From: Trichosphaerium sp. ATCC 40318
Lineage: Eukaryota; Protista; Tubulinea
Direction: 5' to 3'
Assembly (NCBI GenBank): GCA_038496445.1
Contig: JALMLS010000279.1
Coordinates: 1-64,000 of the forward strand
DNA: 64,000 nucleotides
In this document: in pieces, positions 1 to 64,000 of the stretch
How positions within the stretch are numbered: the stretch's first letter is position 1
Layout of the letters: every line of letters starts with the position of its first letter
Made by a program: the position numbers and the translations under genes
Notes under the pieces: generated by a model
Databases searched by the model: none
Seen by the model: the letters and a program-made list of their open reading frames with translations, nothing else
Told to the model about the DNA's origin: nothing

Positions 1-2862
1 TGACCCTTGGACTTCCAACACCACTAACTGAAGTTTTTCTCCAGGTAGAGGTGTTGATTTTACGATCCTACAAGATAGACTTGCAATATAAGCGTTTCCG
101 GGTAAAGCAACGTCACATGATAACCAAGTAGGCTCCTAAAGAAATTAACAATAAATAATAAAAATTTCAAAACACGTGTTAATGTGTACGTACTTCCGAC
201 ATAATGTGTATTAGTGCATTGCTACCAATTTGTATATTATTTGAAGTAACAGTGCTTGATTCTAAAGCGAGAGATACAAGAGGTGGGTCTAAGGAGCAAC
301 TTGCAAAACTATTCGCTAGCAGCCTTGTTTTAGCATTCTTAAGTTCTAACAATACAACAGGCTCAGGTGGTAACACCATTTCCGGTGTTGAATTTTCTGT
401 CTTCTCTTCCTTAGGAGGTTTGAATGCATTGAAAGATCGCTTTACATAAGTCAAAGAAGACCGCGTAGACTACAAAAGTTAGAAACAGTGTTTACCTAAG
501 ATGACACTTTGAATACCTGCTTGAAGTCTGAGAAGTTAGCTATGACAATAGAGTGATCTCCAGCACTTTTAAAGTCGTGTGTGACGCATCTGCCAGATAA
601 GAAACATTGAGGAAATGTAACAAATCCTTGTAGCCGTTCAAAGCCTTCGAAAGCGTTCTTTGAAAGTGTAGGTGTTGAAAATTTGTCTGCGATGTCTTGT
701 TGCTCCTAAAAAAAAAGTCAATGAGCCATCTTTCAGGGAACCAAAACCAAGGGGGTGTTGTGTGTACGCACTGGTGATAAAAAATGAATTAAAAATGCTT
801 TAGGGTCATCTCCATCACGTAATATCGAATGAAGTAGACTTGTCTTATCGACGTTAAAATACAAAAAATCTGTGTTGATAATAGACACTGATGATAACGT
901 TATAGCGTAGTCAAGTCCTGATTGTGTCTTTGTAGTAAGAACAGCAATAGGCTTTGCGACACGAGACATGACATTCTTCATCAGTGTGGCACGTGACTCA
1001 ACGTTTGGTGCCTTAAGCGTGGAATCTAGAGTGTGTACTGTACGTGAGTGTCTAGGTTTTAAAGTTACTTTCTGAAGTTAGCTATTTATCTTACCTTTCA
1101 TAGACATAAAAGTTTGTTATGAGATTGTCGTGCTTAGTTAGTTCCAACTGTTCTTTCAGGTCAAGAAGCCTTGTTTAAAAGATTATTAATATCCAGTTTA
1201 GGATAAAAACCGTACCATTGAGCCGCTGCTTTCGCTGTTGGGCAAGTCATTGCAGCTGTAGCTGCCATATCAGCAAGTGCGCAAGAAGTGGCGAGAACAG
1301 TTACTGAGCAAGGACTTGAGTGTGTTGCGTGCATAGCTAAAGTAAAAGTGAGTTGAGATAAATTTATTTCACTGATTACCTTTGCTTGTGACTGGGTCGA
1401 TGATATGATGGTGACCTGTAGTACTTATTTGGTAATAATCTCCGCTAGTAGCTACAGCCTCATTCTGAATGTCTAATACTTCTATTCTCTTCTTAAGCAT
1501 GTTCGGAGGTGCTACTGTTAAGAATCCTTTCTTAACACATATATCAAACATTGAAGTTACCGAAGGAGGTTCAATAATACCAACTCGCCAAGGTCTACAA
1601 GAGGGATGCTAAGGATAGGTATGAGCGATTTTATATGAGAGCACTAGGGTGTTGGTAATTCTTTCTAACGTAGTAGCGACTCACTTACACATCCTTTGAC
1701 CTTAATGTCTCCTCCCCAACATACATAGTAGTCTTTATACCCTATTTCTTCAAGTCTTTCGCCCATTAAATCAACTGCATGACCTTTAATCATTCCACCT
1801 TAACAAAGTTGTTAGTGAAGATAGAGTAAGAATGGTATAAGAAAATTATTACCAAAGTCGAGCTGTACGCTTTTATTTTCTTTGTAGAATGATCCACTTT
1901 CATGTATAAAGTGGATTTTATCGAAGCCTACCTTAAAAAAATATTATTACAGGATACGACACTAAACAGTAAAAGATTCGCACTGATTTAGTAGTTTCAG
2001 CTATTTCTTCAGGTGTTGGGATTTTATTATTTTTTGATTTCTTTGCCCATAGGTTCTTTGCAGCGAGTATTGTAGGATCAAAGCGACCCTCTGTGAGTTG
2101 AACATATTTTTGTATTGAGCGTAGGAGTTTTTCCATCTGTGGTAAGTCAAAAGAGAGCGCTAATTTGCAAAAAAAAAAAAAAAAATCTCAATTTCAAATG
2201 ACACATGTCATGTGACACATTTTGACATTTTGTGTTTTTTCAAAATCCTCCTACCCTTTGGGAGATTGCCATATTTGTATTAGTAGCGAGCTTATTCATT
2301 ATAGATACTTCTGAGTTTGGGTTCCAGTTGTTAAACACCAAATCTATCTCGTTGAATGTGAAATCGGCAATATGCTTCAACACGTTAATTACAACTCTGA
2401 CATTAGTTTTACATACTTTTACTCTTGACAGAGCGTTAGGATCATTTTTGCGCTTGTGTACGAGGATGGTATACTGTATGGTATGAGCTACACCCGACAG
2501 CTTTACGAGATAATCTGCTTCATTTGCATCCGAGTTATCGCCATCTGCAGCAATATTAAGTGTCGGTATGGCGTAAACGCAGCTACAAAGCTGAAGGTAC
2601 GCACTTGTTGCCAATAACTGTTGTGTCGCTTGTAAACTGTGTAGCGCTTGCGATTCTGCTTCAAACTCAGGCTCAATGAACGTAGCTTCTGTCTGATAGG
2701 TATAAGAATGCTGTACGCGCAACATAATGTATTTTTTCGCACGGTGGTGTCAGAGGCGCTATAGAATACAGGGGGAGCGAATGAGGACAACCAAGCCAAC
2801 GAATTGTACATATTGGTAATAACACCTTTGTCTTCACCCAACGTGTACGAAACAGTACTCAT
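1..2862 (-). CDS. ApbE-family FAD:protein FMN transferase fused to two flavin-reductase-like domains (multi-exon, 3' end runs out of the window)
   Basis: ApbE motifs across exons: FNNWNPNSEVSIMN, TEGRFDPTI, IKGHAVD, WGGDIKVKG, WRVGIIEP, AVATSGDY..HHHIIDPVT, SCALADMAATA. Then MKNVMSRVAKPIAVLTT..GDHSIVIA and NSFASCSLDPPLVSLAL, which resemble flavin reductase domains. Confidence 0.8.
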
Positions 2863-3060
2863 CTTAAACGAAGCTATTTAGAGTTCTTTCATGCGGTAGT
2901 TTGTGTCAACGTGGTTTAAAGAGTAGACCGAAGAAGAAAACTATTTGACTTTACAAATTGCACCTTGAAAAACTTTGTTTTTTCTACGTCAAACAAAATT
3001 AATACGACAATCTAGCAGCCCAGAAAAAAAAATCGCAACACTGCGGCTGCACTTGGCGTA

Positions 3061-4699
3061 TCATGTATTTTTAATCGTGACATTGCAACCGGCAACATTT
3101 ATCTTGTAAACCAGCTGGTTGTAGCCATCCGAAGTCTTTGTTACAGTTAATAAATACAAAGTGTTTCCAGCGCACGTAAGACGATGGATTCTAGTGTTTG
3201 AGGGCAATTCTGATATCTTAAGCCTAAGACAAGCTTTTGTTTCTCTGTACACCTTTATCACGTGACTGCTTGTAGCATAATAAAAATCACCGCGTTGATC
3301 AACGGCTACACCACGCACTACGCTCGATGGAGAATGTTTCTCCACGTCATATGTGCACACAACTGTAGAGTTACCGTTTGCGTCAATGTGTGATACATCA
3401 CCTCGCCGGTGTTGCCAAGAAGCAGAGTCAAATGGAACAGTCTGTAGTTTATCTCCCCGTGTAGCCACTAAAAGTTCTCCTAAATAATTGGACGCCATGT
3501 AAAGAGGTCTATAACCCAAACAACATAAGCACTGTGCGTTCATATCGCCACCAATACGATGTTTGTTCAGTAGCACAACTTCTCCAGAAGCTAATGCCAG
3601 TATAAGATTACCATGGGTATCAAAGCACATTGCATCAGGAACTCGTATTTGACGTAATCTTTCTTGGGTATTAGGACGCTTTGGATAAGTCTTTTTATCT
3701 TTAGGCAAACGCCCGTATTTGTGAACAAAAGCGCCAACGTCCTCACTGCTATCAGGTGTATTCGGCACAGAGCTAACAATAACGTCACTGTTTTGAACAA
3801 TCATCAATTTTGAAGGGAATTCTTCAAGTAATTCATTTTCCTTTTCATTTTGTGAAGTGCCGTTCGTTGATGCATTGTTGCCGGGTGTCAACTTTAAAAT
3901 TCTATGCTTTATGATTGTATCGCCTTTTTGCTTTGTTTTAACCTTTATACTGTAGAAGACGTCGGTTTTATCTGATAGAAAGTTAAAAACTAAGTTCGCG
4001 CTTCATTGAAGTAGTGTTTGGTAACCGGAGTTGGCGGTGTTTGGTTGGCAAAAAACTTTTGACATGCCAAAAGCCTTGCAATTTAGGCGTGACGTACGAG
4101 CACACAGAAGTTCTGGGGTGGAAGTGGGCTGTTCTTGTACAACTATAACACTTTGGCAATCAGAATCTGTTATCTTTACAACTGTTCTGCTCCTGCTGGA
4201 AGTGAAATATAGCTACATAGTGAGGTGTTAGTATTTTGGGCGTTTTTTGAGCTGTAAAAAAAACTGTATCGGAAAAAAGCCATTGGAGTACTTGTAAGTA
4301 GACGTAGATTGTATTGTAAGCGGTACATAAAATGAAAACGTAAAACCCAAAAGAAAAATTCCAAACGCGTACATTTCCGCAGTTATCATGAATTAGACGC
4401 GTGACTAATGTTTTAGGCATATCCACGGGTAGCAATATCGCTTTAAATAAAGTTGATAGATCCTATGTTGTGGTTAATGCGTGGATAGCAGATAGAATAG
4501 GAATTAAACGGTTTAACGTTTGGTTTTCAAAGTTTAAATTTAGTTGAAAGGTTTTTCAGCTTATTGGCCTTACCACCCATTGTTTCATGGCACCGACATA
4601 GCAAGCCATTTGTTTTGAAACCAATCTGAGCTGTAGGAAGTACGCCGGCGCTAATTGCTCTAGAACCGCCTCACGAATCTCCCTTGGCAGGTGTTCCAT
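3061..4699 (-). CDS. F-box-like N-terminus plus NHL/beta-propeller-like repeat protein (exon structure approximate)
   Basis: MEHLPREIREAVLEQL..LRLVSK from 4699. The 276 aa ORF has AMCFDTHGNLILA and RGVAVDQRGDFYYA repeats. Confidence 0.5.
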
Positions 4700-5218
4700 T
4701 GGAGGTGGCGTTTGGGTGATATTCACCTGGGGTGTTTATTTTCGTACTAATACTTTCGTTGTTGTAGTGTGGGGTGTATTCAATCGACGTAAAATTGTCT
4801 AGAGCGAGAGCGTTCTTTGATTGGCCCTAAGTGGCGATCCTTGCCTTAAAAAAACGTACAGAATTCCGTGAGCAAGATGGAGATGTTAGGTAGAAATCTA
4901 CCGGCGTTCGGCGTGCTAGATATAGCTAAAGTGGCGATCATAGAAGGTACGTATTTTAAAGTGTTTTAAAAAAAGTCTGCAAACTACGAACCCGGGCTGT
5001 AGAGTGCGTACGTCGATACGCGCTCTATTCAAGATACGGTGTTAATTGGATTAAATCAAGCAAGTGGTAAAATTCATACATCAACAGACCAATTCCTTTG
5101 GTGCTTGAGACAGTTTTAAACTCTACGCCATTTTACGAAACGGTTTATTTTTGTACTCCTTGTTACCTTTAGAACATACTCTACGCGTGCTTATATCGTT
5201 GTAGTGAGTGATAGCGCT

Positions 5219-6652
5219 ATGTTACCAACTAGGTACATTCCTCCGCAACCTTTACTTCCACCACGCGCCAAAAAGTGCAAGCAAGGTCCGTTCAATTCAA
5301 AATGAGAATACAATGATTTTCTGACGTTCGCTAAACCAAAATAAGTGAGATTGCCAGTATCGTATAAACCATCGCATTTTTTGGGATTACCAAAGGATTT
5401 ATTTGTGAACCTCGTTCAGCACGAAACACTACCTGGTATTATTAACATGCGATTATTGTGTAAAACGGCAAAGCAAATGCTTGTAGAAGTACCAGTAGTA
5501 AAGGCACGTGCTTTAAAAATCTTGAATTTGTTGACTTGATTTTCTTGTATTTAACTTCAATTAGATGCTCACTACGATACACAAGGCAACCTGTATCTCT
5601 AAAACATTTTCTCCCGGATACATAAGTGGTATTCTAGCTCTACCAAACAACAACGTACGCTCTTAGAAGATCGGTTCTCACGCTAAGATTCAAATTCAAC
5701 AGGTTGTATTTTTGGATTCAAAAAGGCATTTTGTTTGTGAAATCAACAAAAAAGGAGCAGGCTCTTTCATTATTGGGGATAACTTTGATAAGGAGTACCA
5801 TCCCAATTCTATACGTGGAGGTGACTTGGATCAAGCTACAGTTTACCAACCAATTGGAATTGCACAGAAAGTATGTTACCTTTGATTGGCAATTGAAAGT
5901 GCTAACACAATTGTAGCCTTCTCAACATGCTTTGAATCAATTCATTATTTCAGATGCTCAGCATAGAATGCTTTGCTATATTGATCTCTACAATTGGTAC
6001 TCAACGGTAGTCACTGTACAACCTACATTCTTCAATGATGTTACAGTAAGACGAACTTGCATTCCTGGTGCCATATGCTATGACCACAACGGAGACTTGT
6101 TGATTTGTGATCCTAGAAATAATGTTATATGCAAAAGAACAGATAATGGTGTACTGAGGCACGCTTATCATCTAAATACTTGTTTATTCTAATACGTGAT
6201 CTAGCCTCTTTGCAGGTCAACTATCCTTATCTGATAGTAATGCTGCTTCATGTGCTTTTACGCAACTGAACGCTATTGCTTGCAACCCAGTAACTAAGGA
6301 TATTTACATTGCTGATGGCAAAACAATAAAGTATATCAGGAGTGGAGCTGTTACGGTTGTGCACACACGGCCAAAGTGCGAAAAGATTGCTGCGTTGACA
6401 TTTGACGAAGAAGGCAATTTGTACTTTGTTGCAAGAGCTGAAAAACTACATCGTGTTGGTTACAGAGGTCATCCAGAGATTCAATTCAAAAACGGCGGTG
6501 TATTCAAGCTACACGCAAACTCGAACGCTGTTGTTTGTGTCCGTACACGGCCTTCGTTTGATCAAATCTCAACAGCTCACTGCAGTAGCGGATACTTATA
6601 CGTAGCCGGATTTATTGGCGAAACCCATAACTTGTACAAGATTAAAGTGTAG
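5219..6652 (+). CDS. F-box plus NHL/beta-propeller-like repeat protein (multi-exon)
   Basis: FLGLPKDLFVNLV..MRLLCK; GAICYDHNGDLLICD; AALTFDEEGNLYFV. Architecture resembles the divergent neighbour. Confidence 0.55.
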
Positions 6653-6771
6653 ATTAAGTTAAAAACGGTTGAAGTTCATAAACTAGTTCAGTGAACTATA
6701 GCTCAAAACTCCGCCTCAGTTAATTGTATTATTGGCTCCTAACACAAAACACTTGTTACAATTTTAACGCA

Positions 6772-7332
6772 ATGATTGTTGTAGCAAACTTAAACCCGTC
6801 TAACACATGGCACTACAGGCCTGATGGGAAAAAACATGCCTATGAAGCCATGTATGGCATGCAAAGTACGGAAACTACGATTGGTGACTCGGACCGCAAA
6901 AAAATAGTTAAAACCGTTAACAAACAATTGCAAGATGCCACAAAACTAATTAGAACATTAACTGCTCTAAAGGCAAAGTTTCTGCTAATGGAGCCTGGTA
7001 TAAACCAAGATCCTGAAGTCTGGAGTGCTGTCGGGTTAAACTACGCTGATAGTATGGTCGTGGAGTGGTTGCTTAGTGCTTGCTCATACTTTATAACAAA
7101 ATCGGCATCGTGGGCAAAAGACAGCCCAGTGCCGATGGACGTACATCACAAGGTACAATTTTGGCGTACAGTAGTATTTTTGTTTCGTTGCGATGGGCAG
7201 ATGAGCTAAATTTCTACCAAGGTTCTTTTGCATTACATTTTCCAAAATAGACGCAATTGGGATGCTTATCTTACATCAAAGGGCATAGCCAATCCAGAAT
7301 TTTCGGATTGGAAAGAGAAGGGAGAGAAATAA
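6772..7332 (+). CDS. hypothetical protein (2 exons)
   Basis: Open frame from ATG 6772. A GT-AG intron at ~7153-7221 joins in frame to VLLHYIF..KEKGEK*. Confidence 0.5.
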
Positions 7333-7501
7333 TGCTCTGTGTAAGTTAACAAGACCCTTACCAAAATTAGTTTCTTCAATTACAAAATAGTATGTACCAA
7401 TCCAATAATATCTCTGGTCTTTGATCCGGCGTTCTTCTGTGTTGTACACATGTCTATGTAATGGCATGTGGTTTTATGGTTGTGAGTGCGGAGACATTAT
7501 T

Positions 7502-9695
7502 TTACAATTGACGTGATGAGCATCTACAAATGCTTAGCCAAATGGGATAAACAGCATTTTCGTACTCTCAAAGCGCTTATCACTATTTAGTACAAGCGCC
7601 TCCGTAGAGCTAATGCTGACATGTGTATCAAGTTGCACATCGGGTTTGTAATAAATTATAGTGCTGAGCAAGCTTTCTACATCTCCTTCCCACCAATATG
7701 GAATGGGAACCAAGCAAATACCTAACACGTGTCAACAACCGATTTTCCAGTTGTGCTACCATTTTCTTCGCATTGTCTTGCTTTTTCTAAATCACGTTCT
7801 TGGTGAATTGCTGCTGGGGCAACATGTGGTAACACATCATGGTAGTGTTGTTCACCTACGATTAATGTGTTTGAGTTTGTAAAGACGCCAAATAGTACCT
7901 TGGTATTCTATAGCCAAGTTGTAAGCTGGTAAAAACAAATCAACAGAAAGTGGTCCACCTTTTGATCTAGTGCCAATACAATGTTCTTCAAGCGCTTCAT
8001 CATGCGGAAGGGCCACTTTAATACACTCGATCATTTCACTAAATGTTATGAGTATTCTCTAGTGATTCAAACACAACAAAAGCGTACTATTGTCTTGATT
8101 TTTTACCAAATACAGTAAACCTTGTCCAATCCCAGTTTTCAGAAGGATACAAAACCTTTAATATGCGAGGGAAAGCATCCAAGAACCCTCCACCACCATG
8201 ATCCTCTAGTTGTGATCGAGATACACGATACCTAAGTTACGGTAGAACAATACAGAAAAACTAATAATAGTCTATTACCATTGTGAAGGATGCTCAACTT
8301 TTAATGCTTTTTCTATATGTTGTAAAAACTCCATTTTGTTATACCTGTCATTCCAGTATCCCCAAGAGTTTCGTTTACGACTTGGACTAGAGCTACTTGT
8401 AAGTTCACATTATGTAAAGTGGCACGTACCGAAAATTCCAAATAAATTGGGGATACAAAGCTTCAAGCGTTTTGCCCATAGTACCTCCATACCTGTATTT
8501 ATGGTCAAAAATCGCTTTATTAATCATAGCATACTTTTCTAGAATTCCTCGTGCGCCATGGTCAATGAGAGCTAGTCTCGAAATACCATGCCAATCATCG
8601 AATACTTTGATGTCCATGTGTTTCGCTATTTCTTCAAACTGGGCTAGTTGGTTTGCCTTGTTATCCCAGTGACCCGACGCTACAGGTCTAAACTATATCT
8701 CAGTAAACGTCTAAGACGTGATCAATTGTACTTATTAAACACCCAATTGTGATTAGGGTATATGACCAATACTACGTTGGCAACTGAACCATTGTGCCTA
8801 GAAACTAATTAGATGTGTTGTAACATCTCAATATGCTTGCTTATTTAGTATACTGCCTCCACCAGCCCTACTAAATTCTGCTTTTGACACATTGTGCCAG
8901 TCATCTAGTACTTTAACATTCAGGTTGTTACCTAGGACATCCAACATTTTTTCTTGTGCTTGTATTACATGACGTCTCGGCTTTTTCCTAACCGAGAAAA
9001 TTACTAACTTTAAACACAAAGCTGGCGTGCTTGAACTGTTGTTTAACCCACTTATGAAATGGGTACAGAGTCTTTAGTGCTCGTGCTAACGAATCATCGT
9101 GCTGCTTCATTAAGGCGCGGGCGCCATTATCGTACATGTCTTGAAGGGATACAATGTACCAACCATCAAGCTCTTTTATGCGCAAATTACTGGCTACCCC
9201 ATCAAGACACGTGCGATGATTTTCCAAATCTTTCCAATGGTCTTTCGGTGCACTCCTTGATAGTACCGACCGTCAATCAAAACAGCGGTATGGCCTGGCC
9301 CTTTGCGTACTTGAATTTCCAAGGAATCCAATCATGCTCTGGGTACATTGCCTGAAGTACACGAGACATTGAGTTATTATACCTGTCATACGAATAAGTT
9401 TGTAAAACGTGATTCCATTCTCTGTTAACGAACCGTCGCATTATCATAGAACCACCTTGTCTGTCAATTTCCTTTCTTGTTATCCTGTACCATTGATTTA
9501 AGTTTGTAATATCGAGTTGAGCAGCGAGGGTGGCTTTAAAAAAATGACGTTGGTTGGCTATCTCATCCCAGTGTCTTCTAGGGGCTCTTCGACGCTCTAA
9601 GTGCGCACAATAGCGCACAGAATGTACTAAAGGCTTTGTTTAGCGTATGTTATTTCAAAAAACTCCCCATTCGTACCAACTTTGTGACAAATGCA
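7502..9695 (-). CDS. Tandem W/GG/YP-repeat protein with C-terminal PD-(D/E)XK restriction-endonuclease-like domain (ends approximate)
   Basis: About five repeats of W..N.R..L....DDWY.(V/I)S...GG..LL..Y..S...L..YP..W..F. These are followed by LSVDLFLPAYNLAIEYQG.QHY..D.EK..C..GICLVPIPYWW. Confidence 0.65.
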
Positions 9696-9924
9696 TTTTA
9701 CAACTTGTCGCTGGGCGAACAAGAGCTTTTTTGATATCATAACCTCGATCGCTGTTTCGTAGGCATGTTACGAACTGTGAGAGTATCAGAGCGTATAATC
9801 AAACGTAAAATAAGTACTTGCGTCCGCTTTGTCACTTTGGTTTTACGTGATTTTGTAGCCAGCACTTAATTTACAGTGCTTAAACACTTCAGACTTTTTT
9901 GGTGAAAATCACGTGTAAAACGCT

Positions 9925-12570
9925 ATGTGTCAAGTATTTGTCGCTTTTGTGCCATTGATTACGTTACTGTGTCTATACTGCGATGCAGCAAGTACGAGTA
10001 TTTTGTGTTAGTAATTTTTTTTTTTACAAGAGATTATTAGTATACGCTTCTGATGGTCACAAATGTAGCACAGACTTGGGGTGTTACCTGAATCTAACAG
10101 ATACAGATATTATTCTTGATCCTCGTTTATCGTACACTCTCGCTAGTTCCGTTCAAATTAATCACGATACTAATATTACAACACGTACGTAGTGCCTCAT
10201 AATGTCACTAGCGCAATTTTTTACGGCTAGCTTTTATTGGGTCGTCATTTTCGGTTTAGAAGGCAATGAACGCGCAATAGTATCTTGTACTAGAACCGCT
10301 AATTTTAACGACAAATCATCCATGCACAACGTCCGCATTTCAGGAATAACATTCCACTGTGCTTTGGTTCTTCGTGACTTTGCATTTCTGGTACTAGAGT
10401 AAGCTCCAACATTCGGTGCACCTCTCATTGTATTCTAGAAATTGTGAGTTTGAAGCTATTAATATCACAATGGATCATATAGTCAGAGTAGAATCAGTAG
10501 CGTAAGTGGTGTTCTTGGGTTTCTTCAGTGACAAAGTTAGGACTGTAAGCTTTAGTAATGTTTATTTCCGCGACAACAATGCCTATCACTTAGGTACGGA
10601 AGACCGAGAAGGAGGATTAGTTTATATCAGTCAAGCATCCGCTGTATATTTTACACAAAGTGGGTTTTTGCACAATACTGTGACCATCACAGAAGCTAAA
10701 CTTACAGGTGAGAATGCCGTTCACATGACTATGTAACAGCTGTAGGTGGTATTATATTTGTTGAGCAAGTCAGCAAGGTAAACTTTGTAAATACGGTTCT
10801 CCATTAACTATCAGGTAGCTGTATGTTTCTTCCTGTGTTTTTCAAAACAATGAAGCAGTATTATCAGGTACTCTAACTTCCAACCCACTAGCCATATTCT
10901 AATCAGTGTAGGTGTCAGTAGGGGAGGCTTAATTTATAGCCTTGACAGCAATCAGTTTGTGGTATCAAATACCTTGTTTGAAGAAAACGTTATTCCTGAT
11001 AGCGGCAGAGGAGACGGTACTGTTTTGTTTTGGAACCTAAATAGTTGTGCTACCACTTCAATAAGAGGTGTTAGCATCCTTTTTTGTCTAATGGTAGTCT
11101 ATGTGAAACCGTTAAGCTATCTTTAGGGTGTATCGTTTATGGACAAAACATGAGAATCTTGTCTTGTCTTTTTATCTCTAATAATTGCAATAACCGAGGA
11201 TCTCTAAAGTATGTATGATGTAAAATTAACCCTTAACATTGCTATAGTGAGCTCATATACTTACATTCTGGGACAGCGTATATTGAGTATGTCAGTTTGT
11301 ATCAAACAATACTAATAAGTGAAAGGGACACGGTGTTTGAAGGCATAATTGATTTTCGTTGTCACGTGATATAAAATAATGAAGATTCGTAGATTATTCT
11401 AGCGTCTTTAATCAACCTTTACATGTTGTCAACTGTCCCAACATGGGAGATACAACTGTTAACTTTAACAGAACTATTTTTCATGGTACTTGTGTAGTTA
11501 TAACATGTTTTTAAGTAGCAATAGGTGGTGATAACCGAAATGTGTCTTTGAATGGGCACTGTTCAATTGTTAATGAGAGACAAGTATGCGAGGATCTTGA
11601 GACATGCTGCAACGGTTAGCAATGTGTTACAACGTCATATAACTCAGGTTAGGTACTGTTTCTATTGAAAACAAGTTGTACAACACTGCTACATGTTCCA
11701 GGACTTCACCTTCTGATCAAGTGTCTTGTTTTACTTGTGAAGGTGGTGGTTGTGATGTAAGAGTTCCAAAGTGTACCATAGACACCAATGTAATCAACAA
11801 CGACATACTTACAATCGATAAATCTATAACAATCAATGGCGATTTGTTTAACGATGGCACTATTGTTATCCAAGGAAATACCACCTTGACAGTGACAGGT
11901 AGAAATATTGTTTGTTTTATTGATCCTCCGTCCTGATTGCCCTGTAGGCTGTGCTACTTTGAGACAGTTCATTGTGAACACTTCAAATATAGCCACACCC
12001 GACAGCGGTGTTGTCAATTTCTACGCGATCAACTCTAGCTGTATCAACGGAAGCATCATAGTTGTTGGCAATGAAGAATGTGTCACAGCTTCTCAACGCC
12101 AGGATAGTAATGGGTACAAGCTACTATTCTATTTCACATACTAACCATGATTTTACAGAGTACTTATAACGCTTGTTCAACGAGACGATTGTGAGTATTC
12201 ATGGCTTCCAGTGATTATTGGATGTACTGTTGGAGCGGCAATTTTGGTACACCCCAGGGAGCAATACTCAACCCTTGTTAACTATCACTTATAGTGTGTT
12301 GTGATAACTTTGTTGGTTATTATTTGCACTCCCAAATTGCGACGAATAATTCTACCTTTTGAAGAAAGAAAGCGAGTAATTGGTACAATCTTAATGACAC
12401 CTAAGCAGGAGTGCGTCCTTTGTTAAGTGTAATACTACTTACTATGGCTTAGAATCAATTCACCAACCCCTCAAAAGGTAGATTCATCCCCAACTAATCA
12501 AGTTATTGCAAATAACCCAAGTCAAGCTGTTATACGTGAACTTAGCTTGAAGAATGTGAGGGCAAGTTAA
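9925..12570 (+). CDS. Single-pass membrane/surface protein with signal peptide and beta-helix-like (F..N..GG) repeats
   Basis: N-terminal MCQVFVAFVPLITLLCL; FRDNNA..GGLVY-type repeats; Cys-rich linker; TM segment WLPVIIGCTVGAAIL..VVITLLVIIC followed by a basic tail. Confidence 0.6.
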
Positions 12571-12933
12571 TTATGAATATTTGATGATCATCAAAGCTTG
12601 AGTAATTTTTTGAGATTCCTGTAACAACATACTAACCTAACCCTAACTACACAAAAAAAACCAAATAAAGTTTATCTACTCTGTATTACACCAAATTTTG
12701 TGCTTATTTCGCAATACAGCTAAGTTGTATTGTTAAAACAAAAAACCAATAAGAAAATGTTACGCAGAGAACTTAAAAGCGTTGTGTTTGCAAATACTTT
12801 ATTTAATCAAATAGAACCTAACCACTTATTGTATTTAATCTAGAAATGCAGATTGAAATGCAAACTGAATAAAATAGCGTTCTTGCCAATCAGCGAAATA
12901 TGCTTGGCCGTATTTTTCTATCCACGGACACAA

Positions 12934-14223
12934 TTATTGTAAAGTAGCATAATGCTTTTCATTAATGTCAAGTGATTTAAGACTTGTTAGTACTCTAATC
13001 CCTTCAACTGTAACTGAAGTCCAACAAACTGATAGAGTATGTACTCCTGCCAATGGCCTTATACCTTCATCTGTGACACGTGTTCGGTCAAGCCTTATAG
13101 AGTGAACGCCCACAAGCGCTTTTATTCCTTCATCTGTGATGTTAGCACATCCTTTTAGACTTATGGTGTGAAACCAGCCATAGCCTTGACACCTTCATCA
13201 GATACATTTGTACATGATAAATATATAGTGTGAACACCTGCCAATGCACTAATTCCCATATCTGTCACGTGTCGATTCAAAGTCAAGCGTATTGTATGCA
13301 CACCTGCCAGCGCTTTAATTCCTTCATCTGTTATTAACACTGGCGGAAACAAACTTATAGTGTTTACACCTGCCAGCGCTTTTACACCTTCATCCGTAAT
13401 TAAAGTGTCTCCTATGTGTATTGTATGAACACCTTTAAGTGCCATAACACCTTCGTTTGTGACTTTAGTGAAACATAGCTGTATTGTATGAACACCTGCA
13501 AGCGCTGCAATTCCTTCATCTGATACTTTTGTGTCAAAGAGATCAATAGTATGAACACCTACAAGTTTCTTAAGGCCTTCATCTGTCACATTACTGTGGG
13601 CTAAGCCTATTGTGTGCACACCAGCGAGAGCCTCGAGATCTTCAACAGTAATTTTGGCTCTAGTCAAGATTATTTTATGTATACCTGCCAGTGCTTGAAA
13701 ACCTTCTGTGGCTATACAATCAGCATAACGTATCCTCATAGTATGAACACCCGAAAGATTTGAGTCGTTCAACTGTAACGCCTCCACAAAAAAAAGAAAT
13801 AGTGTGAACGCCAGCAAGTTGTCGGAGATGTTGATCAGTTACGTATGCAGGATCGAGGTTAATACAATGAACGCCCTTGATGTATTTCAATCCCTCTGGT
13901 GTTATTTCTGGTTCATATCGTTCAGTTTCGTTCAAATCATTCATGTCTAGATAGCGAACGCCAGCAAGAAACTTGAAATCATCTCGTGTTAAATTGAAGT
14001 CAATACTGATTTTGTCACGTTTAATAAGATGTGGCAATAATGAATATACTTCCCTGAGGTGTTCTGCACTTGTTAACTTTATTGTTCTCGGTAGTGATGG
14101 GTAGTTCAAGTATTGTCGTAACGCTTTCTTAAATAGGTGACATGTGGCCATTGCAGAGAGAAGGGAATCGGGTGTAACGTGTTGTAGAATTTCTCCAATT
14201 ATTTCAACGGGAAAAGTGTCCAT
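12934..14223 (-). pseudogene. F-box plus GVHT-type leucine-rich repeat protein, apparently intronless, with two frameshifts (pseudogene or sequence error)
   Basis: MDTFPVEIIGEILQH (F-box) and more than 12 repeats of (V/I)TDEG(V/I)KALAGVHTI.L. The frame changes at the A-run near 13790 and near 13170. Confidence 0.7.
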
Positions 14224-14784
14224 ACTCGCGGTAACTACGCCGTACTTCTTCTTTTTTCTTTCTGGGTTTAAACAAACGCTATACATTACCAACCGTTTTT
14301 TGTTAATCACGTGATAGGGCGACTTAAACTTGCTTTTTTCTTAACTACTTAGTAGCTGCTGTCGATAGCGATCACCACGATTGAATTTGGGCCAACCTTT
14401 TATATTTAACTGATGCTAGCTTTGTTAACAGTTTTTACTTTCACTTGCAACTTTGTTTTGGTTTTTCAAAACAAATCGTGTAGTAAGTAATAAACTACAA
14501 GCAAGTACCAAACCAGAACAATTCTGGCTTGTTTCAGTTAATGCACGAGCGAACTTCTATGTTTTTTACAAGATGAGTTACTAAATTTTTCTCAATAGTG
14601 TTGTTCATTATTTAACGTGCCACAAGAGACGCCACCAAACGCACTTCCATTTATGTAAGATGTTTTTAAACGGCGCTACAGCCGACGTATTTAAAATTGT
14701 AATTAGGATGCGCGTTTACGCTGTTGTAGGTTATTACAACTTCCAGCCGACATACAAAGAACGATATATTTATTAGAAGCGTCC

Positions 14785-15420
14785 GTGTATAAAAACTGGG
14801 TCTTAATTTGCAGATCATGTGCCTTTCCACGTTTTAACAGCAGTTACCAAAAAGATGGAGAATGGTGTAGCTTTTTTTCTGATGGTGCTCAAATCGCAAA
14901 CATGAGTTACTACAAGAATGGTAACCTAAATGGATTATCACAAGCTTGGTTTCCTTGTGGCACATTATACGCGACTTGTTACTACAAAGAGAACCAACTG
15001 AACGGTATTGAAAAAGTCTGGTACTCAAGTGGCACATTGCGTAAAAAGGTGACCTATCTTAACGGCTCATTTCATGGTACCTTCGAAACTTTTCACACTA
15101 ATGGGTCCCCACACGAAAAAGGTCAGTATGTCAATGGGCAACAGCACGGGTGTTATAAAAAGTGGTATGCAAGCAGCCAGCTCTCAGAGAGTTCACAGTT
15201 CATCAATAGTAAAAAGGAAGGGCTTTCCGAAAAATGGTATGAAAATGGTAACGCGGGTAAGCAGGCGCACTACCTTCAGGGTGTGCTCCATGGTGAGATG
15301 ACAATGTGGTATATCAACGGAAATCTGCTACTGAAATGTACATATGATAATGGCAAGAAAAAGGGTAAGTGTACTAGGTATAGCAGTGATGGGGGTATAG
15401 AATCAACTACAGAATACTAG
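14785..15420 (+). CDS. MORN-variant repeat protein (YwqK-like repeats); 5' end uncertain
   Basis: Repeats of Y.NG..NG....W(Y/F)..G.L across 211 aa. Confidence 0.8.
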   Translation: MYKNWVLICRSCAFPRFNSSYQKDGEWCSFFSDGAQIANMSYYKNGNLNGLSQAWFPCGTLYATCYYKENQLNGIEKVWYSSGTLRKKVTYLNGSFHGTFETFHTNGSPHEKGQYVNGQQHGCYKKWYASSQLSESSQFINSKKEGLSEKWYENGNAGKQAHYLQGVLHGEMTMWYINGNLLLKCTYDNGKKKGKCTRYSSDGGIESTTEY

Positions 15421-16455
15421 CTTTATTCACAACAACAATTTGGTGATTGCAATATTGTTTGCAACAACAATGATACTTCCGTGACGATCACGATTAACTC
15501 TATCTATGTCTGTATGAACCTTGGGTTCATTAGATTATACATACTGGGTGGCATACCTTGATTATTTCTATACTGCCATCAGAACCGTGTTCAAAAAACC
15601 TGTCAGCACCAAGCGGGTATAGTTCTCCTACACTTAAATTTTTGAGGAAATTTGAACCCTTAGCATTTTCTGCGGCAAGCATCATGTGTACAAGAGATAC
15701 ATGGCCTTTTATACATGCCCATATAAAAGCCTTAGAGAAATTCGAGCATTTTAAAGCCCCTACAAAAGGTTATACAATCTCCATAGCCAAGCAACTTACC
15801 TTTTTCGAGTTCGACCATTGGAAATTTGTATTTCTGTAACGGCGCCTTGCGTACGTAATAGCCAACCTGCGACACCCCTATTTTTAATCCGTTAGTTGAA
15901 GAAAATTGTAATACATGCCGTACGTATATATGCGTCCAAGATAGCCAATGACACGCTACATGTGGCAGGTTAAAAATAAAACTACAACAAAAAAAAAACA
16001 ACTGTTACGGCATTGGTTTGTTTTCCATGTACATAGATTTATATTGCCACGACGTTTCAGTTGTGTCTTTTCTTGCGAAATACCAGTTTTCTGGGTCACC
16101 ACCAAAAGAATTCTGTCCAAAAATGATAAATCCAACCACGTGCTTGTTTAGGTTGTACCTTATAAGTTGTTTTCCAGATGTGGTCGCTGGACAGTACCCT
16201 ATACCAGTGTTTACACACAGAACAGCAATGAATAAGCGAATCGACGTGAAGCATGCTCAAACACAGCTCGAGAATCTCTGGTGGTAAAGATTGGGGCTGC
16301 TGAACGATATTTAGACTCGCTGCGCGTAGGGTATCCAAGATTGATTGCTTTGGTGCTCTATCACAAGCACTGGGAGGAGTATTTGTATCGTTCGATTTTA
16401 GCATCAATCCACCCATAAAACGTATGTACGCGTCGGTTATATCCAGGTTTATCAA
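15420..16455 (-). CDS. F-box protein (multi-exon, ends approximate)
   Basis: SLPPEILELCLSMLHVDSLIHCCSVCKHWYRVLSSDHIWK is a canonical F-box. Confidence 0.6.
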
Positions 16456-16701
16456 TAAATCAATACAAAAAAAAAAGCCGACTTACACAGCCGCGGAACT
16501 TAACAACAGATTAATAAAACAAACTGATAGCACCACAGCTGTACTAAATGGCCAATAACAACGGTATGTAACAAGGTTTTAGGCTTAGCCACTAAAACCG
16601 TTCAAACACTTTTTTTATTTGATTTATCACTTGACACTATCGCTCGTTGGGCCTCACACAGCGCCTAGTAAATTCCACCAACACAGTTAACAACCGCGAC
16701 A

Positions 16702-17133
16702 ATGAAGGAGTGGCAGGATATAAAGTTCAAGTACTAGACAGCTACAACATTGGCCGCAAGGACAAAAGTAATAAGGTTAGTGCAATTTCTCAATTTGAGT
16801 GAAAGTGTTCTATGTTTTTTTTTGTATTAACGCAACTATTAGCGAGCACGAGAAGAAACAGCTAAGGACGAGGACAGAGTGACGAAAAAACAACGTAAAG
16901 ATGGTATGCTGTCATTGTTTTCGTACTAACAAAAAAAAATCAATCTAACGTAATACAAAGGTCCAACTATTGAGGAGCCTTCGAGCGATGAGGAAGAGGC
17001 TCCACTACCTGCTCTAGAGCCACCAAGTTTTTTTGAGTCATTGCTAGGCATCACAAGAGAACCTGTTGAAGTAGAAGTAGGAAAGGGAGACACTGAGGAG
17101 GAGAGCGAAGAAGAAGCCGAGCAAGAAGTGTAA
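16702..17133 (+). CDS. small acidic hypothetical protein (multi-exon)
   Basis: ATG at 16702, short GT-AG introns, last exon EEPSSDEEE..EEAEQEV*. Confidence 0.35.
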
Positions 17134-18229
17134 TCTATCAAAATTTACCTTGTTTATCTTTCTGTGTATAATTGTACATGCCGGCATTAAATTTGTACGA
17201 CAATTTCAGTTCTATTCTACCCTTTTACTGCTCTCGTATAAGTCACTCTACGCGCCTAAATGGAGATGCATTGCCTTTATGTCTATGATTTGGAAGTGGA
17301 TGTGTTCTCTGATTTTTTATAACCAAATAGCCATCGTACGCTGCCAATCATATAGTCTACGGGAGGTCTTATGAAAGGGGCAAGCTTGGGCGTCAACCAA
17401 AAGCACAAAGCACATCTACGGCGTGTTAATTTAAGTTTCTGGAAAACGGTGAACATTTTTCACCTTAAAACAACTAAACCCACAGCGTCCAGGGATTTTA
17501 CCATAACGACAGTTAATGCCATAGGCACAATTTTGGAGTCAGCACTAAGCCCTACAAGTATTCGCATCAGCGCACGACCTTATTGCAATATTTTTAAAAT
17601 ACCATAATCAAGTGGATCCCAACCAGCGCGTTTAATGACCGCTAGTGCTTTACTAACTGGTACAATGTCTACAGCTGAATTAAATCGCGTAACTACAGTG
17701 TAACTCGCCTGTCACTATTAAACCATACCCAATTAGATAGCTTGCTATACCAAGCAGCTCGTGTAAGACCAAAAATGCGCTACCATACTCTAAGATGTAC
17801 ACCTTCCGCTCTGTTCGCGCAGGATCTCCTTTGGGTGGTATCTCTTTATCGTTGGACATGTAATCGCGCGCCGGGGAATTAAATACGCAGCGTACTTAAA
17901 ACTGACGTTGGTGTACTTGAATGAAAATACTTGCGATTTAGCCGCTACTATCGATCGCCTGGGTGGGCAACGAGAGTTTGGGCAGGTGATTTGTTTTTGT
18001 GACGTATGAAATTTGTAGTTAGGCAATGTGTCATAATTTTTGTTGCTGTATGAAAACTCCCTATTGCTGTACCTACCGCAAAGAGCGGATAGACTTTTAG
18101 CTCCGTCATAACACACTCTTGACCACACACAAACCGTACCTTTTTATTTAGCTTACTGTTCACAACTGGTTGTACCGACGGCAGTTTTGCGCCCACGTAT
18201 GCTATAATTAACTAGTTTTGGCGTCTATC

Positions 18230-21200
18230 ATGGCCGAACCAAAGCAAGAAGAGCACGTTAAACAAGATGATAACAAAAATCGCGAAGAAAACCCTAGCGG
18301 CGTTACTCTCTTCGCAGGGGAACGCTACGCGACAAATGGACCAACAGGTACCGCTCAAAGGCGAAAAGTAGTCCAATGGCGCATGAAAGAGCGGGTATGT
18401 TTAACTAGTAGCCATGACAGAGCGCTGGAACTGTCAGATGGGTTTTTTTGGTCCAAAACAAAAAAAAAAAAAGTGTTGTTACAAGTTTTAACCCGTACCG
18501 TTCGCAGATGAAAACGGCCAGCGTTGCGCTTGTAATGTGCCTCAATATTGGCGTTGATCCTCCTGATGTTATAAAAACCAATCCATGCGCTAGAATGGAA
18601 TGTTGGATTGGTATGTGACGTCATTATACGGTTTTTATTTAAAATCGTCACTTTGCGCTTCTAACGCTCAAAATGTAGAACCTCACGCGCTTCCACCTCC
18701 AAAAGCGATTGACACAATTGGCAAGACGCTACAAATGCAATATGAACGTTGGCAGTCAAGAGTGCGCATTTTTTTTAACCTTTAAATTGCCTGTTTCTAT
18801 TTTGTAAAATTGTTAATTAACTTTTTTTGTTACAAGGCCAGATATAAGCTTTGCCTTGATCCTACCAAAGAAGACATTCGCAAATTGTGTATATCCCTCA
18901 GACGTAACGGGCAAGACGAGCGTATATTGTACCACTACAATGGTCATGGAGTACCAAGGCCGACAAACAACGGCGAAATATGGGTTTTCAACAAGGTGTG
19001 TAATAACGAGGCTTTTCTACTTTTTTTTGTTGATGAAACAAATTCTGTATTTGAATTATTTATTTGCTAACGTATTTTCTCAATAAGAATTACACGCAAT
19101 ACATTCCATTATCCCTCTATGAGCTCCAGAGTTGGATTGGTTCTCCAAGTATTTTTGTATTTGATTGTTCAAATGCAGGTTTAATTTTGAAATGGTTCAA
19201 GAAATTTGAGGAGCAACACCTCAAGGAAGAGTCACAGGTAGGTTTTAGTTGATAAGATCACTTGTCAAAACTGGAATTCCACGTTGGAAGTGGTTTCTGT
19301 TCCCAAATTTCGTTTTTAAACGGCCTTTGTTGTTACATCAACTCACTTTTTTTTTTTTTTTTCAATAGCGAACAAATCAACCAGCGCGTTCTCGGCCAGA
19401 TAATCACAACTATATTTTGCTTGCCGCTTGTGGCGCAAAGGAGACATTGTCTTCTAATCCAGATCTTCCAGCTGATGTATTTACGTCGTGTTTGACTACA
19501 CCCATCAAAATTGCCTTGAAATGGTATTTCACAATATTTTTAATCTGCGTTAATTGTAAGTTAATTTTTGTTTCAGGTTTTGTTCGCAAACTATCATTTC
19601 TGGCGTTTCAACAGACCTTGTAGACAAAATACCGGGTCGGTTGGGCGACAGGCGTACGCCAATGGGTGAACTTAACTGGATATTTACTGCTATCACTGAT
19701 ACAATCGCATGGAATGTTTTACCTAGACCTTTGTTTCAAAAACTCTTTCGACAGGATCTCCTTGTGGCGAGTCTGTTTCGAAACTTCCTTTTGGCAGAAC
19801 GTATAATGCGTTCATGTAAATGCACACCAATGAGTTTCCCTCAATTACCACCTACATACAATCACACCATGTGGTATGTAAATTTTAATTTAATTTTTTT
19901 TGATTTATGCAGGGCGCCCACTCTGTTTGCCTAACTTCTTATTTCCTAGGCAAGCTTGGGACCTCGCAGCTGATCAGTGTCTATCGCAACTCGCGGCTAT
20001 TCAGATTGACCCGACCGTTGAGTTTAAGGTATGTTGTTCTTGTAATTATACTGTCTCAGCTAATGAATCGCACGTGTAGCACACAACCTTCTTTACAGAA
20101 CAACTTACGGCCTTTGAAGTCTGGCTTGAGTTTGGCACTGAGCACGTGCCTCCACCAGAGCAACTACCGATTGTGTTGCAGGTACTCCATCCTTTTTTTT
20201 TTTTTGGTATTTGCTAAACACAGCGCTAAAATACATTAGGTTCTTCTCAGTCAACAACATCGATTGCGAGCATTAGAACTCTTGGGTAGATTCTTGGACT
20301 TAGGTCCGTGGGCTGTTAATCACGCACTATCTGTTGGTATTTTCCCTTACGTTCTCAAACTACTTTCATCTCCTGCTGTGGAGCTACAAAAAATTCTTGT
20401 GTTTATATGGGCAAAGATACTTGCATTGGACAAAGTGCGACACCTTTAATACTTTTGTGACGCAATTTCAGCTAATCTGTTTGCTAGTCTTGTCAATTAG
20501 ATCTAGTGAAAGAAACTGGTCACAACTATTTTGTGAACGTACTAAACAATAGTCGCATAAGTCCCCAAGAACGCATGCAGGTATGTATCTTACATTTATT
20601 CTGCATCACTTTGAAGTTTTACTTATTGCATGCAGGCTTCTTTTGTGTTGAGTGTTATTTGCAATAATTGCAGACCAGGTCAGAGCGCCTGTCTCAACGT
20701 AAGATTGCACTCGATTTGCCTTGGCTTGATAGCGCCTAAACCTGTTAGCGACCCAATGCTTAGGTATAATTTTTCGTATTTTTTTTGTTTGTTGAAATGA
20801 TTGACATATATGTTCATAGACGGTGGGTAGTCCTATGTCTGGCCAAGTTATGGGAAAATTATGAGGAAGCAAAGTGGTGTGCAATGCGTGAAAGCGCACA
20901 CGAAAAATTAAGCCGCTTGCTAACTGATCCAGTCCCTGAAGTGAGTATTGGGAGTGTTTTTTAACATTGCTAAATTATTGCAGGTTCGTGCTGCTGTAGT
21001 GTACGCTCTTGGCACGTTTATTGGTGGTGCAGCAACGCAAAAAACCGCACAGCGAACTGATGTTGAAGTAAACCTAGGGTTAACTATCCCTGTTGTGACT
21101 GCTGGTTAGTTGTGCATTTTTTTTCGTTGGGTGTTTACACTATACTTACCACTCTATCCAGATGCGAGTCCAATTGTTCGTAAAGAGCTTGTGATCGCGT

Positions 21201-23363
21201 ACAATCAGTTGGCAACTGTGTACAAAGATAAATTTCAAGATATGGCACGGCAACACAGAGTGTGGCAAGAGTCTATTAATGAGGCCAAACGTAAGTCCTA
21301 ATTATTATTACCAGTATTGCAACGACTAACTAGTTTTGTCTAGGTAAAGGGCACAAGCGCTCAAAATCTAGGCGAGGCCTTAAGGAACCAAAGAGTCCAA
21401 GAATGGTACCTACACAACAGAACGCGAGTGTATATGAGTTTATTTGGAAATTGATTTTGACGCTCACTACCGACCCATACCCTGAGGTACGATAGACATA
21501 GTTCGCACTCTTATAAAGGTGGGTGTCGTAGGTTGCACAAATGGCGAATGCATTGGTAGTACAGCTTGCTGGACCACCAACCGATTTGGATCAGTCAGAT
21601 AGCGAGGAATCTTCTTCAAGTGCGTAAATACTTTACTACTGTATTTGCGCACGGTACTAACAACTACCAGCACGCACGCCTAGAAAGACACCGCGATCAT
21701 TGCGTAAATCTAAAAGAGTAGATAAGGGTAGTGCATCTGAGGTGTCACTTCGTTCAACCTTCTACGAGTGGAGCTGCCAATACTTTTCAACAGTGAGTCT
21801 TTTTGTTTTTTCATCAATCTACCATCCAGCCAGCAACTGACACTGATTTAAAGCCTCTTCTTGTTCCACAAGGTGAAGACGAAACATCCCCAGAGTACGC
21901 CGAAAGGATTAGGCGACAGAAGCGATATAAGAGAGTTGTTAAAGCAAGTGCTGCATTGCGTCAAACATCAAATACAGGTATGTGATTTAGTTACATACTT
22001 TATAATTAATTGTTTGTTTTCCCACAGCTAAGAAAGGCCCAAGAAAGTTGGAGAATGAGATTGCTCGATTAGAAAAGCATGAAGGTGATATGGTATCATT
22101 TATGGTGTTCCATCCATTTGAAGATATCATCACAGTAGCCAATGAACCTAATACAATCAGGTACAGCATACCGTTATTTTATACTCTAGTTACTGCTTTT
22201 TTTTTTTTGTAAATTGTACCTAAGTCCCTTGTAGCGTGTGGAATTGGCGTGATGGTGCCAAAAAGAACCAATTCTCTAACTTGAATCCTGCCAATACACG
22301 TATAACATCGATGGATTTACTTAACGATCACGATGTTCCGCTACTGTCAATCGCATCTGATGATGGTGTTGTGCGGATATGGAAGAACATTGATGGTAAA
22401 GAAGAAACGCAGTTGGTGACTGCGTGGAAAGTACTTAGTGACTTGACACCTGTGTCTACGACTGGAAGTGCTGGATTGATCACTGATTGGCAGCAGAAGA
22501 GAGGCTTGTTGGTACGCTCATATATTTTTTGCATTGTTACACCGTGTGAGAATAATTCTGGATGTTGTGTTAATATAACTCATAGTTTGCATCCGGTAAT
22601 GCTAATTGTATTCGCATTTGGGATTTGGAGCGTGAGTTGGCAATTCAAGATATCTCCACTGGTTGTGATACTTTTATGACATGCATGAACTCGGACAAAG
22701 TGCGTGACTCCAACCTCATTGTTGCTGGCTTTTTTGATGGCACTTTGCGGTTATTTGACAGGCGTGTTGGTGCTAAGTACGGGCCAATCGCCACCTTTAC
22801 AGAACATAAAGATTGGATTGTACAAGTATGTGTTTTAATTTGTTTTGTATACATAGATAGTTGTTACTATAATTTGAAATTAAGTGCTTGGTCTGGTTGT
22901 TTTAACCGTTTCTACAGGTGTTCATAAGTGGTGCTACAGGCGATATAATGTCTGGTTCTACTTCAGGTGTTGTCAAATTTTGGCATGAGGGTTCTTCAAA
23001 ATCATACAATGAGATAACAAAAGCAGCCTCTAATTCAGCACTAATGACAGCATTTGCTGTTCACCGACATGCCCCACTATTAGCAACGTATGTAAATATT
23101 TTTGCAGTCTGTTGTCTAACAAATTAATTAGTGGCTCACAAGATCAACGCATTAAAGTAATGAACTTTGAAGGAAAGGAACTCAGCTTGATTCGTTATCA
23201 TGATGGCTGGCTAGGACAAAGGATAGGGCCTGTTTCATCGCTTGCATTTCACCCGTACGGTAGTTGTTGTAGGTAACAAATATTTATTTTTGCTAGGCAT
23301 CGTGTGTTGCTTGCTGCTGGAACTACTGACTCAACAGTATCCATTTATGAAGGAGAAGTGTAA
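18230..23363 (+). CDS. RPTOR: Raptor / KOG1, regulatory-associated protein of TOR (many exons)
   Basis: [107 protein letters not shown] and WD40 regions, ending [21 protein letters not shown]. Confidence 0.97.
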
Positions 23364-26300
23364 TGTTAAATACATGTACTTAATAAAAATATGTCACATA
23401 ACAAAAGTGAGTTATAGTGTAGGTATCTGTGCTCAAGTCAAAACCAATTACAAATGCATTATTAACTAATATGAAGATGACCAAGTGTTTTGCAGCATAA
23501 CTGATAACTTTGTTTTGTATAAAATGGCTTGTTGGTAAATATAAAGCAATTAAACAAAATTAAAAAAAAATTTAACAAAGAATAAATGGCTTAGATAATA
23601 CTTAAGCCTTAACAAAGCTTTATACAACTTTTTAAAAGCATAAACAGTAAAGTGAAAGTACTGAGGGGTTGTTAAAATCTAAGCACAAACTTTAATATAT
23701 TAACTCAACCATAATTCTAGTTAGGGTTGAGAACTTAACCCTAGTCCTAATCAGTGACTGACTTTGAATAACCATTAGGGTTGCAAACCTAACCCTAGCC
23801 TAATCTGCAACTGATGTTTCATAATCATTAGGGTTGTAACCCTAACCCTAGCCCTAAATCAAATTTGCAATTACCAGCCATAACCCTAGCCCTAATAGAC
23901 TAAAATAACGATTAGGGTTATACCCTAGAAGCCAATTAGGGTTTAGGGTTAGGGTTTAGGGTTTAGGAGTATGTACCAACCGTATTTTTTTGTACACTAC
24001 TCTACCCTGTTGTAAAATTTTTTCGATTTTTTTGGCTTTTTTTTATGTTTTTTGCACATACAATCTCCCTGTAGGGTTACAGCAAGATAGGGTTTTTTAC
24101 AAACCCAGGACCTCATCAACAATCTTGCAAACTGTCAAATTCTCATTTTTTTCTTACTTTTTTTAAACAGGCGAAATTTCCGATTCACATTTCGAAACAC
24201 GAAATATTCCTGTCTATTTCTCAACACGATTATTGGGGGAAAAAAAGCCTCATTTTACTTTTTTGACTTTTCATAAATCAAGGATGAGCTCAGATGAAGA
24301 CCTCTCTCTCATAAACATTGAGTTTTCTGATGAGGATGAGCCCTCCAAAGAAGCTGATGGTAAGCCCAGGCTCAGGAGGAAGAGAGTACTAGGTACTAAC
24401 CTCTTTTTTACTCTTTGTTTTTTTTAAAACCCCTTTATTAGTCTTATTTTAATTTTTAAAGACTAATAAAGGGGGTTTTTTTGCTTTTAAATGGTTTTTT
24501 CAAAACCCCTAATTTTTCAAATAAATTTCGAAAAAAAATGATGGTTTTTGTACACGGTTTTCATGTGTCCGATTTTTTCGTTACCATGCGGTTTTTTTGC
24601 ATGGTAGAACCAAACCCAAACGAGGGTTTCGTAACACGCAGAACGCGTGTGTGTTGTTTTTCATTTGGTTTTGGTTCACACTGTTTTATTTTGCTTTAAT
24701 TTTCAACAGCGAGCTCGCCGCGGCATTAGAACACGTATATCGCGTGTTAGAAAGTCGCGCTAGTTGGCGGTTGGTTTTGGTACACAATTAAATTGTGTAC
24801 TTTTTTTTAATTTTTTTTGTTGTTTTGCTTTTTTTACAGACCGCGAGCTCGCTGTACGATTTTAAACACGCTTTTAACGTGTTCGTACATGACCGCGAGC
24901 TCGCGGTCGGTTTTCGTACACATAAAAAGTGTGTACTATTTTAAAAACCGTTTTTTTTTTTAAAAGTCTTGCTTTATAACTGATTGCTTGCTCGGTATAT
25001 GGTATACAACACTTATTTATTGTGTTCGTACCTGACCTTGAGCTCGCGGTCGGTTTTTGTACACATAAAAAGTGTGTACTTTTTAAAAAACCGTTTTTTT
25101 TTTAAAGTCTCTTTATAACTGACTGCAAGCATGCTGTTTTGAACGTAACACGTATTTAATGTGTTCGTTTCCGACCGCGAGCTCGCGGTCATATTTTCAA
25201 CACGAAAAACCGTGTTTGTATTTTCGTTAGTTGGAATTATTTGATGTGCCACTTCTAATACTCTTTTTAGCTCCAACAAGTCCTGGTTGGATGATTGTGA
25301 GTACCCATGGAAACCACAACACTGAAACAAAAATTGTGGGTACTCTAATTGGAGAACACAGAGATGTTATCTTTGGTTTTGAGTAAGTTGGTTGTTTTTT
25401 TTTTTTTTTGTTTTGTTCATTTTTTTTTTTTTTTTACCCATTTAATTTCACGTTCGACGCAACACGCATGTTCGTAAACGTAGCTGCCATTTATTTTTAT
25501 TTATTTTTTGTTTTTTTTTTTTTTACTGCCAATTCATTTCAATTAATTTATCTATGTAGAGGTGTTATCATAGCCAACCAGTTGGTTTATGCTAAAACCA
25601 TGCCCATCAAGAGGATGAAGAGATGTCTAAATGGGTTTTTTGTTGCCAGCTTTGACAATGTGCTGGAGTCCCAAATAACTCCTAACAACAAGCTGAAGGC
25701 AGCATTCAAGGTACGTTTTCTGATACATACACGCGCGGGCCGTGTTCGTTTTATTTCGTTTTTTTTTTTTTTTTTTTTTTTTTTTTTCTGATTTTTTGTG
25801 TTTTTTTCAATTATTTTTTTCCTCTTTTTTCCCTCAAGTATTCATAACACAGTTTTCATGTGTCGAAACCGCGACCGCGAGCTCGAGGTCGTGTGTGAAC
25901 ACTTAAATATACTGTTGTAAAATCGTCGCCTTTTGGTGTTTTTTTTTTTTTTTTTTTTTTCAATTATTTTTTTTAATTAATTTGTTGCTGTAGGAGAGAT
26001 TTCCATTTGTTGAAGGAGTAGACCAACTGCAGAAGTTTATCAAAGACGTCAGAAAAATCTACTCCTCGGACGAAGAAAAGTGGTGGAAGCCGATGCACTT
26101 CGAAGGCAACTACACCAGAGATTACAAGGAGCACGAACCCATGCCGAGAGAACACGGAGATGAGGAATCGGAGGTAGAGGAGAAGGAGAGGAATGGATGG
26201 ATTATAAGCTGCAAGTGGAGACAGTTGTATTGGCAGGTGCTACTCTGGACTGGCATATTCTACACAGCCATGGGACTTCATGTCACAGATTCTTGGTACT

Positions 26301-27376
26301 ACATTGCCCTTCTTTTGGTCCATTTTAGAGATTCCTTGAGCTTTGGCAATGATTCAGATTTCCATCTCTTTGTGGAGTAAGTAACAATTTTCGCGATATT
26401 TTTTTAACACGCGTTCAACGTGTTCGAAAACGAACGACGTTCATTTTTTGTTTTTTTTTTTTTGTTTTTTTTTTTTTTATTTTTAACTTTTATGTAGCTA
26501 CATGAAGACAGGCACCAATAAATTGAATGGCTGCATCATAAAGCCATCAATACAAAAGGGCCTGCTAAGAGGGATTGCTGCCAACTCTATCAACAAGAAG
26601 TATCTGAGAGTGAAGAAGCCCTCATTTTACAAAGGCCCCTTGGACATGTCACACATAGCTTGTTTTTTGAATGTCAGAGGAGTCAACCCCAGGAACATTA
26701 TACAGAAGATGCCTATTTATGAAACCTTCACCAAAAGGTTTGTGCTTTGCCCTATGCCTATTGTTTGGTGTGATGAATACAATACAGACCCTATTGTTGG
26801 CTTTGGAGTTGGAGATGGAGCACACTGTCTTTTGACAGAGTTGGCGTACGTTCGCGAATATTTTCGAACACGTATTTTACGTGTCGGTCGACCGACCGCG
26901 AGCTCGCGGTCGCGTTCGAACACTAGATTTTCCTGTCGTAAAAAAACCTCGAACGACGAACCTTTTTTTTGTTTTTCTGGTTTTTTACTTTTCCTTACCT
27001 TATTGTTCAATTGTTTCTTACTTGTTTGCCTTAGACAAAATGCAGCTAAACCTGCAAATTTGCAATCAAAAATGTGGAGTGGATAAATCCTTTCGCCAAG
27101 ATGCAAGCGATAGCGATCTACTGCACCAAGATCAACTTTCTGCAAAGTCTGACCACTCCAGACTCCAAGGTGGATCGCTACCGCCACCTGTTCAAGATGT
27201 GGTGCGACGACGCGGGCCAGGTCTTCGATTACCAAGCGGAGGCGGGAGATATAGGTAAGGTGAATTTTGCCATATGGGGAGCCAGCAGAGTCAAACCTCA
27301 GCTCAGTCCTGCTCAATGGAAAGAGGTGAGGGTTGTTTTTTTTTTTATTTTGATCTTTTTTTTTTTTTTTTTTTCC
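23127..27376 (+). repeat. Left arm of a ~4.25 kb inverted repeat (pairs with 33600-37842)
   Basis: Near base-for-base reverse complement. Identical ORFs appear on opposite strands, e.g. 26093-26380(+) = 34594-34881(-) and 24233-24427(+) = 36548-36742(-). Confidence 0.97.
23721..23967. repeat. Telomere-repeat-derived array: ~53 bp units TTAGGGTT..AACCCTAG, then a (T)TTAGGG run
   Basis: Units start at 23721, 23775 and 23828, with partial units at 23881 and 23912. Run ttagggtttagggttagggtttagggtttagg at 23936-23967. Confidence 0.85.
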
Positions 27377-29687
27377 GCAAGTATTTTTAAACAGAGGTTT
27401 CGCGTGTCGTAGATCGTACCGCGAGCTCGCGGTCGCGTACGAACACTAAAATACTCTGTTGTAAAACCAACGATTTTTAGTTTGTATTTTTTTTTTATTT
27501 GTATGTTATAACTGATTGTTTTGTTTAGTTTTTGGTTAAGATGAATCTATACTTTCCATATGTGACCAACTGGAAAGAAAGCAAGCAGTTTGTTAAGGCT
27601 GGCATGTTTTTTGAGCCATTGGACAGTGCTCTGATAGCAGAATTGGTTGCATCTGCTGAAAATGTGGTACGTAGGCTTTCGTCTTTATTCTAACACGCAT
27701 TTCGCGTGTCGAAGTACAGACCGCGAGCTCGTGGTCGGTTTCGAACACGCATTTTGTGTGTTGTATAAAGTTTCGGTCGTTCACTCACACTCTCATCATA
27801 GCACACCAAACATCCAGTGGGCTACAGGACTAGAATATTGGCTCATGCTGCATGGGCAGAGTTACCTCTCCATGCCAGAATAGCAGTAAGTCAAGTACCT
27901 TTTATATTTTTTTTTTGAAAAAAGGGTTTGTGCCTAACTTGTACATTTAGTTTGTCAAAGCACTGACCTGCAGGGTGTATCATGAGACCAATCAATCTTA
28001 TTATTTGCAGAGGTACAAGAACTGCAGCCAATATATCACACAGGTACAAAAAAAAAAAAAAACCAATCGGTCAGTTTTTTTTTGTTGTTTTTTTTTTGTT
28101 GTTTTTTTTTTTTTTCTTCTCCCTCCACCCTCATCTAACTTTAACTCGAGGCCTTGAGACAGCTGAACGAGCTCGGTTGGTACGAGCTCTCGTGGGACAC
28201 GAGCACCGAGGAGGAGCACGTGAATTTCGCGAACAGCCTGCGTCTGTGTATATTTCGCCAGCTTTTGATGTACGACCTGCACTTGCTTTGGACCGGCACC
28301 ACAGAAGATGGCCAAAAATTGCCCAAGATGGTTATAGAAGAGATGAAGTACAAGCAAGCAGCAACGGTGCTCTCCTTCTCTCACACTGCCTTGTTGTCTA
28401 TGCAGTGCTTGGATTTGCCTGAGGTGGAGGAAGCAAGTAAGTGTCATTTTTTTTTTTTTTACACTACACATCCAATGTCGCGCTCGGCGCTACACGCGAA
28501 TCGCCTGTTCGTCGAACGTGGCGGTCGTACCTCTTTTCTTTTCTTTTTTTTTTTTTTTTTTTCTCTCCCTAGTTTACTTTTAAACTAATGTCCTTTGTAG
28601 CTCCTCAGTTAGAAGCCATGTTGGAGAATGCCTACTTACCTTTTAGAGATACAAGGGCCAAAAACACTGCCAATGCAAGGGCAAGTGAAGGCAGTGCCAT
28701 AAACAGGCATAAAAAAAAAGGTAAAGGCAAAGGCAAGAAAAAGAAGCCTATGGTTAAAACAACTCCTCCTACATCAGATGAAGAAGAAGATTTTGAAGAA
28801 AAAGAAGATGAGAATGAGGATGAGGTTGAGGATGAGGTTGAGGATGAGGTTTCAGAAGAAATCCAGCTGCAAAAAAGACCAAGAAGAAGCAGCAGAGCAC
28901 ATGGGTTGTTCAAAAAATCAAGTGAGCCTTGGTTTGAAAGTGTAGTAACTCACAGACCGATCGTACTCGGTACGAACACGATCGCGATGTGTTGGTTTTT
29001 TTTTTTTTTTCCTTTCTCTTTTTTTTTTTTTTTTTTTCATAAACCAATGTACCAGTTGATGTTATTTAGATTCTGATAAACCACAGCCTTCTACATCAAA
29101 ACGTCATGTAAATAAAAGGTCAGGACCAACAAAGATGACCACAAGAAGCAGTCAGAGACTAAAACGAGGTACGTTAAATGTGAACACACATTCTCTGTGT
29201 TCAAATTCGACCGCGAGCTCGCGGCGGGTCGCCGACACCTACTTTACCTGTTGAAAAATAGCATTTTTTATGCGAACTTCACATGACTTACTTGGAGTTT
29301 TTTTTTGTAGCTGGTAAAATAGATTTGACCCAGTTGAGTGAAGATGATGAAGAGAGCAAAGAAGAGGAGGAAGAAGATAATAAGAAAGGTAAAGAAGAAG
29401 AAAGTGATGATGATGAAGAAGAAGAAGAAGGAGAAGAAGAAATCATAACTGAACAACTGGTAGAGAGAGCTGATTTGCCACCAAGGAAACAAAGAAGAGG
29501 CAGAAGAGTGTTGAAAACTCCAGGTAAAATACCAACTAGATCTTCTGGTGCAAAAAAAAGAAAGAGAAACAGCATTGGCAAAGCAGGAAGGGCCAACAAG
29601 AAAAACAAGACAGGTAAAAAGCCTGTTGAAAACGAAGACGAGGATGGTGAAGGAGAAGAACAACTCAGTGAAGAAATCTTTGAGTAA
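24284..29687 (+). CDS. Gene X: ~950 aa orphan protein, 13 exons, weak ParB/Srx-like motif, acidic/basic low-complexity C-terminus; one 1-nt frameshift near 27048
   Basis: Phase-consistent exons: 24284-24385, 25231-25382, 25560-25710, 25994-26376, 26498-26845, 27035-27325, 27529-27666, 27802-27885, 27951-28043, 28151-28436, 28601-28939, 29070-29168, 29311-29687. The missing A near 27048 is present in the inverted copy. Motif PIVW..FGVGDGAHCL. Confidence 0.8.
24707..29226. repeat. Dispersed intronic 18-bp palindrome GACCGCGAGCTCGCGGTC within a longer GTGTTCG..CG(A/T)ACAC hairpin unit
   Basis: Perfect copies at 24891, 25173 and 26894. Near-perfect copies at 24839, 25034, 25873, 27418, 27719 and 29209. 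Degenerate copies near 24707 and 28956. Confidence 0.92.
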
Positions 29688-30164
29688 AACACATTGTGTA
29701 ACTTTACCTTAATAAATATAGTTTTAATGTAGTTTAATTTTTTAATGTAGTTTAAAACGTGATAGTAACTTTGTCAACTTTTTTTGTCAATATTTACGAT
29801 GTTGTCAACTTTGTTACAAAATGCTGAAAATTATTTTCAGCACGCACAGCCAGAAACAACGTATTTGAGTTGAAAATACAAAGTGATGCCCGATTTAGAA
29901 AAAACACGTTTGGGTTTTTTTTTTGCTTTAAATGTACATGTGGTTTTACAGTATCTCACATGGTATGTACTACTACACCTTAAACAGTACATAGTGATGC
30001 ATTTTGCAAATTTTTAACCCGTTTAAGGTTTTTATTTCACAACAGCAGCATATTGTACTGTAAGAGAGTTTTTGCGCGTAGAAAAGCATAGTGTAGGTAC
30101 TTGCGAGATGGTTTACTTTATTATCTTTTGATTTTGCCCCATACTTTTTTACAATTGGTGAAAT

Positions 30165-32330
30165 ATGTCTACAGTGCTTCTAACATACCATGAGATATCA
30201 ATAGTTACTTTTTTGTAACATGGGAGGTAAGTATAACAAAAATCTGTAACAACTTCAAGAAGTGTATACACAGCCTTGAACATTGTGTTATGAGCGTTTG
30301 AAAGATCCTACATCACTTAACAAGCCATACTTACTATTTGTGTTTGATGTTGGACGCTAATGAGCACCATTACGGCCAGCAATACCATCAATAGGTAATG
30401 TCAAGCTGCTGGCATGGAACCAAGGAAACAACCCTGTTTTTTATTGTTCAAAAGAGAAAAAGTGGGCTCGACAATATAGTCACATACGCCATGCAAACAC
30501 ACACAAAGGGATTACATGGTATTACCGTTGCAAAAGACGCGGGATTTGTACAGCTAAGTTACAGATTGTCTCAAGAGCTGGTAAAGACGCTGAACATGCT
30601 CAAGTGTTGGATATCAGACAAACAGAAGGTACTATAAACAACAACAGTTTAATTGAAGTTTAAAATAACCAAAATTGTTAGGGCATTCTCTACAGTGCCT
30701 CCCTATTCCCGTTCATAAATTAAAACTTGGAACTGGCGCAAAAACTAGCATTAAAAAAGATCTGGCACGCAAAATACAAAACGAAGTGTGGTACGAAAAA
30801 TGACATCAGCATCTATCACTAATTGTTTTTATGTACTAGTATAAAGCTTTTTTACAAGATGAATCTAAAGATCCTCTTAATGGCTATGAGGTACTAACGC
30901 TAATAACATGACATACCTGGCGCGTAGAGTGCACCACGAAAGGATATGCACCATGAGGTATTGGTTTTTTATTATGCTTGGATTAACATGCCCACAGGTT
31001 TACTCAAACATTCGGATGATGTACCCCGAATCATCTAGAATTGTTCAAGCCACAAATGATGTAATATCATTTGTCGAGCCAGATTGTGACAAAAAAATAC
31101 ACAACCTTGATACCAGTGTCCTCTTTGTTGATGGCACCTTTGGCATTGCGGATATTAACGCTCAAGTACGTGTAGTAAAAGTAAACAAGATTTTTTAGCT
31201 CATATATTTTACTTTAGGTTTTGTTTTTTTGGGTAAAGGCTGTTGGTGACACTACACCAAGGAACTTGTATTAGCTTTGCCATTATGAAGAATAAAACAC
31301 TGGCAGAGTATGAATACGCGTTTATGCACCTAAAGAGTGTATGTGGTGCTCCTTTTGAGCGTTTGATGACTGACGGAGAGACAAACATGAAAAGAGGTAC
31401 TTTTTTTGCCAACATTTGTTTTACAACTAGTAATATTTGTTTAGCCGCTACAAATGTACTGAGACCCTTAAAAATAGCCCAGTGTATTTACCATATAGCA
31501 GAAGCTCATAGACGAAGGCGAGCAAGGCTAGGATTGAAAAAAGAAGGCGTGAAGAAGAGAATAGATGGTGTAAGCTTGTTTCTTCTGAGCTGATATACGA
31601 AAAAATGAAAAAGCATTCTATCGTAAATGGCACGCCTTTAAAAAAGAAGTGATTGAGAAGAGCGATGACTGCAAACAATTTATTAAATACTTAGCTAATA
31701 CTTACATTGAGGTTGCAAACGAAATAACCGAGTACACTACATAATTCATACCACAACCTTTTTCTTATTTTTTCCTTACTTTTCGTTTTAAACTTTTTTT
31801 TTTACTAGCTCTCCTCCATCTACTGGGCTCTTTGGACTGTTAAGAATACGCCTTGGGAGCACTGTCGAACGAATAATATCAGTGAGGGCAACAACTGCGA
31901 TGTCAAGAATGTGTTAACATTTGAGGTACTACTAAGCGAGCTTGTGATGTTGTGTTTTCTTCTCTGGCAAACTATGCAAAGTGCAGCTTAAAGGATGGCA
32001 TGCGTACAGTAGAAGGAATACCTGTTGGCACTCCAAAGCTGTACAGAGAAGAGACGCAAAGAGCAAGCTGAGAAAATCAGAAAGCGGTGCATGTGCTAAT
32101 GCTACATTAATTTTTGCTTGTAATGTTGTTTAGTGAAACGGCTTAATACTCCGCTGCTAAAATTAAAAGCACAACAAAAAGCTGCGAGAGAAGCTAAAGA
32201 AGCTAAAAGAATCCAAAAAGAAAAAAACAACGCCTTCAACATAACCAACACCTTACAGTGCCATTAAAGGTTAGAATCTTGGGTAAATTTAAGCTATTAA
32301 CTTTGCTCATAGCTTCGAAAGAATTAAACA
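30165..32330 (+). mobile_element. Mutator/MULE DDE transposase gene with introns, probably partly decayed (ends approximate)
   Basis: FLYWCH/WRKY-like finger TWYYRCKRRG..GHSLQC. Catalytic VLFVDGTF, RLMTDGE, CIYH (CxxH) and RTNNISEGNN. Confidence 0.88.
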
Positions 32331-33599
32331 ATCATAATCAAAAAAAAATCAATGAAAAAATACCTTGCTACAAACTTTAATAAACTTCATTTCCTCCTCT
32401 ATTGTGGCGTTTACTTGTAGCTGATGAGACGCCTGTAGTATTAATAAACGTGAAGTTCTTGGTTTGTTTTTAAATAGCTTAGTTGTGGTTCAGGGCTTAT
32501 TTCTACCAACTACTTATGATTTTTTGGTCAACTTTCTGTCAACTTTTTGTGTCAGCAATTATTACTGTAGGTATTTCATGAACGTAATATAAAGGTCTTT
32601 CAACCTAAACAATATATATGCGCTTCACAGGCTATGCTTTGTTAATAATAAAAAAACAGCTGAGAGGTTGAGAACAGGTTCACAGAAAGTTGACAAAAAA
32701 AAATTGACAGAAGTTGATATTACCTGTCACCGTTTAATAAAAAACAACTTGTAGGTTTTTTTTTTCTTTTTTTCAGAGCCAAAGTTTTTTTGAATATTAA
32801 GACAATTGTACATGTGTTTTTAAATTGAAAAAAAAAAAAAAAAAAAAGAGAGCTATTATTCAGCTTCTTTGTACAATAAAAAAAGACTTGTTGTTTGGTG
32901 TGTATTATTTATATTATTTATTTATTTATTTTATGTGTGGTTATAGTTTATATAAAATTTCAAGTGCAAATATAATGAGATTTTTAGGGTAAAGGTTGGT
33001 GTAGTTTGGAAGGTAAGGTTTGGAAGGTGGGGGGGGGGGGGGGTTAAGTGCAAGGTTGGGTGTAAGTTAATGTAGTTTAATCTTCCTCTAATCCTGGTTT
33101 TTGGCTTTTTTTAGCTTGCTTTGACAAGCTCATAGTTGTATCTCTCTCTTGAAGCTTTTCAACATGGTTGTTGCAAATCAGCCATGTTTGTGTTTGGCCA
33201 CCTTTTCAAAAAGGCCAAACAGTAATGGATTTGTCTGCTAACTGTACCTTGATGTCAATTTCCTTGTGTATTTTTAAAGACAGCCATTATTTTGGATAAA
33301 CTTATGTGCATTACAAAAAAAAAAAAAAACTCAGTAAAAATTAAAAAGCAATCTATCTATTGTATCAATAGTGGTAAAAGTAAGTACTTTGGTGGTAAGC
33401 ACAGTTTTGGCCCCTTCAGGTTCATAAAAGAGACATCTTTTTCAGACACAGCATTTCGTAGGTTGGATTACTCGAACAGGCTGGAAGTGTGTCTCTCACT
33501 ATGGCTGGAGTTTGGTTTTGTCAATGAGCTCTTCCAAGTGTTCAGGATCGCTATGACATCAGCAATAGGTCCAAAGCTCTTTATGATCATTGTTAATGT

Positions 33600-36500
33600 G
33601 GAAAAAAAAAAAAAAAAAAAGATCAAAATAAAAAAAAAAACAACCCTCACCTCTTTCCATTGAGCAGGACTGAGCTGAGGTTTGACTCTGCTGGCTCCCC
33701 ATATCGCAAAATTCACCTTACCTATATCTCCCGCCTCCGCTTGGTAATCGAAGACCTGGCCCGCGTCGTCGCACCACATCTTGAACAGGTGGCGGTAGCG
33801 ATCCACCTTGGAGTCTGGAGTGGTCAGACTTTGCAGAAAAGTTGATCTTGGTGCAGTAGATCGCTATCGCTTGCATCTTGGCGAAAGGATTTATCCACTC
33901 CACATTTTTGATTGCAAATTTGCAGGTTTTAGCTGCATTTTGTCTAAGGCAAACAAGTAAGAAACAATTGAACAATAAGGTAAGGAAAAGTAAAAAACCA
34001 GAAAAACAAAAAAAAGGTTCGTCGTTCGAGTTTTTTTACGACAGGAAAATCTAGTGTTCGAACGCGACCGCGAGCTCGCGGTCGGTCGACCGACACGTAA
34101 AATACGTGTTCGAAAATATTCGCGAACGTACGCCAACTCTGTCAAAAGACAGTGTGCTCCATCTCCAACTCCAAAGCCAACAATAGGGTCTGTATTGTAT
34201 TCATCACACCAAACAATAGGCATAGGGCAAAGCACAAACCTTTTGGTGAAGGTTTCATAAATAGGCATCTTCTGTATAATGTTCCTGGGGTTGACTCCTC
34301 TGACATTCAAAAAACAAGCTATGTGTGACATGTCCAAGGGGCCTTTGTAAAATGAGGGCTTCTTCACTCTCAGATACTTCTTGTTGATAGAGTTGGCAGC
34401 AATCCCTCTTAGCAGGCCTTTTGTATTGATGGCTTTATGATGCAGCCATTCAATTTATTGGTGCCTGTCTTCATGTAGCTACATAAAAGTTAAAAATAAA
34501 AAAAAAAAACAAAAAAAAAAAAACAAAAAATGAACGTCGTTCGTTTTCGAACACGTTGAACGCGTGTTAAAAAAATATCGCGAAAATTGTTACTTACTCC
34601 ACAAAGAGATGGAAATCTGAATCATTGCCAAAGCTCAAGGAATCTCTAAAATGGACCAAAAGAAGGGCAATGTAGTACCAAGAATCTGTGACATGAAGTC
34701 CCATGGCTGTGTAGAATATGCCAGTCCAGAGTAGCACCTGCCAATACAACTGTCTCCACTTGCAGCTTATAATCCATCCATTCCTCTCCTTCTCCTCTAC
34801 CTCCGATTCCTCATCTCCGTGTTCTCTCGGCATGGGTTCGTGCTCCTTGTAATCTCTGGTGTAGTTGCCTTCGAAGTGCATCGGCTTCCACCACTTTTCT
34901 TCGTCCGAGGAGTAGATTTTTCTGACGTCTTTGATAAACTTCTGCAGTTGGTCTACTCCTTCAACAAATGGAAATCTCTCCTACAGCAACAAATTAATTA
35001 AAAAAAATAATTGAAAAAAAAAAAAAAAAAAAAAAACACCAAAAGGCGACGATTTTACAACAGGATATTTAAGTGTTCGTACACGACCTCGAGCTCGCGG
35101 TCGCGGTTTCGACACATGAAAACTGTGTTATGAATACTTTAGGGAAAAAAGAGGAAAAAAATAATTGAAAAAAAACACAAAAAATCAGAAAAAAAAAAAA
35201 AAAAAAAAAAAAAACGAAATAAAACGAACACGGCCCGCGCGTGTATGTATCGGAAAACGTACCTTGAATGCTGCCTTCAGCTTGTTGTTAGGAGTTATTT
35301 GGGACTCAACACATTGTCAAAGCTGGCAACAAAAAACCCATTTAGACATCTCTTCATCCTCTTGATGGGCATGGTTTTAGCATAAACCAACTGGTTGGCT
35401 ATGATAACACCTCTACATAGATAAATTAATTGAAATGAATTGGCAGTAAAAAAAAAAAAACAAAAAATAAAAAAAAAATAAATGGCAGCTACGTTTACGA
35501 ACATGCGTGTTGCGTCGAACGTGAAATTAAATGGGTAAAAAAAAAAAAAAATGAACAAAAAAAAAAAAAAAAAAACAACCAACTTACTCAAAACCAAAGA
35601 TAACATCTCTGTGTTCTCCAATTAGAGTACCCACAATTTTTGTTTCAGTGTTGTGGTTTCCATGGGTACTCACAATCATCCAACCAGGACTTGTTGGAGC
35701 TAAAAAGAGTATTAGAAGTGGCACATCAAATAATTCCAACTAACGAAAATACAAACACGGGTTTTTCGTGTTGAAAATATGACCGCGAGCTCGCGGTCGG
35801 AAACGAACACATTAAATACGTGTTACGTTCAAAACAGCATGCTTGCAGTCAGTTATAAAGAGACTTTAAAAAAAAAACGGTTTTTTAAAAAAGTACACAC
35901 TTTTTATGTGTACAAAAACCGACCGCGAGCTCGAGGTCAGGTACGAACACAATAAATAAGTGTTGTATACCATATACCGAGCAAGCAATCAGTTATAAAG
36001 CAAGACTTTTAAAAAAAAAACGGTTTTTAAAATAGTACACACTTTTTATGTGTACGAAAACCGACCGCGAGCTCGCGGTCATGTACGAACACGTTAAAAG
36101 CGTGTGTTTAAAATCGTACAGCGAGCTCGCGGTCTGTAAAAAAAGCAAAACAACAAAAAAAAATTAAAAAAAAAGTACACAATTTAATTGTGTACCAAAA
36201 CCAACCGCCAACTAGCGCGACTTTCTAACACGCGATATACGTGTTCTAATGCCGCGGCGAGCTCGCTGTTGAAAATTAAAGCAAAATAAAACAGTGTGAA
36301 CCAAAACCAAATGAAAAACAACGCACACGCGTTCTGCGTGTTACGAAACCCTCGTTTGGGTTTGGTTCTACCATGCAAAAAAACGCATGGTAACGAAAAA
36401 ATCGGACACATGAAAACCGTGTACAAAAACCGTCATTTTTTTTCGAAATTTATTTGAAAAATTAGGGGTTTTGAAAAAACCATTTAAAAGCAAAAAAACC

Positions 36501-36691
36501 CCCTTTATTAGTCTTTAAAAATTAAAATAAGACTAATAAAGGGGGGTTTAAAAAAAACAAAGAGTAAAAAAGAGGTTAGTACCTAGTACTCTCTTCCTCC
36601 TGAGCCTGGGCTTACCATCAGCTTCTTTGGAGGGCTCATCCTCATCAGAAAACTCAATGTTTATGAGAGAGAGGTCTTCATCTGAGCTCAT
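33600..36691 (-). pseudogene. 3'-truncated inverted copy of gene X (exons 1-6), with frameshifting indels
   Basis: Homology stops in the poly-T tract of intron 6 at 33600. One-base indels near 35306, 34417 and 33838. Confidence 0.85.
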
Positions 36692-37007
36692 CCTTGATTT
36701 ATGAAAAGTCAAAAAAGTAAAATGAGGCTTTTTTTCCCCCAATAATCGTGTTGAGAAATAGACAGGAATATTTCGTGTTTCGAAATGTGAATCGGAAATT
36801 TCGCCTGTTTAAAAAAAGTAAGAAAAAAATGAGAATTTGACAGTTTGCAAGATTGTTGATGAGGTCCTGGGTTTGTAAAAAACCCTATCTTGCTGTAACC
36901 CTACAGGGAGATTGTATGTGCAAAAAACATAAAAAAAAGCCAAAAAAATCGAAAAAATTTTACAACAGGGTAGAGTAGTGTACAAAAAAATACGGTTGGT
37001 ACATACT

Positions 37008-37254
37008 CCTAAACCCTAAACCCTAACCCTAAACCCTAATTGGCTTCTAGGGTATAACCCTAATCGTTATTTTAGTCTATTAGGGCTAGGGTTATGGCTG
37101 GTATTGCAAATTTGATTTAGGGCTAGGGTTAGGGTTACAACCCTAATGATTATGAAACATCAGTTGCAGATTAGGCTAGGGTTAGGTTTGCAACCCTAAT
37201 GGTTATTCAAAGTCAGTCACTGATTAGGACTAGGGTTAAGTTCTCAACCCTAAC
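37008..37254. repeat. Inverted copy of the telomere-repeat-derived array
   Basis: cctaaaccctaaaccctaaccctaaaccctaa at 37008-37039, followed by the hairpin units. Confidence 0.85.
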
Positions 37255-37609
37255 TAGAATTATGGTTGAGTTAATATATTAAAGTTTGTGCTTAGATTTT
37301 AACAACCCCTCAGTACTTTCACTTTACTGTTTATGCTTTTAAAAAGTTGTATAAAGCTTTGTTAAGGCTTAAGTATTATCTAAGCCATTTTATTCTTTGT
37401 TAAATTTTTTTTAATTTTGTTTAATTGCTTTATATTTACCAACAAGCCATTTTATACAAAACAAAGTTATCAGTTATGCTGCAAAACACTTGGTCATCTT
37501 CATATTAGTTAATAATGCATTTGTAATTGGTTTTGACTTGAGCACAGATACCTACACTATAACTCACTTTTGTTATGTGACATATTTTTATTAAGTACAT
37601 GTATTTAAC

Positions 37610-37842
37610 ATTACACTTCTCCTTCATAAATGGATACTGTTGAGTCAGTAGTTCCAGCAGCAAGCAACACACGATGCCTAGCAAAATAAATATTTGTTAC
37701 CTACAACAACTACCGTAGGTGAAATGCAAGCGATGAAACAGGCCTATCCTTTGTCCTAGCCTGCCATCATGATAACGAATCAAGCTGAGTTCCTTTCCTT
37801 CAAAGTTCATTACTTTATGCGTTGATCTTGTGAGCCACTAAT
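37610..37842 (-). pseudogene. Duplicated last two exons of Raptor (fragment)
   Basis: Reverse complement of 23127-23363 with several small deletions. Confidence 0.9.
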
Positions 37843-38310
37843 AGCGCTTCGCTTCAAAATGCATTCCACTTTGAGGTTTATGCATGTACCGCTTCGCTAA
37901 ATAATGCATTTCACTTTAGGTATCATATTGTTGTTTCACTACAATATCTTGGATTTCTTCATTTTTTTCGCATGAAGTGCTTCGCTTCAGAATGCATTCC
38001 ACTTTAGGCACCGCATATGTGCCGCTTCGCTGAATAATGCATTAGGTGTCACATGCGCACCGCTTCGCTACAGTATCTTAGATTCTTTTAATTTTTTTTT
38101 CGCATTAGATTTTGTAATGGGCTTCGCTTCAGAATGCATTCCACCATAATCTCTGCATGCCTACCGCTTCGCTACATAATGCATTCCACTTTAGGTCCCG
38201 CATGCGTGCCGCTTCGCTACAAATTGTTGGATTCTATGAGTTTTTCGCTTTTTTGCCGCTTCGCTACAGAATGTTGTCGTTGTGACCCTATAATATATCG
38301 CTTCGCGATA
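37843..38310. repeat. Minisatellite: ~42 bp monomers with core (C)GCTTCGCT..AATGCATTCCACTTTAGG, grouped into ~135-145 bp trimers
   Basis: GCTTCGCT near 37846, 37891, 37979, 38024, 38062, 38121, 38166, 38211 and 38257. Confidence 0.85.
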
Positions 38311-39849
38311 TATTTCTACACAGTGCTTTGCACTGTTACATAGTACTATATGTATAATATCGGCAACATACGTTGCCTACATGCTGTTTAGCAACAGCAT
38401 AGATCCCTAACCCTAACCCCCCCTATTAAAACTTATTATTTATTAATCTCTTTTACAGCCAAGTATGACTTGATCGATATGTATGTGTCCAAGGAAAATG
38501 AAATTATTTGTGTTGTGCAAATGGATGATGATCATGATGAAGAAAAGTGGACTTTACAACAAGCTTTAAAAAGAAATGTTGTGGTAGATAGTTTCTTAAA
38601 AACTATTTTACCAAAAAAATAAAAAATTATCTTAGTTACCAATAAAAGATTATCTTATATCTCATAGTCATGAATAGATATGAAAATAAATAATATCTCA
38701 TTATGTTGCCATGTATGTATAGATATAAATTTAAATTACAATTTAGCTACACATGATATACTAAAAACTTTGTGTATATGAGAAATGTGCATACATATTT
38801 TTTACCAAAAAAAAAAACCAATTACAAGCTCAAAATCGCTTACATCTATATAACTCATCACTATGGATACCTACAAATCAATTATTGCTTGTACCATGTT
38901 TATATGGCCTAATAACATATATGTACATACATAAAGTAATTAAAAATACATTTGTAAATGCAGCCTCCAAACACAACTGCATGGTAAAAATATTTCAAAA
39001 TTTACAAAAAAAAAAAGTTCACGTGTCGCTCACGGGCCATGTAATGCACGAATATCATTTTCGATGCTGCACACCATAATAATATATGCCTGTGCCTAGC
39101 GGCACAGCCATGAAAGTAGCAAAATCTAATAAAATCAAAAAAGTAGAGGTTTAGGTAACCTTAACCCTAACCCCTAACCCAGTCTCCACCACACCAACAC
39201 TTCCTAAACATTTTTTTTCCATTTACTACTGACGTTTTATATAGACTAGTCACCACACACTTAGTATTTTATGAATTCTAACGAAACTACTGCCATTCGA
39301 ACCGCAGCACCCAAATGCACCTACAACAGGAGTACAGGTACTTTAAACCATTTTTCCAGTCTGTGAAAATATACCAATAATTTGTTAAATTTTTTTTCTA
39401 GCTAAAGGGTTTTTTCCATATGAAGAACATTGAAGTTTTTTGTGTTTTGTGTACTGTACTTTAATAAATGAATCACTATTGTATGCTTATATAAAGTCTT
39501 GTTTTATGAGTATATGGTGTCTGAGTTATGCCCAAAAATTGAGGGCAAAAATGCCTTATTGTTGCACTAAAAATGAGGCATTATTGGACCAACAATGCAG
39601 GCTATTTTAAGGCTAATAAGTGAACCAGTTGCTTGCTATTTGGCCCAAATATGAGGCTTCAAAGCCCAAAATTACAAGGCAATGCCTCATATTTGCTCAT
39701 TTTTTTTGGCAAAAACAAGGCAATTTGATGAAAAATAAGGTTGTATTTGGTGGCAAAAAAAAGGCTTTTACAAAAAAAGCCTTATTTAGTTTCAACCCTG
39801 TTACAATTGTTTATCATGTGATTTCATAGGTCTATTGGCATGTATTTAG

Positions 39850-41185
39850 CCAATATAAAGCTGGTAAAAAAATAAATCCATTTAAATGATCCACATGGAC
39901 ATTTAAAATCACAGGTTTCATTACAATAGTGGCTCAAACCATGATTCCAACAGTACAAAAATTCTTTTTGCATCAAATTTATGACATCTGGATATTTATT
40001 TTCTACCTTTTTGATACATCTATTTTAATGGTTCTATTATAGCTGTTGTTAATGCAATTAAATAACATACTTTATAAACCATGTAAACATTCTAGGTGCA
40101 AGTCTTTGAAGTATTTTCATGTTCCAAATATATTTTCAAGCTCTTTTTTTAAAACTTTTTTGTAATGTCCCAAATCACATAATATAAACACATTTTCTCC
40201 ATTTCATATAAAATTTGATGATGAATCTCCATTTAAAACCATTGCATTGATGGGTTGTAAAAACTTTTTGTTTTAAACTGTGATAGAATTTTTTGTTTGA
40301 CTTCTTTCATATCTTTTGATGTGCCAGGATGATTACTTAGATATTCAAATGTATGTAATTTAAAATCAACTTTGTTAGCTTTACTAAGTACACTACAATA
40401 AACAATCTTTTTATTCTTAGTTGCAAATGCTAATTTATTTAAAAAAGATAGATTATTGATAAAACTTACCAAATGTTACTCCATGTGGTGCTTTGTTGTA
40501 GGCTTGTTGGACCAGCTTGTATCTATTGCCAATGAGATTTGGGGGTTTTTTCCAATTATTTTGGTTTGTTTTTTCTGTAACTGTTCTTCACAAGCTTTTG
40601 ACACAGTTGGTCACACAAAATTTGATATTTTCATGGCTTCAATTATGATTACACATAGCAAGTTCATTGTTTTGAGTGTATTCTCAAATTTGTTTACACT
40701 AACCATAGAAAATAAAGCTGTTGTTGTTGTCTTTACATTAACTGTATAAAACTGTTCATCTGATGAAACTGTGTATTTATCCATTGAATGAGTAACATGA
40801 GTTTGTTCTATGTTACAAAAGGTGCATTTGAGACAAAACTCACTCACTATTCCTTTTTTTTTTTCAGTGATAATTTTGAATTTTCAGCTGTCACACAATT
40901 CACATGAGATTTTTTATATTACATCCAAAAATATATCTGTTACCACAATAATCTGTTTTGTTTTTTGATTTTGTGTTTTTATGGATATTTGTGGTTTTTC
41001 TTGATTGATTTTTCTATGAAGAAATAGTTTTAAAAAGCAGCTGTTATAGTTAAAAGTCCCATCATAAAACAGAGTTTGCCTTGGTAATAAAGGTTTGATG
41101 TGACTTTTAGAAAAAACAAACTGCTTACAATTTGCACACACAGTATGATTTTTGTGTGTTGTGGACCATGCTTTACTTGTCATAT
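39850..41185 (-). pseudogene. Decayed DDE transposase of the Mutator-like (PF20700-type)/Kolobok-like group
   Basis: Ordered motifs despite stops and frameshifts: CANC..CTFC zinc ribbon, AIDTSWSNK, NHPGTSKDM, NGDSSS, CDLGHYKK. Compare the family pattern DGTW..NH.GSS..ME..DGDSS..C..H..K. Confidence 0.6.
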
Positions 41186-41811
41186 GGTAACAAATTTGTA
41201 ATATTGCAAAAATAACAACATTTAACAAAATTTATTGATAAAGTTTACAAGTGTTTTTACACTCTTGTTTTTGCATTGTTTGCTTGTTTTGCACCACTAA
41301 ATTTCTGTTTAGAATACTATTGCAATTTTAGAATGGCGTTTAAGCTTTTTTTTTTGTAAAAGTTGGACAATATCCCACAAATGCATTCTTTACACACATG
41401 TGGTACTGTTACAGGCAGTTTAAAGCACTGGCATGCCTTTTAAGGAAAGTAGTGACTTAGTATTGCACTTTTAAGAGATATGATAAAGTATGTAGTAATG
41501 TATGGTTCAAATTAAATCCTTAAACCTAGCAAATGATCATGCCAATTAGGGTTAGGGTTAGGTTTACAACCCTATGTTGCATTGCAACCTAGCTAGGGCT
41601 AGGGTTAGGGCTTGTCTTTTTTTATGCACTGCTACTCTCGATAGGTTACTGTATAGGATAAGGCTAGAGATAAGGTTGGCTTTTATTCTGAGAGGCCCTT
41701 GTATTTGCTTTGGTATTTGTTGGAGTTTAATATAATTCTACTTTTTATATTGTGTGTTGTTTAATATTCATTTACTTTAATTTATTTTTTTGTGTATGTT
41801 GGTTTTCATTA

Positions 41812-42871
41812 CAGGTCTAAAAATTAAAGTGGTATATACCAGTTTTTTTATGGTATATACCACTTTTTTCAACAAAATGGTATATGGACTGGTATATACC
41901 ATTTTGAAATACCACTTTTTTTAGAAATTAAGTGAATAACAAAGTGGTATATGGAAGTGGTATATACCACTTTTCATTCACATAATGAGACCTTCTAAAA
42001 ATGGTATATAAAGTGGTATATACCACTTTTTTATGGTATGTGGTATATACCACCTTTTTATTGGTATATACCACTTTTATGGTATGCTTCAAGAAGGTCA
42101 TTAAGGAGCTTTTTGGTAATGGGTTTTCTTGTTGAACGATCACAGACGTCATATATTGAACGGTGCGTAGGGACCTTAGTATATCATAGAATCTAACCAA
42201 ACCAGGCTCATTCGAACCGCAGGACCTGATTCCAGTACCAGCATTAAGAAAACTATATTGCAGGTATTATACAGACGTTCGTGGGTACCAGACAAAGTTT
42301 TATTTTATTTTCGTTTGATATACATTAACCGACCTCCGTAGGCCTTAGTAATTGATGGATTCAGGTGGGATCACTTTCATTAGGTGCGCAGCATGTTTTT
42401 ACAGTAGGTACAGCAAGCTCATGAAGATGGACGAATTTTTCAGACGCCCATAGTAATGTAACTGTAGTGGACATTGTCCAAAACTTGTAACTCACAAACT
42501 GTGTATTAAATAAAGTGTATTTTCTGGAATTGCAGGTGTACCATAAGTAGGCATAAAGTGGTATATAAAAGTGGTATATACCATGAAAAACTGGTATAAA
42601 AAAGTGGTATATAACTGGTATATACCTAAAAAAAGTGGTATAAAAAAGTGGTATATTTTTTTTTTTCTGGTGAAAAAAAGTGGTATATTTTCTGTTTTTA
42701 TACCTGTTTTTTTTGGTATATTGTTGGTATATTTGGTCAATATACCACTTTTTTTGGTATATTTCAGTCAAAATATACCACTTTTTTTGGTATATACCAT
42801 AAAAAACTGGTATAAAAAAGTGGTATAAAAGTGGTATATACCAAAAAAACTGGTATATTTTTTTAGACCTG
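41812..42871. mobile_element. Non-autonomous TIR element (MITE/foldback-like) with TTA target-site duplication, PIF/Harbinger-like
   Basis: TTA|CAGGTCTAAAAA at 41809-41823 and TTTTTAGACCTG|TTA at 42860-42874. Subterminal AAGTGGTATATACC arrays at 41827-42080 and 42555-42857. Confidence 0.8.
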
Positions 42872-43079
42872 TTACAAAATGACTTTACAACAAAATATAC
42901 CACTACTTGCATGGCATGAATAACTATCAAAACTTATACTTTATATTAATTTTATGCACATTTAACCATATCATTCACAGGCTTGCATCCACAAAGACAA
43001 TAGCATAAAACCAATTACAACAGAAAAATTTTAATACATTTATGAGGTTTCTGTGACTTTACAGTTTTCTTGTATTGAA

Positions 43080-44488
43080 TTAGTTGGCCGTGTCCATATC
43101 GTCACCAGCAGCGAGGTCATCCTCATCAGGTACAAGATTTGAAATAAGCTGTTCAAGTCGCTCAGTAGAGTACATGCGGAATTTACCGTCTTCTCGTGAG
43201 ATGACACCAACTTCAACATTCTTTGCTTCAAGTTTTTCTTCCATAACCTGCTTCAATACGCTCAATGCCAAATTTTCTGCTTGCTCAATGGTCATGTCAT
43301 TGTATTTTTTGTACTCCTCCTCAAGTTGGGCTTGGGCACCTTCAGAACCAGATCCTAATGTAACATTAACAACTGCGCTTGATAAAAAAAAAAATAAAAA
43401 ACAATTTCGTGGATTGCAAACGCTATGTACAAACACAATGGCAGTTGTCAATACACCGTTGAGTTAATTCTTTTTCAAACACAAAATACAAATGACAAGA
43501 ACAAATTGCAAAAAAGAGCGCTGAAGCGTACCAATGGCTTTTGCTTTATAACGATACATTGTGCCAGAAGGATCAGCGTGGAAGAGACATGGACCAGTTT
43601 CATCTATACCGCCCAAAAGCAAAGCAACACCAAATGGCCTGCTCATCGCATCCTTCTCCTCTCTGTCTTCACCAAACCGCAAGGCAAGGTCGCAAATGGC
43701 TTGTGTGATGGATTCTAGTTTGATAGGCTCATCGTATGTAAAACGGTAGTTTTGTGCCTCTACACGAGCGTGTTCAACCAAAGTACGCGCATCAGCAATA
43801 AGCCCGCTCATGGCACAGCTAAAAAGCATGCACGTTAGTAAAGGTCGAAATGAGACTTTTGGTACGGCAAACACCAAATGATTACTTGTTAAAATACGAG
43901 CGTAAAACGCGATGACGGTTTTAACAAAAAAAGAAAAAAACAACAAAAAATTACTGACAATCAAAGTTTTTGGGTTTGCTGAACGCTGAAGTACCGCAAC
44001 TGTTAAATAGAACGTACCCAATATGTGTATCTATCTCTGTAATCTTTTCAATTGAAGAAGGGACGATCAAAGGCGAAGTGATACGTTTTTCAACCGCCAA
44101 TAAAACGCCTTCAGCTGCTTCGATTCCAAGAGCTGTTGTACCGAGCTAGTGCGAGTTAACGTCAAGGAATCTAGTGTCACAAACAACAGAAAGGCAAAAA
44201 CAAAAAAAAGCAACAAAGCAAGCTACAAAGTGTTTGAATTTAACCACAGTACGCGACGGTGTTTAAACGCACCTGGATTGCTTTTAGAGCGTATTCAACT
44301 TGAAATAAGCGACCCTCAGGAGAGAACGTATTAACACCACGATCATATTCGTTTCTAACACGATAAAATAAATGAGTACGCGACCAATAAATATTTATCA
44401 TCGACGAAGGCGTTGTTTGCCACCAAAACAACGCGAGAACGGTGGCGTCAAAGCGTTTAAATATTGCGACGTACCTTGCTAAAAACAT
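43080..44488 (-). CDS. PSMA5: 20S proteasome subunit alpha type-5
   Basis: MFLAR|[22 protein letters not shown]; [23 protein letters not shown]; [19 protein letters not shown]; GSGSEGAQ; LKQVMEEKL. Confidence 0.97.
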
Positions 44489-44675
44489 TGTGTATCGTTC
44501 AAAATTATACCGACTCTCGAGTTGTTACTATTGTTTGATGCGAGGTGGCTAAGACTAAATGCTAACCAAAAATTTGTATGGTATTCAGCCGGCTAAGGTT
44601 TTTTACCAGCAAAAACTTAACCCAAGTAAAAACTTAATCTGTATCGTAAATTTTCTCAATTTTTTATCTAGCAAC
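44489..44675. promoter_or_regulatory. Putative bidirectional promoter between PSMA5 and RPS23
   Basis: Only 187 bp separates the two divergent start codons. Confidence 0.6.
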
Positions 44676-45489
<814 letters not shown>

Positions 45490-45781
45490 ATAAATCATTG
45501 TAAAAAAAAAAATTTATTATCGCCCCCTCAGCTCAAATAAAATTAAAGCGCTTTGGAACACCATAATCTTGCTAGTTTGTTAGTGTCTAACCTCAACAAT
45601 GTCAACCAAGTTCTGTTAATATCAGTCTATGATTGACTCTGAAAATACAAATGTCAAGAAACTCACTTCGTTTTTTTTCACGTTTATTCTTCAATTCGCA
45701 AAAATCTGCACGTCAGACAAATGACCGTCGAGCCGTGTCTTTAATAACTTACGTTTCATTGCAATAGATAGTGGCATTTAA

Positions 45782-48503
45782 ATGATTTCACGTTATTGTT
45801 TGCGGCACTCAACAGTAACACCTCGTGTGATGCGCTTACGGGCAACTACGCACCACTGTAACAAATATCTCGCCAATACGCCTACACTTACGCCTAGAGT
45901 TAAAAACAACGTGCAGGGTAGCATAATTGCGCGTTACTACGCTCGACGACCAAAATATCCATCGTCTCCCAACGTAAATGTTGTTGGAAGCAAGTGTACG
46001 TACACGCGCATATGTAACAACGCTTGAGTCACGACATTAACACAATCCTAGGGCAGTACAACCAAACTCAGCTGGGCGCAAACGATGCAAATGCAGGTAA
46101 CGCTTCAGGACAAGAATACACACCAAGCTCGTCCAGACCACCAACGAAGAAAAAGAAAACCAAGAAGAAAAAAGTAGTAAAGTATGACACTTTTTGACAC
46201 TTTCACCTGTTTTCATAACCCGAAAATATTAAGGCCAGCGGTTAACCCTGATATTCACGAAGATGCAGTTGAACGATATAAAGAAGCTAGCGCCGTATAC
46301 GAGAAAGGTAAAGTAAAGGTAAGCCCATATTGTTTTGTTTGATTGATGCCATATATCTGTTAACACCAACAAACAAGCTCGCTGCGCGCAAGTACAATGA
46401 TATTATCAAAAAGTTTTCTAAAGTGAAGCACGGGGACTACATTTCTAAGGCATATGTTAACCTTGGGCTGCTGTATCGGTATAGCAAAAATTTCAATAAA
46501 TCTGCTGAATACTTTCATGAAGCTATTGTGCATTTGCGTAAGGTTACGCAATCGTCAATGAATGTAACTGATGAACAGGTATGCTTTTTTTCTTGTTTTT
46601 GTACTGCAATGCTATTGACACATTGTGACACGCCATATGCCTTATTTTTTTTTCAATAACAAAAAGAACAACTACTAAAAAAAAAAAAACCTGGAATAGG
46701 TATTTTGCCACTGGCATACTAACATCTACTAGTTTGAAATGCTAGCCACCGCTCACTATCAGATGGGGTTGTTATTTGAGCGGAAATCTCAGTACTCTCA
46801 CGCTGTTCTCCACTACGAAGAAGCGTTGGGATACAAGCCAGATAATAACATATTGTCATATCGTACAGCACAAATTTTACACATGAAATTGGGGCAAGAG
46901 ATGGAAGCTATCCCGCACTATGAGAAGACGCTGAAAGACAAAAAGTTTGGCATTCTGGTATGTAATGACCATTACAAAGACCCTTTCTGAAACTCACCTA
47001 GTCATACGCTCGCCTTGGCAAAATGTTTAGCTTAGTTGATTTACCGAGAGCTATTGAAATGTATGGATCCGCTCTTGCATTATGTGAGGCCAACCCGAAA
47101 CGCAGTCCGCTTGCTGACTACCACGTGAGTTTGTGCGGCTATCAGTATGTTTTTATAACTCGGATTTAGGCGCTTTATTATGATCTTGGAAAGTTATTAT
47201 TGAAAGATGGACAACACCAAAAAGCTGAAGCCTGTTTTGTCAATACATTAGAGCGTGATAAAGATGAAGGTAGGAAGTTTGCAGCGGCCCTTTCAATTGC
47301 TGAAGTGAAACTGTCTCAAAACGAAATGGAGGTACGTGGTTTTTTTTTCTTCTTGTTAGTCAGCTCTCGCTAACGGGAATATAGATGGCTATCGAGGCCT
47401 ATGAGTTCGCACTTAAGCTTCGGCCAAATACAGTAGCTGTAATGGAGAATATGGTTCAGTGCTATGCAGCAACAAATAACCCAGAATTGGCAATATCCTC
47501 GCTAGAAAAAGTCATTCGTGTACAGTTACAGTTTCATTTGATTATTTTCTGATTTTGTAAACCATAGTTGGCACCAACACTGGGGTATAACTATGCGCGA
47601 CTGGCACGTTTGTTGAGTGCATGTGGAAGGGATATTGATGCTATGAGTGTTGCACATAAGGCTTTAGATGTGGAAGCAAAAGACAGCGCTGGTTGTGCTT
47701 TCTTTATAGGTACTCCTGCTCGTTTTAATTTTCAGGAATAGCCCCTAACAGGTATTTTTAAGGCCAACAATTATACCATAACAAGCACTTTTTGGCATCT
47801 CTTCCATTTTTACAGAAAGCGATACACAACGCACCAGGACCAAAGCGTGAAGCGTATTATGATGAAGATGAAAAGGAGCGATCAAATTTACGCATTTACG
47901 AAGTATACGAACATGTTGGTGAAGCCATGTTTATAATTGGAAGAATTGTGCACGAGCAATTCGACCAAAAAGAATCAGCGCTTTATTACTATAATCGAAC
48001 ACTTGCATATGATGTTAAGCACGTTGGTACGGAGCACTTTTGGGCCGTTTATGCGTTAAATTTTTTTTCAAATCAAATGCATTGTCAACGTTTCAATTAA
48101 CAATGCAATTTAGGCGCACATTTACATCTTGGTATTCTATTGGAAAGTATGGGAAAGCCCAAAGAAGCTATTGAAAAGTTGAGGTGGGTGGTGGTCCAAC
48201 AACACGATAACCCAGCGGCATTCTTAGCCAATTATTGGCTTGGTGTCATATTTCTACAAAAACAAGATTACGGACTGGTACAAAAAACAAGTTATTAAAC
48301 AAGAAGGGCTAAACTAAATACAATTCTAGGCTATGCACTACTTTAAAAAGTCAGTAGGAAACAGGGAGCACGACCAGTGGAACATGCTCTTCAAATTGTA
48401 CAACAATATGGCAGCAACATGCGAACGCCTTGGTAGCATGGACGCAGCCTACCAGTATTTGGACCTTTCTGCGGAGGCAAAGCAAGCAACTAATAGTTCT
48501 TGA
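45782..48503 (+). CDS. TPR-repeat protein, possible mitochondrial presequence (multi-exon)
   Basis: KAYVNLGLLY..SAEYFHEAI; AHYQMGLLF..AVLHYEEALGYKPDN; Arg/Ser/Thr-rich N-terminus. Confidence 0.8.
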
Positions 48504-48705
48504 ACCAACAATCGAGGTGGTGACCGTTCAAAGAGGAGATGTTTTTACTAGGGGATGGTTGAATGTACAAAGAAATTAATAATAAAGTAACCTCAGATTG
48601 GGAAATTGCTGTTAGTATAAATTGAAAACTGTTTTAGGTACACTAATTAGCTTTGTTTATTTACAAGTTTTAATTTTTCTGTATTCTCTTCAATGTGCTG
48701 CTTTT

Positions 48706-51242
48706 TTAAGCGCATGACTTAGCCAAAACCTGACGCTCGTAATCTTGTAAGTCTTTAGGTTCTGTCACACAATCAGAATGTCCAAATCGCTGTACCAGTT
48801 CTTCAAATATTTCTTTGGAATGCTTTTCATAGCCCTTCTTGCCTGTGATGAATTGAAGAATAGTACGGTAAGATAAAGAATTGGCTGGACAACGTCCGCT
48901 CTTTCGTATTTTTTGAAAGACCTTGAATCCCTTGTCCAGCATAGAAAACGAACAGTACATCTTTATGAAATTGTTTGTGGCATGTACGCACGGTATGGTG
49001 GTTTTATCGTCTTGGCAAGCCTTGAATGCCTCTAGCGCTTTGGGTTTCTTGCCTTTATCAGTATAAGCTCCCGCCATTGCCCCGTGAGCTTCAGCGTATA
49101 GATGAACATTTTTAAGAGTTTTATACGTTACCACAGCCATGGAAAAATCACCGTACTGTGCTAAAATAGTAACGAGATTGCTGTTACACAATGAGAGTGG
49201 GAATTTTAGCAACATGCTATCGTAGCATTTATAAGCGTTGAGCCATTTGCCATTCTTTGCATATCCGCGAAGCAACGCAACATGAGCTGCCTCTGCAGGA
49301 TAACTTTGCTCTGACTTGGAAGCGTTGAAAAAAGCAATCATCTCATTTATCATCCCACGGTCTCCATAGTACTTGATGAAAATAGCATAAATTTTGTCAT
49401 TCGGAAGGGTCTTTCTGGAACGTTTCATTTCTTGGTAGAATTGAAATGCTCCATTAGTGTTGTCTTGATCAAGCATGCTCTTGATGAGCCAAAAGTAAGT
49501 AAATCTGTCCGGTCTAATCTTATTCATAGCGACAGCATACAAAGTGACAGCTTCATTGGCCTTACTGTGTGTAACGCAAGCTTTTAGAATGGCATTGAAC
49601 AAATGGGTGTTGATGGTGACAGGGCTCTTCTTAAACGATTTAAAGTGGCGCTCTGCCATCTCAAAATTCCATGTGGCGTATGCATCAATTACAGAGGCAT
49701 AAATTAGAGTGTCTGGTCTGGGTCCTCTTTTCTTTAGCTCGTTAAAAAGTGTTTCTACCATTAGCATATTCCAAGCTTTTCCAAAATACTCAATGAGCTG
49801 TCTGTATGTGTTGAGGACTGACACCCGCTCGGTTTTAAGAAATCTCGACCGTATTTCCTCAAGTATTTCAAGGCTAGAAGTAATATCATCATGTTTTAGA
49901 GCTAGTGTGAGAACTCGCTGATAAGTGTTAAATTCCAAAATATGTCCTTTTTTCTCGAGGTCTTTAATGAGCTGTAGAGCAAGCTCAATCCCGCCACTCT
50001 CTCCATACTTCACTACCATTGTTGTGTACATTTGTTTGCTTGGCGTAAAGTGGGCTTTCGTGGCAAGGCGAAAGATATCTTCAACTTGTTCTTTTGTAGA
50101 AGCTGTTTTGAGACAATAGTTAAATGTTGTTATATCCTTCACGTGCTTTTGGGAGACAAGCTTGATCAGTTCATCTCGCAGGAAGGCGTAATCTTCCACC
50201 ATCTTGCACGTTGCAACAAAGGCTCCTTCTATATCTCTAGCATTTTGGTTCTTGACCTTCCGTAAATACCACTTTTTAGCTCTTTTCTCTACCGGGAAAA
50301 TATTAGTTTTCGGTTCTGTTCTTCAAGCTCTTTTTTTTTTATTGATGTGAAACAAACAAAACTCCAACCAGCTGTTGTCCGTACCTTTAAGTTCAGCGAA
50401 GAATTCTTCAGTAACCAATTTTTCTTCCTTGATGTCTAGAGAGTAACTAGGAAAAGCAGACATCAGTCCTTTTTTGACGGGCATGTAAGGACGAGGTTTG
50501 ATTGGTATACGCTTTTTCTTCGTTTCCTCAGCAGTAAGCCCAGACGCGGATGGCTCACGTGGCAAGCACGAAGCAGCTGACCCGGATTCGCACTCAACCT
50601 CCTCACTATCATGTACGCTACTAGGGTTCTTTTTAAACGCCTCTTGTCTGTGGTTTTGTTCCTTGATAAACGCTTGGGTAAATGGATGCTCCCTTGGCGG
50701 CTTCACCAACTTGTTTGCTAGCCCAGGGTCTATTGACTCCTGTAATGTAGGCACATAGTCAATGTCATCTTTTTCTGGTTTTTCTGAAAAACCCTTCTTG
50801 TTTCGTTGTCTGTACGAACGGGGCGTATCATCTTCGAAAGCGTTTGGTAATGCTGCAGTGCTGATGTATATTCGCTAAAAACCGTTAAAATAGGGTAAAG
50901 TGCGCTTGCAACGTGCGTTTCGTTCTTTTTGGGTAGTTTTAGAGGGATCATAGCGGCGTATACGTTTAAGTGTACTGAAGGTGCTAAATCGTAACATGAT
51001 GGCGCGTTTGGGTCACTTGAGGAGCTTTTAATGTGCATTAGGGTACATTAACAATAATTTTTCTTACCCTTCGCGTATTTTGAGCTATGCACGCTGTCAA
51101 AAAATGCCAAGTGTAAGAATCAGTTCACCGAGGGCGTCCAAACAAATTTGTACTTTCGATTCTTGAAAATAACTGTTTTGCGTACGCGAATGAAAACAGT
51201 TTGTATATCAGCAAACACCTAACGTTGTAGGCCTCGGAACAT
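48706..51242 (-). CDS. Pentatricopeptide repeat (PPR) protein
   Basis: PDTLIYASVIDAY, HLFNAILKAC, PDRFTYFWLIKS and PNDKIYAIFIKYY in a 498 aa frame. Upstream exons are approximate. Confidence 0.85.
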
Positions 51243-51485
51243 GGTGAAATAAAGCTAAAATGCCGTTTTGAGATTCAAAGGATTTCTCTTTTTCCGGAAT
51301 ACTGGCCAAAAGCGGTTTCTACAAAGCGTGTAACCCGAGATATATTTGTGGCTCCGACTAACAAACCTACCAAGTTGTTGTTTTTTTTTTTGTTTTTTTT
51401 TTTTGGGCAATGTGCACTATTCACTTTACGCTGTCATCGAGTTGTTGCGGAGTCAGTCGCGTTGCGAACAGAAACCACCTACAAT

Positions 51486-54400
51486 ATGCAAAAGGTGCAA
51501 AAGGTACTTAGTAGGAGTTATGTAGTAGAAGAATACGTCGCTTTATTGACGATTAGTTTTGAGTTTTTACAAAACTAACAATTGTTATTTTTTGAAAGAA
51601 ATTTATACTGTATGTATTTATAACGCTATTGTACTAGCGTTCAAGGTCTCTCAGTTCTGTTCCGAGCAAAAAACATAAACGAAAGAAAACAGGCAGTCTC
51701 TTTCACGTGCTCAAGAAGAAGCATAATAGGAAGAACTCTAAATCTCTAAGTATTAGTTTGGACAGCAGTTTTTCAAGCGATGATTGTAGCGATATTCTTT
51801 ATATTCAGAGCTTGTTTCGGCGATACTACGCAATGGCGAACCCTCCAACGCGATCGCGATCATCTACGCCCACTACGACAGTCCGTCCCGTACCTCCACC
51901 TCCAATAAATCCGCCAGTGAGTCCACCACCAAGAAAGCCCGTACCCAAGGAAGCAGGTACTACCCAAAAAAAAAAAAACTAACAAAACATCACGTGATTT
52001 TACACTCAACTTTTATTTTCTATCATCGCAAAAAAATATATTACTGTTTCATCATATTCTTGCAATGAATTGAACGTTCAAAAACGCCACAGCAACCAAA
52101 AAGTTTTTAAGGCTTTTTAATTTGCAATGCTTATTTCGTACACTCCCAATCACGTGTTCGTATGAGCTGGAGTATGAAATAGAAAAGTTTATGGCGCAAA
52201 ACATCATTTTCCAAAAAGTAATTAACGCATTTGGCGCATGCACTGACCACTTTATTACTCTAGTTATGGGCGGTTTAATGCCACCAAAACCGGCGCGCCC
52301 TCGTGTGAGATCGTGTACAACCTCACCATTAAATGTAAACGAATGGGAAGATGTTTCTGACAATGGATCGCAGCAAGAAGTTAAATGGTACTTCAAGAAA
52401 TGTTCCAAGATATTTTACTTATACACTATTGAGGTGGCCACCACCGCAACTTATGGAAGATGATAGGTAACCCCCTTTTAATTACCCCCACGTTATTTGT
52501 TTTATTATTTTTATGTAAAACTTAACCAAATGTTATAGTATGGGTTCAGATATTGAAGCAGAGTCTGCGAGTATCTCAAGGTCTTTGACGCCATATTTGG
52601 CATCTGATGACTATATGGAAAAATTAATTATATGTCAACGCACAGTACGACGGTGGGTGTTCGTTCGCAGGGTCCGCGCTAGAGGTGAGTTCTATTATGT
52701 TCACAAACAAGCTCAATACCATTTAGTAAAAATGTCTCGACAGCGTCGGTGTATACTAGCAGAGATTTTTGAAACAGAAGAACAATATTTGGCGAACCTA
52801 AAGGTCGTTAGAGATGTTTGGAAAGTAGGACTGAGTTTCTACTTGACTGATAATGAAGACAAGGTGATTTTTTTTAATTCTTTTTTTTTTTAGAGGGTTT
52901 TACTCAGCATACTAATTTGCACTAGCTTCTATTCGGAGATATCCTAGTACTACTACAAATACATACGCAGCTTTATAGAGATTTATGCGATGCTTGTGGT
53001 GAGCATCTTTCGCAGTGCACACCGTACACTCAGATAGGTAAAATATTTGTTGAGTTTGGTGATTTTCTAAAGATCTATGCGCCATATTGGTACGTCTTAG
53101 CACGTGTTGGGTTTTTTTAACCTTCCCATTTTTTTAAACTTTATTCCGTTATTAATTATCATGTAGTAATCGATATAAGTACGTACAAAACAAGTCGTGT
53201 ATTAAAAGGTTGTATTAACAAAAAAAAGCGAGGTAACGCAGCTTATCCGACGACTAACAAAAGAAAACAAAAAATTTGGGTATGCCTTGCAGGTACGATA
53301 AAATCGACGAGACTATTGCCTAATCAGAAACAAAGAGCTTAATGTCTAAATATGAATGTGGCGGACGTAGCTTAGAGTCATTCTTAATCATGCCTGTACA
53401 AAGAGTGCGTATCCGTTCTAATGATGAACTTCGATAGTCACGTGTCTGATCTGTTTCTATAGGTTCCGAGAATAAACATGCTTATAGATCAATTACTAAA
53501 ACATACATGGGAAACACACCCAGATAAACTGGTCCTCACAAGCGCGGTAAGGAGCAAAGTCCCTGAGGAGATTTATACGCTATTGTTCTATAGTTTATTT
53601 TATTTTTAGGCTTCAAAAATTTTACTTACAGCAGAGCATATTAACGAACAGAAACGAAAGAATGAAAATATATTTAAAGTACATGATATAGCATCAACTA
53701 TAAATGGTTTACCTAAAAATACAGTACGCGTTGTCAACAAAAAAAAAAATCACGTGCCTTTTCTCTAACAATCCCTTCTACAGGAAATTTTTCAATTAGG
53801 CAGAACATTCATAAAAGAAGGTCCTGTTATAGAGTACTCAGAGAGCTCATTAGAAACAAGCACATACTATTTATTTCTATTTAATGATTGCATTTATTGG
53901 ACACGCCATAAGAAAGGTACTTAGTACCTCTAAAAGGAAGTAATCTAACCGTTTATCTTTCAGATAAATGGGATTTTGTAATGGCGAACTTTTTTGCTTC
54001 TTCAAGCATTTTTAAAGCTGGAAAGATAGAACGTAATGGATTGCCTGCATTAACAATAGAGACTGGTAATGGTTTGTTTAATATTTCTGGTAAAACAGAG
54101 AAAGAGACTATGGAGTGGCTAGCCGCCATTGATGAATGCGCGAGGTTCCCAATTACTTTACCTCGAATTGCAAAACGTGAGTTCTTTCACCTTTCCATTG
54201 CATTGCCTTTTTGACTCACTTGATAATCTACAGCTGAATATGACAATTTGGAACAAAGTTGTAAACCGCACAAACGTCAATCGTCACTGACACGAACGAC
54301 ATCAAAGGGACAGCTAAGAGGCCGAATAACTCGAACATTTTCTACAAATAATGTACAAAGAAATAGAACAAGATCTAGTGCGATTACAATGAAGCCACCA

Positions 54401-54802
54401 AGCCCCAAACCTGGTAGAAGTGCGTAGACGTACAGTAAAACGTGGTGTAATCTTATGTTGTATAGACGGACTCGCAAACTCCGATTTTCAAGTGACTGAT
54501 ACAGAAAAGAAACGACAGACTATGAAACGAACATTTTCGCTTAAATTCGATCGTGGGCAGGTATCTAAAAGTCATAAAGATAAAAAAGAATTAGCCCAAG
54601 AAAAGAAGCTAGCCAAAAAGAATAAGAAGGCTAGTGAGAAAGAAGCAAAAAAAGAGTCCGGAAAGAAGCTCAAGCGCAAGTTCTCCATGAAAGGTAATCC
54701 AATCAAAATAATTTATGGTTTTTTAAGTGAATAATAAAATTCTCACTGTCGATGATAGGTATGGACAGAAAGATGATAAAGCGAAAGGATGATAAAAACT
54801 GA
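51486..54802 (+). CDS. RhoGEF (DH-PH) domain protein
   Basis: RRCILAEIFETEEQYLANL; CGGRSLESFLIMPVQRVPR..LLKHT..HPD; PH motifs RTFIKEG..YYLFLFND..EWLAAI. Confidence 0.85.
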
Positions 54803-55132
54803 CTGTCTATAAATGTATCAATAAATAAACTGTAGAAATTGTAAGTAATCGCATCAATATTAACATCAAGAAGATTTTACGTTACCACTCAAACCAGTCA
54901 CTAACAAACAAACTCCTACTTAAACAAAGCGTGGTAACATTTTATCCTTCGTGTAGTACAATGACACATTGCTTCAACAAAGAGATGAGAATGTATTTCA
55001 CTTTGTGACACGCCTTCAACGATGCAATAATGTTGGATACAGGAAGCTACTTTGTACAAACACTAACATTTCGTCAAAACAAGGTTTTTAAACACGGAGG
55101 ACAGCTAGCTATCAAACATGAGATGTGTTTAT

Positions 55133-55909
55133 TTACTTCATAAATTCTTTCCAATACTCTTCATCAAATATTCTAAACCATAAGTGAATAACACAGCATT
55201 CTTTTAGCAACGTACTGGTTGTCCCAATCTGGAAAGGCACGTGCCCACTCTGCCTTGTCTACCTTCCCCAAGTACTTACCATTCTCGTACTTGCCTTTCA
55301 TAGAGCGAGAGTGCTCAGCAAATGTAACCTTACCAAGACCATGCTTTTCATCGTCCTAGCAGAAGTATAAGACAGACTTTAACTATTTGCACTCATTGCA
55401 CGCCTTCCAGTAACCAACATAAGCATCTCCGGAAGGACTCAACCATTCACCATAACCGTTACGCTTGCCATTCTCCCAAGCGCCTACATACCTACCGTCT
55501 GTGCCCTAAAACAAGGCGTGTGTCAAGTGACGCCAGTAAACCGCTGAAAAGCAATGCGAGGTAGTAAACAACGTACATCTAGCCTTCCTTTACCGTGTCT
55601 ACGGCCTTCTTTCCATTCACCTTTGTAAACGCCACTTCCTCTGTACCAATATGTACCAACTCCTTCTTGCACGTTATTTGCCCAATCCCCGTCATAACTA
55701 TCACCATTTACATACACGAAATACCCTTTGCCATGTTTTTTTCCGGCGGTTAGAAACCCTTCGTATCTAACTTGTGTTATGCCGTAGCTGTTATTTGTAG
55801 CGCACCTATCGCCATTCAAGTAAGTGTAAACTCCTTCGCCTTCTGGCATGTTGTTAGCATCGACGTCTCCCTCAAAAACATCACCGTTTTCAAGAGCGTG
55901 TAGTGCCAT
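55133..55909 (-). CDS. MORN repeat protein
   Basis: NGDSYDGDWANNVQEGVGTY and YKGEWKEGRRHGKG repeats. Confidence 0.9.
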
Positions 55910-56093
55910 GGTTTTCAGTCAGTTACAAAAAGCAGTTAAGCACTACAGTGTACGAAAGCACCTTTTCAAAACAATATTTAGCGTAGCAACGTACCGCGCC
56001 ATCGGCTTCCTCAAAAAACCGGTAACACGCAAAGTTTTCGCAAAACTATAATACCCAACCAAAAAAGACCCAAATTATTATTTTTTGGCAACG

Positions 56094-57153
56094 ATGGACA
56101 TCCCTGAGATATTTAAAGAGGTCATTTGTTTTACCCGAGAATTCAACTTACATTAACTCTTTACACAGGCCCGAAGACGCGACAATCAACACGCCAAGGA
56201 TTCGTTCGAGCTTATACGGTCGTACGTTGAGTTTTTGCTTGAAATTGAAGAGCCACATAAAAGATGGGAAACAATAAACTGGGAAACGGATGCATCAACT
56301 GCTGTCAGTAAAGCCAAAGCATCAAACAAGTTTTTGATTGTAGAGAACTGCGCAATGTACAACGGTGACGCAAACTGCCCCATCGCTTGTTTAGGAGGTA
56401 CGTAGCATCAACGCCAGTATAAACATACACGCGCCGTCAGAGAATAACCCATTTCATTTAGCACGTGTACTACGTTGTTCGATACTTTCGGATCCACAGG
56501 TCATAGACGTAATCAATAGAGAATTCATAGCACTCAAAGTAAACCTCACAACAGACGGATTTCCTAAGGACCTGGATGGTTTGAACGGTATAAGGCAGCT
56601 TTACAAACAAGAAAGCACAAAGACACAAAGAAATCATCACAATTTAGCCATCTTGTCGCCTAACGGCGAACACAGGTAACCCAATTTTTTTGTTTTACAC
56701 AGGAAACGGTTTTTTTTTAATTGTAATATTCCCATTTAGGCTTGGTGATATAGACACGTATCGGCACACGTTTATTGAAGACTTATCTTATGAGTACTTT
56801 AATAAGACATTAGTGTCCGCACGTGAACGTTGGAGAATTGTACAAGAGACAAATAAACATTTTGAACGGTTCAGACTGTGGGAGGGCGTTAAAGGTGTTG
56901 CACGACTCACCAAGGAGGGTATTGCAGAAGGTGGCAGTAAGCTAAAAGCTGTGGCTATATTGGCTTCTCGGGCGAGAGCCGCGAACTTCGATGATGAGGC
57001 ATTCCACAAGCTCGAGAAAACTGGATTGTTAGGTATTGTCGAGATTGGTAAAAAGCCAAAAAAAATAATATTTGCGTAGGTCGTTATCTCGAAAGCCAAC
57101 CCACAATGTCAAACTGTAATAGCAGTAACAATCGTCCGTTTAAGGGACTGTAG
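56094..57153 (+). CDS. hypothetical protein with possible thioredoxin-like fold (multi-exon)
   Basis: INWETDASTAVSKAKASNKFLIV..CPIAC..LSDPQVIDVINREFIALKVN. Confidence 0.55.
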
Positions 57154-58278
57154 TAAGAAGTGTAAGACTAGTAATCTACGAGAATAAAGATTTTGTACAG
57201 ACTATTTATTCCTCATTTCTCTTTTTTTTTCACCAATTAGCTACTCTTTACTCTTTTATCCCAGATAGGTTGTCACCGACCGTTGATTTAAAACGATGGG
57301 TGCAAACTACCTGGGGAGTGGATAGCGCCGAGTCCAAACCCCTTTTCTAAATGCCAAAAAAGCCAAGTTAAGTGAATAGGTAAATATTTGATATGACTTG
57401 ATGATTTCACGTTAAAAGCAACTTGTAAATACCGATCGTTTGAGCACGGAGAGAGTTAAACTACCGCGGCCGCCCAAAAACCAAACAGCGGCATAAATAA
57501 ACTTTTCTTTGAGGCAACTGAAAATGACTTCTATCTATAATTTTTTCGTGTTGAACTTTTTCTATTTTGTTATTTTGACTGTGTGCATAAAACAATTTCA
57601 TGTTGGATGGGTCGGTTGTATATACGTTTGAAGACGATTGCATCATTTGAAAGAAATGCCAAAATTTATTGTGGTTATTACGTTGTAAAGAGCAAAATAA
57701 ATTTTGGTGCCTACGGACAAGGGAAGAGAGAAAGAAAGCCTAATTCGATTTCGATAATTTCGTACTAAATGCCAAATCTGCTACTGAAAACCAGGAAAAA
57801 ACCAAACCTCCAATAAAGTAAATTAAAAACAATAAATCGCGAACCGCGTGAAAAACTAAAGCCAGAGATAGAGTGTCTTTTGAGAAATCGCAGCAGTGTC
57901 ATAATGGCGTGAGTGTACACTGGAGAGACAGGGTTAGGAATTACGTGGCCAGAATTAACTTGAAGGTAAAAAAAAAATGGAAAAAGACGTGCAGGAGACC
58001 CCACGCAAACTTTCAGTGCGTAACTTTCCGATGGCGAAGGCAAATTGTCAAGAACTGCAACAGTCGTTAATTTTGAAGGTAACGGATAATGACGAACGCA
58101 AAACCATCCGGGCGTACCCTTCCGGTGGCGTTCATGGTGTCAACACCGATGTAAGAAAAAATATTAAATTGTTCGAAAAAAAAGCCACACGCACCCCAAG
58201 TAAACTCGGGGACAGTAATCCAGAAGTCAAAAACAAAAGCCATTGTCTACTGCTAAGAATCACCAAAAAGACCAAGCA

Positions 58279-58442
58279 CCAAATCCCAACCAATCGCCGA
58301 TCTATCGAACCACCAAATCTCGAGCCAATCGTCGAAAGCCAATCTAGAACCACCAATCTCGCGCCAATCTCGAGCCATTCTCGCGCCAAATCCCCAGCCC
58401 GTACCACCGCCATCTCTCTGCCGTCGTCTGGTCGCCATCTCC
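58279..58442. repeat. Degenerate ~12-13 bp tandem repeat (G/A)CCAATCTCG
   Basis: ccaaatctcgagccaatcgtcgaaagccaatctagaaccaccaatctcgcgccaatctcgagccattctcgcgccaaatcc. Confidence 0.6.
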
Positions 58443-59913
58443 ATGCCGTGTGCCGAAAAATATCGATTGGAATAACCCAGGAGTAGATCAGAAATACATT
58501 AACGTATATCCAAATTTTATCCAGTGAAACCAATAATCGAATGCAAAGTAAATATCGCCAGTCAGAAAACTAAAAAAAAAAGAGCGCTGATTGCCCCAGC
58601 GCGGTGAGGAGGAAGCCAATTTTGTGTGTACGTGAGAAAGATCATCTTGTCGTTGTAATTTAAACATTTCTACGCCAGGTTGTTGGTGGAGCCCTTGAAA
58701 ATAAACTGGAGTAGGAGATAGCACGGGGAGTGGTACCACCGTATCACTTTTTATTCGCAATGGGGAATTAAGCCACTGAGCGATACGGACGAAGGAGAGC
58801 TATGCGAGCTGACTTTATATTATCCTTTTCTTGACCACAGAACACCTCAAAGATCTGTTGAGATCGAAGAGCGTATTCGTTGTAAAAACAAACCGGAGAA
58901 TCAAACAAAGAGGGGGATTTGTGCGTATCTCGCTAGCCCATAACAGCCAACGTACAGAGCATATTTCTATCGAAACAAGGAAGCATAACAAAATAATGTG
59001 TTGGCTACGGTGTTTGAGGTGATGTCGTTGTAAGCTTGAGAAGTAAGGATATGTAATGCGGAGGAAGTAGTGGAATCTAGAAAAGAATTGTGAGAAAGGC
59101 GTTCGGGTAAAAGGAAAAGTTGTAGTATTGTGCGCACCTTTAGAAAAACAGAAAAGAGCGTCTTTGAAGGGTCCTAATGTTATCTTGGGATAGAAGGGCT
59201 AACATAATTGGAGAAAGCAAAGCGATCGTAACAAGAATTCTAGGTTCGGCCTAAATGTGAGGAGGCGTGCTCAGTCGCCGTGTGATGAACGACCGTTGTA
59301 GTAGTGGGTAAAACAAAACGCAACGCATTCTACAAAGAAAGGTTAGTTCTTTTTCGTGTGAGTTATAGCGTACCTCAAAGAGGGGATACTGTACGTTATC
59401 GTCGAACAAACTCAACCGTAAAGCGTGTAACGAACTAACCGTAAACGAAAGAATTCCAGTTTAACTTGAGGTATGAACATTGTAGATAATTGAGTTTTGG
59501 GTAGAGTAAAGTTTAGGAGCTGTTGCGTGCGTTGTGTTGCTTGTTTACTTATGAAATTAAGTATGTTTGGAGATTTCATTGCTTTTTGCACCTTCACTTA
59601 ACGTAATTCGTCCGTTTACGCGAAGTTTCGCAGTATCGCGTTTATACAAAGCAAAAATAGTGCTAATAAAGTATTTTTATGTTCTTAGTTTGGTTTTTGT
59701 GAATTTTATAAATAAAGTCTGTTGCTCCGCGTCATCCCAACTACCAATTTACGTTTCCAAAGCTTGTGTAGTGTATCGACTTTTCACAATGAGATGCATG
59801 TCGAAATGTAATGTACAAGTAACTAACGGTATAGCTTCGGAAAGTATGTCGCAATCCTTTTAGGGTAAAGTATTGCGCACGCGGCGAAACTTCCAGTTGA
59901 ATCTCTTAGGTTT

Positions 59914-60494
59914 CTCAACAAGTTAGAAGACAATTCTGTGGCGGGTTTATGTACTCGTCGCTGCTATCACAACAGTCTTTTCAGTAGTAAGTCATCATCA
60001 GCTGTAATTTTCAAAACTTACCACAAATCCCATCGTTAACAAACGAAGACTCAATGTATTTACCGCCCTTGGCGCAATAAAAGTGCCCTGTTGGGCATGC
60101 AGCAGTGCCTGGGCTTTTGTTTAGTCCCGGCTAATAAATGTTGACATGTGTATACCCGGCTCATCGCTACCGTCCTTGCAATCACAGTAACCGTCATTTA
60201 TCCATGCGTACTTGATGGTTTTGTCAACATCACAGCGAAAAATGTTTGTACGTTGCGCATTTATGTATCTTTGTTGGTCTAGTGGCGTTGGCTAAGGTGC
60301 ATTTTGCTTTACGCACTATTTGGTGAAGTTCCAAGCGTTTTGGGTCTAACTGTACGGGTTGTTGGTGGTGTGGCATCTAAAGTACCTTCCTCAGGCGTTT
60401 GCGCATCATCGCGAAACCTGTCGATTTGTACGTATACCAACAGCTGTAGCGCAAGGAATACAGTGCTGAAAATTAACAGCCATCGTTTATTCAT
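59914..60494 (-). CDS. Small type II membrane protein with glucosidase II beta (PRKCSH-like)/LDLa Cys domain
   Basis: N-terminal TM; INDGYCDCKDGSDEP..GTAACPTGHFYC..SSFVNDGIC.DCCD..DE. Confidence 0.8.
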
Positions 60495-60569
60495 CGTGTC
60501 AACAATTGCTAAGCTTCAAAAGTCAAAAAACAGTCTTTTTCTAGCTTTGAAACAGGTAAATGCTTCCAC

Positions 60570-62069
60570 ATGTTACGCTTTTGTAAATGCACACAACGCG
60601 CCAATGTTGCCACAGCGAAGCGGTGGCAAAAACCCGTTGTTGTGACTCAAAAACGTTCATACAACGTAGAAGTAGAGGAGAAGCCTGCTTTTGAGCTTGC
60701 AGATGAAGAGGTGGATGTAGATTTGGATATAAGCCTACAGCTGCAAGAGGAGGTGATAAACCCACCTAGTGCGTTTCCCAACAATGCATTTAATTAAATA
60801 TGATGGTTTTAACACTATTTCTTATCTAACCTTTTTAGCCTCCTTCGAAGTACCTATAGTTGATATAAACAACGTGCCTGTAGATGTCGCACACTTAAAA
60901 CCTGAAGTACGCTTCGTTCTGAGTCAATACGCAACAGGTTGTAATTATTACCCAGGTATTCGGTGCTGTAGTACGCCCTGACATTCTACACCAAAACGTA
61001 ACATGGCTACGCGCTTGTAGGCGTTTAGGCCTGGCAAAGGTATCACTGGCGCTCGTATTGTCATGTATCTAACACTAGCTAGTCCAAAAGCAGAGGTGAA
61101 AAGTCTGGTTCAAAAAAAAAAATTGCTGCACAAAAAGGTGCGTACAGAAACTAGTAGGCGCATAGGCACCATGCAAGTGCAACCGCGAAGAGAAAAAATT
61201 CCTTTGAACCACATAAAATATTTACGTTCGATTAGGGCGTGGTGCTGCGCGTGTATCTACGATCCGTTCTGCTATACGTATAGGTTCTGGACAAGCATTT
61301 CCTAAGAGGCCAAGGGATTGGTCATACAAATTGAATAAAAAGGTACAAGCGCTTGTTTGTTCAATTTCAGTTTTTTTTGTTTGACTCGCAAATTTTGACA
61401 CTTTTTGGTAGGTTCAAATCAAAGGATTCCAGTCAGCTTTAGCAGCAAAATTTGCAAGAAATAAGGTACATTATTACCTCGCTTTACTTGTTTTACAAAA
61501 TTACCCTCTTACTGGTTTTTTTTCGAAGGTTATAATATTAGATACTACAACGCTTGCTTCTCCAGAAATGCCTTTAGACTCTCTCTTTAAAGAAATGCAG
61601 TTGGATCAAAAGACGACTATGATTGTTGATACACTCACAGAAAGCGCCAATGACTTTGTAACGCTTACCAATGAAATCAATTACGTTCAAGTTTTAAAAC
61701 CAACAGTACGAGAATTCTCTTTTTTTTTTTTTGTTGGTTTACACCTCTCTAACCTTTATAACTCAGGGAATGAATATAATTGATATACTTAAACGTGATT
61801 ATGTTGTCATCACAAAGGACGCTTTACCTTGGGTAGAAAAAAGTTTCTCTTTGCCAACAATTGCGAATAACCACAAAAAATTATTACGCGTGCAACAAAT
61901 GAAAGAAGAAAGGAAACAAGAGATAATACGTAAACAAGAGGAATATGCTGCAGCAAAGGCTGCAGAAGAAGCTGCAAAAGAAGCTGAACTAGCCTCCACA
62001 ACAGAGAATAGCGAAGCTACACCTGAAGGTGACGCTGAACCGGAAGAAAAGGGTAGCAGCACAGCTTAA
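60570..62069 (+). CDS. MRPL4: Mitochondrial ribosomal protein L4 (uL4m)
   Basis: Presequence-like start; VFGAVVRPDILHQNVTW; AFPKRPRDWSYKLNKKV; GMNIIDILKRDYVVITKDAL. Confidence 0.85.
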
Positions 62070-62270
62070 GCTCTCTTTTTTGTAAGTAAATCGAAATGTA
62101 TTTGTCTCCGAGAATTTTTAGTACTGCCTGAGCAAAAATCACTCCAGTACTTGTAGTTCACCATATAAACAGTGAACTATTTTACGATTTTCGCTTTTCT
62201 TGTGCGACTTAACCCACCAGATTAAGAGCTGTACTTCCTTTTTGAGCAACTCACAGAAATTGCAAACCTA

Positions 62271-62912
62271 ATGCAACAACACCTTTTACTCACTTTACTC
62301 GCACTATGCGCTCTAGTAAGCGTATGTTCTGCCCGCCAGTCGTGGCAAGAACTCCAACGTAACTATCGCTCCTACAGCAAACAAAGATATGGTGCTAGCC
62401 ACAAACCACTGAAGTGGGGCAATACATACAAACCAAGCGGAGATTACCACACCAAAACATACGGCCAGCGCCCTCGTCTTAGCTGGAGCAACTTTAGAAA
62501 TACTAGAGCAAGACCAACCCGTGCAACGCCTGTTTACACTGAGGATAGAGATAACTTTGAGCAAGAAGAACGAAGCGACTACAGAGAACCTGAGCAAAGA
62601 GAAGAACCTGTCTTTAGACAAAGAGAACCAGTGCGTAGGTACCAAGAACCACGCGAAGAACCACAACCTGATTTCAGACAACGCGAACAACGTCAACCAG
62701 AATTCGACCAACGTCAACCACAATTTGACCAAGAAGACTTCATTCCAGATGATTTTCAAGGTGAATTGATAGATGAATTGGGCTTTGACCCTAACGACAT
62801 GGATGATGACTTCTACGGTGACGAAGGTGATGACATTCCTGAAGACACTGGTTTCCGTGGTCTTAGAGGAGACTCAGGCTCAGAACCACGTCCAAGACGC
62901 TCTTTTTACTAA
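62271..62912 (+). CDS. Secreted low-complexity protein with QREP/QPxF repeats
   Basis: Signal peptide MQQHLLLTLLALCALVSVCSA; intronless 213 aa ORF with basic N-half and acidic C-half. Confidence 0.75.
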   Translation: MQQHLLLTLLALCALVSVCSARQSWQELQRNYRSYSKQRYGASHKPLKWGNTYKPSGDYHTKTYGQRPRLSWSNFRNTRARPTRATPVYTEDRDNFEQEERSDYREPEQREEPVFRQREPVRRYQEPREEPQPDFRQREQRQPEFDQRQPQFDQEDFIPDDFQGELIDELGFDPNDMDDDFYGDEGDDIPEDTGFRGLRGDSGSEPRPRRSFY

Positions 62913-64000
62913 ACTTTAAATAAAGCCTTGAATACACATATTCTTTATTTTATAACTCGTTGCAACCTTGCTATTTCATTGAAGCTTTTCCAGAGTTTAC
63001 GTAATCCTTGTGATTCTTCTTGTGAAGATAGTCAAAATTTTCTGCTGCGGATTATGTATGAGTGTGGCTTTGCCTCACAACTGATTTGTGCGCAAAGAAA
63101 CGCATTGTTTCTGTTTCCACATACTCCACATCAAAAGGAAGTTTCAGGCCAATTAATTGTTTCTTTGTAGTTACTTGCTTTACTCACGGCGTAGCCACAC
63201 TACAATAGACGATTAGAAAACGGACTTAATAGACCCTTTAAGACGATATCACGTGGCCACTATGTTTCCAAGTCATCACACAGCGCCACGCTGTTAGGGT
63301 AACGCACAGTCTTGCATGGTTAATTGTGATTCTTCAACAATATGAGCATACTATAAAGGACTAGCGAGTGAGTTGCCTAGAGCTCACAAGAAGTATGTAA
63401 ATATTCGAGAACAACACGAACATTTGCATTAAATTCGGGAAATCGTTACCCCGATGGCGGCGACAAGCCCTATACGTGCGTGAAGTGTGGGGACAAATAT
63501 CTTTGAATATGTTGTATGCGGGGTATCTAAATCTCCTTTGCTGGTTGTGTCAAGTTATAATTGTAGTTGTTAGCAGCGTACTACAGTGGCAAGAGTACAG
63601 TAAAAAAATCACATGTTGAGTGTAGACAAAAAAGAGACGGTTGTTTCACACGCTAGTATTGAACGGTGTAATTCGCTAGGTTCCAAACTACGCTTGTGTT
63701 TCTTGTTTTTGAAATGATACTTGTACACTAAAACATAAATTAGAATGCTTTTTTTGTTTGTTTTGTGAGACCGTTCTAGCGTATAAATAGTTCTAGCGCT
63801 ACAAGCGCTGTATTTATTATTTACAACGTATTTACAAGAGCTACCGGGTTCTAAGGGTTTTCAATAGCCTTCACCCGTGAAGCTATTTTGCACTCTTCTA
63901 AAGTCACAAAAGTCGTTGACCTGCCAGCTAAGTGGCGGTTTAGTATCACGTGACGGTTCGACTTTTACCATCATGACATGTGCGTGTTTCCCAACGCTAG

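Follow-up and report, generated by a model that had tools for sequence, protein, structure and literature searches.

A long inverted repeat at the Raptor locus of Trichosphaerium sp.: a case for duplicated host DNA rather than a giant Mutator-like element

Introduction

Two long inverted arms around a transposase-like open reading frame raise the question of whether this locus of Trichosphaerium sp. ATCC 40318 is a transposon or a rearranged piece of the host genome. The sequence-only reading of the window, which is the whole 64,000 nt stretch of contig JALMLS010000279.1 analysed here, had offered two answers: a giant foldback Mutator-like element (MULE) carrying host cargo, or an inverted duplication of flanking DNA induced by a transposase. 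The first would make the locus a record-size Mutator element that had picked up a portion of an essential gene of the TOR pathway. The evidence does fit a duplication of the flanking DNA in inverted orientation; both transposon-based readings are unsupported. We hold with moderate confidence that template switching recently produced an inverted segmental duplication of host DNA here, and that the locus is not a mobile element.

Architecture of the inverted repeat

Self-blastn of the window gives a sole inverted match, which pairs 23127-27379 with 37842-33597. The alignment has 4266 columns, of which 98.9% are identical, and includes 14 mismatches and 28 gap openings. Ungapped pieces and global alignments of the arms are concordant with this result and confirm the presence of the inverted repeat in the assembled sequence. 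The arms described previously (23127-27376 and 33600-37842, around a 6.2 kb spacer) are therefore upheld at their outer ends; their inner ends are off by 3 nt, because two more bases match past one mismatch.

The left arm (23127-27379, forward strand) begins with the last two Raptor exons and the 3' UTR, continues through telomere-like repeats and ends within an orphan gene, here called gene X, of which it contains the promoter and exons 1-6. The telomere-like (TTAGGG/TTTAGGG) and 53-bp repeats lie at 23721-23967, between the Raptor stop codon and gene X, and are mirrored at 37008-37253 in the right arm (33597-37842, reverse strand). The spacer (27380-33596) consists of 6217 nt of unique sequence with gene X exons 7-11, a MULE-like relic and 0.87 kb of non-coding DNA.

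Gene X spans 24284-29687 on the forward strand. A canonical GT-AG model with strong donors predicts 11 exons and a product of about 775 amino acids. Exons 1-6 (24284-24359, 25271-25382, 25560-25710, 25994-26376, 26498-26845 and 27148-27325) are in the left arm. The remainder, which had been placed in the spacer, corresponds to exons 7-11 at 27529-29687 (27529-27666, 28151-28219 or to 28441, 28573-28969, 29070-29168 and 29311-29687), with a tentative exon 8/9 junction. No homologue was found with Pfam on all exons, in PDB, in viral contigs or by a homologous-protein search, the last with a length filter by which a full-length relative could be missed.

The Raptor 3' end and the polarity of the arms

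The penultimate Raptor exon (23132-23259, forward strand, 42 residues) matches residues 1222-1264 of the Arabidopsis thaliana Raptor structure 5wbi in PDB (E=1e-7) and also residues 1271-1312 of the human Raptor structure 5h64. It is in frame with upstream Raptor, contains the FHPY motif and is followed by a predicted last exon (23297-23363, forward strand, 22 residues) with the stop codon TAA at 23361-23363. The intron that precedes it (23090-23131) is only 42 nt long, and of its sequence only the 5 nt next to the 3' splice site lie within the left arm. The arm starts with ATTAG at 23127 and the exon at 23132, just as had been noted for the outer breakpoint. Excluding the last Raptor intron, all open reading frames and splice phases in the left arm are intact.

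The right arm is different. Its two-exon Raptor pseudo-copy (37611-37837, reverse strand; exons 37714-37837 and 37611-37677) carries, in its first exon, three deletions that shift the frame and a single non-synonymous change, and the conserved FHPY is gone. The truncated copy of gene X exons 1-6, gene X' (33651-36691, reverse strand), has kept all its splice sites and is disabled by a 1-nt deletion in exon 3, which leads to a premature stop, and by a second frameshift in exon 5. By the criterion of an open frame or of conservation, all five exonic indels are assigned to the right copy. Because every frame-breaking exonic difference sits on the right-arm side, the right arm is, judged by its coding content, a derived inverted copy without function. 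The in-frame continuity with upstream Raptor exons and the intact frames of the left arm indicate that it is the native, working original.

This polarity bears on the proposal of a giant cargo-carrying foldback MULE, in which the 4.25 kb arms would be the TIRs and the Raptor 3' end would be captured. The proposal draws on the long inverted arms around a transposase-like frame near the centre. Against it, the left arm holds the only Raptor 3' end, in frame and with its start inside a 42-nt intron, and it is the right copy that is degenerate while the left one is intact. A search beyond the right arm (past 37842) for displaced original Raptor exons found none. At the outer ends of the arms there is no TSD of the 8-11 bp expected for a foldback or long-TIR MULE: the flanks, caaatta before ATTAG on the left and agcgctt after CTAAT on the right, show no repeat, in agreement with the sequence-only reading. 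Since the left arm continues Raptor, and there are neither displaced exons nor a TSD, the arms are not the TIRs of an inserted element. With a relic in the spacer that has short inverted ends of its own, the foldback MULE is effectively excluded.

The Mutator-like relic in the spacer

The MULE transposase that had been reported in the middle of the spacer is only partly borne out. The candidate is a compact Mutator-like element of about 2.97 kb (29759-32723, forward strand), proposed from motif and TIR evidence. Its ORF fragments lie at 30364-30628 (WYYRC, zinc-finger-like), 30928-31165 (VDGTF), 31239-31396 (MTDGE), 31445-31567 (C-IY-H) and 31809-31925 (TNNISEGNNCDVK). LFVDGTF at 31121, LMTDGE at 31366 and TNNISEGNNCDVK at 31869 form a D…D…E signature, with about 58 residues between the two D and about 115 between D and E, and C-IY-H (C-x2-H) is 22 residues past the second D. 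This spacing is of the Mutator/IS256 type, and the match is a lead rather than proof. The patterns for the first D and for E each occur once in the six-frame translation of the window, where 0.25 and 0.05 occurrences are expected. The candidate TIRs (29759-29790 and 32690-32723) are an imperfect, short 34-bp pair with 28/34 identical positions and a score of 34, compared with 18±2.7 for shuffled sequences (maximum 28). The window contains five paired GTCAA motifs, four of which lie on either side of the MULE-like ORFs, and the AT-rich flanks of the compact element, AGTTTAAAA and TTTAATAAAA, are similar and non-identical.

Homology searches of the relic came back empty. The five ORF pieces matched nothing in Pfam (E<=0.1 and E<=10), in NCBIfam or in PDB by phmmer, and no homologue was found by the homologous-protein search or in viral contigs. 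A phmmer search of 1.84e9 representative proteins returned two matches, to TPR and PPC repeat proteins, which were rejected as spurious. The AlphaFold model of the piece with the second D has a pLDDT of 51, too low for a fold search. The zinc-finger and first-D exons join through clean introns of 53, 49 and 37 nt; no simple canonical in-frame intron connects the first D to the second, or leads on to the E exon, and no intact transposase frame was obtained. The transposase-like frame has probably decayed, and the assignment of the spacer ORF to the MULEs is a tentative one.

Could this element, when active, have copied the flanking DNA in reverse by aberrant (alternative) transposition? The DDE-motif relic and its candidate TIRs inside the spacer speak for this. 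Reversed-ends alternative transposition of Ac/Ds-type elements is a known source of inverted duplications in maize, and there one breakpoint falls exactly at a transposon terminus. The present locus shares the outcome, with flanking DNA duplicated in inverted orientation close to a DNA transposon. It differs in that neither breakpoint is at an end of the candidate element: 29759 is 2.4 kb from the breakpoint at 27379, and 32723 is 0.87 kb from that at 33597. No MULE TIRs were detected at the arm edges or spanning the spacer, the only pair to emerge being that at 29759/32723, and there is no TSD or footprint. The 64 kb window has no second copy of the element or of the arm-bounded unit, and tblastn of the MULE pieces finds no MULE sequence in the arms. 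With breakpoints away from the candidate ends and a frame that looks broken and has no homologue, a transposase-induced origin is improbable, and the relic seems to be a bystander of the duplication.

Breakpoints and palindromic units

The two breakpoints adjoin low-complexity or repetitive sequence. At the inner one, a T19 tract directly precedes the end of arm homology, as the earlier mention of a poly-T tract implied, and a 95 nt palindromic, hairpin-forming unit (27375-27471, forward strand) starts within 4 nt of that end. At the outer one, only 3 nt separate the end of the right arm (37842) from a 45/142-bp satellite (37846-38290) with the palindrome GAATGCATTC, which bears out the satellite junction described before. 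Hairpin and breakpoint coincide in this one instance only, with a chance probability of about 3%. Microhomology at the junctions is at most 2-3 nt, an estimate of limited weight because it was made without the ancestral sequence.

The 27375-27471 unit is one of about ten, all of them within gene X introns. Each comprises an ACAC…GTGT hairpin and a GACCGCGAGCTCGCGGTC core with its own donor-like GTACG motif. The units are always in the sense orientation, and in three introns the unit starts 0-10 nt past the 5' splice site. A covariance model finds them at 24536-29263 and in the mirror image of this region, and nowhere else in the 64 kb. The region gave nothing above threshold in Rfam and tRNA scans, and Pfam recognised no domain in the ORFs at 32-33.6 kb and 38-43 kb. 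A comparison of 32724-33596 with 37843-43000 revealed no similarity of the kind that would betray former contiguity.

Differences between the arms

Between the arms, indel events outnumber substitutions by 2:1, most are in homopolymers, and 1-nt changes dominate. Eleven of the 14 substitutions fall in repeat-rich introns, and 2.5 kb of unique arm sequence has none at all. The outermost 160 nt, which are non-repetitive coding sequence, contain 5 differences; the next 1.1 kb inward contain 3, and divergence elsewhere in unique sequence is about 0.3-0.5%. There is no comparable rise at the inner edge.

Much of this pattern could come from an assembly artefact, in which a chimeric or fold-back long read, or a mis-join at repeats, created a right arm that is not genomic, and the differences are consensus errors or another haplotype. 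The dominance of 1-nt homopolymer indels is that of a poorly polished copy, and the long tract free of substitutions, the junctions beside low-complexity or repeat DNA and the gathering of errors near the outer junction, as expected of a join with thin coverage, all agree with it. Substitution divergence between the arms (0.33%) is also near the 0.2% between transcript and genome. Other observations oppose it. A spacer of 6.2 kb is not a feature of the usual fold-back read artefacts, a return to flanking sequence needs two independent chimeric junctions, and another haplotype would not bear three frameshifts in a conserved Raptor exon. Moreover, 966 nt of nearby single-copy exons, compared with a same-species MMETSP transcript reached through a proteasome alpha-5 exon, show no indels and 2 synonymous SNPs. 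Because these exons match the transcript without indels, the assembly is of good quality nearby, and the differences between the arms exceed the background error rate. We consider an artefact unlikely, and still the most serious of the alternatives.

Further transcripts were sought in metagenome contigs with degenerate patterns, once for gene X exon 6, a MULE exon and a proteasome control and once for gene X exon 6, the MULE exon and a Raptor exon. Neither scan gave a match, even for the control, so the contig collection does not contain these transcripts. No record was found for the exact sequence of a single-exon PPR ORF.

The steep fall in divergence from the outermost 160 nt to the next 1.1 kb could also reflect an older palindrome, its interior homogenised by arm-to-arm gene conversion and only its outer edge escaping, so that the duplication would be much older than a divergence of 1% suggests. 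The several disabling changes accumulated in right-copy exons would agree with greater age. Gene conversion should, however, also have mended exons 3 and 5, whose frameshifts lie far inside the arm, and the lack of a similar rise at the inner edge does not fit. We give this explanation little credence.

A template-switching model

In the template-switching model that we prefer, the 4.25 kb block would have been reverse-copied 6.2 kb downstream, between the decayed Mutator-like relic and the satellite, through two template switches of the FoSTeS/MMBIR type during replication or break-induced repair. A strand that was being synthesised on the left arm in the direction of gene X may have stalled where the T19 tract meets the hairpin unit (27376) and rejoined at 33596. 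The other switch would join 23127 to 37843, beside the palindrome-bearing satellite. The cluster of five differences at the outer junction is consistent with mutagenic repair synthesis, because such synthesis is frameshift-rich (PMC3039667).

The locus resembles non-recurrent inverted duplications attributed to template switching in replication (FoSTeS/MMBIR; PMC2621351), in which synthesis is error-prone (PMC3039667). The inverted copy is a few kb from its source, the two junctions have little or no homology and no TSD, the breakpoints are beside hairpin-forming sequence, and small, mostly frameshift mutations occur in the copied tract and near the junction, although low consensus quality would mimic this last feature. 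The difference is that here the sequence shows the geometry, which arm is native, the lack of a TSD and how far the breakpoints lie from the candidate transposon ends, while we infer the mechanism, including the role of the hairpins, and the number of switches and the microhomology are provisional.

Comparison with other systems

Pack-MULEs, long-TIR MULEs and foldback elements have the same inverted arms, host gene fragments and DDE-motif ORF between them. Here, by contrast, one arm is a native functional gene end, no element termini bound the arms, and neither a TSD nor another copy in the window is found.

Mu killer of maize, which silences Mutator, arose naturally as an inverted duplication of part of MuDR. 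Likewise, the Trichosphaerium duplication is beside a Mutator-like element, and the promoter of the copy reads back towards it. The arms differ in that they are the Raptor 3' end and the 5' half of gene X and are free of MULE sequence; being host-derived, they would yield a hairpin RNA that targets host genes, not the transposon.

The palindromic units recall introner-like elements in being repeated intronic units of about 95 nt, in sense orientation only, with a donor-like GTACG. They differ in being confined to one gene, and the introns of unrelated genes in the 64 kb window have no copies. It is a speculative and rather improbable idea that they are a new introner-like element of an amoebozoan that built the gene X introns and, as a hotspot of replication stalling, set off the inverted duplication. 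If it were true, antisense transcription started by the right-arm copy of the gene X promoter would run through the Mutator-like relic and the 3' half of gene X, and the locus would be a counterpart of Mu killer made of host sequence.

Conclusions

The evidence favours an ordinary inverted segmental duplication of recent origin, with a decaying copy. The locus carries a caution for annotation, since a DDE-motif ORF between inverted repeats is insufficient to define a transposon. Its value is as a small and clean example from a little-studied protist lineage, in which both breakpoints are at palindrome-bearing repeats and the copy is frameshift-rich, the pattern expected from error-prone template-switch repair.

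Inverted Repeat and Gene Content of Its Arms

Comparison of the window with itself yields one long inverted match, 23127-27379 against 37842-33597. The alignment spans 4266 columns, of which 98.9% are identical, and contains 14 mismatches and 28 gap openings; a unique spacer of 6217 nt lies between the arms (27380-33596). The inverted repeat described in the sequence-only reading is real in the sequence, and the match ends place its arm coordinates within 3 nt of those first proposed.

Raptor is encoded on the + strand and runs upstream of the repeat. The translation of its penultimate exon (23132-23259, +) matches solved Raptor structures, the FHPY motif included (residues 1222-1264 of A. thaliana 5wbi, E=1e-7; residues 1271-1312 of human 5h64). 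This exon is preceded by a 42-nt intron (23090-23131, +), and the left arm starts at 23127, 5 nt ahead of the intron acceptor. The last exon (23297-23363, +) ends with a stop at 23361-23363. The obvious 37-nt candidate for the last intron of the left copy (GTAGTT…GCTAG, in the region 23260-23296) would lead into the last exon in the wrong phase, and the frame is kept solely by a 24-nt intron, 23273-23296 (GTAACA…TAG), which adds GSCC; a 2-nt deletion in the right copy brings the 37-nt intron back into phase and destroys the conserved FHPY. An interstitial telomere-like block (23721-23967, mirrored at 37008-37253) follows the stop codon of Raptor and precedes gene X; it is made of mixed TTAGGG/TTTAGGG with a 53-bp repeat that carries TTAGGG/CCCTAA in both orientations.

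Gene X, an orphan gene downstream of Raptor, was modeled by a search for in-frame canonical introns and has 11 exons on the + strand from the ATG at 24284 to 29687, encoding about 775 aa. Its donors are strong (GTAAGT or GTACGT), its acceptors are T-rich and the exon 8/9 junction is the sole uncertain one. The introns are poly-T-rich and 120-900 nt long, compared with 37-53 nt in Raptor and the MULE-like gene of the spacer. Exons 1-6 are located inside the arm and exons 7-11 inside the spacer, where the sequence-only reading had placed the rest of the gene. No relatives of gene X were found in Pfam, PDB, viral contigs or a homologous-protein database search, the last being length-filtered and run with exon-sized queries, so that full-length relatives were out of its reach.

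Origin of the Right Arm

Raptor runs into the left arm without interruption and in frame, and the gene X of this arm is intact. The right arm (33597-37842) keeps every splice site but its exons are broken. The Raptor exon copy has one non-synonymous change (23208) and three frameshifting deletions (left-arm positions 23152, 23226 and 23254), the last of which takes the conserved PY out of FHPY. In the truncated gene X', exon 3 has lost 1 nt and runs into a stop, and exon 5 carries a further such deletion. The right copy thus accounts for all five indels that fall in exons. Variants that tell the copies apart include 23208 T/A, 23254 CG/deletion, 25663 C/deletion, 26558 G/deletion and 27271 C/G. 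Nothing similar to a displaced Raptor end was found beyond the right arm, and no target-site duplication is seen at the outer flanks, as had been noted from the sequence. Together, the native in-frame left arm, the broken right arm and the lack of a displaced Raptor end or target-site duplication exclude an element that has the arms for terminal inverted repeats and that integrated into Raptor, and the proposal of a giant foldback MULE is contradicted. On the - strand, the gene X' exon 6 copy is open across the inner junction into the spacer (33468-33806, …QWKEV…STLTMIIKSFGPIADV…), potentially giving a chimeric transcript or ORF if a right-arm promoter is active.

The differences between the arms are unevenly spread, with indel events outnumbering substitutions 2:1. 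The outermost 160 nt of the left arm, non-repetitive and coding, has 5 differences, the next ~1.1 kb of mostly unique sequence 3, the ~1.5 kb of repeat- and poly-T-rich introns at 24429-25939 25, and the last, mixed ~1.4 kb 7. An older palindrome whose arms were homogenized by gene conversion would account for the divergent edge but leaves the internal frameshifts unexplained. The main rival is an assembly artefact that produced the right arm, to which the homopolymer-indel signature of the differences and the repeats adjoining the junctions both lend weight; against it stand the 6.2 kb spacer, the two chimeric joins required and frameshifts that are not expected in any Raptor allele. The proteasome alpha-5 gene (43023-44611, - strand, five exons) provides a control on assembly quality. 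Over 966 nt, its exons differ from a conspecific MMETSP transcript (JGI sample 3300016894) by two synonymous SNPs and no indels, implying that the assembly is not generally indel-prone; the match is essentially 100%, so a transcriptome of this species is available. After this transcript, the best matches of the gene are proteins of Amoeba proteus and Arcella (76-79% identical), and the genome is probably amoebozoan.

The MULE-Like Relic in the Spacer

The spacer had been said to hold a MULE transposase. Its ORF fragments show a candidate Mutator/IS256-like motif pattern: a zinc-finger-like exon (WYYRC…C), then LFVDGTF, LMTDGE, C-IY-H 22 residues later and TNNISEGNNCDVK, with a D-D spacing of ~58 aa and a D-E spacing of ~115 aa. 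In a six-frame translation of all 64 kb, the regular expressions for D1 and E each matched once (0.25 and 0.05 expected), on a common strand and in the right order. Recognition by profile or homology failed: no piece matched Pfam (E<=10), NCBIfam, PDB or viral contigs, the homologous-protein database search was empty, and an unrestricted phmmer search with the MULE piece against 1.84 billion representative proteins returned just two spurious repeat proteins. The 5' exons connect via neat introns of 53, 49 and 37 nt, and no simple canonical intron links the second-D and E exons in frame. The gene is probably decayed. Elsewhere, a - strand ORF at 40917-41231 contains LFYDGTFNY, which resembles the DDE first-aspartate motif. 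The ORF has no Pfam match and is unlike any of the MULE-like pieces; the resemblance is probably due to chance.

A short inverted repeat flanks the relic (29759-29790 against 32690-32723, 28 of 34 positions identical; alignment score 34 compared with 18±2.7 for shuffles), and of the window's five paired GTCAA motifs four fall at these ends, outlining a candidate compact element of ~2.97 kb (29759-32723). At its right end, 32514-32723 forms a local hairpin of ~210 nt (32520-32548 against 32673-32701, 86% complementary) made of the relic's GTCAAC motifs, which is a MITE-like derivative or else a set of subterminal binding-site repeats. The inverted duplication itself, as part of the proposal, stands. 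If a transposase had induced it, one breakpoint should coincide with a terminus of the element. The ends of the candidate are instead 2.4 kb and 0.87 kb away from the breakpoints, which removes the structural basis for a transposase-induced rearrangement, and no MULE-like sequence was found in the arms; the reading is unsupported.

Breakpoint Repeats and a Model for the Duplication

On the donor side, homology ends at 27376-27379, directly after a T19 tract, in agreement with the proposed poly-T breakpoint, and at most 4 nt from the start of a palindromic unit (27375-27471). An ACAC…GTGT hairpin together with a perfectly palindromic core, GACCGCGAGCTCGCGGTC, makes up this unit of ~95 nt. A covariance model of eight units, scanned over the window, located copies only at 24536-29263 and in the mirror image (34025-36313), all in gene X introns and all scoring higher on the sense strand; none was found in other genes or in the remainder of the 64 kb. 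The units are at 24850-24952, 24993-25095, 25132-25236, 25832-25927, 26852-26953, 27375-27471, 27677-27778 and 29168-29263, with weaker ones at 24536-24816 and 26391-26466. The start of the unit is 0-10 nt past the 5' splice site in three introns (5, 7 and 10), and it has its own GTACG motif. The units look introner-like but are confined to gene X within the 64 kb.

At the acceptor junction, 3 nt separate the end of the right arm from a satellite with periods of 45 and 142 bp (37846-38290; unit GCTTCGCTTCAGAATGCATTCCACTTTAGG, containing the palindrome GAATGCATTC). As originally described, the outer breakpoint abuts the satellite and corresponds to a position ~5 nt upstream of the Raptor exon (23127 versus 23132). 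Microhomology at the junctions is at most 2-3 nt. Further along, at 41826-42880, copies of a 12-nt palindrome, TGGTATATACCA, are densely arrayed in direct and inverted arrangements, within an AT-rich (~30% GC), gene-free stretch (38.3-43 kb) whose ORFs have no Pfam domains; the array is possibly a remnant of another repeat-ended element. Three distinct palindrome-bearing repeat families occur inside 20 kb.

The most economical reading is that the inverted copy arose in one rearrangement with two template switches. The left-arm copy would have been placed, inverted, between 33596 and 37843, with one switch where synthesis ran into the poly-T tract and hairpin unit. Repair-type synthesis is strongly frameshift-prone over its whole tract (PMC3039667), and the MMBIR model predicts junctions that are nearby, inverted and poor in microhomology (PMC2621351). 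A template-switch mechanism of this kind, which we infer, fits both the excess of indels in the derived copy and the clustered differences at the outer junction. The ties between the duplication and the local palindromic repeats are interesting but unproven; the feature itself is probably an ordinary inverted segmental duplication.

Follow-up and report, generated by a model that had tools for sequence, protein, structure and literature searches.

The window, meaning the whole 64-kb stretch of DNA that was analysed, comes from the marine protist Trichosphaerium sp. ATCC 40318. It harbours a lineage-specific gene of 13 exons, together with a truncated copy of this gene in inverted orientation:

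24284..29687, + strand: lineage-specific gene, 13 exons (open segments in three frames, 12 GT-AG introns, consistent phases)
24284-24359, 25271-25382, 25560-25710, 25994-26376, 26498-26845, 27035-27325, 27529-27666, + strand: exons 1-7
27802-27885, 28011-28043, 28151-28436, 28601-28921, 29070-29168, 29311-29687, + strand: exons 8-13
27045..27050, + strand: frame break in exon 6, where the A-run (27048-27050) lacks one base that is present in the inverted copy
26047..26169, 27094-27243, 28168-28294, + strand: GC3-rich patches with CpG, in exons elsewhere free of CpG
33597..37838, - strand: truncated inverted copy, with inverted-repeat arms 87-100% complementary
34026-34116, 35045-35135, 35742-35830, 35875-35970, 36017-36112, 36157-36251, - strand: repeated elements (see below) of the inverted copy

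The spliced CDS comprises 2699 nt, or about 899 codons, rather than the ~950 residues proposed in an earlier reading made from the letters alone (hereafter the sequence-only reading). It would need one more base to give an open frame, and the reading frames on either side of the exon 6 A-run differ by one. The ~899-residue product consists of a ~650-residue soluble N-terminal part followed by a ~250-residue K/E-rich tail with basic clusters, and we found in it neither internal repeats nor transmembrane-grade hydrophobic segments. We considered and rejected growth of the gene by exon-plus-intron duplication, given the lack of internal repeats in the product. As proposed earlier, searches detected no relatives of this gene. 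Its orphan status and the failure to find a transcript are nevertheless weak arguments here, because a PPR ORF from the window, taken as a control, also lacks a close database relative.

The inverted copy spans exons 1-6 together with their introns, as far as the poly-T tract of intron 6, where it stops; it also includes telomere-like repeats and the 3' end of the WD40 gene located upstream. The two arms are separated by 6.2 kb of unique sequence. Aligning the exons of the two gene copies reveals 2 substitutions and 4 single-base indels, and homopolymer frameshifts are present in both copies. Between the arms, a transposase-like remnant at 30400-32100 has terminal repeats (GTCAACTTT) that differ from the element described below, and its zinc-finger match is weak. 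The idea that the ORFs between the two gene copies represent a MULE was not confirmed by Pfam. Telomere-like palindromes lie upstream of the gene, and a second perfect palindrome, TGGTATATACCA, unrelated to the 18-mer considered next, occurs in ~11 copies clustered at 41830-42843. Because of this cluster and the telomere-like palindromes, clustered palindromic repeats appear to be a habit of the locus.

Scanning the window for the 18-bp palindrome GACCGCGAGCTCGCGGTC with at most two mismatches yielded 15 matches, against 0.00 expected. All are found inside the gene (nine, at 24839, 24891, 25034, 25173, 25873, 26894, 27417, 27719 and 29209) or its inverted copy (six, at 34066-36134). Within the window the shorter cores CGAGCTCG, GCGAGCTCGC and CGCGAGCTCGCG are confined to the same two places, as are all matches at E<0.01 of a whole-element covariance model run with filters off. 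This model found no copies in the introns of neighbouring genes, and none occurs in the remaining ~49 kb of the window, intergenic DNA included. Thus, the earlier description of the palindrome as private to the gene and its inverted copy holds over 64 kb. Its tally by intron was also confirmed (intron 1, four copies plus a more degenerate one; introns 3, 5, 6, 7 and 12, one copy apiece), as were the decayed copy in intron 11 and the GTGTTCG..CGAACAC arms that flank the palindrome. We also observed relics in introns 2, 4 and 10, and altogether 10 of the 12 introns contain a copy or relic of the element. Outside the window, metagenome and viral contigs yielded only single sites of the 18-mer, in contigs of at least 51% GC and without flanking arms. 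These are chance matches, in GC-rich contigs that are probably prokaryotic. A literature search gave no match to the 18-mer and retrieved CGCGAGCTCGCG only in six unrelated papers.

The 18-mer forms the core of an element of ~90 nt, itself quasi-palindromic, in which it is placed between an AACAC..GTGT hairpin and an AACAC..TGTTG hairpin; this three-hairpin consensus is common to eight full copies. The quasi-palindrome extends from one end of the unit (TTTTA..AACAC) to the other (TGTTG..TAAAA), and the covariance model scores both strands. That model seemed to show all copies in the sense orientation, but a model-free pairwise test clearly co-orients only those of introns 3, 5, 6 and 7, and the idea was dropped. 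The copies of the element within the gene are as follows, with covariance-model scores in brackets:

24724..25231, + strand: intron 1 array, a degenerate element (24724-24818) followed by three 143-nt tandem units
24859-24954, 25002-25097, 25141-25231, + strand: elements of the intron 1 array units, from the covariance model
25840..25930, + strand: element in intron 3, core with one mismatch (88.1 bits)
26861..26951, + strand: element in intron 5, perfect core, 15 nt past the donor site (90.2 bits)
27384..27474, + strand: element in intron 6 (77.4 bits)
27686..27776, + strand: element in intron 7, 91 of the 135 nt of the intron (82 bits)
29177..29266, + strand: element in intron 12, 90 of the 142 nt of the intron (76.7 bits)
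26400..26466, + strand: relic in intron 4, left hairpin and CGAAC arm without the core palindrome (21.5 bits, E=0.016)
25450-25484 (intron 2), 28465-28530 (intron 10), 28955-28995 (intron 11): further relics, by reading

The intron 1 elements score 36.8, 85.9, 74.3 and 66.5 bits, and Tandem Repeats Finder reports this intron with a period of 143, 2.3 copies and 81% matches. Introns 1, 3, 5, 6, 7 and 12 are linked by BLAST with E values from 4e-26 to 1e-5, and introns 3 and 6 have in common a segment of 166 nt at 75% identity. The copies range from perfect to decayed. Pairwise identity between them is 0.91 in the motif core, versus 0.2-0.47, i.e. near random, in the spacers; the invariant blocks are AACAC, GTGT, the 18-mer, ACAC and TGT. 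Mismatches in the 18-mer are not compensated, and the consensus element shows a compensatory change in one base pair only. Intron 7 folds at -44.3 kcal/mol (z = -5.3) and one unit of intron 1 has z = -3.65, but three of the five segments that were folded show no significant gain in stability over shuffles (z of -1.1 to -1.7).

The introns had been described as unusually long (65-845 nt) relative to those of the flanking genes. They measure 107-283 nt, with intron 1 at 910 nt, and the contrast is partly true: it applies to a neighbouring Raptor-like gene, with introns of 41-92 nt by reading, but not to a proteasome gene, whose four introns, verified with an MMETSP proteasome transcript at 99.7-100% nucleotide identity, are 118-195 nt long and also T-rich. 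The CpG observed/expected ratio is 0.31 in the exons of the gene, eight of which are at zero, versus 1.97 in its introns. That of the proteasome-gene introns is 1.79, and CpG-rich introns are normal in Trichosphaerium sp. ATCC 40318. Derivation of the exonic CpG patches from the element was rejected, as local alignments were no better than shuffles. New here are the conservation of blocks versus spacers, the near-CpG-free exons and the homopolymer frameshifts in both gene copies.

We favour, at about even chances, the interpretation that the ~90-nt element is a small non-autonomous foldback/MITE-like repeat, multiplied locally in the introns of a single lineage-specific gene for a nuclear-type protein. 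The elements occur far beyond chance and are confined to the introns of the gene and to its duplicate. The tandem array of intron 1, the segments common to several introns, the series of perfect to decayed copies, the stable hairpins of intron 7 and of one intron 1 unit, and the conserved core with divergent spacers all argue for this interpretation, as do the clustered palindromic repeats elsewhere at the locus and the lack of any ParB or other family signal. Like intronic MITEs and foldback elements, the element is a short, non-coding, almost wholly palindromic unit with inverted-repeat arms, present in several diverged copies and relics and in tandem arrays, and tolerated only where it is spliced out. 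Unlike them, it is most conserved at its centre and internal blocks rather than at its termini, and its known copies are all in one gene. No target-site duplications were recognizable in the aligned flanks, the copies being diverged and their ends ill-defined, and no related autonomous element with a transposase was identified, the remnant at 30400-32100 being the only transposase-like one nearby. The other ~49 kb are devoid of copies, although a MITE could sit harmlessly in intergenic DNA, and most of the folded segments are not significantly stabler than shuffles. Finally, saturated spacers beside invariant blocks are unlike a young, neutrally decaying family, and a host-level function fits them equally.

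According to the foldback/MITE-like interpretation, the palindrome would be the core of a three-hairpin repeat copied locally within the introns of the gene. Copies would last in introns alone, since they are spliced out of the transcript, and exonic copies would be lost. Strong hairpins might hold the effective intron length near ~45 nt, the minimum in the neighbouring gene. The invariant blocks between near-random spacers suggest recognition by some sequence-specific protein, most simply the copying machinery.

It is less likely, but deserves consideration, that the elements represent a functional array of sites for a dimeric, sequence-specific DNA-binding protein that regulates or protects the locus, e.g. 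as an intronic enhancer, an insulator or a protection against silencing. The 18-mer and the four symmetric AACAC/GTGTT blocks are invariant not only in their pairing but also in their sequence, and the elements, private to one gene within 64 kb, retain CpGs within a CpG-depleted region; the latter point is weakened by the CpG-rich introns that are the host norm. Block conservation is the one observation that favours such a binder, and a transposase or a host factor explains it equally well. Decayed copies in four introns argue against a general constraint, and the uncompensated 18-mer mismatches also speak against a site array.

The sequence-only reading went further and took the binder to be the product of the gene itself, which would make a self-contained module. 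In this minority version, which we regard as quite improbable, a dimer of the product would bind the 18-bp palindrome and symmetric AACAC/GTGTT half-sites located in the promoter and introns of its own gene, and would thereby serve autoregulation, locus pairing or anti-silencing; its fold might be that of a very remote ParB/Srx relative. Two copies of AACACG precede the start codon by 60-90 nt, and the K/E-rich tail with basic clusters, with no membrane segment, suits a nuclear protein. As in bacterial ParB-parS modules, palindromic sites are clustered in and around one gene, and the string PIVW..GVGDGAHCL, which we located at the end of exon 5 as described, recalls the P-I-V-W ... D-G-x-H string of the ParB/Srx N-domain. 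However, it reads G-D-G-A-H-C, with Cys in place of the conserved Arg of the G-x-x-R / D-G-x-H-R motif, a substitution that had been pointed out before.

The proposed kinship with ParB/Srx received no support from any profile, sequence or plasmid search. Searched up to E<=10, Pfam, NCBIfam and PHROGs gave no family, ParB/Srx or other, for the motif-containing exon 5 or for exons 4, 6, 7 and 10, and no helix-turn-helix family was found downstream of the presumed N-domain, in exons 6, 7 and 10. Searches with the motif exon gave 0 matches by phmmer among 1.84 billion proteins, and a PDB search gave 0 matches; tblastn against 72,556 plasmids produced four junk matches, none on a ParB gene. BLASTP against P1 ParB gave E=2.5, and a P1 ParB scan of viral sequences retrieved only copies 96-100% identical to it. 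An AlphaFold2 single-sequence model of exon 5 only had a mean pLDDT of 29.3 and a pTM of 0.18, too low for a fold search. The putative domain would moreover run across the junction of exons 5 and 6 and across the frame break, and both gene copies are frameshifted. There is thus no positive evidence that the product is a ParB relative or a repeat binder. Unlike ParB-parS modules, no ParA partner was identified here, and the sites are intronic, in a eukaryotic nuclear gene that is spliced.

Somewhat less probable than a site array is that the element is a true introner, i.e. that insertions of a transposon gave rise to these introns in a gene formerly intron-free or intron-poor. Introners are known from Micromonas, Aureococcus, dinoflagellates and others, and their operational definition calls for at least four introns per genome mutually similar at BLAST E<=1e-5, with similarity that starts no more than ~10 bases into the intron or 5 bases into the exon at each of the two splice sites, and for copies in the introns of unrelated genes (Gozashti et al. 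2022, PMC9860276). Introns 1, 3, 5, 6, 7 and 12 show such mutual similarity, in an aquatic protist and with an inverted-repeat architecture. In introns 7 and 12 the element represents about two thirds of the length and starts 8-19 nt past the donor, 10 of the 12 introns hold a copy or relic, and the CpG contrast fits introns younger than the exons or of another origin. However, the similarity is interior and no pair reaches both ends, contrary to the definition (Gozashti et al. 2022, PMC9860276); the best pair aligns positions 83-246 of the 283 of intron 3 with positions 11-175 of the 203 of intron 6. Copies lie in one gene rather than in many unrelated ones, the introns of neighbouring genes in the window having none, and we saw no target-site duplications. 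Donors reading GTACGT and introns rich in T and CpG are usual for this host, and a 90-nt insertion into a 45-nt host-type intron would give the same intron lengths. The MITE/introner-type repeat that the sequence-only reading offered as an alternative is closer to the evidence than a protein/site module.

Far less probable is that each element encodes an intron-hosted structured small RNA, with the gene doubling as a host gene in the manner of snoRNA hosts. GAS5 and UHG are such snoRNA host genes, with about one conserved structured element per intron and exons that are unremarkable or decaying. The single elements of introns 3, 5, 6, 7 and 12, the alternation of conserved blocks and variable stretches and the stable hairpins of some copies are reminiscent of them. 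Unlike in those genes, the exons here hold a long frame-consistent ORF, and the elements are not consistently oriented. The consensus lacks C/D and H/ACA boxes, a search of the 23-38 kb region with Rfam at E<=1 returned noise, with no match on an element, ARAGORN found no tRNA-like cloverleaf, and compensation is limited to one base pair.

An assembly or sequencing artefact (adapter, vector or fold-back chimera) is the least probable explanation: the SacI site within the 18-mer core, the many homopolymer-length changes among the gene-copy differences, typical of long-read errors, and the inverted duplication would fit it, but the copies are mutually diverged and fit into a coherent exon-intron structure, real substitutions distinguish the two arms, which lie 6.2 kb of unique sequence apart, and the literature search did not match the 18-mer.

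As it stands, the finding looks like a well-documented repeat family rather than a demonstrated protein-plus-binding-site module. Should the element prove restricted to this gene and conserved among sister strains, this would be a rare example of an array of sequence-specific cis-elements lodged in the introns of one protist gene. If the element is dispersed genome-wide, the gene would record how a foldback repeat colonizes introns or helps to build them, and the contrast between CpG-free exons and CpG-rich introns would provide a built-in relative clock for intron gain.

The palindrome described from the sequence alone is confirmed. Allowing up to two mismatches, we counted 15 copies of the 18-mer GACCGCGAGCTCGCGGTC in the window, where shuffles predict 0.00; nine lie within 24839-29226 and six within 34066-36134. 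These positions fall in the following features:

24284-29687, forward strand: lineage-specific gene whose introns house the palindromes
33597-37838, reverse strand: inverted, partial duplicate of this gene (second copy)

The intron placement proposed in the sequence-only reading was reproduced, with four copies and a further degenerate one in intron 1 and copies in introns 3, 5, 6, 7 and 12, and the degenerate copy it placed in intron 11 is visible as a decayed one. By reading of the sequence, decayed copies are also present in introns 2, 4 and 10. The shorter cores CGAGCTCG, GCGAGCTCGC and CGCGAGCTCGCG were not found in the window beyond the gene and second-copy stretches. A covariance model built from eight copies of the element described below and run on the entire window with filters off recovered every full copy, the degenerate intron-1 copy and a relic in intron 4, and gave no match at E<0.01 outside the gene and its duplicate. 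The claimed confinement of the palindrome to these two places thus holds within the window, where self-BLAST revealed no other repeat connecting the gene locus to the remaining sequence.

Alignment of the copies showed that the perfect 18-bp palindrome is the core of a quasi-palindromic element of ~90 nt, composed of AACAC-N9-GTGT(TCG), a spacer, the 18-mer, a second spacer and (CG)AACAC-N12-TGTTG, and bordered by mutually complementary T-rich and A-rich ends. It can adopt a three-hairpin fold or form a single long hairpin, and intron 1 contains a tandem array of 143-nt units. An apparent sense orientation of all copies, first read from model scores, was not retained, as only those of introns 3, 5, 6 and 7 were clearly co-oriented in a model-free pairwise test, which is not significant. 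Compared between six independent introns, the core 18-mer shows a pairwise identity of 0.91 and the AACAC, GTGT, ACAC and TGT blocks are invariant, whereas spacers and loops are near random (identity 0.2-0.47). Judged from the aligned copies, such a pattern is not that expected of a young, neutrally decaying repeat. Invariant blocks set against near-random spacers indicate that specific bases are recognised by some factor, which could be the copying machinery, in which case selection would act on the element itself, or a host protein, in which case it would act on the locus.

We rebuilt the gene from three-frame open segments as 13 exons separated by 12 introns, all GT-AG and with phases in agreement. 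At 2699 nt, the spliced coding sequence lacks a single base for an open frame; in exon 6, an A-run falls one base short of its counterpart in the second copy, and the flanking frames differ by one. The second copy belongs to an inverted segmental duplication of 4.2 kb (23131-27380 versus 33597-37838, reverse strand), 87-100% identical by segment, whose arms are separated by 6.2 kb of unique sequence. It takes in the last exons of the WD40 gene (a Raptor-like upstream neighbour), telomere-like repeats and exons 1-6, and stops in the poly-T of intron 6. Because it includes the WD40-gene exons, the duplication corresponds to host DNA rather than to a transposon terminal repeat. The exons of the two arms differ by two substitutions and four single-base indels, mostly in homopolymers, and the partial copy is therefore further disrupted. 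Homopolymer comparison located one single-base frameshift in the full-length copy and three in the partial copy:

27048-27050, forward strand: frameshift site in the full-length copy
Equivalents of 25663, 26558 and 27137, reverse strand: frameshift sites in the second copy

These frameshifts could reflect real decay or long-read assembly errors in both copies, and part of the differences between the arms may likewise be long-read errors.

Other palindromic repeats were identified in the vicinity:

23721-23960 and 37020-37253: telomere-like palindromic repeats, with one further copy at 41546-41574 (41.5 kb)
41830-42843: cluster of the perfect 12-bp palindrome TGGTATATACCA

The telomere-like repeats are TTAGGG/TTTAGGG motifs that form short palindromes (TTAGGGTT..AACCCTAA) within tandem units of 53 nt, and they lie 300-560 nt upstream of the start codon of the gene. 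TGGTATATACCA is present in ~11 copies within 1 kb, compared with an expectation of 0.1 for the entire window. Clustered palindromic repeats thus typify this stretch and not the gene alone, which lowers the surprise of finding palindromes in its introns. A dedicated array of cis-elements, with which locus-level selection by a host protein would agree, is given a lower probability.

The same region harbours additional features. Just downstream of the proteasome gene, the TGGTATATACCA stretch has an AT-rich sequence devoid of CpG. A series of degenerate transposase-like ORFs (29770-32720) gave a weak match to an RYYR-CCHC zinc finger (E=0.017) and displays MULE-type DGTF, TDGE and CxxH motifs by eye, with no Pfam confirmation of a MULE domain; it is flanked by GTCAACTTT repeats (29773, 29804, 32527 and 32538, with an inverted copy at 32686). 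A satellite with 45- and 142-nt units (GCTTCGCT..AATGCATT) occupies 37843-38290, directly past the right arm of the duplication.

CpG composition also sets this region apart. The CpG observed/expected ratio is 0.31 in the exons of the gene, 8 of the 13 being devoid of CpG, versus 1.97 in its introns and 0.57-0.98 in host ORFs of the window. Nearly all exonic CpGs are found in three patches of 120-150 nt each, with a GC3 of 0.67-0.87 versus 0.23-0.6 elsewhere:

26047-26169, forward strand: first exonic CpG patch
27094-27243, forward strand: second exonic CpG patch
28168-28294, forward strand: third exonic CpG patch

The patch centres are ~1060 nt apart. CpG-free runs of 300-2033 nt occur in the window only within ~23.3-43.1 kb, the longest (2033 nt) at 39304-41336. 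The gene therefore resides in an island depleted of CpG and rich in repeats, and its introns differ in compositional history from its exons. The latter show an excess of TpG and CpA but not of TpA, a signature that would fit methylation-driven decay rather than RIP.

The predicted product has 899 residues (X at the frame break), with a soluble, non-repetitive N-terminal part of ~650 residues followed by a K/E-rich tail of ~250 residues with basic clusters; no segment is sufficiently hydrophobic for a membrane span. The P-I-V-W ... G-D-G-A-H-C string from which kinship with ParB had been proposed is indeed encoded at the 3' end of exon 5, with Cys replacing the key Arg of the ParB family. The kinship itself was not upheld by profiles, phmmer, PDB, plasmid tblastn or comparison with P1 ParB. 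Exons 4, 5, 6, 7 and 10 had no match in Pfam, NCBIfam or PHROGs even at E<=10, and no match was obtained for exon 5 by phmmer against 1.84 billion representative proteins or for exon 4 in a word-indexed search; the PDB likewise yielded none. Searching 72,556 plasmids by tblastn returned four junk matches, with no partition gene among them, and BLASTP against phage P1 ParB gave E=2.5. The single-sequence AlphaFold2 model of exon 5 is unusable (pLDDT 29.3), and a putative ParB domain would span an intron and the frame break. Orphan status is weak evidence, since a PPR ORF of the window used as a control likewise lacks close relatives, the lineage being poorly sampled. These searches thus lend no support to a ParB-like product paired with binding sites of its own, and we consider binding of the element by the gene's own product, whose tail carries basic clusters, a less probable explanation.

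According to a published definition of introners (all-versus-all BLAST at E<=1e-5, similarity to both intron ends, at least four introns; PMC9860276), six introns of the gene are linked at that threshold, and no match extends to both ends. All are interior, the best joining positions 83-246 of the 283 nt of intron 3 to 11-175 of the 203 nt of intron 6. Creation of introns by the element is favoured by its occupying ~2/3 of introns 7 and 12, starting 8-19 nt past the donor; insertion into short pre-existing introns would fit the data equally well. By the published definition the element does not qualify as an introner, and its being a true introner ranks lower. As a comparison, we used the introns of a host gene:

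43023-44611, reverse strand: proteasome alpha-5 gene (locus L001)

An MMETSP transcript with 99.7-100% nucleotide identity places the source of the window among the marine microbial eukaryotes sequenced by that project. It also confirms four introns of 118-195 nt in the gene, which have GTACGT, GTACGC or GTGCGT donors, 35-45% T and a CpG observed/expected ratio of 1.79. Introns that are T-rich, CpG-rich and >100 nt long and that have GTACGT donors are therefore ordinary in this host, and the proposed contrast between long introns in the gene and introns of 30-100 nt in its neighbours stands for the WD40 gene only, not for the proteasome gene.

Regarding a possible intron-hosted RNA, the folding energy of intron 7 is -44.3 kcal/mol (z = -5.3) and one unit of intron 1 reaches z = -3.65, three further folded segments not being significantly stable; mismatches inside the 18-mer are uncompensated and double changes are limited to one pair, in the left hairpin, so conservation is not of structure alone, and such an RNA is of low probability.

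Our best reading is that the introns of a single lineage-specific gene have been colonised by a local foldback or MITE-like palindromic repeat, which some sequence-specific protein recognises. This repeat may also have helped build the introns of the gene.
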